Shown: one piece after another, positions 1-64,000 of the stretch
Layout: each line of letters opens with the position of its first letter
How positions within the stretch are numbered: position 1 is the stretch's first letter
Origin: Candidatus Woesebacteria bacterium
Lineage (GTDB): Bacteria; Patescibacteriota; Microgenomatia; UBA8517
Assembly: GCA_013426185.1 (NCBI GenBank)
Contig: CP058602.1
Coordinates: 138,231-202,230, forward strand
Reading direction: 5' to 3'
DNA length: 64,000 bases
The notes under the pieces: model-generated
Database searches by the model: none
What the model saw: only the letters and a program-made list of their open reading frames with translations
Told to the model about the DNA's origin: nothing
Position numbers and translations under genes: made by a program

Positions 1-843
1 TTATCAAGAAAATCTTCAGGTCAGGCTGTGCTCCTTGTCATTTTGGGGATGGCAGTAGTCTTAACAATTGTTCTTTCTGTTGTCTCAAGAAGTGTAACTG
101 ATGTTTCGGTAACTAACGTTGAAGAAGGTTCTTCGAAGGCATTTTCAGCAGCTGAGGCGGGCATAGAAAGACTTTTAATTGGAGATGCTTCTTTCATATC
201 TAATCTTGACCTAGGCAATAATGCCTCTATTCAATCAGCTCAATCACTGGTTTTGGGAGAAGGAGAAACCTCTTTTGATTTTCCTGATACCTATAATTCT
301 GGCGATTTGGCTACTGTCTGGTTTGTTTCACACGATGACACCAATATTCAAAAGTTGAGCTGCACTGGCAAGCCTTGTTTTAATGGCACTAGTTTTTCTA
401 TTCACTGGAACGGCGATGTAGCCGTTGAGGTTTCTGTCTATTATGATACTAATGGAAGTTCTGGAGTAATTGCGTCAACTCCCAATTTTAGCGGTGTAAA
501 AGTAAAGCGCTTTGCTTTTGACCCTAATGCTACTAGGAGGAATAATAATAAGTTTAGTGCTACAATAGCATCTTCACAACAAGGCTACTCTTATTCCAGT
601 GGTGATATAAGTTTATCTGGCTTGACTAGGCCTCTTTTTGCTCGTGTTAAGTTTCTTTATGGGTCAGCTTCTGGTTTTAGGGTAACTACTGTTGGAGGTG
701 CTCTGCCTTCACAAGGGAGATTGTTGGTCTCAAAGGGTGCGGCAAGTAATGCTACAAGACAGATAGAAGTGCGTGATTATTATCGTGCTCCCATTGAGGT
801 CTTCGAGGCTGGAATTTTCAGCCAAGGTGATCTTACTAAATAA
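1..843 (+). CDS. Pilin-like / PilX-like pseudopilin, 5'-truncated at the window edge. The reading frame is open from nt 1; the ORF track starts it at GTG 28.
   Basis: N-terminal hydrophobic helix after a G (SSGQAVLLVILGMAVVLTIV) followed by a Ser/Thr/Gly-rich extracellular region. It sits immediately upstream of pilM-pilN-pilO. Confidence 0.4.
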   Translation, partial: LSRKSSGQAVLLVILGMAVVLTIVLSVVSRSVTDVSVTNVEEGSSKAFSAAEAGIERLLIGDASFISNLDLGNNASIQSAQSLVLGEGETSFDFPDTYNSGDLATVWFVSHDDTNIQKLSCTGKPCFNGTSFSIHWNGDVAVEVSVYYDTNGSSGVIASTPNFSGVKVKRFAFDPNATRRNNNKFSATIASSQQGYSYSSGDISLSGLTRPLFARVKFLYGSASGFRVTTVGGALPSQGRLLVSKGAASNATRQIEVRDYYRAPIEVFEAGIFSQGDLTK

Positions 844-854
844 ATTAACTTAAA

Positions 855-1877
855 ATGAGTGTTGGCATTGATATTGGTTCCAAATCTATTAAAGTAGTTG
901 AGCTTGAGAAAAAAAATAATAGCTGGTCTTTAAAAGGATCTGGCATTGTTGGCTATTCGGGAATACTGGTTGAAAATGCTAAGGAGGAAAAGGATCTCAT
1001 TCCTCTGGCGGAGATTATCAAAAAGCTCTTTAATGAAGCTAAAATCTCAAGGCGTGAGGTTTTTCTTTCCCTGCCTGAGCGTTTTGCTTTTGTTAAGGTT
1101 ATTACCTTTCCGCTTTTGACTAATCAAGAAATAGATGCGGCTTTAAAGTGGGAGGCTGACCAATATGTCCCCATTCCTCTTGAAGAAGCGATAATGCAAT
1201 ATCAGATAATTTTAAGAGACGAGAAATCTAACCCGCCTCAAGTAAAAGTGCTTTTGGTAGCAACTCGTCGTTCCTTGGTTGAGAAATATGTTCTCTTAGC
1301 TCAACTAGCAGGCCTTCAGGTTTTAGCTGTAGAAAATGAACTTTTATCACTATCACGAGTATTGGTTACGCAGGAAGATTTGTCTACGATTGTCAATTTT
1401 GGGGCGCTATCAACTGATATTGGAATTAGTAAGTCGGGAAAATTATGGTTTTCGCGTTCTATTCCGACAGGAGGCGATGCACTAACAAGAGCTATAGTTC
1501 AAGGATTAAGAATCGAACCAGCTCAAGCTGAAGAATATAAAAAGGCTTATGGTTTATCCTCCACTTTGCTTGAGGGAAAGGTAAGGTTAGCAATGGAGCC
1601 TGTGATGCAGTCTTTGGTGGGTGAAATAAAGAAGGCTGTTCAGTATTTTGTTTCTGAGAATCCCCAATTCGGTAAACCTAAACAGTTGATTGTCTCGGGA
1701 GGATTAACAAGTCTGCTGGATTTGATAGCCTATCTTACTAAAGAGTTTGATATGGAGATTTTGGTGGCTAATCCATTTTTGCAAATTCAGATTCCAGCAG
1801 AGTCTCAAAAAGTAATAGTTGATTATGCGCCCTTTTATAGCGTAGCTGTTGGTTTGGCTTTAAGAGAGAATATATAA
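855..1877 (+). CDS. pilM: Type IV pilus assembly ATPase-like protein PilM (actin-like fold)
   Basis: N-terminus MSVGIDIGSKSIKVVELEK is typical of PilM. The size (340 aa) and its position ahead of pilN/pilO fit. Confidence 0.8.
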   Translation: MSVGIDIGSKSIKVVELEKKNNSWSLKGSGIVGYSGILVENAKEEKDLIPLAEIIKKLFNEAKISRREVFLSLPERFAFVKVITFPLLTNQEIDAALKWEADQYVPIPLEEAIMQYQIILRDEKSNPPQVKVLLVATRRSLVEKYVLLAQLAGLQVLAVENELLSLSRVLVTQEDLSTIVNFGALSTDIGISKSGKLWFSRSIPTGGDALTRAIVQGLRIEPAQAEEYKKAYGLSSTLLEGKVRLAMEPVMQSLVGEIKKAVQYFVSENPQFGKPKQLIVSGGLTSLLDLIAYLTKEFDMEILVANPFLQIQIPAESQKVIVDYAPFYSVAVGLALRENI

Positions 1878-1879
1878 AA

Positions 1880-2401
1880 ATGGCAGAAATAAATCTATAT
1901 CCTGAAAAACAGAGACAAAGTATAAGTTGGTATAAATTTTCTCAATCTTTTAAAACAATAAATTTTGTTATTACCGTTATCTTTTTTGTGACAGCATTGA
2001 TTATAGTTGCTTTTATTATTTTGAATCAAAATGCTATTAATCAGGCTAAGGCTGAAGAAGATGATTATAGAAGTAGGTTAAAAGCTCTTTCTGGTGTTGA
2101 GTACCAATATATGTTTATTAAAGATAGAGCGGCAAAAGCTGATGAGATTTTAAAAGCAAGAAAGGTGGTTAAGAATCTAGAGGATATAAATTCGATTATG
2201 CAAAAAGTGGGCGATGTTAATTTGACAGAAGTTCAACTTGAAAAGAACAAGCTCTCAATCACCGCTACTGTGCCAGCTTTTTCCAGTCTTAAAACTTTTA
2301 TCTCAGAAATTAAATCTCTTGAATCCTACCAAAAAGTAATGATTGATTCCTTGAGTTTTAGTCCGGATAAAGGATATAGTCTGCAAATAAATTTCCAATA
2401 G
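1880..2401 (+). CDS. pilN: Type IV pilus assembly protein PilN
   Basis: Begins AEINLYPEK (matching the PilN INLLP motif) and has a single N-terminal TM helix. It directly follows pilM. Confidence 0.6.
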   Translation: MAEINLYPEKQRQSISWYKFSQSFKTINFVITVIFFVTALIIVAFIILNQNAINQAKAEEDDYRSRLKALSGVEYQYMFIKDRAAKADEILKARKVVKNLEDINSIMQKVGDVNLTEVQLEKNKLSITATVPAFSSLKTFISEIKSLESYQKVMIDSLSFSPDKGYSLQINFQ

Positions 2402-2404
2402 CTT

Positions 2405-3121
2405 ATGTTAACAGTCAAAAAAAATGATTTAGGAGCAAATTTGTCGAATTTAAGGGCGAATTCTTCTTTTGTTCCGTCTTTATACTTTTTGACAATAATA
2501 GTTCTCTTGGGTATTGTTCTTAAAGTGGGTATTTCTAAAATTAACGAGCAGAAAAGAACCTTAGCCGATATTAAAAGCAGAATATCTATCTTGGCGGATA
2601 AAGAAAAGACTCTTTCTCAAGCTAAAAATGACATGATAGGAATTTTCTATAATCCAGCAAGCATTGCTTTACCTACCGAAAATCCGGCTCTAGTTTCTTT
2701 TTCTGAAGCAAGGTCTCTTTTGAATTTATATCTTTTACCTATTGATGAATACAGTATTAATGTGGGTGGCGATGTTCAAGATCAGACAGTAGTGGGAACT
2801 ACGCAATTACAGTTTACTATCTTTGGAAAAATGGATCAGGTCTTAGCATTTCTCAAAGATCTAGAAAAAAATTCTCCTTTGACAGTAGTTAACAAGTTGA
2901 GTTTTTCAAACCAGAAAGATCTCTTAAATGTTGAGATTAGTATTAATTCATTCTTTAGTCCTTTTGTGGCTAGTAAAACTGCAGTTGATCTTCCTCTCCA
3001 AAAAATTACTGAGTCGGAAAAAAGCGTTTTGATGGATTTGGGAAATTTGAAGCAACCTACTTTTTCTAACCCTTCCCCCAATGGTCCTTTCAATAGAGAG
3101 AATCCTTTTTCGAGCCTTTAG
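2405..3121 (+). CDS. pilO: Type IV pilus assembly protein PilO-like
   Basis: Single TM helix followed by a coiled-coil region. It sits in the pilM-pilN-pilO order. Confidence 0.45.
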   Translation: MLTVKKNDLGANLSNLRANSSFVPSLYFLTIIVLLGIVLKVGISKINEQKRTLADIKSRISILADKEKTLSQAKNDMIGIFYNPASIALPTENPALVSFSEARSLLNLYLLPIDEYSINVGGDVQDQTVVGTTQLQFTIFGKMDQVLAFLKDLEKNSPLTVVNKLSFSNQKDLLNVEISINSFFSPFVASKTAVDLPLQKITESEKSVLMDLGNLKQPTFSNPSPNGPFNRENPFSSL

Positions 3122-3382
3122 TTAATTTTCTTGATTTTCAGAAACAACTTTAAGTATAATTCTCTTTTTCATTAAAGTTGCTTTTATCTTTAAAATTTGA
3201 GAAATAGATTTTATTACTTTTCCTCCCTTCCCAATCAAAATTCCAGCATCTTCAGAATTCGGCTTAATATAAAATGTGATAAGTCCATCTTCTGTTTCTT
3301 CTTTACTTATGGTCACGTCTTTACCAGGGATGATTGAAGAGATTATAAACTTGAGTAGTTCTTCCATATTATTACTTTCCAA
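3122..3382 (-). CDS. KH-domain RNA-binding protein (YlqC/UPF0109 family)
   Basis: Contains an IGKGGKVIKSI GXXG KH motif. It lies downstream of rpsP, as in the conserved rpsP-KH operon. Confidence 0.6.
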   Translation of the reverse strand: MESNNMEELLKFIISSIIPGKDVTISKEETEDGLITFYIKPNSEDAGILIGKGGKVIKSISQILKIKATLMKKRIILKVVSENQEN

Positions 3383-3593
3383 GCAGGTTTTTTACTGACT
3401 GATTAAGAACAGCTCCTTTTTTAAGCCAGTCTTCAAGTTTTTCTTGGTTAATTTTGAATTCTTTCTTGACCGGATTCCAAAAACCCAAAACCTCCCTTGG
3501 TTCCCCTTCTCTTTTTTTAGATTCGTCAATAGCAACAATACGATAAAATGGCTTGTTTCTTTTCCCCAACCTTGATAGCCTAATTTTGATCAT
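3372..3593 (-). CDS. rpsP: 30S ribosomal protein S16
   Basis: N-terminus MIKIRLSRLGKRNKPFYRIVA is the S16 signature. Confidence 0.85.
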   Translation of the reverse strand: MIKIRLSRLGKRNKPFYRIVAIDESKKREGEPREVLGFWNPVKKEFKINQEKLEDWLKKGAVLNQSVKNLLGK

Positions 3594-3624
3594 AGATACT
3601 TATTCTAACTTATTTAGCTTGAGA

Positions 3625-4305
3625 TTACAATAGTTTTAGTGCTTCTTGAGCTGCTTTCTGTTCAGCTTCGGATTTGCTTTTTCCTGATCCTTCGGCTATA
3701 TATTTGCCGTTAACTGCTACTCTTACTACAAATGTTTTTTGATGATCGGGACCTGATTCTTTGACTACATTGTATTTTGGCGCTGGCAGTCCTTTTGATT
3801 GGACTTTTTCCTGAAGCCTGCTTTTAGCGTCTTTCAACGGCTGCCTGATCATGTCCTGGGTCTTGGAAAGTATATTTGTTTTGATAAATTCTTCAGCTTT
3901 TTCTAGGCCTTGGTCAATAAACAAAGCTCCTATAATTGCTTCAACGGTGTCTGCCAAAAGCGAAGGATTTTCCCTGCCCCCTGTTTCTTCTTCTCCTTTT
4001 GATAAAAAAAGTTCTTTTCCAAGACCAAGATCTCTTGCTGTCTGGGAAAGGCTTACGGTATTGACCAAATTGGCGCGGAGAGAGGTAAGAAAACCTTCTT
4101 TTTTATTTGGGAATTGAAGAAAAAGTTCTTTTGAAACTATAAATTCTAAAATTGCGTCTCCTAAAAATTCCAATCTTTCGTTGTTATCTCTTATTCCAGG
4201 ATGTTCGTTAACCCAGGAGCGGTGAGTAAGGGCCTCTTCAATAATTTTGGGGTTGTTGAAGCTTCTTTTTAAATTTTGAAAATCTTGGGAATTATTCATT
4301 GTCAA
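3625..4305 (-). CDS. rnc: Ribonuclease III
   Basis: ERLEFLGDAILEF RNase III signature, plus a C-terminal dsRBD (GSGKSKSEAEQKAAQEAL). Confidence 0.85.
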   Translation of the reverse strand: MTMNNSQDFQNLKRSFNNPKIIEEALTHRSWVNEHPGIRDNNERLEFLGDAILEFIVSKELFLQFPNKKEGFLTSLRANLVNTVSLSQTARDLGLGKELFLSKGEEETGGRENPSLLADTVEAIIGALFIDQGLEKAEEFIKTNILSKTQDMIRQPLKDAKSRLQEKVQSKGLPAPKYNVVKESGPDHQKTFVVRVAVNGKYIAEGSGKSKSEAEQKAAQEALKLL

Positions 4306-4591
4306 CTAAATATTCTATCAATTCTCCAACAGTTTCCACCTCTTCATTAAAGATGTTTTCATCAATATTAAAGTCTTTTTCATTCATAAGTTGGATAAAA
4401 TCTGCTATTTCAGCAGGTCCCATATGCAAGTCTTCGATGAAAGAATCTTCAGCTTGGATATCCGTATAATCAGTTCCCAGAACCTGAGAAAGCAAAACAC
4501 GGATTATGTCAAAATATTTTTTATTCTTTTTTTCGTCTCTCATTTTATTTTTCTTTGTTTGATTTTTGGTAAATAAAACCCAAGACTCCAT
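4292..4591 (-). CDS. Acyl-carrier-protein-like small acidic protein. The true start is probably an internal Met.
   Basis: An EDSFIEDL segment resembles the ACP phosphopantetheine-attachment motif (DSL). The protein is acidic and helical, about 75 to 99 aa. Confidence 0.45.
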   Translation of the reverse strand: MESWVLFTKNQTKKNKMRDEKKNKKYFDIIRVLLSQVLGTDYTDIQAEDSFIEDLHMGPAEIADFIQLMNEKDFNIDENIFNEEVETVGELIEYLVDNE

Positions 4592-4907
4592 TTACAAAGG
4601 AAGCTGAGTTTTCGCTACCAAATTCTTTGGCCAGTTCTACCGCTTCGTCAATGATAACTTTTGGCGGAGCATCTTCTGTAAGCATCTCGTAGACCGCTAG
4701 TCTTAAGATTGCCAAATCGATTTTATTTAGCTTGTCAATTGGCCAAAGTGGTGCACTTTCGCTAATCAATTTATCAATTTCTTCTCTTTTGTCAAGAATA
4801 TCTTTTACAGATTTATTAAAATTTGGCTGGTGAGCAAATTCTTCAGCAAAAAGAAGCTTTACTATTTCTCTTCTTTTTTGGTGCCTTGGATCACGGTAGG
4901 ATTTCAT
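4545..4907 (-). CDS. nusB: Transcription antitermination factor NusB
   Basis: Size and sequence resemble NusB (RHQKRREIVKLLF... LAILRLAVYEM). Confidence 0.7.
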   Translation of the reverse strand: MKSYRDPRHQKRREIVKLLFAEEFAHQPNFNKSVKDILDKREEIDKLISESAPLWPIDKLNKIDLAILRLAVYEMLTEDAPPKVIIDEAVELAKEFGSENSASFVNGVLGFIYQKSNKEK

Positions 4908-5134
4908 TCCTAGCTATACATCTGACAATTTTCGCAAAGCTTGTGTGGCAGTTTGAGCTTTTTGCAATTAGGGCAAACGACCAAGTTAGGCAAAAGAATC
5001 TTGTTTGATGAACTATTTAATCTTTTGCCGCTTCGGCTTCTTGTATGTTTTCTTTTAGGTAAAGGTGTCATACAGGGTATTTTATCCCTTTTAGTGCTTC
5101 TAATGCAACTGGCAAATGAGGCAGAGGTGTCAAG

Positions 5135-5508
5135 AATAGGTAAAAGGCAAGAGGTAAAAAAGGTAAAAGGTAAAAGAGTTCGGCTATCGAATATCAGACG
5201 TCAGATATCAGACATCGGACGTTGGCTGTCAGATGTCGGACATCAGCCATCAGCTGTCGGATGTCGGAATTTAGTTGGAGCTAGCCGAAGCCGGACGAAA
5301 GATTGTATTTAGTATTTTGTATTATGTATTATGCAGGAGAATGCATTGTCCCCATAATACATAATTCATAATACTAAATTCAGTGTTCATAATCTGTTTC
5401 TAATTTGTAAAATTGGAAAATTGTAATTTGTTTAGAATTTAGGATTTAGAAATTAGAATTTAGTTCTTGTGATTTGTATATTGCAATTTGGATTTTGTAG
5501 TTTGTAAT
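5135..5508. repeat. Mosaic intergenic repeat copy R1 (modules A-B-C-E), in the same orientation as R5 and R6
   Basis: Contains (GGTAAAAG)n, the iteron-like block ATCAGACATCGGAC...CAGCTGTCGGATGTCGGA, the core GATTGTATTTAGTATTTTGTATTATGTATTATGCAGGA and an AT-rich TTTAGAA/TTTGTAA heptamer array. Confidence 0.8.
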
Positions 5509-7518
5509 TTACACTATTCCTTCTTCTATTTCTTCAATTATCTTTTTATACTTTTTTCTATTTTTAAAGATATCCTCGGCAACTTCTCTTGCTTTTTTGA
5601 TTATCTCAAAATCAGACCAGCTGCCGGCTCTAAGCTCAGGAAAACCGTGTTGCCTTATTCCCCATACTTCTCCTGGGCCTCTTAATTTTAAGTCAATCTC
5701 TGCTAATTTAAATCCGGACGACTCTTTTCTCAATGCTTCTAAGCGTCTGTAGACCCTTTGGGAAGGGTTTTCACTAAAAAGTAAACAGTATCCTTTCTTT
5801 TCACCTCTTCCCACCCTACCCCTTAGTTGGTGAAGTTGGGCAAGACCAAATCTCTCAGCAGCTTCAATAATCATGATATTTGCGCTTGGAATATCAATTC
5901 CTACTTCAACAACAGGGGTTGATACCAAAATATTAATTTTGCCCTCTTTGTAACTTTTAATTATTTCGTCTTTTTCTTTGTTTTTTAATCTGCCGTGAAG
6001 AAGACCTACTTTAAAATTTTTAAATATTTTTTTAAGTTTCAAAAATTCTGATTCGGCAGCCTTTATTTGCTGCATTGATTCTTTTTCTGACTCTTCAATA
6101 AGAGGACAGATAATAAAAACCTGGTCTTTGTCTTTTTCTATTTTTTCTTTTATCCAGTTGTAAGCACCTGCTCTTTTTTCCTCGGGGACTATCCAGGTAA
6201 CAACGTCTCTTTTTCCTTTGGGCATCTCTTCAAGTAAAGAAAGATCTAAATTGCCGTAGGCGGTTAAGGCTATCGTTCTTGGAATAGGGGTAGCTGTCAT
6301 TGTTAAAATATGTGGCTGATATTTTTCTTTTTTTGTTTTTTCTACAAGTTTTGCTCTTTGTTTAACTCCAAATTTGTGCTGCTCATCAATTACGACAAGA
6401 GCGACATTTTCAAAATCTACACTTTTATGAATTAAAGAATGTGTTCCAATAATAACGTCTGCATTTTCTGGGTCAATTTTTTCAGAAGCGGTAGCAAGAC
6501 CTATTTTCATTCCTGTTTTTTCAAAAATTTCTTTGAAAGTTTTGTAATGTTGTTTGGCTAGAATTTCTGTTGGGGTCATCAAAACGGCTTTCTTTTGGTT
6601 TTTAAAAGCAACAAAAGAAGCAAAGGCGGCAACTACTGTTTTTCCACTACCAACATCTCCTTCAAGGAGTCTATTCATTGGATAATTTCTTTTGAGGTCG
6701 CTTGCTATTTCTTTGATGCTTCTTTCCTGGCTGGGGGTAAGATTGAAAGCAAGCAAGGATTTAAATAAGTTGTAAGTTTCCCCATCGCTTTTTAGAGGGT
6801 ATGAAAAGTTATTTTTTTGCCAGTTGATCTTTTTTGCAAGACTTGTGATTTGAAGTCTAAGGAACTCTTCAAAAGCCAGTCTTTCTCTTCCTAACCTTGC
6901 TTCTTCTTCGTTTTTTGGAAAGTGGACAAAGTGATAGGCTTTGCCAATTTTAGGATAACCAAGTTTTTTTAAAGTAGAGCTTGGAAATTTTTCTTCTATT
7001 TGGTCTTGATAAATTTCAAGAGCTAGTTTAATTTTGCTTCTGAACCATTTTGAACTCAAGCCTTTGGTTGAGCTATAAAGCGGAACTAATCTTCCTGTAT
7101 GAATTTTGCCTTTAATTTGGCTCTTTTCGTATTCGGGAGAAATAAGAGTTTTTTTACCTCTAAAAAGGCTGACTTTTCCGGCAAAGGAATACTTTTGGTT
7201 TTTCTTGATGTTTTGGACAAGAAAAGGTTGATTAAACCAGACGATGTTTATTCTACCCGTATTGTCCTCAATTAGTGCATTTTGCATAGTGAGACCTCTT
7301 CTTGTGTAAATATTTTTGATTTCTAAAACTTTGCCTGAAATGGTTACAATTTCATCTATATTGGCTTTTGCAATTTCAACTTGCTTGGTGAAGTCAAGAT
7401 AGCGGTAAGGAATGTAGGAAATAAGGTCAGATATTGTTTTGATGCCTATTTTTTCAAGTAATAAGGCATAATGATAACCTATTGAAGGCAGTTTGGTTAC
7501 AGAATCTTCTAAATCCAT
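5509..7518 (-). CDS. recG: ATP-dependent DNA helicase RecG
   Basis: Contains DEQHKFGV (DEAH box) and a GSGKT Walker A. N-terminal wedge region and C-terminal helicase domain; 669 aa. Confidence 0.85.
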   Translation of the reverse strand: MDLEDSVTKLPSIGYHYALLLEKIGIKTISDLISYIPYRYLDFTKQVEIAKANIDEIVTISGKVLEIKNIYTRRGLTMQNALIEDNTGRINIVWFNQPFLVQNIKKNQKYSFAGKVSLFRGKKTLISPEYEKSQIKGKIHTGRLVPLYSSTKGLSSKWFRSKIKLALEIYQDQIEEKFPSSTLKKLGYPKIGKAYHFVHFPKNEEEARLGRERLAFEEFLRLQITSLAKKINWQKNNFSYPLKSDGETYNLFKSLLAFNLTPSQERSIKEIASDLKRNYPMNRLLEGDVGSGKTVVAAFASFVAFKNQKKAVLMTPTEILAKQHYKTFKEIFEKTGMKIGLATASEKIDPENADVIIGTHSLIHKSVDFENVALVVIDEQHKFGVKQRAKLVEKTKKEKYQPHILTMTATPIPRTIALTAYGNLDLSLLEEMPKGKRDVVTWIVPEEKRAGAYNWIKEKIEKDKDQVFIICPLIEESEKESMQQIKAAESEFLKLKKIFKNFKVGLLHGRLKNKEKDEIIKSYKEGKINILVSTPVVEVGIDIPSANIMIIEAAERFGLAQLHQLRGRVGRGEKKGYCLLFSENPSQRVYRRLEALRKESSGFKLAEIDLKLRGPGEVWGIRQHGFPELRAGSWSDFEIIKKAREVAEDIFKNRKKYKKIIEEIEEGIV

Positions 7519-7635
7519 TCTTTAAAATTTTAAGCCATAAACCAAAAGCGGTAGTATGGAAGAAAGAATGAGACCAAGAGTGGTGATAATAACTAGAATT
7601 ATAATGAGTTTGCGTCTTTTGTTTTTGCCCATAAT

Positions 7636-8778
7636 CTAGTTGACTGTGGCGAAAATTTTCTTGCCTATTTTTATTTTGTCTCCTGCCTTTATCTTTGCCA
7701 AATAATTTTTAACTGTTTTTCCATTGACATCAACTGAACCACTACTTATGAGTCTTTTAGCTTCTGATTTGCTACCAAGAAGCGGAAAAATGGTCTCAAG
7801 TAAATTTTCGTTTAGCTTTATCTTAAGATCGTATGTCGGATTTTTTAGCTGAAAGTCTTTTTCAAATTTTTCTTGAGCTTGCCTTGCTTTTTCTTCGCCG
7901 TAGATTATTTTTACTACTTCAAAAGCTAGTCTTTTCTTCTGATTCAGGGGATCATTCTTAATTTCTCTTTCTAATTTAGCAAGTTCTAATTCGGTAAAAA
8001 GCTCAAACGCAGTCATTAGCATTTGGTCAGGAAAAGCCATTACTCCTCCAAATATTTTTTCAGGGGGTTCATCAAGGAAAATAGCATTGCCTTCCGTCTT
8101 TCCAACTTTTTTACCTTCTTTATCTTCAAGAAGTTTTATGGTGAGGACGTATTTTTCTCTGCCAGTTAAAGCTTTCACTAGCTGGCGCCCGGCCATCATG
8201 TTAAACAATTGGTCAGAGCCTCCTATTTCAAGATCAACCCCTAATTTTACGCTGTCAATTGCCTGGGCGACAGGATAAAGAAACTCATGAAGGTAAATTG
8301 GGTTTTCTCTCTTGATTCTTTCCTGAAACATATCCCGTTCTATCATTTGTTGAACTGTAAAATTGCTTGTAATTTCGATCAAGTCAGAGAAAGTTATTTT
8401 TTCATTCCATTCGGAGTTATATTTGATTTCAGCTTTGTTTTCTCCTTTGAAATCTATGATCTGACTAATGGTCTTAAGCCAACCTTTTAGATTCTCTTCG
8501 ATTTCCTTCTTACTAAGCTGTTTTCGTGCTGATATTTTGCCTGTAGGATCACCAATTCTGCCTGTAAAATCGCCAATTAGAAAGATTACCTTATGCCCTA
8601 ATCTTTGGAATTGTTTTAGTTTTATGGTTCCAGCTAAGTGTCCAAGGTGGAGTGATTTGGCAGTAGGGTCAAAACCTTGATAGAGAGTTATTTTTCTTTC
8701 ACTCATTAACTTCTCTAGACCCTCTTTTGAAGGTAAGACTTCTTCTACTCCTCTTTCGAGTACTTCTTTTATTTCCAT
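7636..8778 (-). CDS. tyrS: Tyrosyl-tRNA synthetase
   Basis: HLGH class I HIGH motif, a KVGKT KMSKS-like motif, and a C-terminal S4 domain (KRLISSGSVDVNGKTV). Confidence 0.75.
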   Translation of the reverse strand: MEIKEVLERGVEEVLPSKEGLEKLMSERKITLYQGFDPTAKSLHLGHLAGTIKLKQFQRLGHKVIFLIGDFTGRIGDPTGKISARKQLSKKEIEENLKGWLKTISQIIDFKGENKAEIKYNSEWNEKITFSDLIEITSNFTVQQMIERDMFQERIKRENPIYLHEFLYPVAQAIDSVKLGVDLEIGGSDQLFNMMAGRQLVKALTGREKYVLTIKLLEDKEGKKVGKTEGNAIFLDEPPEKIFGGVMAFPDQMLMTAFELFTELELAKLEREIKNDPLNQKKRLAFEVVKIIYGEEKARQAQEKFEKDFQLKNPTYDLKIKLNENLLETIFPLLGSKSEAKRLISSGSVDVNGKTVKNYLAKIKAGDKIKIGKKIFATVN

Positions 8779-8814
8779 TAATTTATTTTAACTCAAATTA
8801 TCAGGAGAGTAAAT

Positions 8815-9255
8815 GAGACTAGAACAAAGAACAAAGGGGAAAATCACAAATTCCAAATCACAAGATCCAAATACTAAATTCTAATATCTAAATTCTAAGC
8901 CCTGAACCAGAATAAATTCGATTCAGGGCAAGCAAATTCCAAATCACAAATTCCAAATTACAAAAAAAAATTCCAACTTTTAACTTTTAACTATTTTTTA
9001 ATTTTGCTTCCTACTTACTACATTCTACTTTCTACTTTCCTTTCCTGCATAATACATAATACAAAATACTAGATACAATCTTCCGACCAGCTCCGACTAA
9101 ATTCCGATAGCCGACAGCTGATGGCTGATGTCCGACATCCGATAGCCGACATCCGATATCAGACAGCCGATATCTCTGGCGTCTGCTCCTTTCTACTTAC
9201 TACGTTCTACTTTCTACTTGAGTTTCTTTTAACTTTAAACTTACTCCCGTCTTGT
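8815..9255. repeat. Mosaic intergenic repeat copy R2 (reverse orientation relative to R1), with an embedded hairpin GCCCTGAACCAGAATAAATTCGATTCAGGGC at 8899-8939
   Basis: Reverse complements of the R1 modules are present, plus two direct copies of CTACTTACTAC(A/G)TTCTACTTTCTAC flanking the core. The copy sits between the divergent tyrS and PBP starts. Confidence 0.8.
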
Positions 9256-9271
9256 ATGGTAAAATATTTTA

Positions 9272-11875
9272 ATGGCAAATTGGAAGAGGGTTTTAAAGAG
9301 AAAAAAGCTTTCAAGATATATGTCAGTTGCTCCGAAGAGACTTGAGAAGAGTCAGAAGGTTCTTTTTTTTGCTAAGATTAGTTTTTTGTCTCTTTTGACT
9401 TTGTTTATTATTTTTATTGTTTCTATTCCTCTTTTTGCCTTTAATCTTCCCTCCCCTGATAAAGTTGTCCGCCGTGAGGGCTTTTCTACCAAAATTTTAG
9501 ATCGTAACGGTGAAGTTTTGTATGATATTTACGAAAATCAAAGGAGAACGCCAGTTTCTTTGAATGATATCCCTCTTTATTTGCGTCAGGCAACTGTTGC
9601 GGTTGAAGATAAGAATTTTTACAAGCATCAGGGCTTTGATGTAACAGGGTATCTGCGGGCTATTTTTAACATTGTTGTTCGTCACAAGTTGCAAGGTGGT
9701 TCTACTTTAACTCAACAGCTTGTCAAAAACACTCTCTTGACATCAGAAAGAACTCTTTTTCGCAAGATTAGGGAGTTTATTTTGGCAATTCAGATAGAGA
9801 GGAAATACACCAAGGATGAAATTTTGCAGATGTATTTAAATGAAGCCCCCTACGGCGGTACTGCTTGGGGAGTTGAGGCCGCATCCGAGCTTTACTTTGG
9901 CAAGAGCGTTAAAGATTTGAACCTAATAGAATCAGCTATTTTAGCCGGTCTTCCTCAACGTCCCTCAGTTTATTCGCCTTATTCTTCGACCCCCAAAGCT
10001 TATGTTGATAGAACGAAATCTGTTTTGCGCAGGATGAGAGAAGATGGTTATATCACAAAAGAGCAGGAAGACGAAGCTGTTAAGCAGCTTGAGAATGTTC
10101 AATTTAAGCCTAAAGAAACAGGTTTTAAGGCGCCGCATTTTGTCCAATATGTTCAAAAGGTTTTGGAAGAAAAATATAGCGAGGATGTAGTCACAAGAGG
10201 AGGGCTGAAGGTCACAACCACTCTTGATTTGAAGCTTCAGGAAAAAGCTCAGGATATTGTTAAAGAAGAAATTGCTAAGGTTGAAAAGTTAAATATCACC
10301 AATGGTGCTGCTGTTGTTTTAGATCCTGAAACAGGTGAAATTTTGGCAATGGTTGGTTCTAAGAATTTTTCAGACCCCAATTATGATGGCCAAGTAAATG
10401 TTACATTGTCTTTGCGTCAACCAGGTTCTGCCATAAAGCCAATAACTTATGCTGCTGCTTTCAAAAAGGGTTATACCCCTTCTACTCTTTTGATGGACGT
10501 TCCAACCGAGTTTGGAACAGGCCAAGGTGGAAAGCCTTATAAACCGGTCAATTATGATGGAAAATATCGAGGGCCGGTTCAGGTGAGATATGCTTTGGGG
10601 AATTCTCTCAATATTCCAGCAGTTAAGATGCTAGCTTTGGTAGGAATAGAAAACACTCTTCGGCTTGCTTATGACCTTGGCATTAATTCACTTGAGCCAA
10701 CGCGCGATACTTTAAGCAAAGTTGGACTTTCTTTAACTCTAGGTGGTGGCGAAGTCAGGCTTTTGGAGTTAACAAATGCTTACTGTGCTTTTGCCAATCA
10801 GGGATATCGAGTTGATCCTGTAGCTATTTTGAAAGTAGAAGATCTAAATGGTAAGGTTTTGGAGGAAGTTAAGCCCAAAAAGTCAAAGTCTGTCATCTCG
10901 CCTCAGGTGGCATATCTTATTGCCAACATTCTTTCTGATAATGATGCAAGGAAAGATGTTTTTGGTCCAAATTCTCTTTTGAATATTCCAGGAAGAACTG
11001 TAATGGTTAAAACTGGGACAACCAATGATAAAAGAGATAACTGGGCGATTGGTGGGAACACTCAAGTAATGGTTGGTGTTTGGGTTGGCAATAATGATAA
11101 TTCAGAAATGAAGCAAGTTGCATCAGGTGTTTCGGGTGCTTCTCCTATCTGGCGTCGAATTTTGCTTGAGGCGCTTTCTGGTAAACCCAATATTGGTTTT
11201 GAAAGACCAGATGGTATTGAAACTGTTGATGTTGATATTGTTTCAGGGTATCGCTCTCATGATGGTTTTCCTTCAAGGCCTGAGATTTTTATTAAGGGCA
11301 CGGAACCTGGTGATGATCCTGTTCATGTTAAGCTCAAGGTCTGCAAAAATGATGGGAAGATAGCAACACCAGCCGATATTGCAAGTGGTAATTATGAAGA
11401 GAAAGAATATTTTATCTTTAAGGAAGAGGACCCAACTTCAGGTGGTGGTCCTAATAAATGGCAAGAAGGAATTTTAAATTGGCTTTCAACTCAAAGTGAT
11501 CCTCGTTACCATCCACCAACGGAATATTGTGGAGCAACTAATCCCCTAAGTATCGATTTTGATACTCCTCGCGATAAAGATTCCAATATTTCTTCCAACT
11601 TTGAGGTGAGGTTAAAAGCTGATTCTACTTCTGATATTAAAGAAGTGTCTCTTTATATTGATGGTAGCCTTTTTCGCACTTTTACCAAGCCGCCTTATGC
11701 CGCGAATTTAAGTCTTGATAAGGGTGTTCATAGGCTTAAGGCAAGAGCAAAAGATCAAGATGGACATCAGTCAGAAAGAGAAATTACTATTGGAGTAGGG
11801 GTAGCTTGGGATTATGTCTCTCCCACTCCCCCACCAACCCTAATTGTTTCCCCATCACCCACACTTTCGCCTTGA
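9272..11875 (+). CDS. Class A penicillin-binding protein (glycosyltransferase GT51 plus transpeptidase) with a C-terminal Ig-like extension and a Pro-rich tail
   Basis: GT51 motif ATVAVEDKNFYKHQGFD; SxxK as GSAIKP; KTGTT motif. N-terminal TM anchor. Confidence 0.8.
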   Translation: MANWKRVLKRKKLSRYMSVAPKRLEKSQKVLFFAKISFLSLLTLFIIFIVSIPLFAFNLPSPDKVVRREGFSTKILDRNGEVLYDIYENQRRTPVSLNDIPLYLRQATVAVEDKNFYKHQGFDVTGYLRAIFNIVVRHKLQGGSTLTQQLVKNTLLTSERTLFRKIREFILAIQIERKYTKDEILQMYLNEAPYGGTAWGVEAASELYFGKSVKDLNLIESAILAGLPQRPSVYSPYSSTPKAYVDRTKSVLRRMREDGYITKEQEDEAVKQLENVQFKPKETGFKAPHFVQYVQKVLEEKYSEDVVTRGGLKVTTTLDLKLQEKAQDIVKEEIAKVEKLNITNGAAVVLDPETGEILAMVGSKNFSDPNYDGQVNVTLSLRQPGSAIKPITYAAAFKKGYTPSTLLMDVPTEFGTGQGGKPYKPVNYDGKYRGPVQVRYALGNSLNIPAVKMLALVGIENTLRLAYDLGINSLEPTRDTLSKVGLSLTLGGGEVRLLELTNAYCAFANQGYRVDPVAILKVEDLNGKVLEEVKPKKSKSVISPQVAYLIANILSDNDARKDVFGPNSLLNIPGRTVMVKTGTTNDKRDNWAIGGNTQVMVGVWVGNNDNSEMKQVASGVSGASPIWRRILLEALSGKPNIGFERPDGIETVDVDIVSGYRSHDGFPSRPEIFIKGTEPGDDPVHVKLKVCKNDGKIATPADIASGNYEEKEYFIFKEEDPTSGGGPNKWQEGILNWLSTQSDPRYHPPTEYCGATNPLSIDFDTPRDKDSNISSNFEVRLKADSTSDIKEVSLYIDGSLFRTFTKPPYAANLSLDKGVHRLKARAKDQDGHQSEREITIGVGVAWDYVSPTPPPTLIVSPSPTLSP

Positions 11876-11931
11876 AAATTTTTATTTGACAGATCAGTTA
11901 TAATATAGTTTAAAGCCTGCTTGTTTATTAG

Positions 11932-12294
11932 ATGACAAGAGAAATAACAAGGCATTCAAGTTGTGAGGATGAGCAAGAAGCGAGAGCTTTTGTTGGTCCT
12001 TATTGGAGTGAGTGGAAACACACTCTTCTTGATTATCTGAGTATTGAGGAATTTCCTGATGAATTGACAGAAAATACGCTTCATGAATGGTGGTGTTTGA
12101 GGATGAGGTTTATTCGTGGCATTATTGACAAGAATGAGTTTGATGAGGCGAGAGAGGAATTGTTTCCTGAAGGTGGAGAAATTACCAAACTTCTTGATGA
12201 AGATCCGAATGGTGTTTTAGCTCGTGGTATTCGTTATATAACTAAAAGAATATCAGATAAAAGTGATGGGGATATGAAAATCAGACAAAATTGA
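11932..12294 (+). CDS. Hypothetical protein (acidic, Trp-rich orphan)
   Basis: Clean 120-aa ORF with no recognisable motif. Its codon and residue composition differ from neighbouring genes. Confidence 0.3.
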   Translation: MTREITRHSSCEDEQEARAFVGPYWSEWKHTLLDYLSIEEFPDELTENTLHEWWCLRMRFIRGIIDKNEFDEAREELFPEGGEITKLLDEDPNGVLARGIRYITKRISDKSDGDMKIRQN

Positions 12295-12333
12295 GTGAGT
12301 TACTCCTACTTTTTTTGGATTAGTCTCTTTTTT

Positions 12334-14283
12334 TCACTTAACCGATCCCGCGTATTTTTTCTTAATTTCCTCGAGTATTTTTTCCCGCAGACTTGCAATT
12401 TCGGCGTCGTTTAGTGTTTTTTTGTTGCTTTGATAGGTGATTCTGAAGGTAAATGCATCTTGATAAATATCTTTTAGCTCTACATTTCTTATTAAATCGC
12501 TTGTTTTTCTGATTGATTCAATGACTTCACCAATTTTAGTTTTAGGAGGAAAAACGAAGGTTAGATCTTCAATCTGGGGTGGATAACTACTTACAGGAAC
12601 AAAAGTTTTAATCTTTGAACTATTTTTTAAAGCCTCAAGGTCAAGCTCAAATGCCCAGAGGATTTCTTTAACGGCGAAATTTTCTCTTACTTGTGGATTT
12701 ATTTCTCCAAAATAGCCGATATTTGACTCTTTTACTTTTATTGTCCCACTTTTTGCTGGATGAAAGATTGGTTCTTCTACTTCAAAGATAATTTTATAAT
12801 TTTCTATTCCCAGTCTTTCCAAGACTAAATCGATCGCCCCTTTAAACTCTCTAAATTCTACCCCCTTCCCTATAGCTGAAACTTTGTATTTTTCTTCAGG
12901 AAAAACTTTATCTATCTCAAAAAGTTTTACGGCTTTATCGGTATTTAATTTAGCGGCAAGAATAAGGCTTGGAATAAGAGATGACCTTAAATATTGATAA
13001 TCTAAACTAACGGGATTTTTAATTTTTATGTGTTTTTCAGGATCAGAAAGAGAATCTTTAATTATTTTTTCTGAGATAAGAGAGTAATTCATAGTTTCGC
13101 TGTAGCCTGATGCGATCATTATTTCTCTTAGTCTTTTTTCGATTTTGTTGTCTTTGAAGTAAGCTATTTTTTCTTCTTTTACTTTTCCTTCAGGTAGAGT
13201 TAAGGGAAAGTTATTGTAGCCGTAAATTCTGGCGACTTCTTCTATTAAATCCTCCTCGATTTTAAGATCGGATCTTTTAGTTGGTATAATGCAGGTTATT
13301 TTTTCGCCTTTAGCTTTAGGGTTTAAATTTAAGCTTGAAAAGATTTTTACCACTTTATCCTTTTTGATTTCTATTCCCAGTACTTCTTTTAATTTCTTTA
13401 GGTTAAGGTCAAGAGAATAAGGTTTGAATTCTTTTTGCTTTAAATCTATTAAATCTGAGGCCACTTCCCCACCGGCTATTTCGAGTATTAAATTGGCTGC
13501 TCTTTTGATGGCTTTAACAGTACCCCCTTTATCAGGGCCTCGTTCATAAATTGCTGAAGCGTCGCTTCTTAATCCTAGAGCAATTGAGGTTCTTCTTATT
13601 AATGCAGGATTGTTGATCGTTGAATGCAGGAGTATATTTTTAGTGTTTGCCTTAATTCCTGAGTTTAACCCCCCCTTAATGCCAGCCAAGTCTATAATTC
13701 TTTCTTTGTCTTTGATGATAATAGCGTCTTTTGGTAGTTTATAGGAAAGTTCATCAACGCTTGTAAATTCTTCCCCGCCTTGAGAAAGCATGACCGTCAT
13801 CTCGTGACCTTTAATTTCGTCATAGTCAAAAGCATGCATTGGCATTCCCATTTCAAACATCACAAAGTTGGTTATGTCAACAACATTGTTGATCGGTCTT
13901 AAGCCAACAGAAAGAATCCTTTTTTGAAGCCACTCTGGGGATGGTTTAATCGCTATTCCTGAGATGATAATTGCACTCCATCTCTCAATTGCCTGAAAAT
14001 TGTTCTTTAATTTTATTTCAAGGGTTTTTTTGGATTTTGCTAACTCTTTTATTTGTGGTTCTTTAACTTTATCGCCTTGGATTGCTGCTATTTCATAAGC
14101 TACACCAAGGATACTCATCCAGTCAGGCCGGTTGGCTGTGACCTCAATGTCTAAGACTTCCTCTCCGTTTATTTTTTCTAGCTTCTCTGATGTCAGGCCT
14201 ATTTCAGTCAAGCGCCACATTAAGTCTTTTAAGGGCAACTTTATTTCGATGTAGTCTTTGAGCCAAGAGACTGGTACTAACAT
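12334..14283 (-). CDS. pheT: Phenylalanyl-tRNA synthetase beta subunit (short form)
   Basis: N-terminus MLVPVSWLKDYIEI, then B3/4 and B5 regions. It is adjacent to pheS. Confidence 0.8.
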   Translation of the reverse strand: MLVPVSWLKDYIEIKLPLKDLMWRLTEIGLTSEKLEKINGEEVLDIEVTANRPDWMSILGVAYEIAAIQGDKVKEPQIKELAKSKKTLEIKLKNNFQAIERWSAIIISGIAIKPSPEWLQKRILSVGLRPINNVVDITNFVMFEMGMPMHAFDYDEIKGHEMTVMLSQGGEEFTSVDELSYKLPKDAIIIKDKERIIDLAGIKGGLNSGIKANTKNILLHSTINNPALIRRTSIALGLRSDASAIYERGPDKGGTVKAIKRAANLILEIAGGEVASDLIDLKQKEFKPYSLDLNLKKLKEVLGIEIKKDKVVKIFSSLNLNPKAKGEKITCIIPTKRSDLKIEEDLIEEVARIYGYNNFPLTLPEGKVKEEKIAYFKDNKIEKRLREIMIASGYSETMNYSLISEKIIKDSLSDPEKHIKIKNPVSLDYQYLRSSLIPSLILAAKLNTDKAVKLFEIDKVFPEEKYKVSAIGKGVEFREFKGAIDLVLERLGIENYKIIFEVEEPIFHPAKSGTIKVKESNIGYFGEINPQVRENFAVKEILWAFELDLEALKNSSKIKTFVPVSSYPPQIEDLTFVFPPKTKIGEVIESIRKTSDLIRNVELKDIYQDAFTFRITYQSNKKTLNDAEIASLREKILEEIKKKYAGSVK

Positions 14284-14284
14284 G

Positions 14285-15295
14285 TTAGAATTGGGACAGA
14301 ATTCTTAGGTCAGGTGTTGTTAAAATTCTCAAGTCGTTTATGCTGTAACGCAGGTTGACGATTCTTGAAAGACCAATGGCAAAAGCAAAACCCTGCCATT
14401 TTTTGGGGTCAATTTTGCCTTTTTTTAAAACATTAGGATGTATCATTCCAGCAGGCATTATTTCACTCCAGCCGGTGTTTTTACAGAAAGCACAGCCTTT
14501 GCCATGACAAATGGTGCATTGAAGGTAAGTATCAACTCCCGGTTCCACGAATGGAAAGTTAGTGGTTGCAAATCTTAGTTTTGTTTTTTTACCAAAAAGG
14601 CTTTTCAAGACAAAGCTGATTGTTCCTAAAAGGTCAGTAAAGCGAATGTTTTTGTCAACAGCAAACCCTTCCACTTGCCAGAATTCAAAGCCGTGCGATG
14701 CATCTACCTGCTCAAAGCGAAAGTTTCTTCCCGGAACCAAGACTCTAAAAGGTGGTTTTGTTTTTTCCATTACTCTCACCTGCATTGCTGAGGTTTGGGT
14801 TCTTAGGATTTTTCCGTTTTCAAAGTAAAAAGTCATTTGGGTATCTCTTGCCGGGTGATCTTTAGGTATATTTAGCGCCTCAAAATTGTAATAATCAGAT
14901 TCAATTTCAGGTCCTTCTGCAACCTGGTAGCCCAGATATTTGAAGATATCTTTTACTTCTTCCAAGACTTCTTTCAACGGATGTTTATGCCCCATTTCAG
15001 GTTTTGTGCCGGGTAAAGTTAAGTCAAACCATTCCCTTTTCTCAGTTAAGCTCTTGATAAGATTTTGTTTTTTGTCGTTAAGCAGTTCTTCTATATTTTT
15101 CTTGGTTTCATTAATCAAAAGGCCTGTCTGGGATCTTTTTTCAGGAGGCAAATCTTTGATTTTTTTGATTAGATTGGTTAATTTTCCGTTCCTGCCAAGG
15201 TAAGCAATGCGAATTTCTTCAAGCTCGTCTATGCTTTTTGCCGTGTTTATTTGTGCAAAAGCCTCGTTTTTTAGGTTTATTATGTCTTCGTTCAT
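14285..15295 (-). CDS. pheS: Phenylalanyl-tRNA synthetase alpha subunit
   Basis: Class II aaRS motifs (FRFEQVDASHGFEF, FPFVEPG). It is the pheS half of the pheST pair. Confidence 0.85.
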   Translation of the reverse strand: MNEDIINLKNEAFAQINTAKSIDELEEIRIAYLGRNGKLTNLIKKIKDLPPEKRSQTGLLINETKKNIEELLNDKKQNLIKSLTEKREWFDLTLPGTKPEMGHKHPLKEVLEEVKDIFKYLGYQVAEGPEIESDYYNFEALNIPKDHPARDTQMTFYFENGKILRTQTSAMQVRVMEKTKPPFRVLVPGRNFRFEQVDASHGFEFWQVEGFAVDKNIRFTDLLGTISFVLKSLFGKKTKLRFATTNFPFVEPGVDTYLQCTICHGKGCAFCKNTGWSEIMPAGMIHPNVLKKGKIDPKKWQGFAFAIGLSRIVNLRYSINDLRILTTPDLRILSQF

Positions 15296-15391
15296 AAATA
15301 AAAAACCTCCGATTTTGGCGGAGGTAATTAAGACACTTTACCCCAGCCTTACTTTATATTCTAAAGCAAAAGCTGGTGTAAATAAAAGATG

Positions 15392-15730
15392 TCATTTTAG
15401 GCTGGCAACAATTTTTTTGAAAACTTCAGGTGATTTGACAGCAATGTTGCTTAATATTTTTCTGTCGATTTCTATTTTATTGTCTTTCAAGAGTTTTATG
15501 AATCTAGAGTAAGAGAGATTTTCTTTTCGAACTGCAATGTTAAGCCTTATTATCCAGAGGCGCCTTAGGTCTCTCTTTTTGTTTTTTCTGCCAATATAAG
15601 CATACTGGCCTGCATGAAGAACTGCTTCTTTGGCAACCTTTAGCCTTTGACTTCTTGCCTGCTTGAAGCCTTTGGCTTTCTTTAGAATCTTGCGATGTTT
15701 TCTTGATGCTACTGATTTTGCTCTTGCCAT
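15392..15730 (-). CDS. rplT: 50S ribosomal protein L20
   Basis: N-terminus MARAKSVASRKHRKILKKAKGF is the L20 signature. Confidence 0.9.
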   Translation of the reverse strand: MARAKSVASRKHRKILKKAKGFKQARSQRLKVAKEAVLHAGQYAYIGRKNKKRDLRRLWIIRLNIAVRKENLSYSRFIKLLKDNKIEIDRKILSNIAVKSPEVFKKIVASLK

Positions 15731-15736
15731 TTTAGT

Positions 15737-15931
15737 TTATTTGCCAAGTGCTCTTTTTATTTTCTTGGCCCAAGTTTTGTGAGTTTTTACTACACGACTT
15801 AAAGATCTCTTTTTATTGGCTGATTTTTTGGTATTTAAATGGCGTTTAAAGCCCTGCTTTCGCAAAAGCTTGCCCTTTTTAGTAAGCCTGAATCTCTTGG
15901 TAATGATTTTTTTAGTTTTGATTTTCGGCAT
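15737..15931 (-). CDS. rpmI: 50S ribosomal protein L35
   Basis: N-terminus MPKIKTKKIITKRFRLTKKGK is the L35 signature. Confidence 0.85.
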   Translation of the reverse strand: MPKIKTKKIITKRFRLTKKGKLLRKQGFKRHLNTKKSANKKRSLSRVVKTHKTWAKKIKRALGK

Positions 15932-16475
15932 TTTTGTTTTCTCCTTCTTTTTTAACCTTGTTTAAGGGTGAAATCACGCTAGCTAGGTACCTTCCCAAAA
16001 ACTTCGGTTCCATATCTACGTTGATTTCCATTCCTACTTCAGCTATTACTCTTTTGATTATATCGTAGCCAAAGTTTTTGCTACCCATTTGTCTGCCTTT
16101 AAACTTAACCACGATTCTCACCTTGTTGCCGTCTTTTAAAAACTCTCTAATTCGTCCCAATCTGTTTTGAAAATCAGCTTCAGCTATAAAAGGTGAAAAT
16201 CTTATTTCTTTTGTTTCTCCTCCTTTTGCACCTTTTTTTTCTTTTTTAAGGCGTTTCTCTTGCTCGTATTTAAATTTACCGAGCTCGATCATTCTAACAA
16301 CTGGTGGATTGGCTTTAGGTGCAATCTCAACCAAGTCAAGTCCTAGCTCCTGGCACTTTTCAAGAGCCTCTTTTAAAGTCATTATGCCAACTAGTTTTTT
16401 GTTGGCATCAAGAACTCGCACTTTATCTGCTCTTATCTGTTGGTTTATTTTCCAGTTGTCTAAGATGTCTTTCAA
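15912..16475 (-). CDS. infC: Translation initiation factor IF-3
   Basis: INQQIRADKVRVLD ... LDLVEIAPKANPPVVRM IF3 N- and C-domain signatures. It sits in the infC-rpmI-rplT order. Confidence 0.85.
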   Translation of the reverse strand: MKDILDNWKINQQIRADKVRVLDANKKLVGIMTLKEALEKCQELGLDLVEIAPKANPPVVRMIELGKFKYEQEKRLKKEKKGAKGGETKEIRFSPFIAEADFQNRLGRIREFLKDGNKVRIVVKFKGRQMGSKNFGYDIIKRVIAEVGMEINVDMEPKFLGRYLASVISPLNKVKKEGENKNAENQN

Positions 16476-16535
16476 TTTAGCCTTAAAAATTACTGATTCA
16501 TTTTACTAGAAAAAATTTTTTAAATCAATACTAAT

Positions 16536-17345
16536 TTCCGTACACCCCCGGGGTGTACTGAGGCGACACCTCGGTATTATTTTTATTCAATAGCTAGAGC
16601 CTTGATTTTTGCCAGTTTTCTTTGGTAATCAACTTGATTGAAAGTAAATTCCACCATTTTTTCTATTGATGGAAAGAATTTGAGAAGAAATTCTTTGTCG
16701 ATAATCTTTAGATCTCTTGTTCCTAGATAATCAGGAAAAGAGGTCCCTGGATAGGTTTTTAGGTCTTCTGGATTTTTAATCAAAAATGAGGTTAAGGGAT
16801 TAAGATGTATGTAACGAGCTACATGTACAAATTGTTCGTCATTTTCTATTCTCACCGCCTTAAAACCGGATTGGAATAGAGCTCCTGGTCTTTTGTTCCT
16901 TGTATTGTAGAATTTAGCAATACTGTTTTGGAAGTTGCCGATAAAAGATGAGATTCCTTTTTCTTTTATTTCTTTAGCTAAAAAATGGAAATGGTTAGGC
17001 ATTAAAGAAAAGGTAAAAATACTGATTCTTTTAGTATTATTTTCGATTGTATTATCCCAGAATAAGTTTTTATCCTCCGAGCTAAGCCTTGCGTAATGGG
17101 AGTATCTTATATCTAGGTTATCAAAAGCGTAGAATTTTATAGTTTCGATGGCTCTGTCGAGTAGTCTTTTTGATACAAAGATTTTTTCAGAGCCGACTGT
17201 TTTGTTGAATATATGATAAATTTCACCTTTGACGATTGGTTCTTTTCTAAGGGCCATTATATAAAATTTACATTAACAATTACCGAGGTGTCAAGCTAGT
17301 ACACCCCCGGGGTGTGATTGGGGTGTGATTGGGGTGTGATTGCAA
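16536..17345 (-). mobile_element. REP/RAYT-like unit: one HuH transposase gene bracketed by about 37-bp imperfect terminal inverted repeats
   Basis: Left end is GTACACCCCCGGGGTGTACTGAGGCGACACCTCGGTA (16536-16572). Right end is its near reverse complement, TACCGAGGTGTCAAGCTAGTACACCCCCGGGGTGTGA (17281-17317). The unit lies in the thrS-infC intergenic space. Confidence 0.6.
16583..17257 (-). CDS. HuH Y1 transposase, IS200-like / REP-associated tyrosine transposase (RAYT)-like
   Basis: HuH motif in MPNHFHFLAKE and a catalytic Tyr motif ARYIHLNPL (the YIxxNP motif of RAYTs). The gene is flanked by inverted palindromic repeats. Confidence 0.65.
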   Translation of the reverse strand: MALRKEPIVKGEIYHIFNKTVGSEKIFVSKRLLDRAIETIKFYAFDNLDIRYSHYARLSSEDKNLFWDNTIENNTKRISIFTFSLMPNHFHFLAKEIKEKGISSFIGNFQNSIAKFYNTRNKRPGALFQSGFKAVRIENDEQFVHVARYIHLNPLTSFLIKNPEDLKTYPGTSFPDYLGTRDLKIIDKEFLLKFFPSIEKMVEFTFNQVDYQRKLAKIKALAIE

Positions 17346-17349
17346 TTCT

Positions 17350-19089
17350 TTAGAGGTTTTTAGAAATTTTTTCTTGTAAATCTTTAATAAAAGAGTCGAG
17401 GGTAAGTGCACCATAGTCCTTTCCATCTCTACCTCGGACGCTGATTTTTTTCTCTTTTTCTTCCCTATCACCAACTATGGCCATAAAATAGACTTTTTCT
17501 ATCTGAGCATCTCTTATTTTTGCTCCAAGTGTCTCGTTTCTCAAGTCAAGTTCTACTCTTATATTTTCCTCCCTTAATTTTGCAGTAATTTCTTCTGCAT
17601 ATTTTAGATTTCTCTCAGTTATGGGCAGAACTTTTACTTGAATTGGTGTGAGCCATAATGGAAAATTTCCAGCGTAGTTTTCGATTAAAATTGCCATAAA
17701 CCTTTCCATTGAACCAAGAGGGGCTCTATGGATTAAGACAGGCCTTTCAATTTTGCCTTCTTCGTTTACATACTCAAGTTGAAAACGCTCAGGAAGCATA
17801 AAGTCAACCTGAATTGTTCCACATTGCCACTCTCTTCCAAGAGAATCTTTAACAACGACATCAAGCTTTGGGCCATAAAAAGCCGCATCTCCCTCACTTT
17901 TGATAAATTCTAGCCCCTTTTTCTTGACTGCTTTGACGATTTCCTCTTCGGCTTTTTGCCAAATCTTGTCGTTTCCTAGATATTTTTCTTTTTTAGATCT
18001 AAGACCTAACCTTAAGTAATAATTTTTGAGCCCAAAGGTCTCGAGAAGATATGACATGTAGTCAAAAACACCTATAAACTCGTCAATAACTTGACTTTCA
18101 CGGCAGAATATGTGAGCGTCGTCTTGTGTAATATGTCTTACTCTTAGCATTCCTGAAAGCTCGCCCGGCTTTTCGTAGCGGTAGACGGTCGCAATTTCAG
18201 CTATTCTTAAAGGCAGCTCACGATAGCTTCTTTTTTCTGATTTATAAATCATCATATGGAAAGGACAATTCATTGGCTTGACCAAGTATTCGTCTTTATC
18301 AATTTTCATAGGTGAATACATCTTGTCGCGGTATAAATCCCAGTGACCTGATGTTTTCCATAGCTGTTTTTTGCCTATATGAGGAGTATAGACATGTTGA
18401 TAACCTCTTTTTGTCTGTTCTTTTATAATAAAGTTCTCAATTTCTCGTCTTATAATTGCTCCTTTTGGTTTAAGTAAAAGAAGTCCTTGTCCTATTTCTT
18501 CGCTTAGCAAAAATAAATCAAGGTCTTTGCCTATTTTTCTATGGTCTCTTTTTTTCGCTTCCTCAAGGTTTTTGAGAAAAATGTCAAGTTCCTCTTGAGT
18601 TTCAAAAGCAGTTCCGTAAATGCGGGTTAGCATTTTATTTTTTTCATCCCCGTGCCAATAAGCACCCGCAATTGAAAGCAACTTAAAGGCACCAACTTTT
18701 CCAGTTGAGGTGACATGAGGCCCTGCGCAAAGATCTACAAATTCATCCCCTGTTCTATATATTGTTGGTTTTTCTCCTCTTTTTTCTATCTCATCTAACC
18801 ATTCAAGTTTGAAAGGATTATCGGAGAAAATTTTTCTTCCTTCCTCAATAGTAATTTCTTCTCTTGTAAGAGGGAGATTGGCTTTGATAATTTTTTTCAT
18901 CTCAGCTTCAATTTTGGGAAAATCTTTTTCGCTAATCTCTTCCCCATTTGGGTCAAAATCAAAATAGAAACCGTCATCGGTTGCAGGCCCCATTGCCATT
19001 TTTACCTTTGGGAAGAACCTGAGAACAGCTTGGGTTAGAATGTGCTCTGTTGTGTGTCTTATAGCCTTTAGCTTTTCGTTTTTGTCCAT
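17350..19089 (-). CDS. thrS: Threonyl-tRNA synthetase (lacks an N-terminal TGS extension)
   Basis: AIRHTTEHILTQAV editing-domain signature and class II core motifs; 579 aa. Confidence 0.85.
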   Translation of the reverse strand: MDKNEKLKAIRHTTEHILTQAVLRFFPKVKMAMGPATDDGFYFDFDPNGEEISEKDFPKIEAEMKKIIKANLPLTREEITIEEGRKIFSDNPFKLEWLDEIEKRGEKPTIYRTGDEFVDLCAGPHVTSTGKVGAFKLLSIAGAYWHGDEKNKMLTRIYGTAFETQEELDIFLKNLEEAKKRDHRKIGKDLDLFLLSEEIGQGLLLLKPKGAIIRREIENFIIKEQTKRGYQHVYTPHIGKKQLWKTSGHWDLYRDKMYSPMKIDKDEYLVKPMNCPFHMMIYKSEKRSYRELPLRIAEIATVYRYEKPGELSGMLRVRHITQDDAHIFCRESQVIDEFIGVFDYMSYLLETFGLKNYYLRLGLRSKKEKYLGNDKIWQKAEEEIVKAVKKKGLEFIKSEGDAAFYGPKLDVVVKDSLGREWQCGTIQVDFMLPERFQLEYVNEEGKIERPVLIHRAPLGSMERFMAILIENYAGNFPLWLTPIQVKVLPITERNLKYAEEITAKLREENIRVELDLRNETLGAKIRDAQIEKVYFMAIVGDREEKEKKISVRGRDGKDYGALTLDSFIKDLQEKISKNL

Positions 19090-19146
19090 AAGATAAGCTT
19101 ATATTAAAACTTTTGCGAGGAAAAATCTATAAGGAGCGAGTTTTAG

Positions 19147-19220
19147 TGGACCCGAGGGGGATCGAACCCCTGACCTCTTGACTGCCAGCCAAGCGCTCTA
19201 GCCAGCTGAGCTACGGGCCC
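19147..19220 (-). tRNA. tRNA-Ala (GGC)
   Basis: Cloverleaf GGGCCCG/CGGGTCC with the G3:U70 Ala identity pair. Anticodon loop CTGGCAG; T-loop TTCGATC. Confidence 0.85.
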
Positions 19221-19278
19221 TTAGAATTTTATTTTAGCATACTGCATTATTTTAACAAAGTGTTTCTTCTTTAGGCTA

Positions 19279-19335
19279 AATCCCGATCTGGCAAGCTAAA
19301 CCACTTCCGAAGTGGGCTGAGTTGCCATATCGGGA
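19279..19335. repeat. Direct repeat E1: a remnant of the copZ 3' end (…NPDLAS*) plus downstream imperfect palindrome. E2 is its partner.
   Basis: ATCCCGATCTGGCAAGCTAAACCACTTCCGAAGTGGGCTGAGTTGCCATATCGGGAT. Inner palindrome CCACTTCCGAAGTGG; outer arms ATCCCGAT/ATCGGGAT. Confidence 0.7.
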
Positions 19336-19347
19336 TATTTAAGTCCA

Positions 19348-19569
19348 CTACCTTTTCAAGTTAAAAATTATAGAAAGAATAATTGTTAAGATGATGCTTA
19401 TGATTATTGAAGTTGTAATGGGTGCGTAGAAGATAAAATTTTCTTTTTTAATGAATATGTCACCAGGTAATTTCCCAAAATATGGTATTTTGCTAGAAAA
19501 TAGAATAAAAATACCGAAGGCGACTACTATTAGACCTAAAAGGATAATTAATTTACCCAAATCTTGCAT
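19348..19569 (-). CDS. DUF2905 family small membrane protein
   Basis: GKLPGDI motif flanked by two TM helices. It is co-oriented immediately downstream of copA. Confidence 0.5.
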   Translation of the reverse strand: MQDLGKLIILLGLIVVAFGIFILFSSKIPYFGKLPGDIFIKKENFIFYAPITTSIIISIILTIILSIIFNLKR

Positions 19570-19593
19570 ACCTAGATATTATAAATTTTAGCT

Positions 19594-21861
19594 TCAATGG
19601 GAATCAAATTGTATTCGCTCTCTTTTTAATCGCAGTGAATTGCCTACGACAGAAATTGAACTTGCAGCCATCGCAAAGGCGGCCAAAGCAGGGTTAAGAA
19701 GAAGGTGAAAAGAAGGATAAAGGATTCCCATTGCAACAGGAATTAGAGAAACATTATAACCAAATGCCCAAAAGAGATTTTGTTTTATAACAGAAAGAGT
19801 TTTTCGACTTAGATTGTAGGCCGTCAAGATAGATTTAATATCTTTGTTGAGTAAGGTGATTCCTGCTGATTCAATTGCAACATCAGTTCCTGATCCAATC
19901 GCAATTCCGATATCTGCTGTTGCTAAAGAAGGAGCATCATTTACTCCATCTCCGACAAAGGCCACCACTTGTGTTTTTTCTTTTTTCAGCTCTTTTACTT
20001 TGTTTGCTTTTTCTTCCGGCAAAACATCAGCTAGTACATTCTCTATGCCCGATAACTTTGCTATTGCCTTTGCGGTTCTTTCGTTGTCGCCTGTTATCAT
20101 CCAAATCTCAATACCCTCTCTCTTCAAGTTTTGCACAGTTTCTTTTACCCCACCTTTAAGAGTGTCGGAAATTGTAATTATACCCAGAAGATTTTTGCTT
20201 TGGGATAGAAACACCACGGTTTTTCCTTCGTATTCCAACTTTTTGATACTTTCTTCCCATTTATCGAGATTGACCCTATTTATTCCCATTAAAGCTCTAT
20301 TACCCAAAAAATATATCTTTCCTTCTATTTTTCCTTCAATTCCCTTCCCGGCGTGAGAGGTAAAGTTTTTTACTGCGGCAAGTTTTAGTCTATTACTTTT
20401 TGCCTTTTTGAGTATTGCATCAGCAAGCGAATGTTCGGATCCTTTTTCAAGAGAGGCTGCGATTTTAAGTACTTCCTCCTTGCTTATTTTTTGATTCTTG
20501 TTTTCAATGATATCAACTACTTTGGGTCTGCCTTGAGTTAGGGTGCCGGTTTTATCAAAAATAAAAATCTTTGCTTTGCTTAAAATCTCAAGGCTCTGAG
20601 CGTCTTTAATTAAAATGCCTGATTCTGCTCCCTTGCCGACACCTACCATAATAGCGGTTGGTGTGGCAAGACCCATCGCGCAAGGGCAAGCGATGATAAG
20701 AACGGCTATCATGTTACTCAAGGCTAAGTTGAAATTGCCAAAGTCGTACCACACAACAAAGGTTAAAACCGCAAGGACAAGGACAATGGGCACAAAATAT
20801 GAAGACACGATATCTGCAATTCTTTGGATGGGCGCTCTTGTTGCCTGAGCCTCTGAAACAAGTTTTATGATGTTTGAAAGCATTGTTTCTTTACCAACTT
20901 TCTCTGCTTTAAAGATAAAGGTCCCTGTTTTATTGATGGTTCCGCCAATTACTTTGTCTTTTACTTTTTTGTCAACAGGTATTGACTCTCCTGTTATCAT
21001 TGATTCATCAACACTGCTTGCTCCTTCAACAATCTCACCGTCTACAGGGATTTTTTCACCTGGCCTGACGCGGATAAAATCGCCAACTTTTACGTTGTCA
21101 ATTGAAATGTCAAACTCCTTGAAATTACCTCTTTTGATATCTGATATGGTTAGCTTGTCCCCCGTTCTTACAGTTTGCAACACTCTTGCAGTTTTTGCCT
21201 TGAGTCCTAGTAATTTTTTAATAGCATCGGAAGTATGAGCTTTAGCTTTTGCCTCAAGAAGTCGGCCCAACAGGATAAGAGCAATGATAACAGTTGCTGT
21301 GTCAAAGTATAAATGTCCCCCTTTAAAAGTTGAAATTAAAGAATAACCCCAGGCACTAGATGTGCCAATTGCAATTAAGGTATCCATGCTTGCAGTTCTA
21401 TTTTTGAGTCCTGACAATGTAGCCTGATAAAAACTCTTTCCTGCCCAGAACTGTACAGGGGTAGAAAGTAGTAAAAGAGTAAAAGGATTACTCAAAAATT
21501 GAGGAACAAAATTGAACCATTCTGGAAAACTCCCAAGTACTACAAAAATTGATACAACTATGGAGAAAATAGTCTTTATTTTGAGATTTTCAAGCTCCCT
21601 TTTCTTTTCTTCTTCTTTAATCTTGTTGATATCTTTTTCTTCGTCTGTTTTGATTATGGCTTTGTACCCTGCTTCTTCTACAGCGTTTGCTAAATCTTGA
21701 TCTTTAACATTCAGACTGCATTCAACCACTGCCTCCTCGCTTCCGTAGTTCACAGAAGCGGTTTTGACACCTTCTATTTTTTGCAATTTTCTTTCAATCA
21801 GCTTGGCGCAGGAGGCACAGTGCATTCCAATAATTGGGAAAGAAGTCCTTTTTATTTGCAT
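19594..21861 (-). CDS. copA: Copper-translocating P1B-type ATPase
   Basis: N-terminal HMA domain ([14 protein letters not shown]), a CPC metal-binding TM motif ([11 protein letters not shown]), DKTGTLT phosphorylation site and GDGVNDAP. Confidence 0.85.
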
Positions 21862-21960
21862 CTTATTTTCAAATTTTTTCTTTCTCGCTAAAGAAAAACC
21901 ATATTACAAAGATAATAGCAATAGTGCCCAAGAGCGTAACCAATATTTTGTCTGAAGTAA

Positions 21961-22272
21961 TCATCTGGTTGATTTTCTAAAGACTGCTTTTATCTCTTTT
22001 ATTAATTTGTTTTCATCTATCTTTCCCTTTTTGGCAGGATCAATCACACAGCTTTTAATATGATTTTCAAGTATTATCTCGTCTACTTTTTTAAGTGCAG
22101 ATTGTATGGCTTGAGATTGATTAATAACGTCAATGCAATAAGCATCTTCTTCAACCATTTTTATAACTTTTTCAATGTGACCGCGAGTTATTTTTAGACG
22201 GTGAATTATTTTGCTTTTGGTTGGTTCTTTGCTGTAAAGGCGTGTGTTCATACTAAAATTACCTGTTGACAT
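21961..22272 (-). CDS. csoR: CsoR/RcnR-family metal-sensing transcriptional repressor (DUF156)
   Basis: RGHIEKVIKMVEEDAYCIDVINQSQAIQSALKKV...HIKSCV matches the CsoR helix-bundle signature, with conserved Cys/His. It is upstream of copA in the same orientation. Confidence 0.65.
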   Translation of the reverse strand: MSTGNFSMNTRLYSKEPTKSKIIHRLKITRGHIEKVIKMVEEDAYCIDVINQSQAIQSALKKVDEIILENHIKSCVIDPAKKGKIDENKLIKEIKAVFRKSTR

Positions 22273-22295
22273 CCCCTGTATGGGGATGTATAAAT
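22266..22295 (+). promoter_or_regulatory. Divergent promoter with a CsoR-type operator: TTGACA, 17-nt spacer, TATAAA, with the palindrome ACATCCCC-TGTAT-GGGGATGT inside the spacer
   Basis: Read directly. The C4-N5-G4 inverted repeat is the CsoR operator architecture. A minus-strand TTGACA-17-TTTAAT promoter for csoR-copA lies a few bp away. Confidence 0.5.
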
Positions 22296-22351
22296 TAAAC
22301 TACTTAGATTGTTTATTGTCAAGTGCTTTTATCTTTTAATATACTCTAATT

Positions 22352-23347
22352 ATGAACACAGTCTTTCTCGCCTTCTTTACTGGTTTAACTACAGGTGGCG
22401 TTTCTTGTTTTGCTGTCCAGGGTGGCCTTTTAGCAAGTTCAATTGCCAACCAAAAAGAAGGCGAAAGAAGTAAAGCAGTTTTTCTTTTCCTTTTCTCACG
22501 ACTTTTTGCTTACTTTGTTTTAGGAGCTCTTCTTGGATTTTTGGGTTCATCAATTGCCATTTCTCCTAAAGTTCAGGGATTAATGCAAATTTTTGCCGGC
22601 GTTATAATGCTTTTGACCGCTTTTCGTCTTTTTGATTTACATCCTGTTTTCAGGCGTTTTGTTATTACCCCTCCGAAGAGTGTTTTTAAGGTTCTGAGGA
22701 TAAAAAGCCGTGAAGAAGGACTTTTTTCAGCTTTGTTTTTGGGGTTATTAACTGTTTTAATACCTTGCGGTGTCACTCAGGCAATGATGCTTCTTTCGGT
22801 TGCTTCTGGTTCCTGGGTCTATGGTGGTTTGATTCTTTTCTCTTTTATTTTGGGGACCACTCCCTTATTTTTGTTTTTGGGTGGTGTCTCAGGAAAACTT
22901 TTTGAAGTCAAAAGTTTCAGATTCGTTGCTGCTTTTGTTATTTTAATTTTGGGAGTTTTGTCAATTAATACAGGGCAGATGCTTCGCGGTTCGATCCATA
23001 CGCTTCAAAATTATTGGCTAGCTGCAACGGGTCGCCTTGAGCAAAATGGTAGAGGTAAGATTGCGGAGTTTAATAAGAACGGTATTCAAGAAGTTGAAGT
23101 AAAGGTAACAACCTCGGGTTATTATCCCAGCGCTACTTCCCTTAAAGTGGGTGTGCCGGTTCGTCTTAAATTAAACTCTCAAAATGCACAGGGTTGTATC
23201 AGAGCTTTTACCATTCCTGAATATGGTATCTCTCAAGTTTTGCCTGCTAGTGGCGAGACAGTTATTGAATTTACTCCTACTAAAAAGGGTAAGCTCGCTT
23301 TTACCTGCAGTATGGGTATGTATGGTGGTTATTTTGATGTTTTCTAA
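22352..23347 (+). CDS. Polytopic membrane protein (DsbD/CcdA- or TauE-like, with Cys in two TM helices) fused to a C-terminal cupredoxin-like domain; putative copper-handling protein
   Basis: About 8 TM helices with GGVSCFAVQGG and LIPCGVTQAMM. The C-terminal soluble region (VPVRLKLNSQNAQGCIRAFTIPEYGI...FTCSMGMYGGYFDV) resembles a Cys/Met-rich copper-binding beta-sandwich. It is divergent from csoR and upstream of copZ. Confidence 0.4.
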   Translation: MNTVFLAFFTGLTTGGVSCFAVQGGLLASSIANQKEGERSKAVFLFLFSRLFAYFVLGALLGFLGSSIAISPKVQGLMQIFAGVIMLLTAFRLFDLHPVFRRFVITPPKSVFKVLRIKSREEGLFSALFLGLLTVLIPCGVTQAMMLLSVASGSWVYGGLILFSFILGTTPLFLFLGGVSGKLFEVKSFRFVAAFVILILGVLSINTGQMLRGSIHTLQNYWLAATGRLEQNGRGKIAEFNKNGIQEVEVKVTTSGYYPSATSLKVGVPVRLKLNSQNAQGCIRAFTIPEYGISQVLPASGETVIEFTPTKKGKLAFTCSMGMYGGYFDVF

Positions 23348-23350
23348 TTT

Positions 23351-23575
23351 ATGGCAAAAAAGATTTACAAAGTAGAAGGAATGAATTGCGATGCCTGCGC
23401 CAAGATGATTGAGCTTGATTTGGAGGATGAAGGTGTTGTGGCAATGTGCGATTATGCTAAATCTTCTTTAGAAATTGAGATTGAAGACAAGAAAACTGAG
23501 GATAAGGTAAAAGAAGTTCTTAGAAAGGGTGGATACTTGTTGGTAGAGGAGACCAATCCCGATGTGGCAAGCTAA
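23351..23575 (+). CDS. copZ: Heavy-metal-associated (HMA) domain copper chaperone
   Basis: MNCDACAKMIE MxCxxC motif; 74 aa. Confidence 0.75.
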   Translation: MAKKIYKVEGMNCDACAKMIELDLEDEGVVAMCDYAKSSLEIEIEDKKTEDKVKEVLRKGGYLLVEETNPDVAS

Positions 23576-23611
23576 GCTACTTCCGAAGTTGACTGTGTAG
23601 CCAATTGGGAT
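23556..23611. repeat. Direct repeat E2: the genuine copZ 3' end plus the same downstream element, about 80% identical to E1
   Basis: ATCCCGATGTGGCAAGCTAAGCTACTTCCGAAGTTGACTGTGTAGCCAATTGGGAT, in the same orientation as E1. Confidence 0.7.
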
Positions 23612-23638
23612 TTTGATTTTGGAAATTTGAAGAGATTG

Positions 23639-23681
23639 TGGACGGTAAGGGACTCGAACCCCTGACCTTTCGCACGTCATC
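23639..23681 (-). other. Orphan tRNA 3' fragment (T-arm plus acceptor 3' strand ...GGTCAGGGGTTCGAGTCCCTTACCGTCCA)
   Basis: It has a T-stem/T-loop and the acceptor 3' strand ACCGTCC, but no D or anticodon arm. The acceptor is complementary to the 5' fragment at 24029-24051. Confidence 0.5.
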
Positions 23682-23698
23682 CCGATTTTAATTTGGTG

Positions 23699-23772
23699 TG
23701 GATCCAGTAGGACTCGAACCTACGACCTCTTACACGTCAAGTAAGCGCTCTAGCCAGCTGAGCTATGGATCC
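23699..23772 (-). tRNA. tRNA-Val (GAC)
   Basis: Cloverleaf GGATCCA/TGGATCC. Anticodon loop TTGACGT; T-loop TTCGAGT. Confidence 0.85.
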
Positions 23773-24012
23773 ATCATTTATTAACTTTTTGAGGTGTTTA
23801 GGATTTTTATATTTTTTCAGACGCTTTTCAAGCACTATTGCCTCTTTTTTAGTTTCTACACCTATGTTACATATCATTTTCCAAGGAACACCTCTTCTTG
23901 TCCATCTTTGTTTGCCTTTGTTATGGTTCAACAGTCTTTTAACCAAATCCTTAGTATAACCTATATATAATTTGTTTAATTTGATGCTTTCTAAAATATA
24001 GACAAAATACAT
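23737..24012 (-). CDS. GIY-YIG nuclease family small protein. The real C-terminus is probably shorter; the ORF track reads through into tRNA-Val.
   Basis: N-terminus MYFVYILESIKLNKLYIGYTKDLVKRLLNHN contains the GIY..YIG motifs and a catalytic R/N pattern. Confidence 0.55.
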   Translation of the reverse strand: MYFVYILESIKLNKLYIGYTKDLVKRLLNHNKGKQRWTRRGVPWKMICNIGVETKKEAIVLEKRLKKYKNPKHLKKLINDGSIAQLARALT

Positions 24013-24028
24013 TTTATATTAATCGGGA

Positions 24029-24051
24029 CTAACCAACTGAGCTAACCGTCC
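24029..24051 (-). other. Orphan tRNA 5' fragment (acceptor 5' strand plus D-arm start GGACGGTTAGCTCAGTTGGTTAG)
   Basis: Canonical 5' tRNA sequence that stops inside the D-loop. Its acceptor GGACGGT pairs with the ACCGTCC of the 3' fragment at 23639-23681. Confidence 0.5.
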
Positions 24052-24114
24052 CCATTTGATAGCAAAGTGCTTTTGTTTAGGTATTTTAGATTAAATTTGT
24101 ATCAACTTCAATAT

Positions 24115-24714
24115 TTAACCTGCAGATCTTGTTAGGTAATGATCGGCTGAAAGGAGAAAGCTTGAGCCGTGTTTTTTGTATCTGTTCCAGTATTTCATTC
24201 TTGTTCTTTTGCTTGTTGCCTCAAGCCAGATTGAAGCTTTTTCTATTTCAAGTCTTGCAGTTCTTATAATTTTTAGAACCTGTTCAAAGAAAAACAGATG
24301 ATATGTGCCGGGATTTTGTGGCGCTTGTTCCGGTATAGCCTTTATTTCTTCTCTTATATTTTGGGTGGATTTTGATAGAAGTTTTACTTCTTTTATGATT
24401 GCATCAAGCTCGGCTCTTAGCTGTCCTATCTTTTTTTCCACTTCTTTCTTTTCTTCTGTGAACACAGAAAGTTCGTGCCATCGGCTTGTTACTTCTACTC
24501 TTTTGGTTTCTGTTTTTATTCCTGATTTGGATATTTCTATTGATTCCCCGGGTCTAAATTCTTGTTTTTGTGGGTATTCACTTTTGACACCAACAATTTC
24601 TTGAAGGATGCTTAAAGGATCAATATTACTTGCCAAAGAAGACATTAACCCCACCTGTTCATTTAGGTTTTCTATTTGCTTTGCTCTCTGGCTTTTTTTT
24701 GTGGAATTTGCCAT
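24115..24714 (-). CDS. Hypothetical coiled-coil protein
   Basis: 199-aa ORF downstream of trigger factor with a central heptad-rich segment. No recognisable motif. Confidence 0.3.
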   Translation of the reverse strand: MANSTKKSQRAKQIENLNEQVGLMSSLASNIDPLSILQEIVGVKSEYPQKQEFRPGESIEISKSGIKTETKRVEVTSRWHELSVFTEEKKEVEKKIGQLRAELDAIIKEVKLLSKSTQNIREEIKAIPEQAPQNPGTYHLFFFEQVLKIIRTARLEIEKASIWLEATSKRTRMKYWNRYKKHGSSFLLSADHYLTRSAG

Positions 24715-24738
24715 TGGTTTTGGCAGGCTTTTTTAATT

Positions 24739-25632
24739 TTATAACAAAGAAGTCAAAAATTCCAATGCCTTCCTTCTTAAGAGTATGTTTTTGATGGCTT
24801 CTCTTTGCTCTTGACTATTTTCTTGGCCATCTTGACTATTTAACGAAGCTGACATCTTCAAGACTTCATCTAATTCTTTTTTATCTACCTCTAGCTTTTC
24901 ATCAAGAGCTATTTTGTTGAGTATAAGTTCTAAAGCTAGAGATTGTTTTGTTTGGTTTTCGTATTCTTCTCTTAAGCTTTCTGCTGTTTTTCCAGTTGAT
25001 TCAAGATATTTTTCAAGACTTAAGCCCAATTTCTCTATTCTTTCCAAAAGTTGCGAAAGTCTATGATTTACTTCCTCTTCTACCAAAAGAGTTGGGACAT
25101 CTACTTTAATAATTTTCATTAGAGCCTCGATGACTTTTTGCTCTTTTTCCTCTTGTGTTGGTTTTTGGCCGTCTCCCCCCTTTTTATCAGGTGTCCAAAT
25201 TTCGGTGGTCTTTAGTTCTTTTCTAATTTCTTCTTTATAGTTGCCTAACTTGACTTCAGGCATTTCACAGGTAGTTACTCTTACCTGCCAGTTTTCTCCC
25301 TCTTTGGCTGACAGGAGCTCAAATCTTGGATAGATAACAGGTTTAATATTCTCTTCTTGTAGTGCTTCACGTAGAGCTGGCAAGACAATATGAGTTAGAA
25401 TTTCTTCGATTATTTTTTCTGGTTTGACATTTTCTTTTACCTTTGCAATTGGGGCTTTGCCTTTCCTAAAACCTGGTACTTCCAGATTTTGACCCAATTC
25501 TTTTAAGATATGCTCTTCGTTTTGAGCAATAATCTGGGCGGGTATGGTAAAGGTTATTTGGACCGTTTTGTCTTCTGTTCTCGCGACGGTTCTTGTAATT
25601 TTTTCTTCTTTATTTTCTTTCTTTTTAGTCAT
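24739..25632 (-). CDS. tig: Trigger factor (domain-reduced, no PPIase domain)
   Basis: N-domain signature GFRKGKAPIAKV (GFRxGxxP) followed by a long helical chaperone C-domain. At 297 aa it is too short to include an FKBP domain. Confidence 0.6.
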   Translation of the reverse strand: MTKKKENKEEKITRTVARTEDKTVQITFTIPAQIIAQNEEHILKELGQNLEVPGFRKGKAPIAKVKENVKPEKIIEEILTHIVLPALREALQEENIKPVIYPRFELLSAKEGENWQVRVTTCEMPEVKLGNYKEEIRKELKTTEIWTPDKKGGDGQKPTQEEKEQKVIEALMKIIKVDVPTLLVEEEVNHRLSQLLERIEKLGLSLEKYLESTGKTAESLREEYENQTKQSLALELILNKIALDEKLEVDKKELDEVLKMSASLNSQDGQENSQEQREAIKNILLRRKALEFLTSLL

Positions 25633-25669
25633 AGTGGTTATTATATCCTAAATCATTAAAAATGGATAG

Positions 25670-25920
25670 GGGAATAAGCTTTACTTGAAATTTAGAACGC
25701 AAAATTGAAAGTTAAAAGTTAAAACTTTCTAATTAGATTATAGATTATAGAATTTTGATTTATACTTACTACATTCTACATTCTACTTTCTACTTTTATT
25801 TCCTGAATAATATAAAATACTAAATACTAACTTTTGACCAGCTTTGACTAACTCCGCTGCAGTCGGAGACTAACTTCGACTAATATCTGATAGCTGATGT
25901 CTGATATCCGATATCCGAGG
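25670..25920. repeat. Mosaic intergenic repeat copy R3 (R2 orientation; modules E-D-C'-B)
   Basis: Contains TACTTACTACATTCTACATTCTACTTTCTAC, a degenerate core, and ATCTGATAGCTGATGTCTGATATCCGATATCCGA. It lies upstream of tig. Confidence 0.7.
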
Positions 25921-26079
25921 CCCTATCCCTTATGCTGAGTTTTAAAGGTTGAAGGGTTAAATTTGATGCCAAATGAAGATTTGGGACTAAAAGTTTTAGC
26001 CTTGAAAAAATCTGGAGTCCTATATTTTGGCCCTGCTTGATTTGGTCCTTCCTTTTTCTTGATAAAGCTTTTTGTCATA

Positions 26080-26418
26080 TCAATCTTTGGCAAGACGAGA
26101 CAAAAACCAAGAAACAAAAGAAAGAGCTACCGAGGCAATGATGGCAGTTGTAAAGTTGGCAATCTCAAAGCCTGGGACAATAAGGCTTGCAACATAAAGT
26201 AGAGCCACATTGATAAGGAGAGCAAAAATACCAAAAGTGGCAATGGATATGGGTAAAGTGATTATTTGCAATATTGGTCTTATGAAGGTATTAACAATAC
26301 CAATTACAACAGCAGCAACAGTTGCTGCCCAGATATTGTCTAGCTTAAATCCTGGAACAAGATATTCAACAACATAAAGGGCAAAGACATTGATGGCAAG
26401 CCGCATTATTAGTCTCAT
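26080..26418 (-). CDS. DUF360 / phage-holin-4-like (YvlD family) membrane protein
   Basis: Four TM helices. LYVVEYLVPGF ... LINVALLYVASLIVPGF is the characteristic internal repeat of the family. Confidence 0.5.
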   Translation of the reverse strand: MRLIMRLAINVFALYVVEYLVPGFKLDNIWAATVAAVVIGIVNTFIRPILQIITLPISIATFGIFALLINVALLYVASLIVPGFEIANFTTAIIASVALSFVSWFLSRLAKD

Positions 26419-26438
26419 ACTTTAATATAAACTTATTT

Positions 26439-27445
26439 TTAGTCTTTTGTCAAATTTTTAACAAAGAATTCTAAAGTATTCTCTGCCGCATCATCCCATT
26501 TTGGCCTTAAATTATGATTAGCACCGGCGTAAGTCTGATATTCCACTTCTTTACCTAATTTTTTAAGCTTCTGAAACATATCCTTTGACCACTTTTCAGG
26601 AACAACGTCATCACTGGCCCCCTGAATTATGAGAAGAGGTGAATTTATTCTATTGAAGTAGTTGGTTATTGAATATTTATCAACGTCATACAGTTCTTCA
26701 AATTTTGCTAGCTCTTTTCTTATAAATTTGCCTTTATCTTCTGCCTCGTCAGTATAATACAAAATTGAGTATGGAAATGGTTTTGAAACAGGAGCCCAAA
26801 GGACAGTAGGTATATTTTTCTCTGATACTTCAAGAGTATAAAGTGCTATCTGCCCTCCGTTTGAATGTCCCCAGATAAAAATATTTTTCCTTCCCATTTT
26901 TCGATATCCTCGACTGATTTGATTAAAGAAAGTATGGTAGTATAAGTTTGAAAACGGGATTCAAAAATATTTTCTGCTTCCCTGTCGGAATCTGCATACC
27001 CTAAAAAATCAGGAGCGATTGTTATAAAGCCTTTTTCGGCCAAAAAATAGCTCATATTTTTAGAGCCGGTTCCTGTTTTATAAATTTTTGGGTCAACATA
27101 ACCTCTAATCATAATGACCAGAGGAAAAGTTGATTTTCCTTTTGGTATGTTTATTAAACCTGATGTCTTTTTTATCGTCTTTTGGTCAAGGTTTGGGTTA
27201 AATTGAAATTCAAAAATGTAGGAGTCAAAAGTTTCTTTTTCTTCAATTTTTTCTTTTATGATTATTTTTCCTTCAGGTATATTGGTTTTGGCCAAGTTTT
27301 CAATAGAATATCTTTCAAGAGGTCTTTCTATTTCTCCACTTTTATTGATTAAATCAACCTTTTTATCGCTTTTATTTTTGTTTAGAAAATACAAGACGGA
27401 TATAAAAAGAAAGGCTATTGAGGCTATAAATAAAACATTTCTCAT
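26439..27445 (-). pseudogene. Alpha/beta-hydrolase (dienelactone hydrolase / S9-like) split by a +1 frameshift in an A5/T5 homopolymer near 26875-26890
   Basis: Two overlapping minus-strand ORFs (26846-27445 and 26439-26897) join into one hydrolase with a signal peptide, nucleophile elbow GHSNGG and a C-terminal Asp/His region. The frames differ by 1 nt within gaaaaatattttta. Confidence 0.5.
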
Positions 27446-28839
27446 TTGTTTAAATATTGAGCGATAGTAAGAAAAGAAAATATTCCATAGAAAACAAAAG
27501 CGGAAAGAAGAAATAATTTTCGGAGTATACTTGGTCTTAGCGGTTTTTCAAGCAGTGAATTGTTTAGCCAAAGTATAAGTATCGTATATACAAACATTGT
27601 AAAAGCGTTTAAAACAGCTCCTAAAACAAGAAGAGTCAAAGGCTCTGTAATTCCAAACATAAATATAATTATCCCAAGAGTAATCTGTGACCAAAGGAAG
27701 AAGTAATAGAACTTAGGCAAGTTTTCAATCCTGAATCTGTTTTGGTTTAAAAGTATTAAATTCTCACTCATTATTCTTGATGTGGCGTCAATTACTGAAA
27801 ACTGTGTAAAGAAGAGTGTTAAACTGCAAATTCCAAGAAAGATACTACCTATTAGTGGAGCTGTTTTTAAGCCTATGTTTTTAGCTTCGGTTAAGATAAA
27901 GCCTATGCCACTTTCTGTCTCTTGGCCATAAACAGTTAGGTAGGAAAGAAATGAAAGAATTATCATTGTGAAAGCGCCGGTTACTAGGAAGACTAAAGAG
28001 TGCTCTATATTTATAGCTCTCCACCAATTTTTAAACCTTTCCAAATTTTTTTGATTTAAGGTAAAAGAGTAACCCTCAAGGTTTATTCTTTCTGCCTCGC
28101 CCGTCAAGATACTTGTTATTCTTCCTGAATATTTGCCCATTCCATAGCCCTTTTCTTTGACATAAAAGCTTTGAGCCAAATTAAGGTTGCCACCCGCGCC
28201 GGCATAAGCTACAGCTCCCAAAAAAGCTGCTATTGAGATGCCTTGAGGCAAAAACCAGAAATTATCACCTTTGCCCACAAGTCCCTCAAAAAGTGGTGGC
28301 AGATTTTCTTTTTTTGCAATTAGTGTTGTTATCAAAAGAATTAAGGGAATGCTAATACTGATCACTATCTTGAGCAATTTTTCTTGAGTTTTGTATATCA
28401 CAGGTCCTAAAGTAAAAATTAGGCCGATGATAATAAGGAAGATTATCGGAATAGCTTTTGTGTAATTTATTCCCAATAAATTTGAAAATATTTTTGCTGA
28501 TGAAGCGATAATTCCCGGCCACATCCAAGGGATTAGGGTTGAAACTATGAACCAAAAAGGGATTATTTTACCCATCTTTCTTGTAAGACCAACAAAAACA
28601 CTTTCCCCTCTTAAAAGCGTGTATCTTTCTATTTCCATATTGATGAAGAATTGGAAGGTAATGCCCAAGACTGCTGCCCAGATAATGCCCATTCCGTATC
28701 TTGATGCAAGGTATGGCCAGAGAATGATTTCTCCGCTTCCAAGTCCTAGTCCAAGTAAAATAAAACTTGGCCCCAGAAGTTTTTTTAAAGGAAGAGGTTT
28801 GGGTAAATTCTTTTTCTTTAGAGTATTTTTTGCTTCCAC
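27442..28839 (-). CDS. Polytopic transporter, possibly a distant Nramp/APC-superfamily member
   Basis: 10 to 12 TM helices. An N-terminal GPSFILLGLGLGSGEII segment loosely resembles the Nramp TM1 motif GPGFLxxxAYxDPGN. Confidence 0.3.
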   Translation of the reverse strand: MEAKNTLKKKNLPKPLPLKKLLGPSFILLGLGLGSGEIILWPYLASRYGMGIIWAAVLGITFQFFINMEIERYTLLRGESVFVGLTRKMGKIIPFWFIVSTLIPWMWPGIIASSAKIFSNLLGINYTKAIPIIFLIIIGLIFTLGPVIYKTQEKLLKIVISISIPLILLITTLIAKKENLPPLFEGLVGKGDNFWFLPQGISIAAFLGAVAYAGAGGNLNLAQSFYVKEKGYGMGKYSGRITSILTGEAERINLEGYSFTLNQKNLERFKNWWRAINIEHSLVFLVTGAFTMIILSFLSYLTVYGQETESGIGFILTEAKNIGLKTAPLIGSIFLGICSLTLFFTQFSVIDATSRIMSENLILLNQNRFRIENLPKFYYFFLWSQITLGIIIFMFGITEPLTLLVLGAVLNAFTMFVYTILILWLNNSLLEKPLRPSILRKLFLLSAFVFYGIFSFLTIAQYLNK

Positions 28840-28879
28840 TTTATAAAGTTTAATTTATAATAGAATTTAAGGCAAGCTT

Positions 28880-29440
28880 ATGAAAAAAAGAGTTTTTGTG
28901 GGGATCTCGGTTTCCAAATCTCTTTCTTCTTTTATTTACGACTTTATAAAAAGAAATAAGGGTTCTTTGCCATCTGACGCAAGGATAATTAAACCAAGAA
29001 ACTTGCATCTGACGCTAGTTCCACCTTGGTATGAAGAAAATCTTGACAGTTTTCTATTGAATTTTGAGAAGAAACTAAAAAGTATGCAGATTCAACCTTT
29101 TAAAATTCAATTTACAAAAATTTTTCCTGGACCTGTCAAAACAAATCCTCGTCTAATTTGGATAGAAGGAAAGCCAAAGCCTGAACTATTAAACTTGAAG
29201 TCTTTTGTTGAAGGCATTATTGAAAAAAGAGATGTTGAGAAAAGAGAATTTATTCCCCATATAACAATTGCTCGTTTTAAAAGCAAAAATAGCTGTCAGT
29301 TTAAAGAAGAAAAGATAAAATTTGAAGAGACTATAAAGTCATTTTGTATTTTTGAATCTAGACTTTCTCCCAAGGGCGCTGATTATAAAGTGCTAAAAAA
29401 GTTTATTACATCTAGTAGTTATAAAAAGGCCAAGTGCTAA
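28880..29440 (+). CDS. thpR: 2H phosphoesterase / RNA 2',3'-cyclic phosphodiesterase (LigT/ThpR)
   Basis: Two H-x-T-x motifs (HLTLVP and HITIARF) at the canonical spacing. Confidence 0.7.
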   Translation: MKKRVFVGISVSKSLSSFIYDFIKRNKGSLPSDARIIKPRNLHLTLVPPWYEENLDSFLLNFEKKLKSMQIQPFKIQFTKIFPGPVKTNPRLIWIEGKPKPELLNLKSFVEGIIEKRDVEKREFIPHITIARFKSKNSCQFKEEKIKFEETIKSFCIFESRLSPKGADYKVLKKFITSSSYKKAKC

Positions 29441-29500
29441 AACGTATGCTTTTGGAATAGTTTAGATAAAGCAAAGCAACCTAAAAGGATGTGTTTAACC

Positions 29501-30007
29501 TTACTCTTGAAAGTTAATTAGTTCTACTTTGTCGCCTACTTTTATATTGTTTTTATCAGTAAAGCTGGAATTCACTTCAAGAACGTAATCGATGGGCTGG
29601 TTTGATTTGTAAAGAGTTAGCTTGTTGTCGGGTGTTCCTGTTTTTGGGGCTTTGGCGTTTTTATCAATTTTGACTATTTTTGAGTCTCTTATCCAAATAA
29701 TGTCAAGGTCAAATTTCATATCTTTCATCCAAAAAGTAGCCGTTGATCCTTTTGGAAATACAAAAAGCATACCTTTATTCTGGTCAAGAGAATCACGGTT
29801 TGAAAGCCCTTTGGTTCTTTTTTCCGGAGTATCGGCTATCTCTAATTCAATTTCTGTATTATTGATTTTAATCTTTGGCTTTTGTTCTTGTGTTTGGTTT
29901 TTGTTTGTTGGAGTGGTTGTGGCAGATTGGTATTTTTTTGCTAGAAGACCAAGAGAAACAATTATTAATGCGGTGATAGCTATTGGAAAAAGAATATGTT
30001 TTGTCAT
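29501..30007 (-). CDS. DUF192 (COG1430) family secreted protein
   Basis: Signal/TM anchor followed by GLSNRDSL...GMLFVF...FWMKDMKFDLDIIWI, typical of DUF192. Confidence 0.6.
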   Translation of the reverse strand: MTKHILFPIAITALIIVSLGLLAKKYQSATTTPTNKNQTQEQKPKIKINNTEIELEIADTPEKRTKGLSNRDSLDQNKGMLFVFPKGSTATFWMKDMKFDLDIIWIRDSKIVKIDKNAKAPKTGTPDNKLTLYKSNQPIDYVLEVNSSFTDKNNIKVGDKVELINFQE

Positions 30008-30141
30008 AGGCCCGACTTTATTAGGAAATAGGCTAATAGTAATGTTATAAAAAATACTATTATGGGGATTAGAGCAAGATATATATCTTCTCTAATTTTT
30101 TCATTTTTTATGATCTGAATAACTTGTTTTTGCATTTTTAG

Positions 30142-30223
30142 TGCCCCGAAGAGGATTTGAACCTCTACGCCTTGCGGCACACGCTCCTAAAGCGTGCCTG
30201 TCTACCAATTCCAGCATCGGGGC
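30142..30223 (-). tRNA. tRNA-Leu (TAG), type II with long variable arm
   Basis: Acceptor GCCCCGA/TCGGGGC; anticodon loop TTTAGGA; variable arm TGCCGCAAGGCGT; T-loop TTCAAAT. Confidence 0.85.
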
Positions 30224-30256
30224 ATAATTTTATTTTACCACTTTATAAAGGATATT

Positions 30257-30766
30257 TTAATCGATGTCAAAAGCCAGTCCCGAAGGATCTATCTGGTTAA
30301 CAAAATAGATTACTTTACTAGCCCAAGTTGGGCTTGGAGGAGCATATCTTTTAGCAATACTGGTTATTTTCCTTGCACCTCTTTTAACATATTTATTGTT
30401 TAAAGTATCAGACACTATCTCAATAGAATTATCCCAAGAATTAAAACTATAGTTGCCATTAGCCCAACCATAAGCGTTGTAAGAATTATAAGGAATTCTT
30501 TTACCAAAGCTTGATTCAACGCCGGTTATTGCCGGAATCAGTCTCCAGTCTAGGTTATTTTTATCCGATTCTTGGATTATTTTTTCTGTGTAATTGGTAA
30601 GAGGAGACTGCTTTTTATCTAAGAAAGATTTTAAGATTAATTTTCTGGTATCTGTTTTGGTGTCTTCCCCTTTTTTCATCTGAGCGGAATTTTCGGCCAC
30701 GTAAGCCTGAACCGGTCTTGGAGCGGTTATAAATAAGAAAAGGACTAAATAAATAATTTTTCTCAT
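30257..30766 (-). CDS. Secreted lytic-transglycosylase/lysozyme-like protein (paralog of the 31789-32442 gene)
   Basis: Signal peptide. Shared block ESDKNNLDWRLIPAITGVESSFGK (an E-S catalytic-Glu-like motif) followed by an aromatic-rich segment. Confidence 0.45.
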   Translation of the reverse strand: MRKIIYLVLFLFITAPRPVQAYVAENSAQMKKGEDTKTDTRKLILKSFLDKKQSPLTNYTEKIIQESDKNNLDWRLIPAITGVESSFGKRIPYNSYNAYGWANGNYSFNSWDNSIEIVSDTLNNKYVKRGARKITSIAKRYAPPSPTWASKVIYFVNQIDPSGLAFDID

Positions 30767-30780
30767 ATTTTCTTTCCAAC

Positions 30781-30813
30781 TAAAAAAGGACTCTTGTATA
30801 AAGAGTCCTTTTT
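30781..30813 (-). terminator. Intrinsic terminator on the minus strand: hairpin AGGACTCTT-TATACA-AGAGTCCT followed by T7. It lies 14 nt upstream of the start codon of the 30257-30766 gene.
   Basis: Read directly: 9-bp (mostly G/C) stem, 6-nt loop and a U-tract on the transcribed strand. Confidence 0.7.
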
Positions 30814-30896
30814 AGGGAGCTCCCGTTAAGGAAGCTCCGGGGAAATTCCGACGCCAAGATCCTGGTAAACCAGGTTAGCCTCAGAATCTAGTTTGT

Positions 30897-30926
30897 ACTA
30901 TAGCATATTACTACAGGATTGTCAAG
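30897..30926 (-). promoter_or_regulatory. Consensus sigma70 promoter on the minus strand: TTGACA, 17 nt, TATAGT
   Basis: Reverse complement of 30897-30926 is TTGACAATCCTGTAGTAATATGCTATAGT. It drives a roughly 110-nt leader that ends in the terminator above. Confidence 0.6.
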
Positions 30927-31007
30927 TTTTTTGTCAATAGTCCTTTAGTTAATTAAGAGCCGGCATTTTGGGGATAGACCTTTAAGTAATCTATGGTCTT
31001 TAGACTT

Positions 31008-31775
31008 CTAGATTTTCTGTTCAATTTTTCTTGCAAGAATAAAGATGGAAGGACCAAAGTTTATTTTTTCAAGAATATTCTGAAACTTCTTTTCAAGCGA
31101 AAGTAAAAGATCTGGTGGAAGGAGATGTTTCAAGAAACTGTTCCTAAAATTTGATACCGAGCGTCTTTCTATAATCTCAAAACCATTATCTTTTAACATT
31201 TTATTGATATCGTCAGGATGATAGTTTATGAAAGGAATAGTCTTCTTCTTGATATTTTTGGGACATCTTACATCTCTTGGAAAGATATCAAGAGGAAAAG
31301 TAAAATTTCCTTTCAAAATTTCAGACATAGTAGCTTTGAAATGTCTTTTATTAGCATGTTCTATTATCAAGTAGCCTCTTTTTTTTAGAATTTTGGCTAT
31401 AATTTTGATTGCTTTATCAGGATCTTCTATGTGGTGAATAACTCGAACCATGATTGCTGCGTCGAAAGAAGCTCCTCTAAAATGTCTTCCCAAATTTTCG
31501 ATTTTAGATTGAACGAATTCAATATTTTTACTTTTGCCAAAATTTTTCCTCGCGATTTTTAAAAGTCTTGCTGAGGGATCACAGAGGACTATTTTCTTAA
31601 CTCGATATGAGTACTCAGGTGTTAATCTCCCGTAACCGGCACCAATATCAATTAATGATTTAATCTTTGGAATTTTGGCAAACATTTCCCTTAAGGCAAT
31701 TATTTCTGCATTGTGTTCATATTCTCTATCCTGCCAGTAGGAAGGATAGTCGTAATAATCGTAGTGCGCTGGCAT
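31008..31775 (-). CDS. Class I SAM-dependent methyltransferase
   Basis: Motif I LIDIGAGYGRLT and motif II/III spacing. 255 aa. Confidence 0.6.
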   Translation of the reverse strand: MPAHYDYYDYPSYWQDREYEHNAEIIALREMFAKIPKIKSLIDIGAGYGRLTPEYSYRVKKIVLCDPSARLLKIARKNFGKSKNIEFVQSKIENLGRHFRGASFDAAIMVRVIHHIEDPDKAIKIIAKILKKRGYLIIEHANKRHFKATMSEILKGNFTFPLDIFPRDVRCPKNIKKKTIPFINYHPDDINKMLKDNGFEIIERRSVSNFRNSFLKHLLPPDLLLSLEKKFQNILEKINFGPSIFILARKIEQKI

Positions 31776-31788
31776 AGTTCAGAAGCAG

Positions 31789-32442
31789 TTAGTAAAGAGG
31801 CAAGGTCATGTCCTCCATAAATTTGTTAACCCCAAAAGCCCAACTGCCATTAGAGCGTGGGGTGTATTTTTTCATAATCTCTTCTATAGTATTATAGCCC
31901 TTCTCTATGTAATTTTTTCTTAATCCTATTGCAATAACGCGAATCGCCTGCTCATATGAATCAAATTTAAGAGTTCCTTCGGTATGTATCCCCCACCCCC
32001 AACAGTTGTAGCTATTTTCAGGTATAACTTTGCAAAGATTGGATTCTTGTTGGGCAATAGCCACCAAGAGCCTCCAATCTAGGTTGTTTTTGTCTGATTC
32101 GGCGACAATAAGTTGAGCATAAGGTTCGAGTGGGGATTTATAGAATCTGAGGTAATTTTTAATTATTTCTACTCTTGCATCAGCAGTAGAGATATCACTT
32201 GTTATTTCAGGTTCCGAGGTTGTGCTAGCTGCCAGAACTTCGGGCTTAAAAAGATGATTTTGAGGCAAGACAGCCTGTATTTTGTTAGCTTTTTCTTTTC
32301 CAGTATTTTCGAAGGAATAGAGTGCAAAAACAGAGGTAATAATAACAAGAGGAGTTGCAAGTAGGAAGAAAAATATAAGAACTATTTGTTTCCACAACCC
32401 CAGATTATTTTCTAGTTTTTCAAGAGATATCATAAAAATCAA
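31789..32442 (-). CDS. Secreted lytic-transglycosylase/lysozyme-like protein (paralog of the 30257-30766 gene)
   Basis: N-terminal TM/signal. AESDKNNLDWRLLVAIAQQESNL is an SLT-type catalytic Glu-Ser motif in the block shared with the paralog. Confidence 0.5.
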   Translation of the reverse strand: MIFMISLEKLENNLGLWKQIVLIFFFLLATPLVIITSVFALYSFENTGKEKANKIQAVLPQNHLFKPEVLAASTTSEPEITSDISTADARVEIIKNYLRFYKSPLEPYAQLIVAESDKNNLDWRLLVAIAQQESNLCKVIPENSYNCWGWGIHTEGTLKFDSYEQAIRVIAIGLRKNYIEKGYNTIEEIMKKYTPRSNGSWAFGVNKFMEDMTLPLY

Positions 32443-32489
32443 AAATTTGCCGCCTCTTTCTAAAGGATGCCATATAAGAGCTTTAATGT

Positions 32490-32633
32490 CAACCCCGCCA
32501 AACTTCAGCTATTGGATGTCAGCTATCAGCCGTCAGCTGTCGGAGTTGTTTGCTATCTTAATTCATAAATCTTAAATCCTAAATCAAAATTCTATAATCT
32601 AATTTTTGACTTTTGAGTCTTGTGTTAATCTTG
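32490..32633. repeat. Mosaic intergenic repeat copy R4 (partial: modules B and E), abutting tRNA-Lys
   Basis: Contains CAGCTATTGGATGTCAGCTATCAGCCGTCAGCTGTCGGAG followed by AAATCTTAAATCCTAAATCAAAATTCTATAATCTAATTTTTGACTTTTGAG. Confidence 0.65.
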
Positions 32634-32707
32634 TGAGCCTGGGAGGACTCGAACCTCCAACCGTTACCTTAAGAGGGTACTGCTCTGCCAATTGAGCTAC
32701 AGGCCCT
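32634..32707 (-). tRNA. tRNA-Lys (CTT)
   Basis: Acceptor GGGCCTG/CAGGCTC (one G:U); anticodon loop CTCTTAA; T-loop TTCGAGT. The anticodon stem has one mismatch. Confidence 0.75.
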
Positions 32708-32713
32708 AGATGT

Positions 32714-32785
32714 GTCCCCGGAGAGAATCGAACTCTCATCCCACCCTTAGAAGGGGCGTGCTCTATCCGTTGAGCTACGGGGACA
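32714..32785 (-). tRNA. tRNA-Arg (TCT)
   Basis: Acceptor GTCCCCG/CGGGGAC; anticodon loop CTTCTAA; T-loop TTCGATT. Confidence 0.8.
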
Positions 32786-32874
32786 AACTTTGTGTAATTA
32801 TAACAATTTTGGGAATCTATTGCATCTATCTTAAGATCTTGACTTTTTGAATAAATAATTCATTATAAGATTGA

Positions 32875-33040
32875 TTTTGATAGGTAAAAGGTAAAAGGCA
32901 AGAGAATTTAAGTTCGAATTGACTGAAGTTGTTCAAAATTTTTCGAAGTTAATTTAAGTTATTAGCCAAATCAGGTTGCGGATCCAGTAAATCGTATATT
33001 GACTATATGTATTATGCAGAAAGGCATTAGAAAATAGTAG
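32875..33040. repeat. Mosaic intergenic repeat copy R5 (partial: module A and core C), on the other side of the tRNA-Lys/tRNA-Arg pair
   Basis: Contains GGTAAAAGGTAAAAGGCAAGAG ... TATATGTATTATGCAGAAAGGC. Confidence 0.6.
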
Positions 33041-33045
33041 GCAGA

Positions 33046-34086
33046 GTGAAAGATAAAACTAAAAACAGCAACGGATACGAGCTGCCAAAAACGGTAGCTA
33101 TCCTTTACAGTGAAGTTAAAAGAAAATATTTTCCGACAAAACAGCAATATCTAACGGAAAAAGATGCTAGAAAAGACGCTCTTTTGGTAGCTAAATATTT
33201 GAAGAAACTGGGAGTTAAAGTTTTTCTTTATCCTGGTAGTGCTTCTGTTTTTGAGAAATTAAGAGTTAAGAGACCTGAAGTTGTTATAAATTTGGTTGAT
33301 TCGGTTAAAGGGGTGGAAAGTCTGTCAGCTTCAGTTCCTGGGGCTTTGGAACTTTTAGATCTGGCTTATACAGGAGCTACCATTTTAGGCAAATCTCTTG
33401 ATACCAATAAATTTTTGGTTAAGAAACTTCTCCAGCAAGCTGGGGTTCCTGTTCCCCATTATCAATTGGTTGACTCAGTTAGTTACAACCTTGACCCCAC
33501 TTTGCGCTTTCCTTTGATTTCCAAATTGAATGAGATACATGGAGGAGTTGAAATTAATCAGGATAGTGTTTCTGAGGATCCAAAGCATCTAAGCCAGCGT
33601 ATAAAATATCTTATCAAGACTTATAAGCAGCCAGTTTTGATTGAGGAGTTTATTGTTGGTCGCGAGATTACGGCTATTTTGCTTGAAGGCTTGAATAAAA
33701 AAGTCTATTTAGCTGAAAAAATCTTCAAGAAGAAGAATCAGAAGTATATTTTTTCTACTTTTGAGGACCAATGGCTGAAACATGGCGAGGAAAGTTTTAG
33801 TTATACAAAATATCATGACCCTCTTTTGAGAGAATATGTTAAAAAAGCTTTTGATGTTGTCCAGATGTACGATTACGGCAAGTTTGATATCAGAATGGAT
33901 CAATCAGGAAGATATTTCTTTATTGATGCCAATTGTAATCCCGCTTTCGGTCCCAAAGAAGCGGAAGTGGCTCTTGCCTCAATACTTGATATCTATGGCG
34001 TTTCTTTTCTTGAGATCTTAAAAAGACTTCTTCTTAATACAGTCCGTGATTTTCAGGGTAAGGAAAGACTCCCCGTTCCTTTCTAA
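33046..34086 (+). CDS. ATP-grasp ligase, D-alanine--D-alanine ligase-like
   Basis: N-terminal Rossmann-like pre-ATP-grasp (VAILYSE...), a central ATP-grasp region (EEFIVGREITAILLEG) and C-terminal FIDANCNP. Confidence 0.5.
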   Translation: MKDKTKNSNGYELPKTVAILYSEVKRKYFPTKQQYLTEKDARKDALLVAKYLKKLGVKVFLYPGSASVFEKLRVKRPEVVINLVDSVKGVESLSASVPGALELLDLAYTGATILGKSLDTNKFLVKKLLQQAGVPVPHYQLVDSVSYNLDPTLRFPLISKLNEIHGGVEINQDSVSEDPKHLSQRIKYLIKTYKQPVLIEEFIVGREITAILLEGLNKKVYLAEKIFKKKNQKYIFSTFEDQWLKHGEESFSYTKYHDPLLREYVKKAFDVVQMYDYGKFDIRMDQSGRYFFIDANCNPAFGPKEAEVALASILDIYGVSFLEILKRLLLNTVRDFQGKERLPVPF

Positions 34087-34176
34087 TACTAGACTTTTTT
34101 GCTAAAATATAGGTGCTATTTGCTAGAGGTGTTCAGATTAATGCTTTTTGTTCTTTGTAAAGTGCAGGTCAAGTAA

Positions 34177-34261
34177 GCAGGTGTGGCGGAATTGGCAGAC
34201 GCGTACGGTTCAGGGCCGTATGAACTTTTAGTTCATAGAGGTTCAAGTCCTCTCACCTGCA
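34177..34261 (+). tRNA. tRNA-Leu (CAG), type II
   Basis: Acceptor GCAGGTG/CACCTGC; anticodon loop TTCAGGG; long variable arm TGAACTTTAGTTCAT. Confidence 0.85.
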
Positions 34262-34282
34262 CATTAATATACTTTGTTTTAT

Positions 34283-34364
34283 GCGCGGGTGGTGAAATTG
34301 GTATACACGCAGTCTTGAGGAGGCTGTGCCTTCGGGCGTGCAGGTTCAAGTCCTGTCCCGCGCA
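34283..34364 (+). tRNA. tRNA-Leu (GAG), type II
   Basis: Acceptor GCGCGGG/CCCGCGC; anticodon loop TTGAGGA; variable arm TGCCTTCGGGCGTGC. Confidence 0.85.
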
Positions 34365-34371
34365 CTTTTTT

Positions 34372-34445
34372 GGGCTTGTAGCTCAGTTGGTTAGAGCGTA
34401 CGGCTTACATCCGTAAGGTCTCAGGTTCGAGTCCTGACAAGCCCA
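34372..34445 (+). tRNA. tRNA-Val (TAC)
   Basis: Acceptor GGGCTTG/CAAGCCC; anticodon loop CTTACAT; T-loop TTCGAGT. Confidence 0.85.
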
Positions 34446-34481
34446 CAAGTCTAAAGATTAAGATTAATTGCTAGCTATTTA

Positions 34482-34634
34482 TGGCACTTGAAGAAAAGTA
34501 TCAAAAAGCGTCTATTGATTATTGGTTGGCTTTGATTTCAAGAAAATTTTACAATACTCTTTCAGCTTATCTGGAGTTTTTTATGATTAAGATAATAATA
34601 GGTATATTTGTTGCTTTCTTTGTGTTTTTATCTT
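34482..34634 (+). CDS. Possible 50-aa hydrophobic micro-protein (not in the ORF track; speculative)
   Basis: ATG at 34482 runs to TAA at 34632-34634. The C-terminal half is a TM helix. No other support. Confidence 0.15.
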
Positions 34635-34706
34635 AAAAAGATTTATTGGCAGTTGATTTTTTGTTATAATATAACTTGCTAAGTATTTTAAGGCATAAAT
34701 CTGAGA

Positions 34707-34779
34707 GCCGAGATAGCCAAGGTGGTCACGGCGGGCGCCTGAAGAGCGTCAGATGTGTGTTCGACTCACACTCTCGGCA
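34707..34779 (+). tRNA. tRNA-Phe (GAA)
   Basis: Acceptor GCCGAGA/TCTCGGC; anticodon loop CTGAAGA; T-arm GTGTG-TTCGACT-CACAC. The D-arm is slightly atypical. Confidence 0.75.
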
Positions 34780-34798
34780 CAGATAAATTTAGTTGAGT

Positions 34799-34870
34799 GC
34801 GGGAGTAGTACAGTGGTAGTACGCTTCCTTGCCAAGGAAGAGGTCGCGGGTTCAAGTCCCGTCTCCCGCT
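34799..34870 (+). tRNA. tRNA-Gly (GCC)
   Basis: Acceptor GCGGGAG/CTCCCGC; anticodon loop TTGCCAA; T-loop TTCAAGT. Confidence 0.85.
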
Positions 34871-34943
34871 CACAAGTCAAATTCGGTTCGTGAGATTGAC
34901 GAAGTCGAGTCAGACTTACCCTTGTGGGTAAATTAGATCTTTC

Positions 34944-35456
34944 TTATTTAACAAAATATCTTTGTTGATTTTTGGGCCCCTTTCTTATCATTGGCCTTTG
35001 ATTACCTTTTTCAAACTCTTGGTAAAATCTTTTCATTGGTCCTTTTTTCGACCAAATTTCATTGATTCCACTTTTGTCGATTACCCAAGCTGAAAATATA
35101 ATTGAGAGAATAAAAATTAAAATTATTACAAGAAAGTTCTTTCGATAGGAGAAATCATATCTTTTAAGAAGTAATACTCCAAGACAAACCATCAATATAG
35201 CAAGAAAAGGAAGCCACCAGGGGAAAATTTGTATTGCCATCTCTATTCTTCCAAATCCAGGTCCATTTTTTCTAATTAGGAAGAAAATAAAATTTGTCAA
35301 AAACATTGCGCTTATACTTGATCCTATTAGCCCAATAGTGGCAAAAAGAGAACCTGCAACAAAGTACCATTTTGGCCTCATTTTTATTTGCCCCTTTTTT
35401 ATCATGGTAACAACTTTTTTTTCAAGATTTTTTTTGTTTTTTATTTTTTTTGACAT
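34944..35456 (-). CDS. Membrane protein, putative anti-sigma factor partner of the upstream ECF sigma
   Basis: Its start overlaps the sigma gene stop by 16 nt. Lys-rich cytoplasmic N-terminus followed by 4 TM helices. Confidence 0.3.
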   Translation of the reverse strand: MSKKIKNKKNLEKKVVTMIKKGQIKMRPKWYFVAGSLFATIGLIGSSISAMFLTNFIFFLIRKNGPGFGRIEMAIQIFPWWLPFLAILMVCLGVLLLKRYDFSYRKNFLVIILIFILSIIFSAWVIDKSGINEIWSKKGPMKRFYQEFEKGNQRPMIRKGPKNQQRYFVK

Positions 35457-35983
35457 ATTTTTTTCATTAAGATTTTAGCACGTCTTATTCTGGTGCCGAT
35501 TGTTGCGACAGGAACCCTTAAAATATCACTTATCTCCTCATAGGATTTTTCTTCAAGATAGTAAAGGGTTATAACTTCTCTATAGTCAACAGGCATCTGT
35601 TTTAGGCAACGGTGAGTTTTTAGTCTCAATTCCTTTTTAATTAGTCCTTCCTCTATATCTATGCCACTGTCAAAATCTAAATTATTTTCAAGCGATATTT
35701 GTTTCTTGTCTTTTTTGATCATATTTATAGTTTCGTTGTGAGCTATGCGATAAATCCAGCTTGAAAATTTTTTGCTTCTATTAAAACCCCTAAGATTAAT
35801 ATAAGCTTTGATAAAGGTTTCCTGTAAAATATCTTCGGTTTTATTATCATCCTGAATCAGGTTAAAAATGTATCTTCTTAATTTATCCTGATAACGTCTA
35901 ATTATTTCAGTGTATATTTCTTTGTTTTTTTCACAGACAAGTCTAACAACTTCTTCATCTTTTAGATTTTTATAAATTTCCAT
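35441..35983 (-). CDS. ECF-subfamily RNA polymerase sigma-70 factor
   Basis: Region 2 (FIKAYINLRGFNRSKKFSSWIYRIAHNETINMIKK) and region 4 HTH (SYEEISDILRVPVATIGTRIRRAKILMKK). Confidence 0.75.
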   Translation of the reverse strand: MEIYKNLKDEEVVRLVCEKNKEIYTEIIRRYQDKLRRYIFNLIQDDNKTEDILQETFIKAYINLRGFNRSKKFSSWIYRIAHNETINMIKKDKKQISLENNLDFDSGIDIEEGLIKKELRLKTHRCLKQMPVDYREVITLYYLEEKSYEEISDILRVPVATIGTRIRRAKILMKKICQKK

Positions 35984-36061
35984 ATCATAATTCTAACAAT
36001 GTATTTGCAAATACCCAATCCCCGACTGGTTAGTCGGGGAATTGGTCTATGGGTTTTGAAA

Positions 36062-36442
36062 TTATTTGTTCCAACCTCTAGCAAAACCCATTTTTATTCC
36101 CGAGCCGTTTTGAAGGCCAAGTCCTAATTCTTGACGAATTTTATTGGCTTCTTCAGTTTTGCCTTCAAGCATAAGCTTGTGCATTTCAGCAAATCGGCTA
36201 AAGTTTTGCTCATTTATTACCTGAGTAGCTCTTCCCCTTCCTTGCATAAGGTTTTTCCAAGCATTGTAATCTTTGTTTTCAAAAGCCTTGGTCATAGCCT
36301 CATGCCTTTCAGGAGAGTAATTAGGACCTTTTACGTTGGGGTCTCCCCTGTAAGCTAAGGTTTTTTGAGCAGTTGTAAAAAATAAGCCTGCTCCCAAAAC
36401 TAAAGCTAGAATTGCTAATATTTTTTTATTCATTTTTCTCAC
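36062..36442 (-). CDS. Small secreted protein of unknown function
   Basis: Signal peptide (MNKKILAILALVLGAGLFFTTAQKTLA), then a 100-aa soluble domain. Confidence 0.3.
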   Translation of the reverse strand: MRKMNKKILAILALVLGAGLFFTTAQKTLAYRGDPNVKGPNYSPERHEAMTKAFENKDYNAWKNLMQGRGRATQVINEQNFSRFAEMHKLMLEGKTEEANKIRQELGLGLQNGSGIKMGFARGWNK

Positions 36443-36506
36443 CCCCTTTCTACTTCTAATACAAATAAGTCTTCATTTTTATTTCAACCAAATTAATTGC
36501 CGTTTT

Positions 36507-37937
36507 TTGCTAGAATTACTTGTATATTCTTATATCAACTTTATATTTGGAAAAATGTTTAATCTCTTGAACAAAGCGAAAATTTTGTTTATTGTTGTTT
36601 TTCTTTTTCTTTTGACTTCCAGTAATTCTTATGCTGTTAATAACAAATTTGGAATTCATATCTTGGAGCCTTCTGATATTGATAAGGCAGCTTCTTTAGT
36701 TAACTCCTCAGGTGGTGATTGGGGTTATGTGACAGTGGTCATAAGGGATGATGATCTTGATTTCGCCAAGTGGCAGAATTTTATGGATCAATGTCGGGAA
36801 AAACACCTTGTCCCTTTAGTTCGAATTGCTACTCATCAGGAAAAGGAAAACTGGGCAAAACCAGTTCCTGCTGATAGTTTAAAGTGGGCCGAATTTTTAA
36901 ATAACCTTAACTGGCCGGTAAAAGACAGGTATGTAATTATCTTTAATGAGCCAAATCAAGCTAGAGAATGGGGTGGTGAGATTAAACCTGATGAATACGC
37001 GCAGGTTTTAAGTGCATTTGCTGATGAATTCAAAAAGAAAAACCCCGATTTTAAAATATTAAATGCTGGTTTTGATCTTTCAGCCAGTAACACCAGGTCA
37101 ACAATGGATGTTTTTCGCTTTTGGCAGAAAATGGAAAAAGAAGTGCCTGGAATCTTTAATAAATTAGATGCTTGGGCTTCTCATTCATACCCTCTTCAAG
37201 AGAAAAAATTTACAAGTTCTGGGAGATTCTCTATCCGCGGCTACGAATGGGAGCTTGCTATTCTTAAGAAAAATTTTGGATTAAAACACGATTTGCCTGT
37301 TTTTATAACAGAAACAGGTTTTAAAGGTTCTCAATTTTCTGAGCAAATAAAATTGGCCTTTGAGAATTTTTGGTTAAAAGATGGTCGTGTAATTGCTGTT
37401 ACCCCATTTGTTCTAAATTATCCCTATCCTCCTTTTTCTGAGTTCTCGTGGCTTGATAAAGATGGCAATCCTTACTCTCAATATGAATTAATTAGAAATG
37501 TTCCCAAAATAAGTTGGTGGCCAAAGCAGGAGGAAAAATATATTTTAGAAGAACCCATACTCCCTCCTTTTATGTTAACAGAAAGTAGTTTTAAAGGGAA
37601 AATTCCAGTTAAAAATGTTGGCCAGTCTATTTTGGGAGAAAGAGAGAAATTTGTTTTGAACCCAAGAGGAATAGATAACGGGATTGAGGTCACACAAGCA
37701 ATTCTTTCTGGTTTACTGAAACCTGAAGAAGAAGGTTTTCTAGATTTTGAAATTAAGACCTCTACTTATTCTGGAGAATTTTCCCTTGGTTGGGATAAAA
37801 CTAGTAATTTTAAAGTTAAAGTTTTTGCTTCGTCTTTAGTTAAAAAGGTTGAACTTTCAATCTGGGAGAAGATTATTTTGAAGTTAAAGTATTATCTTCG
37901 CGGTTCTTTTAACTTTGCAAAAAGGGTTTTTAAATAA
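36507..37937 (+). CDS. Secreted glycoside hydrolase, clan GH-A (GH5-like TIM barrel) with a C-terminal beta-rich domain
   Basis: Signal peptide. VIIFNEPN is the NEP acid/base motif of GH5-type enzymes. A downstream ITETGF-like nucleophile region (FITETGF) is present. Confidence 0.5.
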   Translation: MLELLVYSYINFIFGKMFNLLNKAKILFIVVFLFLLTSSNSYAVNNKFGIHILEPSDIDKAASLVNSSGGDWGYVTVVIRDDDLDFAKWQNFMDQCREKHLVPLVRIATHQEKENWAKPVPADSLKWAEFLNNLNWPVKDRYVIIFNEPNQAREWGGEIKPDEYAQVLSAFADEFKKKNPDFKILNAGFDLSASNTRSTMDVFRFWQKMEKEVPGIFNKLDAWASHSYPLQEKKFTSSGRFSIRGYEWELAILKKNFGLKHDLPVFITETGFKGSQFSEQIKLAFENFWLKDGRVIAVTPFVLNYPYPPFSEFSWLDKDGNPYSQYELIRNVPKISWWPKQEEKYILEEPILPPFMLTESSFKGKIPVKNVGQSILGEREKFVLNPRGIDNGIEVTQAILSGLLKPEEEGFLDFEIKTSTYSGEFSLGWDKTSNFKVKVFASSLVKKVELSIWEKIILKLKYYLRGSFNFAKRVFK

Positions 37938-39018
37938 ATCTGATCTGCATTCCCTCTTCTACTTTTGTCTCAAGTGAAACTTTTTGTCCCGGAAATTTTG
38001 CACCATTTCCCCAAATAATTGCGGCAGTTATATTTTTGGCAAATTCTTCGCTTATTTTGTAAGCTACATCAAGAAGTGAGATTCCTCTTTTTACCACCAT
38101 AGGATTATCGTTTGAAGGTTTTGCGTCTGATTTTACAAGGTAAATATTAATAAGCTCAAGTTTTTCCCATATTTTCTCAAGTAATCTTTCAAGCCCCATT
38201 TTCTCTTTAGCGCTTATCAAAATAGGATTTTCTTCACTTCCCTCTTGTTTCTCATAGCTCATATTTTGCATAAGATCTGCTTTATTGGTAACAAAGATAG
38301 CAGGTAAATAGACTCTATTTCGCGAGAGGCTGTCAATTAAATCCTCCACTTTTATTTTTTGTTTAATTTTAACTTCAGCGTTTTTGATACCCATTTCCTG
38401 AATAATACTTTTGATGGTTTCTTTGTCTAGATCTTGCCTAATATTTGAGAAGATCTTTATTCCGCCATCTAATTTCTTTTCTATTTTAATTTCAGGTTTT
38501 TCTTTATTGATTCTTATCCCGTTTTTTTCAAGAACTTTGGCTATTCTTGAAAAAGCATCAAATTTACTCGGTTCTGTAATAATAAGTAGAAGATTGCAAC
38601 CGCGAATAACAGAAAGAACTTCTTTTCCTCTTCCCTTTCCTTCTTCCGCGCCTTCAATTAGCCCAGGAACATCCAAAATCTGGATTCTAGCGTTTTTATA
38701 TTCCATCATTCCGGGAATAACAGAAACAGTGGTGAAAGCATAAGGGGCGATCTTTGAATTGGCGTTAGTTAACTGGTTAATTAAGGTTGATTTTCCAACC
38801 GAAGGAGGACCCACTAAAACTATAGTAGCATCACCTTGTTTTTTGACAGCGTAACCCGCTCCACCTCCTGATTTTCTGCTTTCAACTTCAAGCATCTTGT
38901 CTTTGAGCCTAGCTATTCTTGCTCTTAAAAGACCTATGTGGTGCTCGGTGCCTTTATGATAAGGGGTTTCTCTGATTTCTTTTTCTATTGCCTCTATTTG
39001 TTCGCTTAAATCAGCCAT
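37930..39018 (-). CDS. DRG-family (developmentally regulated GTP-binding protein / Rbg1-like, COG1163) GTPase with a C-terminal TGS domain
   Basis: DRG-specific N-terminal helix YHKGTEHHIGLLRARIARLKDK; G1 GPPSVGKST; G3 DVPGLIEGA; C-terminal TGS-like domain. Confidence 0.65.
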   Translation of the reverse strand: MADLSEQIEAIEKEIRETPYHKGTEHHIGLLRARIARLKDKMLEVESRKSGGGAGYAVKKQGDATIVLVGPPSVGKSTLINQLTNANSKIAPYAFTTVSVIPGMMEYKNARIQILDVPGLIEGAEEGKGRGKEVLSVIRGCNLLLIITEPSKFDAFSRIAKVLEKNGIRINKEKPEIKIEKKLDGGIKIFSNIRQDLDKETIKSIIQEMGIKNAEVKIKQKIKVEDLIDSLSRNRVYLPAIFVTNKADLMQNMSYEKQEGSEENPILISAKEKMGLERLLEKIWEKLELINIYLVKSDAKPSNDNPMVVKRGISLLDVAYKISEEFAKNITAAIIWGNGAKFPGQKVSLETKVEEGMQIRFI

Positions 39019-39063
39019 TTAAGGTATAATTATAAGCTAATAAGGGTTTAATTTAAAACTCAA

Positions 39064-39135
39064 GCGTCCATAGCTCAACGGATAGAGCATCTGTCTTCGG
39101 AACAGAGGATGGGGGTTCGATTCCCTCTGGACGCA
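39064..39135 (+). tRNA. tRNA-Arg (TCG)
   Basis: Acceptor GCGTCCA/TGGACGC; anticodon loop CTTCGGA; T-loop TTCGATT. Confidence 0.8.
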
Positions 39136-39203
39136 CTTTTATTTTTTTGTCTATCTTCTTCTTGACAACCCTTCTTTCTTGTTTTAATTTAGCAAAAGAA
39201 TAA

Positions 39204-40910
39204 ATGAAGTTTATTATTGTTTCAGGTGGAGTTTTGTCAGGATTGGGGAAAGGAGTTACTTCAGCCTCAATAGGGCTTCTTCTCAAAGCTTCAGGATATA
39301 AAGTTACCATTATGAAGTGCGATATGTACTTAAATATTGATGCCGGGACAATGAATCCTATTGAGCATGGTGAAGTTTTTGTAACTCACGATGGATTGGA
39401 AACAGACCAGGATTTGGGGCATTATGAACGCTTTTTAGATGAGACGCTCTTAAGAGAAAATTATCTGACTAGCGGCCAAGTTTATAAATTAGTTTTAGAT
39501 AAGGAGCGAGCCCTTTTTTATGATGGAGCTTGTGTCCAACCTTATCATCACATTCCACCCGAAATAATGAAACGCTTTTTTGAGGCAGGGAAAAAGCATA
39601 ATGCTGATATTGTGATCGTTGAGCTTGGCGGAACGGTGGGAGAATACGAAGGGCTTTTGTTTTTCGAGGCCTCTCGTAGGCTTAGATTAAAATATCCAAA
39701 AGATGTTTGTTTTGTCCATGTTGGCTATCTTCCTGCTCCTCCATCAATTGGTGAGCTAAAGTCAAAGCCGATCCAGCAATCAATCTCTCAGTTGCATTCC
39801 CTTGGTATCCAACCTGATTTTGTAGTTTGCCGAGCAGAAAAGGATGTTGATTTAAAAAGGAAAGAGAAAATTGCTCTTTCATCAGGTGTACCTTTGGAGA
39901 ATATAATTTCCAATCCTGATATTAAAAATATATATGAGATTCCACTTTTATTTCATAAGCAAAAATTAGACAAAAAGATTGTCAAACAATTGGGATTAAA
40001 GAGAAAAACTATAGCGTCTCAAATTCTCAGAAATTGGAAAAATGTAGTTACCAAGAAGGCTAAAAAAGAAGTAGAAATAGGTATAGTTGGAAAATATCAG
40101 AAAACTGGAGATTATCTTTTGTCTGACTCTTATGTTTGCGTTGTTGAATCTTTAAAGCATGCGGGGTTTAAATTAGGACTTAAGCCTAATATAAAGTGGA
40201 TTGATTCTTCATCTTTGGAAAAAATGGATAAAGAAGAGTTTGCAAGGAGTTTATCTTCGCTTGATGGAATGATAGTTCCTCAAGGTTGGGGTTCTCGCGG
40301 AGTTGAGGGCAAAATAAAAGCGGCTTCTTTTGCAAGAGAAAAGAAGCTCCCCTATTTAGGCCTTTGTTTTGGGATGCAAATGGCTGTTATTGAATTTGCT
40401 AGAAATGTCTTAAATTTTAAGGATGCAAATAGTGAGGAGGTAAATCCTAACACTCCTTATCCTGTGATACACATTATGCCCAATCAAAAAAAATATCTTG
40501 CTGAAAAGCAATATGGCGGGACAATTAGGCTTGGAGCTTGGCATTGTTTGATAAACTCAAGGACTAAACTTGAAGAATCTTATCAAAAATATGGCAGTGA
40601 TAGGAAAAGTCCTTGGTTTTACCCCAATCCTTTGCAGAAAAAACTTAGTATGATAAGTAACAATAGACTTTTGATCTATGAGAGACACCGTCATCGTTAT
40701 GAGTTTAATTTGAATTATAGAAAGAAGTTTGAGAAAGCAGGTCTTGTTGTTTCGGGTATCTCGCCTGATGGTAAATTGGTTGAGGCAATAGAAATCAAGG
40801 ACCATCCATTTTTTGTAGGGGTTCAGTTTCATCCTGAGTATTTGAGCCGGCCTTTATATCCTCATCCCCTTTTTGTTTCTTTTCTTGAAGCAGCAAGTAG
40901 GAAAGATTGA
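39204..40910 (+). CDS. pyrG: CTP synthase
   Basis: N-terminus MKFIIVSGGVLSGLGKG; glutamine amidotransferase C-domain with GLCFGMQ catalytic Cys and a HPE motif. Confidence 0.9.
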   Translation: MKFIIVSGGVLSGLGKGVTSASIGLLLKASGYKVTIMKCDMYLNIDAGTMNPIEHGEVFVTHDGLETDQDLGHYERFLDETLLRENYLTSGQVYKLVLDKERALFYDGACVQPYHHIPPEIMKRFFEAGKKHNADIVIVELGGTVGEYEGLLFFEASRRLRLKYPKDVCFVHVGYLPAPPSIGELKSKPIQQSISQLHSLGIQPDFVVCRAEKDVDLKRKEKIALSSGVPLENIISNPDIKNIYEIPLLFHKQKLDKKIVKQLGLKRKTIASQILRNWKNVVTKKAKKEVEIGIVGKYQKTGDYLLSDSYVCVVESLKHAGFKLGLKPNIKWIDSSSLEKMDKEEFARSLSSLDGMIVPQGWGSRGVEGKIKAASFAREKKLPYLGLCFGMQMAVIEFARNVLNFKDANSEEVNPNTPYPVIHIMPNQKKYLAEKQYGGTIRLGAWHCLINSRTKLEESYQKYGSDRKSPWFYPNPLQKKLSMISNNRLLIYERHRHRYEFNLNYRKKFEKAGLVVSGISPDGKLVEAIEIKDHPFFVGVQFHPEYLSRPLYPHPLFVSFLEAASRKD

Positions 40911-40944
40911 GTATAATAAATATTCTTTGGTATAATTAGACCAA

Positions 40945-41015
40945 GCGGGCATAGTTGAAAGGCTCAACAACTCCCTTCCAAGGAGTAGATCGGAGTTCGA
41001 TTCTCCGTGCCCGCT
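40945..41015 (+). tRNA. tRNA-Gly (TCC)
   Basis: Acceptor GCGGGCA/TGCCCGC; anticodon loop CTTCCAA; T-loop TTCGATT. Confidence 0.8.
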
Positions 41016-41449
41016 CATAAGTCAAATCCAGCGAAGGCAAAATTTTACATATTGGGATCTACTTTCTTGTGTACCCTTTTCCTCCCATACTTCTACTTCT
41101 TCTTTCGCAAGGATCTCCATAAAATTGCCAGAGGAGTGCTAAAGCAAAATCTCCACCTTGAAAACCTTGAAGCCTAATTGTTCCGTATCTTTTTAGGGTT
41201 TTTCGTAAGTTGGAAATTCTACTCGTTCTTTACCAAATCATGCCTAATCATATATAGGCCTGATGAAGGATTCCTTTAAATTTGAAGACCAATTTAAACA
41301 TTTGTTTCTAGGTAATCAGAAAGATTAGGCCATTTTTGCTTACCAGGGAAAAGCTTGTGAATTTCATTGATAGTAACTGGTTGCAGTTCTCTTTCACTTT
41401 GCCCTTCCCCAAACATAAAAATATTATAACAGTACAATGTATCTCTAAA

Positions 41450-41650
41450 CTATTTTGATAGTTTTAATTCTTTTATATCAACTGCTACTGATTTGCCGCA
41501 TTTTGTACAGATAGCACTTACAAGAACTCCATTTTGATTTATTTCAGTTACTTTCCCTCTTGAACCAGCTGCTGGATACAGATGCTCTAGGATTGGCACA
41601 ATGTCTCCTATCTTAAATTCTTTTGTTCTCTTAAGATTTCTTTCTGTCAC
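41450..41650 (-). CDS. Hypothetical 66-aa protein
   Basis: ORF only. CTKCGK plus an upstream hydrophobic beta-like segment. No recognisable family. Confidence 0.2.
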   Translation of the reverse strand: MTERNLKRTKEFKIGDIVPILEHLYPAAGSRGKVTEINQNGVLVSAICTKCGKSVAVDIKELKLSK

Positions 41651-41694
41651 AAGATGAACTGGAAGTGCAGGCTTTATTCTTTACAAACTTTATG

Positions 41695-41768
41695 TCGGGG
41701 TGGACGGACTCGAACCGTCGACCTCACGCTCCCAAAGCGCGCACTCTAGCCAACTGAGCTACACCCCG
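41695..41768 (-). tRNA. tRNA-Pro (TGG)
   Basis: Acceptor CGGGGTG/CACCCCG; anticodon loop TTTGGGA; T-loop TTCGAGT. Confidence 0.85.
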
Positions 41769-41861
41769 TTCTTCAGAGAAGAACTACTTTCTCCAGAGAA
41801 GAACTACTCTCTCCAGAGGAGAATGATTTTCTCCAAGAGATAATTTCTCTCCTCAGCGATT

Positions 41862-42125
41862 TTATTTTAATTGATTTTGGTATTTTAATATCAATCTTCG
41901 AAACTTATAACCAAACCCTGATTTCAAAAACTTTTCTCTTTTCTCAGCGCACAGCTTACAACAGAACCTTTCGTCATATATCAACTTCCAAGGTATATAA
42001 GCTTTTGTATATCGAGATAGCCCTTTGTTGTGTTCTTTTATCCTTACCTCGAGATCCTTAATCGTCAACCCGACATATGTTTTGCCCTTTTTTCTCAAGC
42101 TCTCGAGTATGTAAACACTATACAT
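41862..42125 (-). CDS. GIY-YIG nuclease family small protein (second copy)
   Basis: N-terminus MYSVYILESLRKKGKTYVGLTIKDLEVRIKEHN contains the GIY..YVG motifs. Confidence 0.55.
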   Translation of the reverse strand: MYSVYILESLRKKGKTYVGLTIKDLEVRIKEHNKGLSRYTKAYIPWKLIYDERFCCKLCAEKREKFLKSGFGYKFRRLILKYQNQLK

Positions 42126-42172
42126 TCGACAATTTCAATTCTTGCCTAGCAGAAAATTCTGCTCTGCAGAAG

Positions 42173-42256
42173 TGCCGAGAGAGGGACTCGAACCCTCACG
42201 GTCCTTCGGACCACAGGATTTTAAGTCCTGCGTGTATACCATTCCACCATCTCGGC
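42173..42256 (-). tRNA. tRNA-Leu (TAA), type II
   Basis: Acceptor GCCGAGA/TCTCGGC; anticodon loop CTTAAAA; variable arm TGGTCCGAAGGACCGTG; T-loop TTCGAGT. Confidence 0.85.
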
Positions 42257-42349
42257 CTGAAATCTAACTTATTTTAAAACAGCTTTATTCCTGCTTCGCA
42301 GGAAAGGATTTGTCGCTTCGCTCTTGCTCACTTTCACTTACGTTCGCAC

Positions 42350-42449
42350 AAGTCCTGCGTGTATACCATTCCACCATCTCGGCCTGAAATCTAACTTATT
42401 TTAAAACAGCTTTATTCCTGCTTCGCAGGAAAGGATTTGTCGCTTCGCT
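42350..42449 (-). repeat. Tandem direct duplication (about 100 bp, near-identical) of the tRNA-Leu(TAA) 5' 34 nt plus 66 bp of upstream sequence. The original is at 42223-42322.
   Basis: Two copies of CAAGTCCTGCGTGTATACCATTCCACCATCTCGGCCTGAAATCTAACTTATTTTAAAACAGCTTTATTCCTGCTTCGCAGGAAAGGATTTGTCGCTTCGCT separated by 27 bp. Confidence 0.8.
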
Positions 42450-42571
42450 TATATTTACTTTAATTACTTTTACCTAATTTGGCACTCAACTTTTTCAACA
42501 CAACTTTTTCCAAACAACTAGCACAACTATTTTATCAAAATATGATTACAACTGCCAACTTTTGGAGAAAT

Positions 42572-43246
42572 CTACTTCTTAGTTTTTCCTACTATGATTT
42601 TAATATCGTAAGCGGAATTTGTCTCAAGGTTTTCCTTTTTAAGACTATAGCTTGCAAGACTTTGACTTATTTTTTCATAAACAGAATCAGGCAGACCTTC
42701 TTTCAAGAAAACTGAAGTGTCTTGATAATTATATGAATCAGCGTTGCCAGTTTCTGTCTTCTCAAATCCTGCTTTTTTGAGCAATTCTTCCACCTTTCCC
42801 GCTTCACCTTTAATGCCTGAGCCGTTGAGTATTAAGACCTTGAGATCAGAAAGTTTAACTTCTTCAGGTTGAGGAGTCGGGGTTTCTTTTAGTTCAGGTG
42901 AGAGTTGTGGTGTCTCTTTAGTTGTCCCAAGAGATATTTTTTCAACTTTGAGCTTGTAATAAAAAATTCCCCCTATTAAACCAGCCCCCAAGGTTAAGCC
43001 TAAGAGGAAAACTAAAAATAAAACCCAAAATGGAGTTTTTTGCTGATAGGTTTTTTCTTTAACTTCCTGCTTGGGAGAATTTTGATCCGGTTTGGCCTCG
43101 CTTGTTGTTGAATTTTCTTCAAGATTTTTCTCTTCGGATGATTTTTGCTCTTCTTCCTTAACAACCTCGACTTTAATCTTCTTTTCAACTTTGGCAGGAT
43201 CTTCCATAACTATTTCATTGTGCAACAAATAGGGTGCAAATGTCAA
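42572..43246 (-). CDS. LytR_C (cell-envelope-related transcriptional attenuator C-terminal) domain protein with one TM helix
   Basis: LKVLILNGSGIKGEAGKVEELLKKAGF matches the LytR_C core. A low-complexity Pro/Glu linker lies after the TM. Confidence 0.5.
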   Translation of the reverse strand: MTFAPYLLHNEIVMEDPAKVEKKIKVEVVKEEEQKSSEEKNLEENSTTSEAKPDQNSPKQEVKEKTYQQKTPFWVLFLVFLLGLTLGAGLIGGIFYYKLKVEKISLGTTKETPQLSPELKETPTPQPEEVKLSDLKVLILNGSGIKGEAGKVEELLKKAGFEKTETGNADSYNYQDTSVFLKEGLPDSVYEKISQSLASYSLKKENLETNSAYDIKIIVGKTKK

Positions 43247-43289
43247 CAGTTGGATTTAGTTTTCCCTATTTGCTAAAATTAAACTACTT

Positions 43290-43366
43290 GGTGGCTGTAG
43301 CTCAACGGTTAGAGCACTTGCCTGTGGAGCAAGGGGTTGGCGGTTCAAATCCGCTCAGCCACCCCA
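43290..43366 (+). tRNA. tRNA-His (GTG) with an encoded G-1 and an encoded 3' CCA
   Basis: G-1 plus GTGGCTG/CAGCCAC; anticodon loop CTGTGGA; discriminator C followed by CCA. Confidence 0.8.
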
Positions 43367-43707
43367 GTATTCCTTTTTAACAATTTCTTATCATTAGTAT
43401 TGAAGATAATCTTCTTCCAATCAGGAAAAGTGAATCCCTGCAGTATGCTTCCTGTAAGAAGCCCCTTAAAGATAGGTGAAGTAAAGAAGCCATTGTTACT
43501 ATAAAAAGAGAAAACTAGAAGTAAAGACATATAGATCCAATGGTGAAGATGAACTATCTTCCCTCTGACATAAATTTTTAAATTAGGCAAAAGTTGGATG
43601 AATTTTATTTTAACAACAGGAAGCTTGCGATATATTTTAGAACTTGGGTGTGATGATTTTTTAGCTACCTCGTAGCCTAGAAAAAGAGAAACAAGAAATT
43701 CAATCAT
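43345..43707 (-). CDS. Hypothetical membrane protein. The C-terminal end overlaps tRNA-His and is probably shorter than called.
   Basis: ORF with 2 to 3 hydrophobic helices. No motif. Confidence 0.2.
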   Translation of the reverse strand: MIEFLVSLFLGYEVAKKSSHPSSKIYRKLPVVKIKFIQLLPNLKIYVRGKIVHLHHWIYMSLLLVFSFYSNNGFFTSPIFKGLLTGSILQGFTFPDWKKIIFNTNDKKLLKRNTGVAERI

Positions 43708-43742
43708 TTTTAAATATTAGCAAAATCAATCTAAGAAATGAA

Positions 43743-45074
43743 TTATCTTTTTCTTGATATGGTATAGATATCGGGATGATATAAAAAGGCAGCTGGAGCG
43801 TCTTCAAGCAAAAATCTTTGGAAATCAAGATAAATTTTCCTTCTTTCCTCAAGATCTAATTTACTTCTTCCCTCTTCAAGAAGGGCATCTATCCTAGGAT
43901 TTTTATATTTTGAATAATTAATTGCTGTTTGAGTAGCATGCCAAATTGAATATTGATCAGGATCAACTGGAGATTCAAAAATAACAAGCAGAGCTTGATA
44001 ATCATCAGGTATTATAGGCAAAGCCTGCACTTGAGCTTTAATACCTATTGCTTGCCACATCTTGACTATTTCTTCAGCTACAGCAAGCATGGCTGGTGTT
44101 GTCGTAAGCTTTATTTCCATTCCTTCTTTGCTTTGTTCTGGCAAAGATTTAATCAGATTTTTAGCTTTTTCTGGATCGTAGTCATAAGGTTTAACAAGAA
44201 GATTATAAGCCCAAGATTCGGGATAAATAGGCGAGATAGCTTTATTTGGACTAAGTCTATTTCTATCAATCGCGTAATACAAGGCTTGCCTTATTGTCTT
44301 TTCTGAAAGATACTTGTCGGTTGTATTAAAAAATATTGTGACTATATCTCTCGTATTAACTTTTTTCTCTATATTTAGAAAACCCCATTTATCAAGGGGG
44401 CTAGGATCAAAGATATTCTCCAAGATGTCCACTTGCCCAAGTTTGAAAGCTAATTTGAGCCTGTCTTCTGTCGGATAAAATTTATAAGTTTTTTGATTTT
44501 TATTTTTATCAGCTAAGACTATTTCCTCTACATAATTTCCTGAAAGAGAGACTTTCTTGACTTTCCACTCACCAAGACCCAAAAGCCCCTTTTTAAATAT
44601 TGGCTTTGATACAACACCAGGAAAAGGAGAAAAAGGGTTTTTTAGTTTGAATATGATTGTCTTTTCATCAGGTTTCTCTATCTCAACATCTGAAAAATTG
44701 TAAGAAATGTCACTTGACTTGATTTTACTTCCGTCTTGCCAAGTAAAGTTATCATCAATATGGAATATCCAAGTTTTGCCTTTATCTGGAGTTTCCCAAG
44801 ACTTGGCAAGCATAGGTTCAAAAGAACCATCAGGCCCTACTTTAGTCAGACCAAAACTAATTAAAGAAAGAACTTCTCCTGGCAGAGAATCTAGTCTATA
44901 TTTACCAACAAGACCTATCCTTTGATTTTCTTTAGCGGTAAAAAATGGTAGAAGAACAAATTTTAAAGCCAAAAAGAAGCAAAAACCTAACAAGATTCCA
45001 ATTAAAATGAGGGCTTTAAAGCGCGAGATGAAAGCTTGAATCAACTTTAGCGAATACCTTAAAGAGAAAGACAT
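43743..45074 (-). CDS. ABC transporter substrate-binding protein, family 5 (oligopeptide/nickel type)
   Basis: N-terminal TM anchor. Length and two-lobe pattern with the LYHPDIYTISRK C-terminal region are typical of SBP_bac_5. Confidence 0.5.
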   Translation of the reverse strand: MSFSLRYSLKLIQAFISRFKALILIGILLGFCFFLALKFVLLPFFTAKENQRIGLVGKYRLDSLPGEVLSLISFGLTKVGPDGSFEPMLAKSWETPDKGKTWIFHIDDNFTWQDGSKIKSSDISYNFSDVEIEKPDEKTIIFKLKNPFSPFPGVVSKPIFKKGLLGLGEWKVKKVSLSGNYVEEIVLADKNKNQKTYKFYPTEDRLKLAFKLGQVDILENIFDPSPLDKWGFLNIEKKVNTRDIVTIFFNTTDKYLSEKTIRQALYYAIDRNRLSPNKAISPIYPESWAYNLLVKPYDYDPEKAKNLIKSLPEQSKEGMEIKLTTTPAMLAVAEEIVKMWQAIGIKAQVQALPIIPDDYQALLVIFESPVDPDQYSIWHATQTAINYSKYKNPRIDALLEEGRSKLDLEERRKIYLDFQRFLLEDAPAAFLYHPDIYTISRKR

Positions 45075-45080
45075 AAATGT

Positions 45081-45314
45081 CTAAATTAAAATTCGCAGGA
45101 TTGAGGCTAATAGAAAAAGCCCGGAAAATAAAAAGGTTGACTTAAAGATTAGCTTTTCTATTCCTCTTCTCTTAAAAGAGATAGATCCACTTTGACCAAA
45201 GCTTCTCCCAAGTCCTGTTCCTTTTGTTTGAATGGTTACAAGAAAAATTACAACTAAGGCTGTGACAATTTGAGTAATTAAAAGAAAATCTTTCATTGTC
45301 TTATTATACCTCAA
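45081..45314 (-). CDS. secG: Preprotein translocase subunit SecG
   Basis: Two TM helices flanking a Gly-rich loop (QTKGTGLGRSFGQSGSISFKRRGIEK). Confidence 0.55.
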   Translation of the reverse strand: MRYNKTMKDFLLITQIVTALVVIFLVTIQTKGTGLGRSFGQSGSISFKRRGIEKLIFKSTFLFSGLFLLASILRILI

Positions 45315-45323
45315 AATCTTTTG

Positions 45324-45728
45324 CTATTTGAAGATCCAATTTAGGATTGAGGTCAAAATGGAAAGAGTAAAAGAAAAAAGGATGATAGCCAAAAATCCTC
45401 CTACCTCGATTCTGGGAATAGAAAACCAGATATTCTCATAACCAGGAAAGAAAAATCGCTCGATTTTAAATTGATTAACAACAAGAGTAACAAGATATAA
45501 GGCAACTGCTGATGAAAGCCAACGGAAAAGGCCAAAAGTAATGAGATTAAGAGGTAAAATCAAGAGGTTTACGATTGGTCTAACTAGGTATGCGGCAACT
45601 CCCAAGGCAAAAGACGCGATAAGAAATGTTTTTATTCCTTCCCCAAAGAAAAGGCCTGAAACAAACTGATTGACAATATATAAAGCCAGAACCTCAATAG
45701 CAAAGATTTTAATTATCTTCTTTATCAT
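45324..45728 (-). CDS. DUF360 / phage-holin-4-like (YvlD family) membrane protein, paralog of the 26080-26418 gene
   Basis: Same 4-TM architecture, with the LYIVNQFVSGLFF ... LYLVTLVVNQF internal repeat. Confidence 0.5.
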   Translation of the reverse strand: MIKKIIKIFAIEVLALYIVNQFVSGLFFGEGIKTFLIASFALGVAAYLVRPIVNLLILPLNLITFGLFRWLSSAVALYLVTLVVNQFKIERFFFPGYENIWFSIPRIEVGGFLAIILFSFTLSILTSILNWIFK

Positions 45729-45761
45729 CTAACTAAGTATAGGTTGAAACTTGCAAAAAAG

Positions 45762-47102
45762 TCAAAGCTTAAGCGTGGAAAGGAATAACTTATGATGATA
45801 TCTTTGAGCGAAACGATGTGATTCATCCCTAATTCTGACAATCAGATTACCAAACTTTTCATTTTTTATTCGATGTTTTAGGTAGGTTGTTTGATTATTC
45901 TCTAAAATCGGCACAACTAATTCCTCAAATCTTTTGGCAATCCCAATTAGCGGAATTTTATATCTTTTTAAAATTGGATAAACTGCTGAAACTTGAGGTT
46001 TGCCGCCATCAACTATAATCAAATCAGGTTTACCCCAATCTTTTAAGTGTTTTAATCTACGATTTATCACCTCAATTAAAGATTCTCTATCGTTATTGAT
46101 ACTTCTTTTTAATCTGAACTGCTTGTAATCTCTTGAGCTTTTATTTCCATCTATAAAAACCACCATCGAGGCTGCGGCATAGGCCCCTGAAGTGTGAGAA
46201 ACATCATAGCACTCGATGCGTCTAAGTTTTTTAATCCTAAAAAACTTGCTTAGGAAATTAATGAAAGATTCTATTTCCTCTTCTCTTTGATCTTCAATTA
46301 AGTTTGGATTCTCAAGATATTCATCAGGATTTCTTATTGGCGAGGTTAGGTATTTAAAAGTTTCAAGTTTATTTTTAGCTTCCAAAGCTTTTTCAAATTC
46401 TTGCTTCTGAGCGAGGTTTTTTATTTCACTTGTTAACTCTTTTTCTACTTTTTTAATATTTCCACTCAAAAAATATTTAACTTTTCTAATGTTTCTTAAA
46501 TAATCTTTTTTAAGCTCTTTTCTTTTTGACTCTTCTTTAGTATTCTCTATCAAGTTGGGACAAGGATTGCAAAGGCCAATTTGGCTATAAATACAAGGCT
46601 TTTTCCCCAATTTGTGATCTGAAAATGGAATGAATCTTCTTATGTTTCTAAGTAGATTTCGAGCTATCCTTGTTGAGAGGAATGGTCCGTAAAATTTATC
46701 AACATTTTTGCCTTTAATCTCACTTTTTCTTCCCAAAATAAGAAGAGGGTATTTTTCCTTTGTTATTATTATGTAAAGAGGGCTTTTGTCGTCCTTTTGG
46801 ATAACGTTATACTTAGGCTGATATTTTTTTATCAAATTTGCCTCCAAAATCAAAGCTTCAATTTCGCTTTCGGTCTTAATAAAGCTTAAAAACTTTGCTT
46901 CTTTTACCATCTCTTTTGTTTTTCTTATCAAGATACCCGAAAAGTAACTTGAAAGCCTGTTTTTAAGATTTTTGGCTTTGCCTACATAAAGTGGTCTTTT
47001 ATCTTGTGCAAGGAAAAGATAAACACCTGGGAGTGTTGGAATTTCTAGAAATAATTCTTTCTTAGGGGTAGTATGAAGCTCAAGAACAACTTTTTTGTTC
47101 AT
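45762..47102 (-). CDS. uvrC: Excinuclease ABC subunit C (short form, no C-terminal HhH)
   Basis: N-terminal GIY-YIG (PGVYLF...YVGKAKNLKNRLSSYF), a Cys-rich UvrB-interaction region and an RNase-H-like endonuclease domain (CYDVSHTSG). Confidence 0.7.
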   Translation of the reverse strand: MNKKVVLELHTTPKKELFLEIPTLPGVYLFLAQDKRPLYVGKAKNLKNRLSSYFSGILIRKTKEMVKEAKFLSFIKTESEIEALILEANLIKKYQPKYNVIQKDDKSPLYIIITKEKYPLLILGRKSEIKGKNVDKFYGPFLSTRIARNLLRNIRRFIPFSDHKLGKKPCIYSQIGLCNPCPNLIENTKEESKRKELKKDYLRNIRKVKYFLSGNIKKVEKELTSEIKNLAQKQEFEKALEAKNKLETFKYLTSPIRNPDEYLENPNLIEDQREEEIESFINFLSKFFRIKKLRRIECYDVSHTSGAYAAASMVVFIDGNKSSRDYKQFRLKRSINNDRESLIEVINRRLKHLKDWGKPDLIIVDGGKPQVSAVYPILKRYKIPLIGIAKRFEELVVPILENNQTTYLKHRIKNEKFGNLIVRIRDESHRFAQRYHHKLFLSTLKL

Positions 47103-49033
47103 ATGTTACTCTCGTCTTTTCTGTGATTAAAAAAATTACTCAATGCCAATTTTAGCTTCAAACGATTAAAGCTGAATATTATAAAAGAGACTAAAATTAT
47201 GGCTAAAATAAAAATAATCAATATATTTGATAGTAGAACCTGATCTTTTACCCCTTTAATTTCCTTTGTTGTATTAACAAATTGTACTGAAATTTTAGCA
47301 GGAGTTTTTTGCGCTAAAAAAGAAAAAGGGATATCAAGATAGAACTCATAAGAATTAAAAGGTAAAAGAGTTGTAATTTTTTCTTCTTTTACCAGTTTGT
47401 TGTCAAAATAAACAAGAGCTTTTTGATCGTATAAGGCTGATTGTCCGCTATTGGTAATAATAAATTTAGCTTGATAAAAAGTAAGAGGTATTTTTGTTAT
47501 AAGTTGAATATCAGCTGATAACTTATTGTTTATTAAATCAGGCTTTCCCCCGAGAGTTACAAAGACATCTTTTGTGGGTTCAGAACCCAACTTATAAGAA
47601 CCTGCGCTTGGAGGATAGGTTGAATTTTCGCCATGAATCACGAAAGCAAAGTGTCTCAAGTCCTGTTTTTCAAAGAAATCAGCTCCGCGACTAGTTTTTT
47701 GCCAAGTTGGATCAACCGGTATCCAAATCTTTTGTCTTTCGTCCCAGTATTCAGGCCAAGAGTGAAGAACATCACTAACCAAAGAAAGCGGCATCAATTT
47801 AGGATCATCACTGTAAGCAAATCCGTTTATTTCTCTTGCAGGTATTCCCTTTGCTCTTAGGATAGCAATGAAAAGATCAGTAAATTCCATACAAATTGCA
47901 GAATTTGGGTTTTCAAGAACTTTTTTTGCCCCCAATCTTTGGACATTAGGTTTTGCTCTTTCATAATCGTAGTTGAGAGTGTTGACGACATAGTTATAGA
48001 CATCTTTTACGCTTCTTAGATTCTGAGCTAAATTTTTTATTTGTGGGTCGTCTGATTCCCAATAAGGTTGAGGAAGAGTGTTTTTGTACAAGGACTCTTC
48101 ACTTACAAAATTAATGCGTTGAAAAGATGGAAAGACTTGAGCATAACCTGTGGCTTTTATGTTCAGATTCTCGCGGGCAGAAAGATAATATTCGGCCAAC
48201 CAATTACCATCGTTATCAACAACTATACTTTTGGGTCTTGGATCAATATCTTCATAGAAAACTCGCTGAAAAGAGGTGTCAGGAGGAAGAGCTATTTTGG
48301 TTTTAGCTTCTTTGTTTAGAGGGTTCTCAAGATGATAATTGAGAGTAAAGGAAAAAACTTGAAAATTGCCAAATCCCAAAGTTACTCCAGTTTTTTCAAG
48401 TAGAGTCTCTTTATCAAATTCAAGGCCAATTTTGTCGTCTTTTTTGAATTTTGATTTTGCTTCAGGAGACGCGTAAGCAAGGTTACCAAAGTTTATAGGA
48501 ACAAGAACTTTAAGTTGATAGGAATTAAATTTCTCAATATCTCCCTGACGAGGCAAATAAATTTCCCAAACTTCTCCTATTTTCTGAGCAAAATTTGTTA
48601 TTTCGTAGCTTACGGTGAAGAGTCTCGTAGCTCCTTTACCAACCCTTGCATCTGGAAAATCAATTCTTAGCGTGGTCTTATTGTCCTTTTGTTCTTTATT
48701 AACAGTAAGGCTATTTCCTTCGCTTTCTGCTTTGACATTTTCAGGTTTAAAACCAATAAGATCAATAGCGTAACTTTGTGCATAAACTTCAGGCACTTCA
48801 TTTTTTAAAGTAATGTCTTGCCTGACAAAAGCCTTTCCCTCTTGATTGATATCGTAAGTAATAGAAGAATCTAAGCTAAAAGAAGATTGAGACCACGCTT
48901 GTTTTGTGAAACTAAAAAATAAGATAAGTAATATAAAAGGAGTTAAAAAAGCACGTTGTCTCCATTTAATTCTTGCCTGACGATTAATACCCAAGAGTTT
49001 TGAAAAGAGGAAAAAAAATCTTTTTTTCATCAC
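47099..49033 (-). CDS. Transglutaminase-like (Cys-His-Asp) domain protein, membrane-anchored at both ends
   Basis: N-terminal TM/signal; core CMEFTDLF ... HSWPEYWD ... DPTW (TGase Cys/His/Asp); C-terminal TM helix. Confidence 0.55.
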   Translation of the reverse strand: MMKKRFFFLFSKLLGINRQARIKWRQRAFLTPFILLILFFSFTKQAWSQSSFSLDSSITYDINQEGKAFVRQDITLKNEVPEVYAQSYAIDLIGFKPENVKAESEGNSLTVNKEQKDNKTTLRIDFPDARVGKGATRLFTVSYEITNFAQKIGEVWEIYLPRQGDIEKFNSYQLKVLVPINFGNLAYASPEAKSKFKKDDKIGLEFDKETLLEKTGVTLGFGNFQVFSFTLNYHLENPLNKEAKTKIALPPDTSFQRVFYEDIDPRPKSIVVDNDGNWLAEYYLSARENLNIKATGYAQVFPSFQRINFVSEESLYKNTLPQPYWESDDPQIKNLAQNLRSVKDVYNYVVNTLNYDYERAKPNVQRLGAKKVLENPNSAICMEFTDLFIAILRAKGIPAREINGFAYSDDPKLMPLSLVSDVLHSWPEYWDERQKIWIPVDPTWQKTSRGADFFEKQDLRHFAFVIHGENSTYPPSAGSYKLGSEPTKDVFVTLGGKPDLINNKLSADIQLITKIPLTFYQAKFIITNSGQSALYDQKALVYFDNKLVKEEKITTLLPFNSYEFYLDIPFSFLAQKTPAKISVQFVNTTKEIKGVKDQVLLSNILIIFILAIILVSFIIFSFNRLKLKLALSNFFNHRKDESNI

Positions 49034-49046
49034 TAATTAGTATATC

Positions 49047-51947
49047 CTAAAGATATCTTGCAGTATATGAATTTTTGCTCTTTTTTACTTCATCAACATT
49101 ACCTGAAGCTATAACATAACCACCCTTTTCGCCGCCTTCAGGACCAAGATCAATAATAAAATCAGCATTTTTGATAACATCAATATTGTGCTCTATCATA
49201 AAAACGCTATTTCCTCTTTCAACCAAAAGCTTTAAAACTCTAAGAAGTTTCTCTACATCAGCAAAATGAAGGCCCGTCGTTGGTTCATCTAAAATATAAA
49301 CAGTGCTTCCCGTTGCTTTTTTTGAAAGTTCCGCAGCTAATTTGACTCTTTGCGCTTCCCCTCCCGATAAAGTTGTGGCTGGCTGACCAAGCTTAATATA
49401 GCCTAAACCCACCTCTTTTAAGGTTTCAAGTTTGTGAATTATCTGGCTGTAGGAATGAAAATGTTCTAAAGCTTCATCAACTGACATATCAAGAACCTCA
49501 GCAATATTTTTGCCTCTAAAATTAATTTCCAAAGTGGAGCTGTTGTAACGTTTACCGTGACAAACATCGCAGGTAATCCAAATATCACTCATAAACTGCA
49601 TTTCTATCTTTATTTGACCTTGACCTTCACAAACTTCGCATCTTCCGCCTTTAACATTAAAGGAAAACCGACCTTTTTTAAAACCCATTGCTTTGGCTTC
49701 ACGAGTGTTGGCAAAAACATCTCTTATCAAATCAAAAACTTTGGTATAAGTCGCCGGATTACTACGTGGGGTTCTGCCTATTGGAGATTGGTCTATCAAG
49801 ATAACCTTATCTACTTTACCTGTGATTTGAATATCTTTAAGATTTAGATCTTTGTCTAAATAACCTGAATTAAGATAACTATTTAAAGCAGGATAAAGAG
49901 TATCAACCAAGAGAGTTGATTTTCCGCTTCCTGAAACGCCGGTTATTACTACCATCTTACCCAAGGGAAAATTGACATTAATATTTTTTAGATTGTAACG
50001 CGAAGCTCCTATCAATTTAATCTCGCCTTTTGGTGCAAGATCGTGAGACTTTGGTAAACTGATTGTCTTTTTGTTAGCAAGGTAAAGCCCAGTTTGCGAT
50101 TTTGTACTTTTTCTTAAATCACTGGGTGTGCCTTCAAAAACTACTTCTCCACCTTTTTCTCCCGCCTCAGGCCCAAAATCAACAACCCAATCAGCGCTTT
50201 CAATCATTTCTCTATCATGTTCTACAACAATAACGGTATTATCCAAATCTCTTAGTTTTTTAAGAGTAGCTATTAACTTTTGATTGTCTCTTGGGTGAAG
50301 ACCAATTGTAGGTTCATCTAAGACATAAAGGACGCCGGTTAGTCCAGAGCCAATTTGCGAAGCAAGTCTTATCCTTTGCGCCTCACCCCCTGAAAGAGAT
50401 GACGAACTTCGCGAAAGTGATAAATACTCAATACCAACCGAATTCAAAAAGCTAAGGCGTTGGTCTATTTCTTTAATAATGAGTTGAGAGATAGCCTGTT
50501 CCCTTTGGGAAATTATGCTTGGCAACTTTCTAATCCATTCAAGAAGCGAGGTTATAGAAAGTGCCGAGACTTCAGCAATTGATTTTTCGTCAATAGTTAT
50601 TGACAATGCTTCCTTTTTAAGTCTTGTACCATTACAAGTTTTACAGATTTCTTCTTTCATATATTTTCCTATTTCTTGTTTAACATATTCGGAACTTGTC
50701 TCCTGATATTTTTCCTCAAGATCAGAAATTAAGCCTTTAAACTTCTCTAAAATACTTGTTTTATTGCCCCAGCGATTAAGGCCATAAACTTGATATAATT
50801 TATCTCCTGTCCCATAAAGAAGAATATCAATCTTTTCTTTGGAATATGTTTTTATTGGTTGTCTTGGGTCAATTCCGTTTTCCTCACATACCTTAAGGAT
50901 TATTCTTGAATACCAAGTATCTTTTTCAAAAAGACGAGAAAAAGGTAAAATTCCACCCTCGGTTATGGAAAGATCAAAAGCAAAAATTTTTTGAGGATCT
51001 ATTTTTAGAACTTTTCCTAAGCCGGAGCAGTCAGGACAAGCACCAAAAGGAGAGTTAAAAGAGAAAGTTCTTGGCTCAATTTCAGGAATTTGGATATTGT
51101 CAACAGGACAGGCAAAAAGCTCCGAAAAAAGATGATCTCTAAATTCCTTTGGCATTTTTGACATTTCAAAATCAGAATCTAAAATTTCAGACAAAATAAC
51201 ACCCCCTTCAGATAGATTTAAGGCTTGGGAAAGAGAGTCAACTAGTCTTGTTTTAAAACTGTTTAAAAATATTTTATCTCTGAAATCTTTTTCGCTTAAG
51301 CTGAATTTATCAACTACTGCCTCAATAGAATGTTTATTGGTTTTAATCAAAAAAAGCTCTTCATCAAGGGATTTGATAACACCGTCTATTCTTGCTTCTC
51401 TATAGCCTTTTGCCTTGATATTACTAAAAAGAGAAGTAAATTCGCCTTTTCTTTCTCTCACAAGAGGTGAAAGAACTAAAAATCTCATTATTTTTTTTTC
51501 TTTGAGCTTCTCTTGAATTAATTTCATAACACTTCCTGTAATTTCATCAATACTCTGGTGAGAAATTTCTCTTCCACAGACAGGACAATGGGGATGTCCA
51601 ATTCTAGCAAAAAGAAGGCGCAAGTAATCATATATCTCAGTAATTGTTCCCACTGTTGAGCGAGGATTATGGGAAGTGGTTTTTTGATCAATTGAGATAG
51701 CAGGAGATAAGCCTTCAATAAAATCCACATCAGGTTTATCCATTACTCCCAAGAATTGGCGAGCATAAGTTGAAAGAGATTCAACATATCTCCTTTGGCC
51801 TTCAGCATAAATAGTGTCAAAAGCAAGCGATGTCTTACCACTACCTGAAACTCCCGTAAAAACTACCAGTTTGTTTTTGGGAATATCAAGATTAACATTT
51901 TTAAGATTATGCTGTCTTGCACCTCTGATTTTGATAAAATTTTGCAT
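49047..51947 (-). CDS. uvrA: Excinuclease ABC subunit A
   Basis: Two ABC ATPase modules ([22 protein letters not shown]) with LSGGEAQR signatures and zinc-finger Cys clusters. Confidence 0.9.
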
Positions 51948-51952
51948 AGTGT

Positions 51953-53983
51953 TTAACTTGCCGCCTCAAGCTCTTTAATTTTATCCCTGATTTTAATTGC
52001 TAGTTCAAAATCAAGATTAACTGCCGCTAAATTCATCTCTCGTTTTAATTTATTAATTAATTTTTTTCTGTCAAGAGGTGTTAAACTTTCAACATCAAAA
52101 TTTTCAAGGTTACCAAAGACTGATTCTTTTTGGGTCAATTGTTCAATAAACCCGAGTTCTTCCTTTTCAATCACCCTTTTGCGGATGGGTTTAACTATAT
52201 TTTGCGGCACAATTCCATATTTTTTATTGACCTTGAGTTGACATTCCCTTCTTCTTTTTACTTCATCTAAAGCGCCTTTTATTGAATCGGTAATCGTGTC
52301 GGCGTATAAAATTACTCTGCCTTCAATATGCCTTGCAGCTCTACCCATTGTTTGAATTAATGTCGTTTTTGAACGCAAAAAGCCTTCTTTATCAGCATCA
52401 AGAATGGCAACAAGCGAGACCTCCGGTAAATCAAGTCCTTCTCTTAAAAGATTGACTCCAATTAAAACATCGTAATCTCCTCTTCTTAAACTGTCTAAAA
52501 TATCGGATCTTTCAAGAGTTTTAATTTCAGAATGCAAATAGTGGACTTTTAATCCCTGTTCTTTAAGGTAAGAGGCTAAATCTTCAGCCATAGTTTTAGT
52601 TAGGGTTGTAACTAAAGTTCGCTGCTTTTTATTTATCTGCTTTTTGATTTCTGAAATTACATCAGCAACTTGATTTTTGGTTGGTTTAATTTCAACTTCT
52701 GGATCAGGAATTCCAGTCGGGCGAGCTAAAAGCTCCACTACTTTACCTTGGGAAAACCTAATTTCCCAATCATCAGGAGTAGCCGAGGTGGCAAGAAAAC
52801 TAGGAACCTTGCTTAAAAATTCGTCAAACTTCAAAGGCCGATTATCAAGAGCAGAAGGAAGCCTAAAGCCATAGTCAATTAAAGTCTGTTTGCGCGCGCG
52901 ATCACCATTAAACATTCCTCTTATTTGAGGAAATGTAATATGAGATTCATCTACAATAACAAGCCAATCTTTGCCGTATGAATTCTGGAAATAGTCAAGA
53001 AGAGAAAAAGGAGGTTCTCCCTTTTTCCTGCCGTCAAAATAGCGTGAGTAATTCTCAATTCCCTTAACATATCCAAACTCACGAATCATCTCTAAATCAT
53101 AAGTTACCTTTTGTTTAATTCTTTGTGCCGAGATTAAATCATTCTTCTTCTCAAAAAATCTAACTCTCTCTTCCATATCTTTTTTAATCTCATCAATTAT
53201 TTGATCTTCATTTCTATCAGCCAAAAAATGCTTAGCAGGAAAAATGGTGACATTCCCTTCCTCTTGCCCTTCTTTTTCTCCTGTCAGTGGATCAAAGTAA
53301 AAAATAGCTTCAACTATCCCTCTATCTATAACTATTCGAAGAGCCCTGTCTTGATAAGCGGGAAAGACATCAATAGAATCGCCACGCAGACGAAACATAG
53401 CCCTTTTGAACTCGAATTCTCCTCTTTCGTATTGAAGGTCAACCAATTTCTCTGTTATCTCCTTTAAGTTAATTTTGTCCCCCCTTTTTAATTGGATAGC
53501 AAATTTGCCATAATTTTTAGGAGAACCTAAATTATAAATGCAGGAAACCGAAGCAACTACAACAACATCACGACGACTTAAAAGATTGCTGGTTGTTTCA
53601 AGTCTTAATTTATCAATTAATTCATTGATAGCAGAATCTTTTTCGATATAGGTATCAGTTGAAGGAATATAGGCTTCTGGTTGATAATAGTCATAATAGG
53701 AAATAAAAAAAGAGACTGCATTATTGGGGAAAAACTCTCTTATCTCCTGATAAAGCTGTCCTGCAAGGGTTTTATTATGAGAGATTATCAAAGTTGGAAT
53801 TTGCAATTTCTCAATTAAGTTTGCCATAACAAAAGTCTTGCCAGAGCCTGTTACACCCAAAAGGACCTGGTAATGATTGCCTGACTTAAAACCACTAACC
53901 AGTTCTTCAACAGCTCTCCTTTGCTCTACTGTTGGTTTGTAAGGTAAATTTAAATTAAATATTTTCATTTTGGCTATTGACAA
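51953..53983 (-). CDS. uvrB: Excinuclease ABC subunit B
   Basis: [12 protein letters not shown] Walker A, a DESH box, helicase C-terminal motifs and a C-terminal UVR domain. Confidence 0.9.
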
Positions 53984-54014
53984 ATTCGGTTTATTTTTGG
54001 TAATAATTACTATT

Positions 54015-54632
54015 ATGACACCTGTTCTTTACAAGAGGCAAGCTATTATACTAGATTTTTTGAAGCAATACATCCAAAAGTATGGCATTGCCCCAAATTT
54101 GAAACAAATAGCTGAAGCTACTAATCTTAGAGCTATATCAACTGTTCACGAACATCTTTGTAATTTGGAAAAGCTAGGATTTATCAAAAGAAGCAATAGA
54201 GGTAAAGAGATAGAGATACTTAATGAAAATATTACTTTTTCACCCAAGGGGATAGAAGTTCCCATTTTGGGTTTTGTTGCTGCAGGTCTACCAATTGAAC
54301 CATACACTGACCCTAATGCTCAGATTGGTATTCCGCCCTCTTTTGCTAAAAGCAATAAAAGAGTTTTTGTCCTTCAGGTACGTGGTGAATCAATGATTGA
54401 AGAACAAATAAGAGACGGGGATTACGTGGTTTGCGAACAAACAGAGACAGCTAAAAATGGCGATATCGTTATAGCCCTTCTTGATAATGGAACAGCAACC
54501 CTAAAGAAGTTTTTTAAGGAGGCTACAAGAATTAGGCTAGAACCTGCTAATGCCAAGATGGAACCTATTTTTGTCAAAAATGTCAGAGTGCAAGGCAAAG
54601 TAATCGGTTTAATCAGAAAATATGTTAACTAG
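54015..54632 (+). CDS. lexA: LexA repressor. The ORF track begins it at 53970; Met at 54015 is the more likely start.
   Basis: N-terminal wHTH (LKQIAEATNLRAISTVHEHLCNLEKLG); VAAGLPIEP cleavage region; S24 peptidase Ser (RGESM) and Lys (LKKF). Confidence 0.75.
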   Translation: MTPVLYKRQAIILDFLKQYIQKYGIAPNLKQIAEATNLRAISTVHEHLCNLEKLGFIKRSNRGKEIEILNENITFSPKGIEVPILGFVAAGLPIEPYTDPNAQIGIPPSFAKSNKRVFVLQVRGESMIEEQIRDGDYVVCEQTETAKNGDIVIALLDNGTATLKKFFKEATRIRLEPANAKMEPIFVKNVRVQGKVIGLIRKYVN

Positions 54633-56319
54633 ATAAGCTTGTCAGAAGGTTTCTCCCCATCATTTGTGAAGGAATTGGTAATTCAAGAAGAGAAAGAACT
54701 GTAGGGGCAACATCAGCTAAAATTCCAGAAATCAGAGTTTGCGATTTTCCTATAAAATTTCTTGAAATAGCAATAAAAGGAACTGGAGAGCTGTCGTGTT
54801 CCGTCTCAATTTGCCCCGTTGCAGGATTAATCATAACTTCAACGTTGCCATGATCGGCAGTTATCAAAAGATATCCTCCAAAAGCAAGTATAAAATTGGC
54901 AATCTTACCCACACATTGGTCTACTACTTCGCAAGCCTTAACGGCAGCGCCAATATTGCCAGTGTGCCCCACCATATCGGGATTGGCAAAATTAACAAGA
55001 ACAAATTGGTAAACATCTTGCTTCAAGGCAGAAATTAGTTTGTCTGTTAATTCATAAACAGACATCTCCGGCTTAAGATCATAAGTTGGCACATTTGGCG
55101 AAGGAACAATTATCCTTTCTTCCCCAGGAAATGGATTTTCTCTTTGACCATTGAAATAAAAGGTTACAAACCTCTCTTTTTCTGATTCACTCATTCTTAA
55201 TTGTCTTAGGGAATTTTCAGCAATTACTCTTCCTAAAGGCATTTCTACTATCTCGGGTGGAAAAAGTGCGTGAGCACCACTTTCTGAAAGAGATTTACTA
55301 TATTCTGTCATAGTACAGAAAAATAAATTATTAAGTTTGACTTTCCTTTCAAACACTTTCTGATAAAAAGCAACCTTACCAATTAAATGCATCTTTTTAT
55401 ATCTTTCAAGATATGGATCAAAATCCAAGGCCAAGCTAGTATTGCTGAAATCATCAACAATAAAAGCCGATGTTAATTGTCTAGGCCTATCTATTCTGAA
55501 ATTAAAGAAAATGACAACATCATTATCAGATATCAAAGACACGGGTTTGCCCTCTTGATTTGTTATCAATGCAGGTTCTATAAATTCATCTGTCTTGCCT
55601 TCAGAATATGAAAATTGAATAGCTTCTTCCGGGGTCTTAACCAGATTTCCCTTTCCTTCAGTCAATGCTTCGTACGCTTTCTGAGTTCTATCCCAACGAC
55701 GATCTCGGTCCATAGCCCAGTATCTACCCATTAAAGAGGCAATAACTCCCACCCCTTCTCTTTCAATCACTTTCCTTAGCGAGTTTATGTATGAAATAGA
55801 AGCTGTGGGAGGTGAATCTCTACCATCGGTAATAATATGCAAAAACAGCCGATCAAACTTATTTTGACTAAAAAACTTAATCAAGGCATACAGATGTTCA
55901 GCACTTGAATGAACACCACCTGCTCCAAGAAGTCCTAAAAGATGAATCTTAGAATTAAATTTAATAGCATGATCTAAAGCTTGTTTTAAAACTGGGTTTT
56001 CAAGAAAAGAACCATCAGCAATTGCCATGTTTATTCTTTCCAAGTCTTGGTAAACAATTCTTCCAGCCCCTAAATTTAAATGGCCTGTTTCGGTATTGCC
56101 GACTTCGCCTCGAGGTAAGCCAACAGCATCACCAGAAGCCAAAAGCTGTGTGTGAGGAAAAGAGGCCCAAAACTGATTCATATTGGGAGTTTCTGCCAAA
56201 CTAATAGCATTTCCAGGACCAGGAGGAGCCAATCCCCATCCGTCAAGAACCAAGAGAACTACTAGCTTTTTATCCTCAAGAGGCATTTTGTTTAAGATAA
56301 GCGGAAATTTCCGATTCAA
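54625..56319 (-). CDS. gpmI: 2,3-bisphosphoglycerate-independent phosphoglycerate mutase
   Basis: iPGM signatures: LVLDGWG, the catalytic Ser region, and ADHGN with metal-binding His/Asp. Confidence 0.85.
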   Translation of the reverse strand: MNRKFPLILNKMPLEDKKLVVLLVLDGWGLAPPGPGNAISLAETPNMNQFWASFPHTQLLASGDAVGLPRGEVGNTETGHLNLGAGRIVYQDLERINMAIADGSFLENPVLKQALDHAIKFNSKIHLLGLLGAGGVHSSAEHLYALIKFFSQNKFDRLFLHIITDGRDSPPTASISYINSLRKVIEREGVGVIASLMGRYWAMDRDRRWDRTQKAYEALTEGKGNLVKTPEEAIQFSYSEGKTDEFIEPALITNQEGKPVSLISDNDVVIFFNFRIDRPRQLTSAFIVDDFSNTSLALDFDPYLERYKKMHLIGKVAFYQKVFERKVKLNNLFFCTMTEYSKSLSESGAHALFPPEIVEMPLGRVIAENSLRQLRMSESEKERFVTFYFNGQRENPFPGEERIIVPSPNVPTYDLKPEMSVYELTDKLISALKQDVYQFVLVNFANPDMVGHTGNIGAAVKACEVVDQCVGKIANFILAFGGYLLITADHGNVEVMINPATGQIETEHDSSPVPFIAISRNFIGKSQTLISGILADVAPTVLSLLELPIPSQMMGRNLLTSLSS

Positions 56320-57559
56320 TTGTTAATAATCTATTATATTTGGCCACCCGCTCTCCTCTTGCCGGAGCTCCAAACTTAACATAATCAGCTCCTACACCAA
56401 CAGCAAAGTCGGCAATAAACCAGTCATTGGTTTCACCTGAACGATGAGAAACAACTATTTTAAGACCATTTTCTCTTGCCAGTTTTATAACTTTTAAGGT
56501 CTCGCTAATTGTACCAACTTGGTTAGGTTTGACCAAAACTGCAGTGCAAGCTTTTTCTGTAATTGCTTTTTGCACTTTTTCAGGGTTTGTCACCAAAAGA
56601 TCATCACCAACAATAATTGTTTCAGAGGCAAGCATCTCAGTTATTTTTTTCCAACCTTCCCAGTCATCTTCTTCTAAAGGGTCTTCCAAAATAGCCAAGT
56701 GATATTGATCATTCAAGACTTTGTAGTATTCAAGCATCGCAGGTTTATCAAGAGGCGAAGTTTTATCTTTTATCTGATAACTACCATTTTTGTAAAAGAC
56801 AGAGGCAGCGGCATCAAGCCCTAGAAAGACATCTCTCCCCAACCCATATCTTGTTTGTTTTATGCTTTCAACCAAAAGCTCAAGAGCATCCATATTGGTA
56901 AAAAGATTAGGAGCAAATCCTCCTTCATCTCCAACTGAGTGGATTGCTCCTTTTTGCCGCAATTTGTTACCCGCCACCATATAGATTTCAGCAGCCATTC
57001 TTAATCCTTCAGAATAAGATTTAAAAGAAACGGGAACAATATGAAACTCCTGAAAATCAAGGTTACTTGCTCCATGCAAACCACCGTTAACAATATTGAA
57101 AATCGGAGTAGGGATTTTGGTATAAACAGTTATGCCCATTTTTTTCATCAGAGAAAGAACCCAACTGTAAAGAGTAAGATTATTGGCAATAGCTCCTAAT
57201 CTCAAAGCCAGTCCTGAAACAGCCAAAATGGCATTTGCTCCTAGTTTTGATTTATTTGGTGTTCCATCAAGATTAATTAGAATATTGTCTATTTCTTCTT
57301 GATTTGAAGGATCTTTTCCCAAGACCGCCTGTGCTAAGACGGTGTTAACATTATTTACTGCTTTTAAAACTCCCTTACCATAAAATCTGTCTTCATCCTG
57401 ATCTCTTAGTTCGATTGCCTCATGGCTTCCAGTTGAAGCTCCTGCTGGAACAGAAAAAACAGCTATCTGGCCGCTATCAAGTTGGCCAGCCACTTCAATT
57501 GTAGGCATGCCTCTTGAATCCAAAATTTCTCTTGCCCAAATTTGCTTTATAGTAGCCAT
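56276..57559 (-). CDS. eno: Enolase
   Basis: SGASTGSHEA; metal/substrate motifs DDLLVTNP and VKPNQVGTISE; SHRSGET. Confidence 0.9.
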   Translation of the reverse strand: MATIKQIWAREILDSRGMPTIEVAGQLDSGQIAVFSVPAGASTGSHEAIELRDQDEDRFYGKGVLKAVNNVNTVLAQAVLGKDPSNQEEIDNILINLDGTPNKSKLGANAILAVSGLALRLGAIANNLTLYSWVLSLMKKMGITVYTKIPTPIFNIVNGGLHGASNLDFQEFHIVPVSFKSYSEGLRMAAEIYMVAGNKLRQKGAIHSVGDEGGFAPNLFTNMDALELLVESIKQTRYGLGRDVFLGLDAAASVFYKNGSYQIKDKTSPLDKPAMLEYYKVLNDQYHLAILEDPLEEDDWEGWKKITEMLASETIIVGDDLLVTNPEKVQKAITEKACTAVLVKPNQVGTISETLKVIKLARENGLKIVVSHRSGETNDWFIADFAVGVGADYVKFGAPARGERVAKYNRLLTIESEISAYLKQNAS

Positions 57560-57570
57560 AAAAACAAAAA

Positions 57571-59877
57571 TTAAACTTCTTTCTTAGAAAGTTCCTTTTC
57601 TGCTTGATAAATATTCTCGCGAGTACGAGCTATTGCATCTGGATTAACAGAGATACTGGTTATTCCCCACTTAACTAGGTTAAAAGCATAATCATCATAA
57701 ATAGATGGCGCCTGCCCACAAATTGATGTAGTGACTCCATGCTTATTACAAGTTTTTATTGTTTTTCTTATTGCCCAAAGAACAGCAGGCGACCTTTCAT
57801 CAAAGGCAGAGGCTACTTCGGCATTATCGCGGTCGGTTCCGGTCAAAAGCATGGTTAAATCATTAGAACCTATAGAAACTCCGTCGATTCCTACCTTAAT
57901 AAAATCTTCAAGTTGAATTACGTTGACAGGCAGTTCCACCATCATCCAAAACTTAAAGCTAGAAAAATCAAATAACCCTTCCGAGGCAACTATCTTCCTG
58001 ACTTTTGCAAGCTCTAAAGGAGAACGTACAAAAGGAATCATAATCCTTAAGTTATTGTAGCTCGAGAGTACTTTTTTGAGAGCCTTTAACTCCAATGTGA
58101 ACACTTCCTGATTTAGAATATAACGCAAAGCACCTCTAAAACCAAGAAGCGGATTTGCCTCTTGGGGCTCCCAGTGAGCCCCGCCTTCAAGCACACGGTA
58201 CTCATTAGTTTTGAAATCGGTAGTTCGGTAAACAACTGGTCTTGGATAAAATGATTTACAAAAAGTCTCAACACCTTTAGCCAAATCATCTATATATTTG
58301 ATTTGCTTCTTATTCTTAATAGCCTCTTTAGGATGAATCTTCATGTTGGCCATCATAAATTCAGCCCTTAAAAGTCCAACCCCATCAACATCAAGTTTTG
58401 CCACCTTCTTTGCCATCTCAGGCTCAGCTAAGTTTACATAAAGCTTGGTTGCTGTCTTTCGGGGACGATAAACTTCTTTAAGACTTTCTTTCTTCAATTG
58501 TTTATTCTTAGTACCCTTGTAAATTACACCATTCTCACCATCTACAGTAACTACTAATCCTTCTTTCAATATTTTTGTTGCGTTTTTAGTACCAACTACG
58601 CAAGGGACACCCAACTCCCGAGAGACTATGGCAGCATGAGAAGTCATACCGCCTTCATCGGTAATGATTGCTGATGCCTTTTTCATTGCTGGCACAAAAT
58701 CAGGCGAGGTCATTGTTGATACCAAAACATCACCCTCCTTTACTTTACTAATTTCCTTAGCGCTTTTAACCAGCTTAACTTCCCCACTACCTACACCAGG
58801 ACTTGCTGGTTTGCCTGAAAGGAGAACGGGCAAATCTGAAAATTCACCATCTTTCTGGGAAAACTTGGCTTCGGAACCTAAAGTAGTGATTGGTCTTGTT
58901 TGAACAATATAAAGGTTATTTTTCTCCTTAGCCCACTCTATATCTTGAGGAAAGAAATAGTGCTCCTGTAGTTTTTGAGCAATTTTTGCCAAGAATTTAA
59001 TCTCAGAATCATTTAACTTTGGCGAGTTTCGCTTATTTTTTGGCACACTAAATTCTTTAGTTTCCTTTCCTCTTCTAACAAGTTCTCTATCCTGCTCTGA
59101 AATTTCTTTTGAAAGAATATCAAAAGTGTCTTTTTGAACCACATAACGGTCTGGAATAACTGAACCTTGAACTATCATCTCACCCAATCCCCAAACAGCC
59201 TCAATAACAATCCTGTCCTTTTCTTTAGTTACAGGATCTACTGTAAAAATTACTCCCGAAGCCTCAGATTGCACCATCTTTTGGACAATCACAGCAATTT
59301 TAACTTTCTCATGAGGAATTTTGTTTTGAACCCGGTAGAAAATAGATCTAGCAGTAAAAAGCGAGGCCCAACATTCTTTTAATGCCTGAAGCAAATTATT
59401 CTCTCCTTGCACGTTTAAAATTGTTGCCTGTTGGCCGGCAAAAGAAGTGGAAGGCATATCTTCGGCTGTAGCTGATGACCTTACTGCAACTAAAGCTTTC
59501 TTAAGTATTCCTGAAAGCTTTGCATAACCTCTGACTACTTCGCGAATAACCTCTTGAGGTATATCAGAACCTAATATCATTTTTTGTATCGTGGCTGAAG
59601 CTTCTTGAAGCTGGGCTGGATCTGAAACATCAAGTGATGACAAAAGCGAATAGATTTTACTCTCAAGATTATTCTCTTTCAGAAAAAGATCATAAGAATT
59701 AGCAGTTATAGCAAAACCGGGTGGCACAGGCATCCCTATTTTTGTCATCTCCCCCAAGTTTGCTCCCTTGCCTCCAACCAAATTTACATCGCTTTTGTCC
59801 AAATCCTTGAAGTAGATAACCAACTTTTGGGCAGTCATAACAATAGTCATTATAAAGAGACAAAAGATTAGTATCAA
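57571..59877 (-). CDS. PEP-utilizing dikinase (phosphoenolpyruvate synthase or pyruvate,phosphate dikinase family)
   Basis: N-terminal ATP-grasp nucleotide domain (GGKGANLGEM), phospho-His swivel domain (GGMTSHAAIVSRELGVPCVVG) and a C-terminal PEP-utilizing TIM barrel. Confidence 0.75.
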   Translation of the reverse strand: MILIFCLFIMTIVMTAQKLVIYFKDLDKSDVNLVGGKGANLGEMTKIGMPVPPGFAITANSYDLFLKENNLESKIYSLLSSLDVSDPAQLQEASATIQKMILGSDIPQEVIREVVRGYAKLSGILKKALVAVRSSATAEDMPSTSFAGQQATILNVQGENNLLQALKECWASLFTARSIFYRVQNKIPHEKVKIAVIVQKMVQSEASGVIFTVDPVTKEKDRIVIEAVWGLGEMIVQGSVIPDRYVVQKDTFDILSKEISEQDRELVRRGKETKEFSVPKNKRNSPKLNDSEIKFLAKIAQKLQEHYFFPQDIEWAKEKNNLYIVQTRPITTLGSEAKFSQKDGEFSDLPVLLSGKPASPGVGSGEVKLVKSAKEISKVKEGDVLVSTMTSPDFVPAMKKASAIITDEGGMTSHAAIVSRELGVPCVVGTKNATKILKEGLVVTVDGENGVIYKGTKNKQLKKESLKEVYRPRKTATKLYVNLAEPEMAKKVAKLDVDGVGLLRAEFMMANMKIHPKEAIKNKKQIKYIDDLAKGVETFCKSFYPRPVVYRTTDFKTNEYRVLEGGAHWEPQEANPLLGFRGALRYILNQEVFTLELKALKKVLSSYNNLRIMIPFVRSPLELAKVRKIVASEGLFDFSSFKFWMMVELPVNVIQLEDFIKVGIDGVSIGSNDLTMLLTGTDRDNAEVASAFDERSPAVLWAIRKTIKTCNKHGVTTSICGQAPSIYDDYAFNLVKWGITSISVNPDAIARTRENIYQAEKELSKKEV

Positions 59878-60258
59878 GTGTCAAGTATCAAGTATAGGTA
59901 AAAGGCTAGAGGTAAAAGGTAAAAGAAACACAAGTAGAAAGTAGAACGTAGTAAGTAGAAAGCAAAAGATTGTATCTAGTATTTTGTATTATGTATTATG
60001 CAGGAAATACAAGTAGGAAGTAGAATGTAGTAAGTAGAAAGCAAAATTCTATAATCTATAATCCAAAATCTATAATCTAATCATAAAGTTTTGACTTTTG
60101 AGTTTTAAGTTTTAATTTAATTTGTGATTTGAAGAATTGGATAATTGTAGAATTGTTTAGAATTTAGAATTTGTGATTTGGAATTTTATTCTCTAATCTC
60201 TAATTTGTATTCTGTAATCTAATTTTTGACTTTTGAGTTTTAATTTTTGAGTTATTAA
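59878..60258. repeat. Mosaic intergenic repeat copy R6 (most complete: A-D'-C-D'-E, with duplicated E sub-blocks)
   Basis: Contains GGTAAAAGGCTAGAGGTAAAAGGTAAAAG; GTAGAAAGTAGAACGTAGTAAGTAGAAAG on both sides of GATTGTATCTAGTATTTTGTATTATGTATTATGCAGGA; and two copies of TTTTGACTTTTGAGTTTTAA. Confidence 0.8.
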
Positions 60259-60260
60259 TA

Positions 60261-61331
60261 CTAATCCTGCAATCTACTTTTGAAGTAATCTACCCAAGGA
60301 ATGCTCGCAGGATCCTCTTGATAAAGAAAAGCCAGATAATAAGCAACAAAATAAGAAAGGATGATCAACTCAAAAACTTGCAGCAAGCGGTTTTTTCCCA
60401 AAGCCTCATAAGTAATCACAGGATAACCATTTTTAATAATTACTTCTTTGGTAACAGGATATCTTTTACTTACCTCTGGTGTAAAAAGCTTTGATTCAAC
60501 TATCAAAAATTTAACCAATTCTCGCAAGCGCATTGGGTTTTTCAAGCCTTCCAAAAGATGATGATTCAATTCTGGGATATCAAAAAGAACAGAAAAAGTC
60601 TTGGCTGTTTCATTCAATTGATTTTTGAAAGCATGGCAAGAACCAATCAAATGCTCACTTGTAACGATAACTGGCAAGTAACCTCTTAAATCTTTAGCAA
60701 TCTTTTTGGCTAAATTACTTGCTTCGGGGTTTTCTCTTTTGTAGTCAGAGATCAAAGACTCAATAAAAGAAACTACTTCCTTAATTTCGGAATTTGTTAA
60801 ATTGATATACTCGCATTTTCCAAGAAGAGTAAGAATTGCAGTTACAGAGTAACCCAAAGCCAAACGAGGCTGAGAAGAAGGATTATTTTCGGGATTAAAA
60901 ATATAAGCTGGAACACCTTCCTTATGAGCAAATTCTTCAAGCTTGCCGCCAGTTGTAATTACAAAAATCCTGGCCCCTTTTTTAAGAGCTTCATACGCAT
61001 CTCTTAAAGTTTCCTGTGTAGTACCAGAATAGGAGGACAAAATAACCAAAGAGTTCTGATTGACATAGTTTGGAATATAAAATTCAGTAAAGACCTCAAT
61101 AGGTACTCTCACTCTTTGAGGAATCAAAGAATCAACAACACGTCCTCCAAGAGCTGATCCACCCATTCCTGCAACAACAATATTTGAAGCTTGATAATAC
61201 TCCTTAGGAATATCAAGCTTACCAACTTCATTGTAGGCTTGCTCTATTTGTTCGCCAAAAAGAGTTATTGATTCATAAACTCTCTTTTTATCAAAAGCCA
61301 AAAGATCTTCAATTTTATCTAAGTTATTCAT
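60261..61331 (-). CDS. Bifunctional phosphoglucose/phosphomannose isomerase (archaeal-type SIS-domain PGI/PMI)
   Basis: Tandem SIS domains (VVAGMGGSALGG; VILSSYSGTTQET). 356 aa. Confidence 0.55.
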   Translation of the reverse strand: MNNLDKIEDLLAFDKKRVYESITLFGEQIEQAYNEVGKLDIPKEYYQASNIVVAGMGGSALGGRVVDSLIPQRVRVPIEVFTEFYIPNYVNQNSLVILSSYSGTTQETLRDAYEALKKGARIFVITTGGKLEEFAHKEGVPAYIFNPENNPSSQPRLALGYSVTAILTLLGKCEYINLTNSEIKEVVSFIESLISDYKRENPEASNLAKKIAKDLRGYLPVIVTSEHLIGSCHAFKNQLNETAKTFSVLFDIPELNHHLLEGLKNPMRLRELVKFLIVESKLFTPEVSKRYPVTKEVIIKNGYPVITYEALGKNRLLQVFELIILSYFVAYYLAFLYQEDPASIPWVDYFKSRLQD

Positions 61332-62673
61332 TTTGCTTAATAATTACATCTTTGACTAGATTAATTCCCTCAAGAAGCAAACTACGAGCTTTTGATTTTG
61401 AGGTTGATTCAGCAAAGACTCTAAATTCAGGAGCGTTTTGTGAGCTCCTAAATAAAATCCAAGTCTCATCATCAAGCCAAATCTTAAGCCCATCTGTTTT
61501 ATCTACTCTTATACCCTTGAATTTATTCCTTGCCTCATCAACTATCTTTTCTTTAAGCTCCCACTTATATTCAACCTTGTCGCGAGCCAAAAAATATTGG
61601 GGAAGTTCCGAGATCAAGGCTGAAAGAGATTTTTTTGATTCAGCAAGAATATTTAACACCTCAATAGTAGATCTGCCGCCATCGCGGCTATGCATTTCTG
61701 AAAAAATTCCACCTCCATTGGCTTCAAACCCAAAGTTGCTATCTGTTTCTTTCATTTTAGAAACAACATAAGGAGAACCCACTTTAGTCCGATAAACTTT
61801 CTTGCAAACTTTCTCAACCACCTGGGAAGTGTTAATCGGTGTAACCACCGAATCCTTGGCAATTCTACTGGCAATTAGAGCTCCAGTATAATCACCCGGG
61901 ATAAAATTGCTCTTCTCATCTATAAAAACACATCTGTCCCCATCAGAGTCATAACCAATGCCAAAATCAGCTTTAGTTTCTTTTACTTTCTCCTGCAAAT
62001 CAAGAAAATCACCTTCAACTTCGGTGTCACGAGAGAGAAAATTCTCCTGAATTGACGTGTTTAACTCCACAACATCAAGACCCAAGTATTTCAAAACATA
62101 AGGAGCAACATCAGATTGAGCACCATTGCCAGCATCAACTACCACTTTCCATTTGGGATAAGGCCTTTTTGCTTTCCCTATAAGATAGTTTACATACTCT
62201 TCTTTTGCCCTTTCTTCATAAATAACCAATTTCAAGTCTATATCTTGATAAGGTTCCCTTTCCTTAAGCGAAAAATAGATTTCTTCTATCTCGCTCTCAT
62301 GTTCTTTTAAAATTTCTTCTTCAAAAGCAAAAAACTTAACCCCATTAAGATGGGGTTTTATATGGCTACCTGAAACCATTATGCTACCAGCATAGTCAGA
62401 AGACGCTTTTAAAATATAGTTTAACGAAGGAATTGGGACAACACCCTGGTCAGCAACTTCCCTTTTTTCAAAAATAAGGCCTGAAATAATAGCTTTTTTA
62501 ATCCTAGGACTTGATTCACGAGGATCCATTCCTATTGCCACCAAACCCTTTTTCTTATGATTATCCAGAAACTTGGCAAAAGTACGGCCCAAATCAAAGG
62601 AGAATTGATTTGTAAAGAGGCTTTCAGCATCACCCCTGATACCACTTGTTCCAAAAAGAGACATTTTTTCCAC
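61324..62673 (-). CDS. Phosphoglucomutase/phosphomannomutase (alpha-D-phosphohexomutase family)
   Basis: N-terminus MSLFGTSGIRGDAE, an active-site Ser loop (VSGSHIKPHLNG), and GYDSDGDR metal-binding loop. Confidence 0.75.
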   Translation of the reverse strand: MEKMSLFGTSGIRGDAESLFTNQFSFDLGRTFAKFLDNHKKKGLVAIGMDPRESSPRIKKAIISGLIFEKREVADQGVVPIPSLNYILKASSDYAGSIMVSGSHIKPHLNGVKFFAFEEEILKEHESEIEEIYFSLKEREPYQDIDLKLVIYEERAKEEYVNYLIGKAKRPYPKWKVVVDAGNGAQSDVAPYVLKYLGLDVVELNTSIQENFLSRDTEVEGDFLDLQEKVKETKADFGIGYDSDGDRCVFIDEKSNFIPGDYTGALIASRIAKDSVVTPINTSQVVEKVCKKVYRTKVGSPYVVSKMKETDSNFGFEANGGGIFSEMHSRDGGRSTIEVLNILAESKKSLSALISELPQYFLARDKVEYKWELKEKIVDEARNKFKGIRVDKTDGLKIWLDDETWILFRSSQNAPEFRVFAESTSKSKARSLLLEGINLVKDVIIKQNE

Positions 62674-62676
62674 AAC

Positions 62677-63351
62677 TCATTTTAAATGCTTAACTAGTAA
62701 AAGGTCAAGATAATAAACAAGACCAAGAGAGGATCTTTTGGCCTCAATATCCAAAAGAGCCAATTCTTCAATAAGCTGCCTTAGATTATCTTGAGTAAAT
62801 CTAGAAGCTTGCCTTTCCAATTTTTCAACCTGCCAAGAAGGATATGGTAGAGTTGAAGGATCAGTTTTTACCCAATACAAATCTTTTAGCCGAGAAGAGA
62901 CTAAATGAAAGATAAGTTCTTCCGGTTCCCTTTCAAGCATCTGGTGAAACAGCAAAATAGCGTTTTTACTATTTGAAGGATAAAGACTATCTAGAAATTG
63001 AAAAACTATTTTGGGATAATCAAAATTTTCAATTTTCTTTATTTTAGGAAAATTTTTTAAAATTGAAGAAGGAATATTTCCTCCTTGAGAACAAATGACC
63101 AAAACGCCGTCAATTTTTGCCACTTTCTCTTTAAGATACTTCAAGTCAGATTTAGAAATTGATTTATAATCTTCAACTATAAACAAATTACCCCTATCAT
63201 AAAGACCCGACAGTAAAATCTTATCCAAAACTCTTTCCTCTTTTTCTATTCTGATAATAGACCAATTTCTCTTTTTGGCCTCATTAACAAATTTAGACAA
63301 TCTCTCTTTTAATGCTAAATTATTTTCTCCCTGAAGAATAATTATTTCCAT
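62677..63351 (-). CDS. Putative DNA polymerase III delta subunit (HolA)-like, short
   Basis: Weak. The helical clamp-loader-accessory pattern lacks a Walker motif. Its position before a replication-repair-like block is compatible. The assignment is tentative. Confidence 0.25.
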   Translation of the reverse strand: MEIIILQGENNLALKERLSKFVNEAKKRNWSIIRIEKEERVLDKILLSGLYDRGNLFIVEDYKSISKSDLKYLKEKVAKIDGVLVICSQGGNIPSSILKNFPKIKKIENFDYPKIVFQFLDSLYPSNSKNAILLFHQMLEREPEELIFHLVSSRLKDLYWVKTDPSTLPYPSWQVEKLERQASRFTQDNLRQLIEELALLDIEAKRSSLGLVYYLDLLLVKHLK

Positions 63352-63751
63352 CCTGCCTATGATACCTCAGTTTTAAAGTCTTGACTAGATCTTGGAATTT
63401 ACGTTTTCCACGACGATAATGAGGAACTAAAGAACCAGAAAAGTTTCTGGGAATGTGAGCAATTTCGTGCAAAAGAACATCATCTTTCTCTCGATCTTTA
63501 AGTCGATCGTACCTTTCTGATATAACCTCTATAACATAATGAGGTTTAATATTCAAAACTTTCTGCCATAAACTAGGCAACCCCCAAATTCGGGCAATAG
63601 CTCTTGACTTTGATCCCTTTGACCTTAAGCAAAAAACAGATTCAAGATCAAGCCATGAAAAGCCTCCCTCTTTCTTTAAAATAGCTATTCTTTCTTTTAT
63701 GTCAGGAGCATCTTCCCAAAAAATCCTACTTCCTGTATTTTTTCTTCTCAC
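63320..63751 (-). CDS. SprT-like / DUF45-like zinc metallopeptidase (HExxH)
   Basis: HEIAHI HExxH motif in a basic 143-aa protein. Confidence 0.35.
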   Translation of the reverse strand: MRRKNTGSRIFWEDAPDIKERIAILKKEGGFSWLDLESVFCLRSKGSKSRAIARIWGLPSLWQKVLNIKPHYVIEVISERYDRLKDREKDDVLLHEIAHIPRNFSGSLVPHYRRGKRKFQDLVKTLKLRYHRQDGNNYSSGRK

Positions 63752-63774
63752 TAAAACAAGGCAGGGTAAAAAAA

Positions 63775-63975
63775 CTAAAGCTTAAAAATTTCTGCTCCTT
63801 CTTTAACTGGTTGATCAACCTTTAAACCTATCGTATCACCTTTTTTTGCTGAATCAATCTTATTATGCTCCACCTGTATTGATTCAACCGTTTGTTCAAA
63901 CATGTCTTCTCCACCTCTAGTAAATTTTATCCTATCACCAACTGCAAGGTCAGCCATTAATTCAACCACTGCCAC
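63775..63975 (-). CDS. Hypothetical 66-aa beta-barrel-like protein
   Basis: ORF only. GDRIKF...GDTIGLKV pattern resembles small translation-factor-type beta-barrel domains. Confidence 0.2.
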   Translation of the reverse strand: MAVVELMADLAVGDRIKFTRGGEDMFEQTVESIQVEHNKIDSAKKGDTIGLKVDQPVKEGAEIFKL

Positions 63976-64000
63976 ACCTATCTTGTCATAATAATGGGTA

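Follow-up and report, generated by a model that had tools for sequence, protein, structure and literature searches.

Heptanucleotide repeats and other known classes of intergenic repeats

Tandem repeats with a 7-nt unit have been described in several bacterial lineages, namely GGGAATC in Xanthomonas and GGGGAYT in Nostoc (PMC4692102) and TAACTGA in Beggiatoaceae, cyanobacteria and Bacteroidetes (PMC4679880). According to Mrazek 2007, as cited in these two papers (PMC4679880, PMC4692102), heptamers are the commonest prokaryotic long simple-sequence repeat, and polymerase slippage has been proposed as their source. A literature search returned neither a description of such heptamers from CPR bacteria nor a paper that cites the related accessions.

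In the 64-kb stretch of DNA analyzed here (hereafter, the window), about 1.7 kb (part coordinates summed) is covered by six intergenic mosaics, R1 to R6, that consist of such repeats. The 7-nt unit, the dispersed intergenic arrays and the unit-number polymorphism characteristic of heptanucleotide LSSR/STRR (short tandemly repeated repetitive sequences) are all found in these mosaics. As in the cyanobacterial STRR, the tandem arrays are short (~3-12 copies), number dozens per genome, are nearly all intergenic and lineage-restricted, vary in length and sequence among close strains, and have slippage as their suspected origin. Unlike the STRR, the mosaics described here (150-900 nt) combine about ten mostly AT-rich heptads in a recurring order, act as a single dispersed repeat whose conserved core measures ~110 nt, show no G-quadruplex potential and no preference for the site just upstream of start codons, and reside in a CPR host with a ~0.8-Mb genome. 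We lean towards the interpretation that they are clade-specific, dispersed, STRR-like intergenic repeats that would be produced by slippage and ectopic recombination and would represent filler rather than locus-specific regulators.

The first-pass annotation of the window had likened the family to BOX and BIME elements, an analogy that is fair with respect to modularity and dispersal but does not extend to unit size and folding. Like the BIME/REP/REPIN of enterobacteria and pseudomonads (PMC3116915) and the BOX of Streptococcus pneumoniae, the mosaics are intergenic and multi-copy, occur in both orientations with a variable number of modules, are assembly-breaking recombination substrates, and are found in a lineage that has a RAYT-like gene and REP-like hairpins; in contrast to these elements, they are built of heptamer arrays, not of 35-60-nt palindromic units, and most of the modules have no hairpin potential. 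Hairpin units of the REP/BIME/REPIN type were not found, given that module B and the D-C-D segment fold like shuffled sequences and that only the optional H, P and C/C' are palindromic. The BOX organization (boxA-boxB(n)-boxC of 59/45/50 nt, with a stable RNA) is at odds with the unit size of 7 nt and the lack of excess folding. MITE-type elements (e.g., Correia, RUP or Nezha) were rejected as well, the mosaics having no terminal inverted repeats and ends that differ among copies and strains.

Modules shared by six intergenic regions

R1 (5127..5510, + strand) is located between the 3' end of recG and the 5' end of rpmF and consists of a K-like unit (5127-5137), an A array, (AGGTAAA)n (5138-5176), a B array, (RGHYRTC)n (5180-5274), a linker (~5268-5300), the core C (5301-5338), an inverted C' (5353-5387) and E/G arrays (TTTAGAA, TTGTAAT; ~5400-5510). 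R2 (8815..9255, - strand) separates the divergent tyrS and PBP1A genes and includes E/G arrays (8821-8898), a hairpin P (8899-8929), a G array (8933-8972), an AACTTTT array (8975-8992), D (9007-9039), C (9043-9080), a linker (9081-9103), B (9097-9175) and a second D (9189-9219). R3 (25670..25925, - strand), between the 3' end of a holin-like gene and the 5' end of tig, comprises an AAAGTTA array (25696-25724), T (TAGATTA; 25734-25751), D (25759-25796), a degenerate C (25797-25833), a linker (25834-25879) and B (25880-25925). R4 (32490..32633, + strand), between the 5' end of a gene for a 217-aa protein and the 3' end of tRNA-Lys, contains B (32505-32543), inverted-E/T arrays (32555-32599) and F (TTTTGAC/G; 32601-32620). 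R5 (32875..33040, + strand) is a marginal copy in which an A array of three units (32880-32905) and a 16-nt fragment of C (33009-33024) are embedded in otherwise unique sequence. The copy that had been flagged originally, R6 (59868..60258, + strand), is located between the 5' end of a gene for a PEP-utilising enzyme (ppdk) and the 3' end of pgi, and consists of K (AGTATCA; 59870-59895), A (59896-59925), D (59932-59962), C (59968-60005), a second D (60011-60041), T (TCTATAA; 60048-60079), F (60086-60115), G/E (60129-60186), S (TCTCTAA; 60190-60220) and a second F (60224-60250).

The sharing of modules by these six regions, which had been noticed by eye, is confirmed far beyond chance by self-comparison and shuffling, with R5 as the marginal case, and is stronger than originally stated. 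The 38-bp core C, previously described as near-identical in three regions, is present in three exact copies (R1, +; R2, -; R6, +), compared with none expected from 100 shuffles. The 25-mer of module D has six copies at up to 3 mismatches, again with none expected: the D pairs reported for R2 and R6 are both real, and the inventory lacked the two overlapping copies in R3. The B motif (TCRGNNN)x4, at up to 1 mismatch, yields 26 matches, confined to R1-R4, against an expectation of 0.02. Direct matches between regions (R2 8993-9082 with R6 59966-60055, 90 nt, 91%; R3 25734-25829 with R6 59977-60072, 96 nt, 82%; R1 5196-5287 with R2 9084-9175, 92 nt, 83%) support the original description of a modular dispersed family with both orientations and varying module combinations. 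When R1 (+), R2 (-), R3 (-) and R6 (+) are brought to a common orientation, the modules are colinear, in the order K-A-(D)-B-linker-C-D-T/S-F-E/G. Each copy can be viewed, tentatively, as a set of heptanucleotide microsatellite arrays whose order around a ~110-nt core (linker-C-D) is loosely conserved.

A seven-nucleotide architecture

Tandem Repeats Finder assigned a period of 7 to every module, with the unit AGGTAAA for A and RGHYRTC for B; the periods given for these modules in the first-pass annotation, an 8-mer (GGTAAAAG)n for A and iteron-like ~11-mers for B, were misreadings. Across the 64 kb, the prominent self-match lags are 7 and, as multiples of it, 14 and 21; the lag-7 regions all fall within the six regions, and the other scoring lags (11 and 20) occur elsewhere. 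About ten heptad types can be distinguished (e.g., AGGTAAA, RGHYRTC, TTGTATT, AGTAGAA, TCTATAA, TTTTGAC, GTGATTT/GGAATTT and TTTAGAA).

Module D matches 85 metagenome stretches, many of them sharing a contig, and these loci contain 380 lag-7 heptamer arrays with 96.5% of the array bases outside ORFs, counts that are biased inasmuch as the loci were picked for carrying D and several are redundant. Lag-7 arrays alone account for ~11% of the non-coding DNA of the window and for 22% of that in the D-selected related loci.

Length variation follows the same register. In alignments of at least 92% identity, the indels inside arrays comprise 37 distinct cases of 7 nt versus 7 of 6 nt, 4 of 8 nt and 4 of 14 nt; outside the arrays, there is a single 7-nt indel. 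These arrays would arise by replication slippage in a 7-nt register.

Within the 128 units of module B, G2, T6 and C7 are kept in 89-98% of the cases and positions 1, 3, 4 and 5 are variable, at 45-62% (chi-square p = 3.6e-36), and, as calculated from the unit counts, the 'invariant' positions vary by 5.7%. Such a pattern could result from selection for TCRG at a spacing of 7 bp, but it is not decisive for selection, as founder units differing at exactly the variable positions would produce the same pattern when shuffled.

Gene context, promoters and coding potential

All six copies in the window have one or more gene starts next to them, and the first-pass annotation took the promoter-proximal position of every copy as an indication of function. 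This argument fails beyond the window: for 53 mosaics in the related loci, the orientations relative to the flanking genes are distributed 14/14/11/11, that is, without bias, 11 of the 53 lie between convergent 3' ends, and the corresponding gaps of relatives with 62-63% TyrRS identity are array-free. In either orientation, the mosaics occupy DNA that precedes core promoters or separates them. The gene context of R1 was also revised. The A end of this mosaic directly adjoins not the nusB operon but the unannotated rpmF gene (4910..5071, - strand), which encodes the 53-aa ribosomal protein bL32 (Pfam Ribosomal_L32p, E = 2.7e-14).

Next to R6, the PEP-utilising enzyme gene is preceded by a sigma-70-like promoter (59849..59877, - strand; TTGATA-17-TATAAT, 11/12 matches), the -35 hexamer of which abuts the K array at its proximal end and overlaps it; K reads TTGAYAC as its reverse complement. 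We suggest that this is an occasional co-option, in which a K unit would provide the -35 box. Apart from this ppdk promoter, no promoter or terminator consensus site was detected inside R1, R3 and R6, and the frequency of such sites within the mosaics and in their vicinity does not clearly exceed that in shuffles, so that promoter or terminator arrays were rejected as an explanation. As single cases, the ppdk -35 lies in K and a TATAAT occurs inside T.

The 7-bp contingency repeats of the Haemophilus hmw promoters are linked to phase variation. The mosaics resemble such repeats in having slippage-made unit-number polymorphism near promoters; the difference is that the variable array is upstream of the -35 box at the one readable promoter, that of the PEP-utilising enzyme gene (the window and the related locus L035 differ there by one K unit), and that the neighbors are housekeeping genes. 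A contingency SSR was rejected given this position of the K variation and the intergenic location of nearly all array bases. The same location was the reason to reject DNA-uptake sequences; many of the USS/DUS are inside genes. A coding ORF (4941-5312, + strand; 108 aa in locus L001) that runs from unique DNA into A and B opposite rpmF was discarded as well; its repeat part is not kept between strains.

Folding and a possible role as RNA

A structured RNA was among the functions previously proposed for the mosaics, and we found no sign of one. The comparison with Rfam returned only tRNA matches, and the fold z-scores of B and D-C-D (-0.05 to -1.85) are like those of shuffles. The exception is the C/C' hairpin of R1 (z = -5.9), a palindrome that recurs in eight distinct copies; none of its 27 pairs shows a compensatory change, and this stability without compensation points to an inverted duplication rather than a selected structure.

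Transcribed mosaics might nevertheless serve as 5'-UTR elements, as sRNA elements or as a sponge that sequesters an RNA-binding protein, the role proposed for the TAACTGA heptamer repeats of Beggiatoaceae (PMC4679880). Along with this precedent, the gene starts next to all six window copies, the richness of B in GGA motifs and the strong, recurrent C/C' palindrome are compatible with such a role. Against it stand the random orientation relative to the flanking genes and the frequent location between convergent genes, the shuffle-like folding of B and D-C-D, the lack of compensatory pairs and of Rfam matches, and the presence of recognisable promoters between mosaic and gene, which places the mosaic upstream of the transcription start. 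We consider a role as RNA highly improbable.

Heptads as potential protein-binding sites

Ribbon-helix-helix (RHH) repressors form polymers along contiguous boxes of 7 bp (omega of pSM19035) or 8 bp (MetJ); their operator or centromere arrays are exemplified by the omega heptads WATCACW of pSM19035 and the MetJ metboxes AGACGTCT. By analogy, the heptad arrays could be cooperative platforms for one or more small DNA-binding proteins akin to RHH repressors, and the mosaic would be an orientation-independent nucleoprotein element upstream of leaderless-type promoters, with a potential role in nucleoid organization, as a partition-like site or in promoter insulation. The resemblance to RHH arrays includes contiguous 7-8-bp units in runs of 7-10 per array, direct or inverted, a conserved core (G2, T6 and C7 of B), a position upstream of promoters, and the similarity of AATCACA and AGACGTC units to omega and MetJ boxes. 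Specifically, the B arrays are uninterrupted runs of 8-12 heptads in which TCRG is invariant and GAYRTC pseudo-palindromes occur, and at 8841-8964, AATCACA units, which we take to fit the omega heptad WATCACW, alternate with AATTCCA. The absence of orientation bias is expected for a role at the DNA level, and recognisable promoters have their -35 regions immediately downstream of the mosaics.

In contrast to RHH arrays, however, the mosaics contain many unit types, are hypervariable and dispensable, and are also found between convergent genes (the 11 of 53 cases mentioned above). A cognate protein was not found, and a Pfam scan of the window ORFs of at least 90 aa detected no RHH family; about ten heptad types would require many such proteins in a genome of ~0.8 Mb. 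Furthermore, near-identical strains differ completely in array content, sister lineages have no arrays in the same gaps, and founder-unit shuffling provides a neutral explanation for the B pattern. Protein binding by the arrays appears unlikely to us. If it were borne out, the heptads would represent a novel type of regulatory or architectural element for CPR bacteria. The more specific proposal, modelled on omega and MetJ, that the heptads are a cis-acting code, with each array type a cooperative platform for a small dimeric DNA-binding protein and array turnover retuning housekeeping operons or chromosome organization, is one that we regard as quite unlikely; if true, the turnover of arrays by slippage would offer an episymbiont with a minimal genome a contingency-style means of such retuning.

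Turnover of the mosaics among related strains

Orthologous gaps in strains with 92-100% identical proteins contain different module sets, differences some of which could be assembly errors in repeats. For R1, five architectures (those of the window, L001, L026, L043 and L051) are found beside proteins that are 94-100% identical. The R1 of L001 matches the R2 of the window over 350 nt at 91% and its own orthologue, the R1 of the window, over only 223 nt at 78%. The other comparisons involved the orthologues of R2 in L001 and L026, of R3 in L031, and of R6 in L035 and L064. The ppdk-pgi gap of L035 and L064 extends over 2.0 kb and contains two direct mosaics around a 1.2-kb GC-rich gene; the R6 of the window corresponds to the head of one of these mosaics joined to the tail of the other, which amounts to a 1.6-kb indel. 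Synteny with L031 stops inside R4, and L043 connects, on a single contig, the nusB flank of R1 with the tyrS flank of R2, a junction that may represent an inversion at the mosaics. Among the four candidate functions that had been listed for the family, recombination substrate is the one that these data (copy exchange, synteny break and indel) back. At greater distances, relatives with ~75% TyrRS identity that share the gene order carry arrays in which some of the units differ, and no arrays were found in the same gene-pair gaps (48-204 nt) of relatives with 62-63% TyrRS identity.

Collapsed or chimeric repeats in the assemblies would be another source of such regions. All seven short-read assemblies compared break inside the R1 and R2 mosaics, and some architectures, such as that of L043, are seen on a single contig. 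Nonetheless, the same seven runs recover R1 and R2 at their outer ends with 99-100% identity, L035 and L064, which are independent assemblies from different samples, have the complex 2-kb architecture in common, and the same modules appear in the 85 stretches from many metagenomes. An artefact is hardly credible.

Under the interpretation that we favor, namely STRR-like dispersed repeats, ectopic homologous recombination or gene conversion would spread and reshuffle the arrays, and the mosaics would be tolerated as filler or recombination substrates that are dispensable for the flanking genes. Some considerations count against this account. Spread by homologous recombination alone requires seed homology in the new gap, and the conservation of the C-D core (~90% in ~55 distinct copies, from contigs with 31-41% GC) needs active spread or constraint.

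CPR genomes are regarded as streamlined and repeat-poor; in this window, by contrast, lag-7 arrays take up the ~11% of the non-coding DNA given above. The mosaics mark the sites where gene order, gene content and gap length differ between strains, account for the fragmentation of short-read MAGs in this lineage, and lend themselves directly to typing the strains of an uncultivated organism by MLVA-type tandem-repeat markers. The combination of close array-rich and array-free genomes with a minimal set of replication and repair genes makes it testable why bacterial LSSRs favor 7-nt units.

A RAYT-like transposase and the wider distribution of the core

No signature of transposition was found in the mosaics, though the window encodes a RAYT-like Y1 transposase (region 16542..17342, - strand; gene 16583-17257). 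The protein scores above the cutoff for Pfam Y1_Tnp, with intact HUH and Tyr motifs, and matches the NCBIfam REP-associated tyrosine transposase with E = 4.7e-14 and a score of 52.5, below the curated cutoff of 80; a PDB sequence search with this protein returned no match. The gene is flanked by inverted 35-nt repeats (16542-16576 and 17281-17315), each with the palindrome ACACCCCCGGGGTGT, and is also bracketed by (GGGGTGTGATT)x3. This protein is a possible trans-acting factor for the repeat system.

The mosaics could, then, be BIME/REPIN-like elements spread or processed by RAYT-type Y1 transposases, with the GTAG-rich D and the adjacent hairpin H as recognition or cleavage sites and the heptamer arrays being secondary. 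The tetranucleotide GTAG is conserved in E. coli REPs, and D holds four GTAG motifs; hairpin H (TCCGTGTACTAGTACACGGA) occurs 15 times, each time inside a mosaic, and is downstream of D where the junction was read. Also consistent with this scenario are the intact motifs of the window protein, the position of its gene between inverted palindromes and its absence from that position in relatives, and the paralogous RAYT genes flanked by REP hairpins on the mosaic-bearing contigs L015 and L045. Yet the window holds no further copy of the palindrome that flanks the gene, and ~650 kb of related loci contain none; H is present in none of the six window mosaics, being confined to those of other strains, and in the window only R2 has a hairpin module at all. 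Most of the classical REPs of L015 and L045 are located away from arrays (6 of 19 near), the Daviesbacteria locus L099 has a RAYT gene without arrays, no fixed element ends are seen, and the NCBIfam score is below the cutoff. Spread or processing by a RAYT-type transposase seems to us very doubtful.

A phage or mobile-element origin was rejected, C and D having no match among 2.9 million viral contigs. In 185,579 species genomes, a 20-mer of C has a single match, in a Moranbacteria MAG (L009). By our own estimate, one match is near chance for a 20-mer in 596 Gb, and the site lies in a murB-like ORF; it adjoins a RAYT-like ORF and a TTTTGAC x4 array.

Shared modules with a period of seven

The sharing of modules among six intergenic regions of the window (R1, 5127-5510; R2, 8815-9255; R3, 25670-25925; R4, 32490-32633; R5, 32875-33040; R6, 59868-60258), noticed in the first-pass annotation, is confirmed by our analysis; the interpretation attached to it is, as a whole, partly supported. 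Core C (38 bp) is present in three mismatch-free copies, at 5301-5338 (+), 9043-9080 (-) and 59968-60005 (+), and the 25-mer D in six copies with up to 3 mismatches, in R2, R3 and R6, with no copies expected for either (100 dinucleotide-preserving shuffles in the case of C). A repeat search of the window revealed long matches between the regions, namely 8993-9082 with 59966-60055 (90 nt, 91%), 25734-25829 with 59977-60072 (96 nt, 82%) and 5196-5287 with 9084-9175 (92 nt, 83%). The tyrS-recG segment was recovered at 99-100% identity by seven independent short-read assemblies, all of which terminate within R2 (8833-8907); three of them extend as far as R1 and likewise terminate within it (5433-5494). 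This result verifies where the mosaics have their outer ends and shows that assemblers fail on them.

According to Tandem Repeats Finder, the tandem array of every module has a period of 7: K (AGTATCA), A (AGGTAAA), B (RGHYRTC), C (TTGTATT/TAGTATT), D (AGTAGAA), T (TCTATAA), S (TCTCTAA), F (TTTTGAC), G (GTGATTT/GGAATTT) and E (TTTAGAA). Thus, A is not an 8-mer, and B is not the iteron-like array of roughly 11-mers that it had been taken for. In a sliding self-match scan of the window, lag 7 and its multiples 14 and 21 are conspicuous, and all lag-7 regions fall within the six gaps. Brought to a common orientation (R1 +, R2 -, R3 -, R6 +), the mosaics are colinear, with the order K-A-(D)-B-linker-C-D-T/S-F-E/G; R5 is a marginal copy, containing a 16-nt fragment of C in addition to three A units.

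Gene context and tests of function

The neighbors of the mosaics, confirmed with Pfam, are recG and then rpmF-nusB-rnc at R1; tyrS, divergent from the PBP1A gene, at R2; a holin-like gene and then tig at R3; a gene for a 217-aa protein, tRNA-Lys and tRNA-Arg, and then a Ddl-like gene at R4/R5; and pgi followed by the gene for a PEP-utilizing enzyme (ppdk), eno and gpmI at R6. The roughly 215 nt of seemingly unique DNA upstream of nusB encode a previously unannotated bL32 (rpmF, 4910-5071 (-), 53 aa, Pfam L32p, E = 2.7e-14), located between R1 and nusB. On the opposite strand, the ORF at 4941-5312 has been annotated in a related JGI contig but is probably not a real gene.

Recognizable promoters are located between a mosaic and its gene. 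The ppdk promoter (59849-59877, TTGATA-17-TATAAT) has a -35 hexamer that lies against the proximal edge of the K array and overlaps it, the tyrS promoter (8785-8813, TTTACT-17-TAAAAT) ends 7 nt before the ATG, and sequence inspection places TAAAAT boxes directly 5' of the start codons of rpmF (about 5080-5090) and the PBP1A gene (9258-9271). The -10 boxes (TAAAAT or TATAAT) end 7-10 nt 5' of the starts of all four genes, which suggests that mRNAs in this organism are leaderless or have a very short leader. An ORF-free 1.66-kb stretch (40911-42571) contains two other repeats, a 20-nt repeat (x3.5; 41769-41852) adjoining tRNA-Pro and a 127-nt tandem duplication (x1.9, 95%; 42223-42461) overlapping the 5' part of tRNA-Leu(taa).

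The claim that every copy is promoter-proximal does not extend beyond the window, where it is a product of gene geometry: mosaics in related loci are oriented at random with respect to the flanking genes ((+,+) 14, (-,-) 14, divergent 11, convergent 11, mixed 3). Sites resembling promoters or terminators are not clearly more frequent than in shuffled sequences. A structured RNA, another proposed function, is not borne out either: B and D-C-D fold at the level of shuffles, and the palindrome formed by C and its inverted copy C' is stable (z = -5.9) but shows no compensatory change in any of its 27 pairs across eight copies.

Anchored on the linker, B reads R-G-H-Y-R-T-C, with G2, T6 and C7 conserved at 89-98% and the other four positions at 45-62%; the 128 units comprise 46 distinct heptamers (chi-square p = 3.6e-36), and the nominally invariant positions vary by 5.7%. 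This pattern could reflect protein binding to TCRG every 7 bp, and could equally stem from founder units, distinct at precisely these four positions, having been shuffled by unequal exchange.

Distribution of the mosaics

A 26-mer of D matches 85 metagenome stretches, with at least 9 matches on single contigs of 130-283 kb, and the module combinations vary, in line with the modular dispersed family postulated initially. These loci, which were picked by the presence of D and several of which are redundant, contain 380 lag-7 arrays that make up 22.5% of the non-coding DNA, with 96.5% of the array bases outside crudely called ORFs of at least 100 aa; in the window, arrays occupy 1,009 of 9,239 non-coding bases. 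Module strings follow a loose grammar with numerous combinations, and the mosaics of other strains include extra modules, notably the hairpin TCCGTGTACTAGTACACGGA (H). The linker-C-D core is conserved in approximately 55 distinct copies, C being followed by either D or C', and the C-D core is similar across contigs of 31-41% GC. The GC-rich hairpins CCACGCGCTTTAGCGCGTGG and CCACGGCCTTTAGGCCGTGG, with 13 copies in total in related loci, the first at L020 9933 and 9984 (within 9933-10010), may represent another repeat family or array.

Neither C nor D matches viral contigs, and a 20-mer of C has a single match among 185,579 species genomes, about the chance level estimated for a 20-mer in 596 Gb. 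This match (L009 522-2129; Candidatus Moranbacteria MAG PCRW01000058) is inside a murB-like ORF that also holds four TTTTGAC units, directly downstream of an ORF resembling a REP-associated tyrosine transposase (RAYT) and 25% identical to that of the window; it may be due to chance or represent a distant relative of the repeat system.

The phylogenetic range was assessed through TyrRS homologs across the conserved gene order thrS-infC-rpmI-rplT-pheST-x-PBP1A and, divergently, tyrS-recG-(rpmF)-nusB. In the window, the recG-nusB and PBP1A-tyrS gaps (601 and 493 nt) carry heptamer arrays. In two loci at 75-76% TyrRS identity (L095 and L096), the recG-nusB gaps (651 and 542 nt) contain arrays with partly different heptads (A units, CTAAATx, ATTGTTA, AATCGAT), and the PBP1A-tyrS gaps contain some arrays (278 nt) or none (83 nt). 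At 62-63% identity (L097, CP055308.1, and L098), the respective gaps are 204 and 200 nt, and 104 and 48 nt, with essentially no heptamer arrays in 21 kb. The mosaics thus expanded recently, within a single clade, and are not required by the neighboring genes.

Short heptamer arrays of similar units at low density (TTGTATC x5, ATTTGRA x5, TGTAATT x3) in two of the three Microgenomates loci examined, one labeled Daviesbacteria, hint at a broader tendency to slip in 7-nt steps. In other Microgenomates contigs, short heptamer arrays at L100 (labeled Daviesbacteria) 12401-12444, 19319-19366 and 19618-19660 and L101 1501-1551 (TTCRAAG x5, ATTTGRA x5, TTCCCCT x4, TTGTATC x5) fall in some cases within called genes.

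Variation between strains and its likely mechanism

Between the window and orthologous loci, located by tblastn, unique flanking DNA is near-identical and the mosaics differ, some of the architectures being known from single metagenome contigs assembled through repeats. The gap containing R2 is 493 nt long in the window, 395 nt in L001 (with proteins 99-100% identical) and 402 nt in L026; L001 is missing one D and most of B and has an additional TTAAAAG unit and a 10-nt linker insert, and L026 has other modules in place of B-C-D and 14 nt extra. R1 shows five architectures in five assemblies, and R1 of L001 is closer to R2 of the window (350 nt, 91%) than to the orthologous R1 (223 nt, 78%). 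In all alignments with at least 92% identity, the distinct indels within arrays show a sharp peak at 7 nt (37, compared with seven of 6 nt and four each of 8 and 14 nt), and a single 7-nt indel lies outside arrays.

L035 and L064 were recovered from two separate samples. Both have a ppdk-pgi gap of 2.0 kb, in which two direct mosaics flank a GC-rich gene of 1.2 kb that encodes a signal-peptide protein; R6 of the window corresponds to the head of the first mosaic joined to the tail of the second. The GC-rich ORF between the two mosaics (L035 7621-8121, and in L064) codes for 166 aa, including a signal peptide and a repeat rich in Pro and Thr; it has no Pfam match and is absent from the window. 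Synteny of L031 with the window stops within R4. The ppdk-pgi gap, this break in synteny and the R1/R2 exchange in L001 speak for the recombination substrate that was among the candidate functions. In L043, the nusB side of R1 is joined to the tyrS side of R2, a junction that would result if the segment between R1 and R2, which are inverted copies, had been inverted; it is known from one contig ending 17 nt into tyrS, so that a chimera is possible. A 465-aa ORF of the window (27442-28839 (-)) without a Pfam hit, for which no match was reported in the otherwise syntenic L031, may be a strain-specific gene.

With somewhat better than even confidence, we consider slippage combined with ectopic recombination the most likely mechanism: 7-nt slippage would change array length unit by unit, ectopic recombination would reshuffle the mosaics, and the mosaics themselves would be intergenic filler that is tolerated and also serves as a substrate for recombination. 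Heptanucleotides are described as the commonest long simple-sequence repeats in prokaryotes, with polymerase slippage proposed as the reason for the unit size (Mrazek 2007, as cited in PMC4679880 and PMC4692102). Described cases include the cyanobacterial STRRs (PMC2670836), GGGAATC in Xanthomonas and GGGGAYT in Nostoc, which differ between close strains (PMC4692102), and TAACTGA in Beggiatoaceae (PMC4679880). The mosaics resemble these repeats in unit size, intergenic dispersal and hypervariability, but here about 10 AT-rich heptads are concatenated into ordered mosaics that act together as one dispersed repeat whose core is conserved, and the host is a bacterium of the candidate phyla (CPR) with a genome of about 0.8 Mb. 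Our literature search turned up no earlier description of such repeats in CPR bacteria. The likeness to BOX and BIME elements seen in the first-pass annotation holds for the modular logic but not for the palindromic unit that defines those elements.

A RAYT-like transposase

Inserted between thrS and infC, the window contains a gene (16583-17257 (-)) for a RAYT-like Y1 transposase of the IS200 type, whose HUH and Tyr motifs are both intact. The protein scores 32 bits against Pfam Y1_Tnp (cutoff 23) and matches the NCBIfam REP-associated tyrosine transposase model with E = 4.7e-14, under the curated cutoff. Four relatives lack the gene at this site. In the window, it is enclosed, within 16542-17342, by inverted repeats of 35 nt that carry copies of the palindrome ACACCCCCGGGGTGT, and also by (GGGGTGTGATT)x3. 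A link between this transposase and the mosaics is possible but unproven: paralogous RAYT genes flanked by classical REP hairpins are present on the mosaic-bearing contigs L015 and L045, and hairpin H is found only within mosaics, following the GTAG-rich module D wherever the junction was read. However, the palindrome flanking the RAYT-like gene of the window occurs nowhere else in the available DNA, H is in none of the window's mosaics, and a Daviesbacteria locus with a RAYT gene contains no arrays. The REP-like hairpins GGACAGGGTCCGACCCTGTCC and TTGACAAGGTCCGTCCTTGTCAA that flank the paralogous genes (L015 5040-5865, L045 128-966) number 19 copies in related loci, with one copy inserted within each of the two RAYT ORFs.
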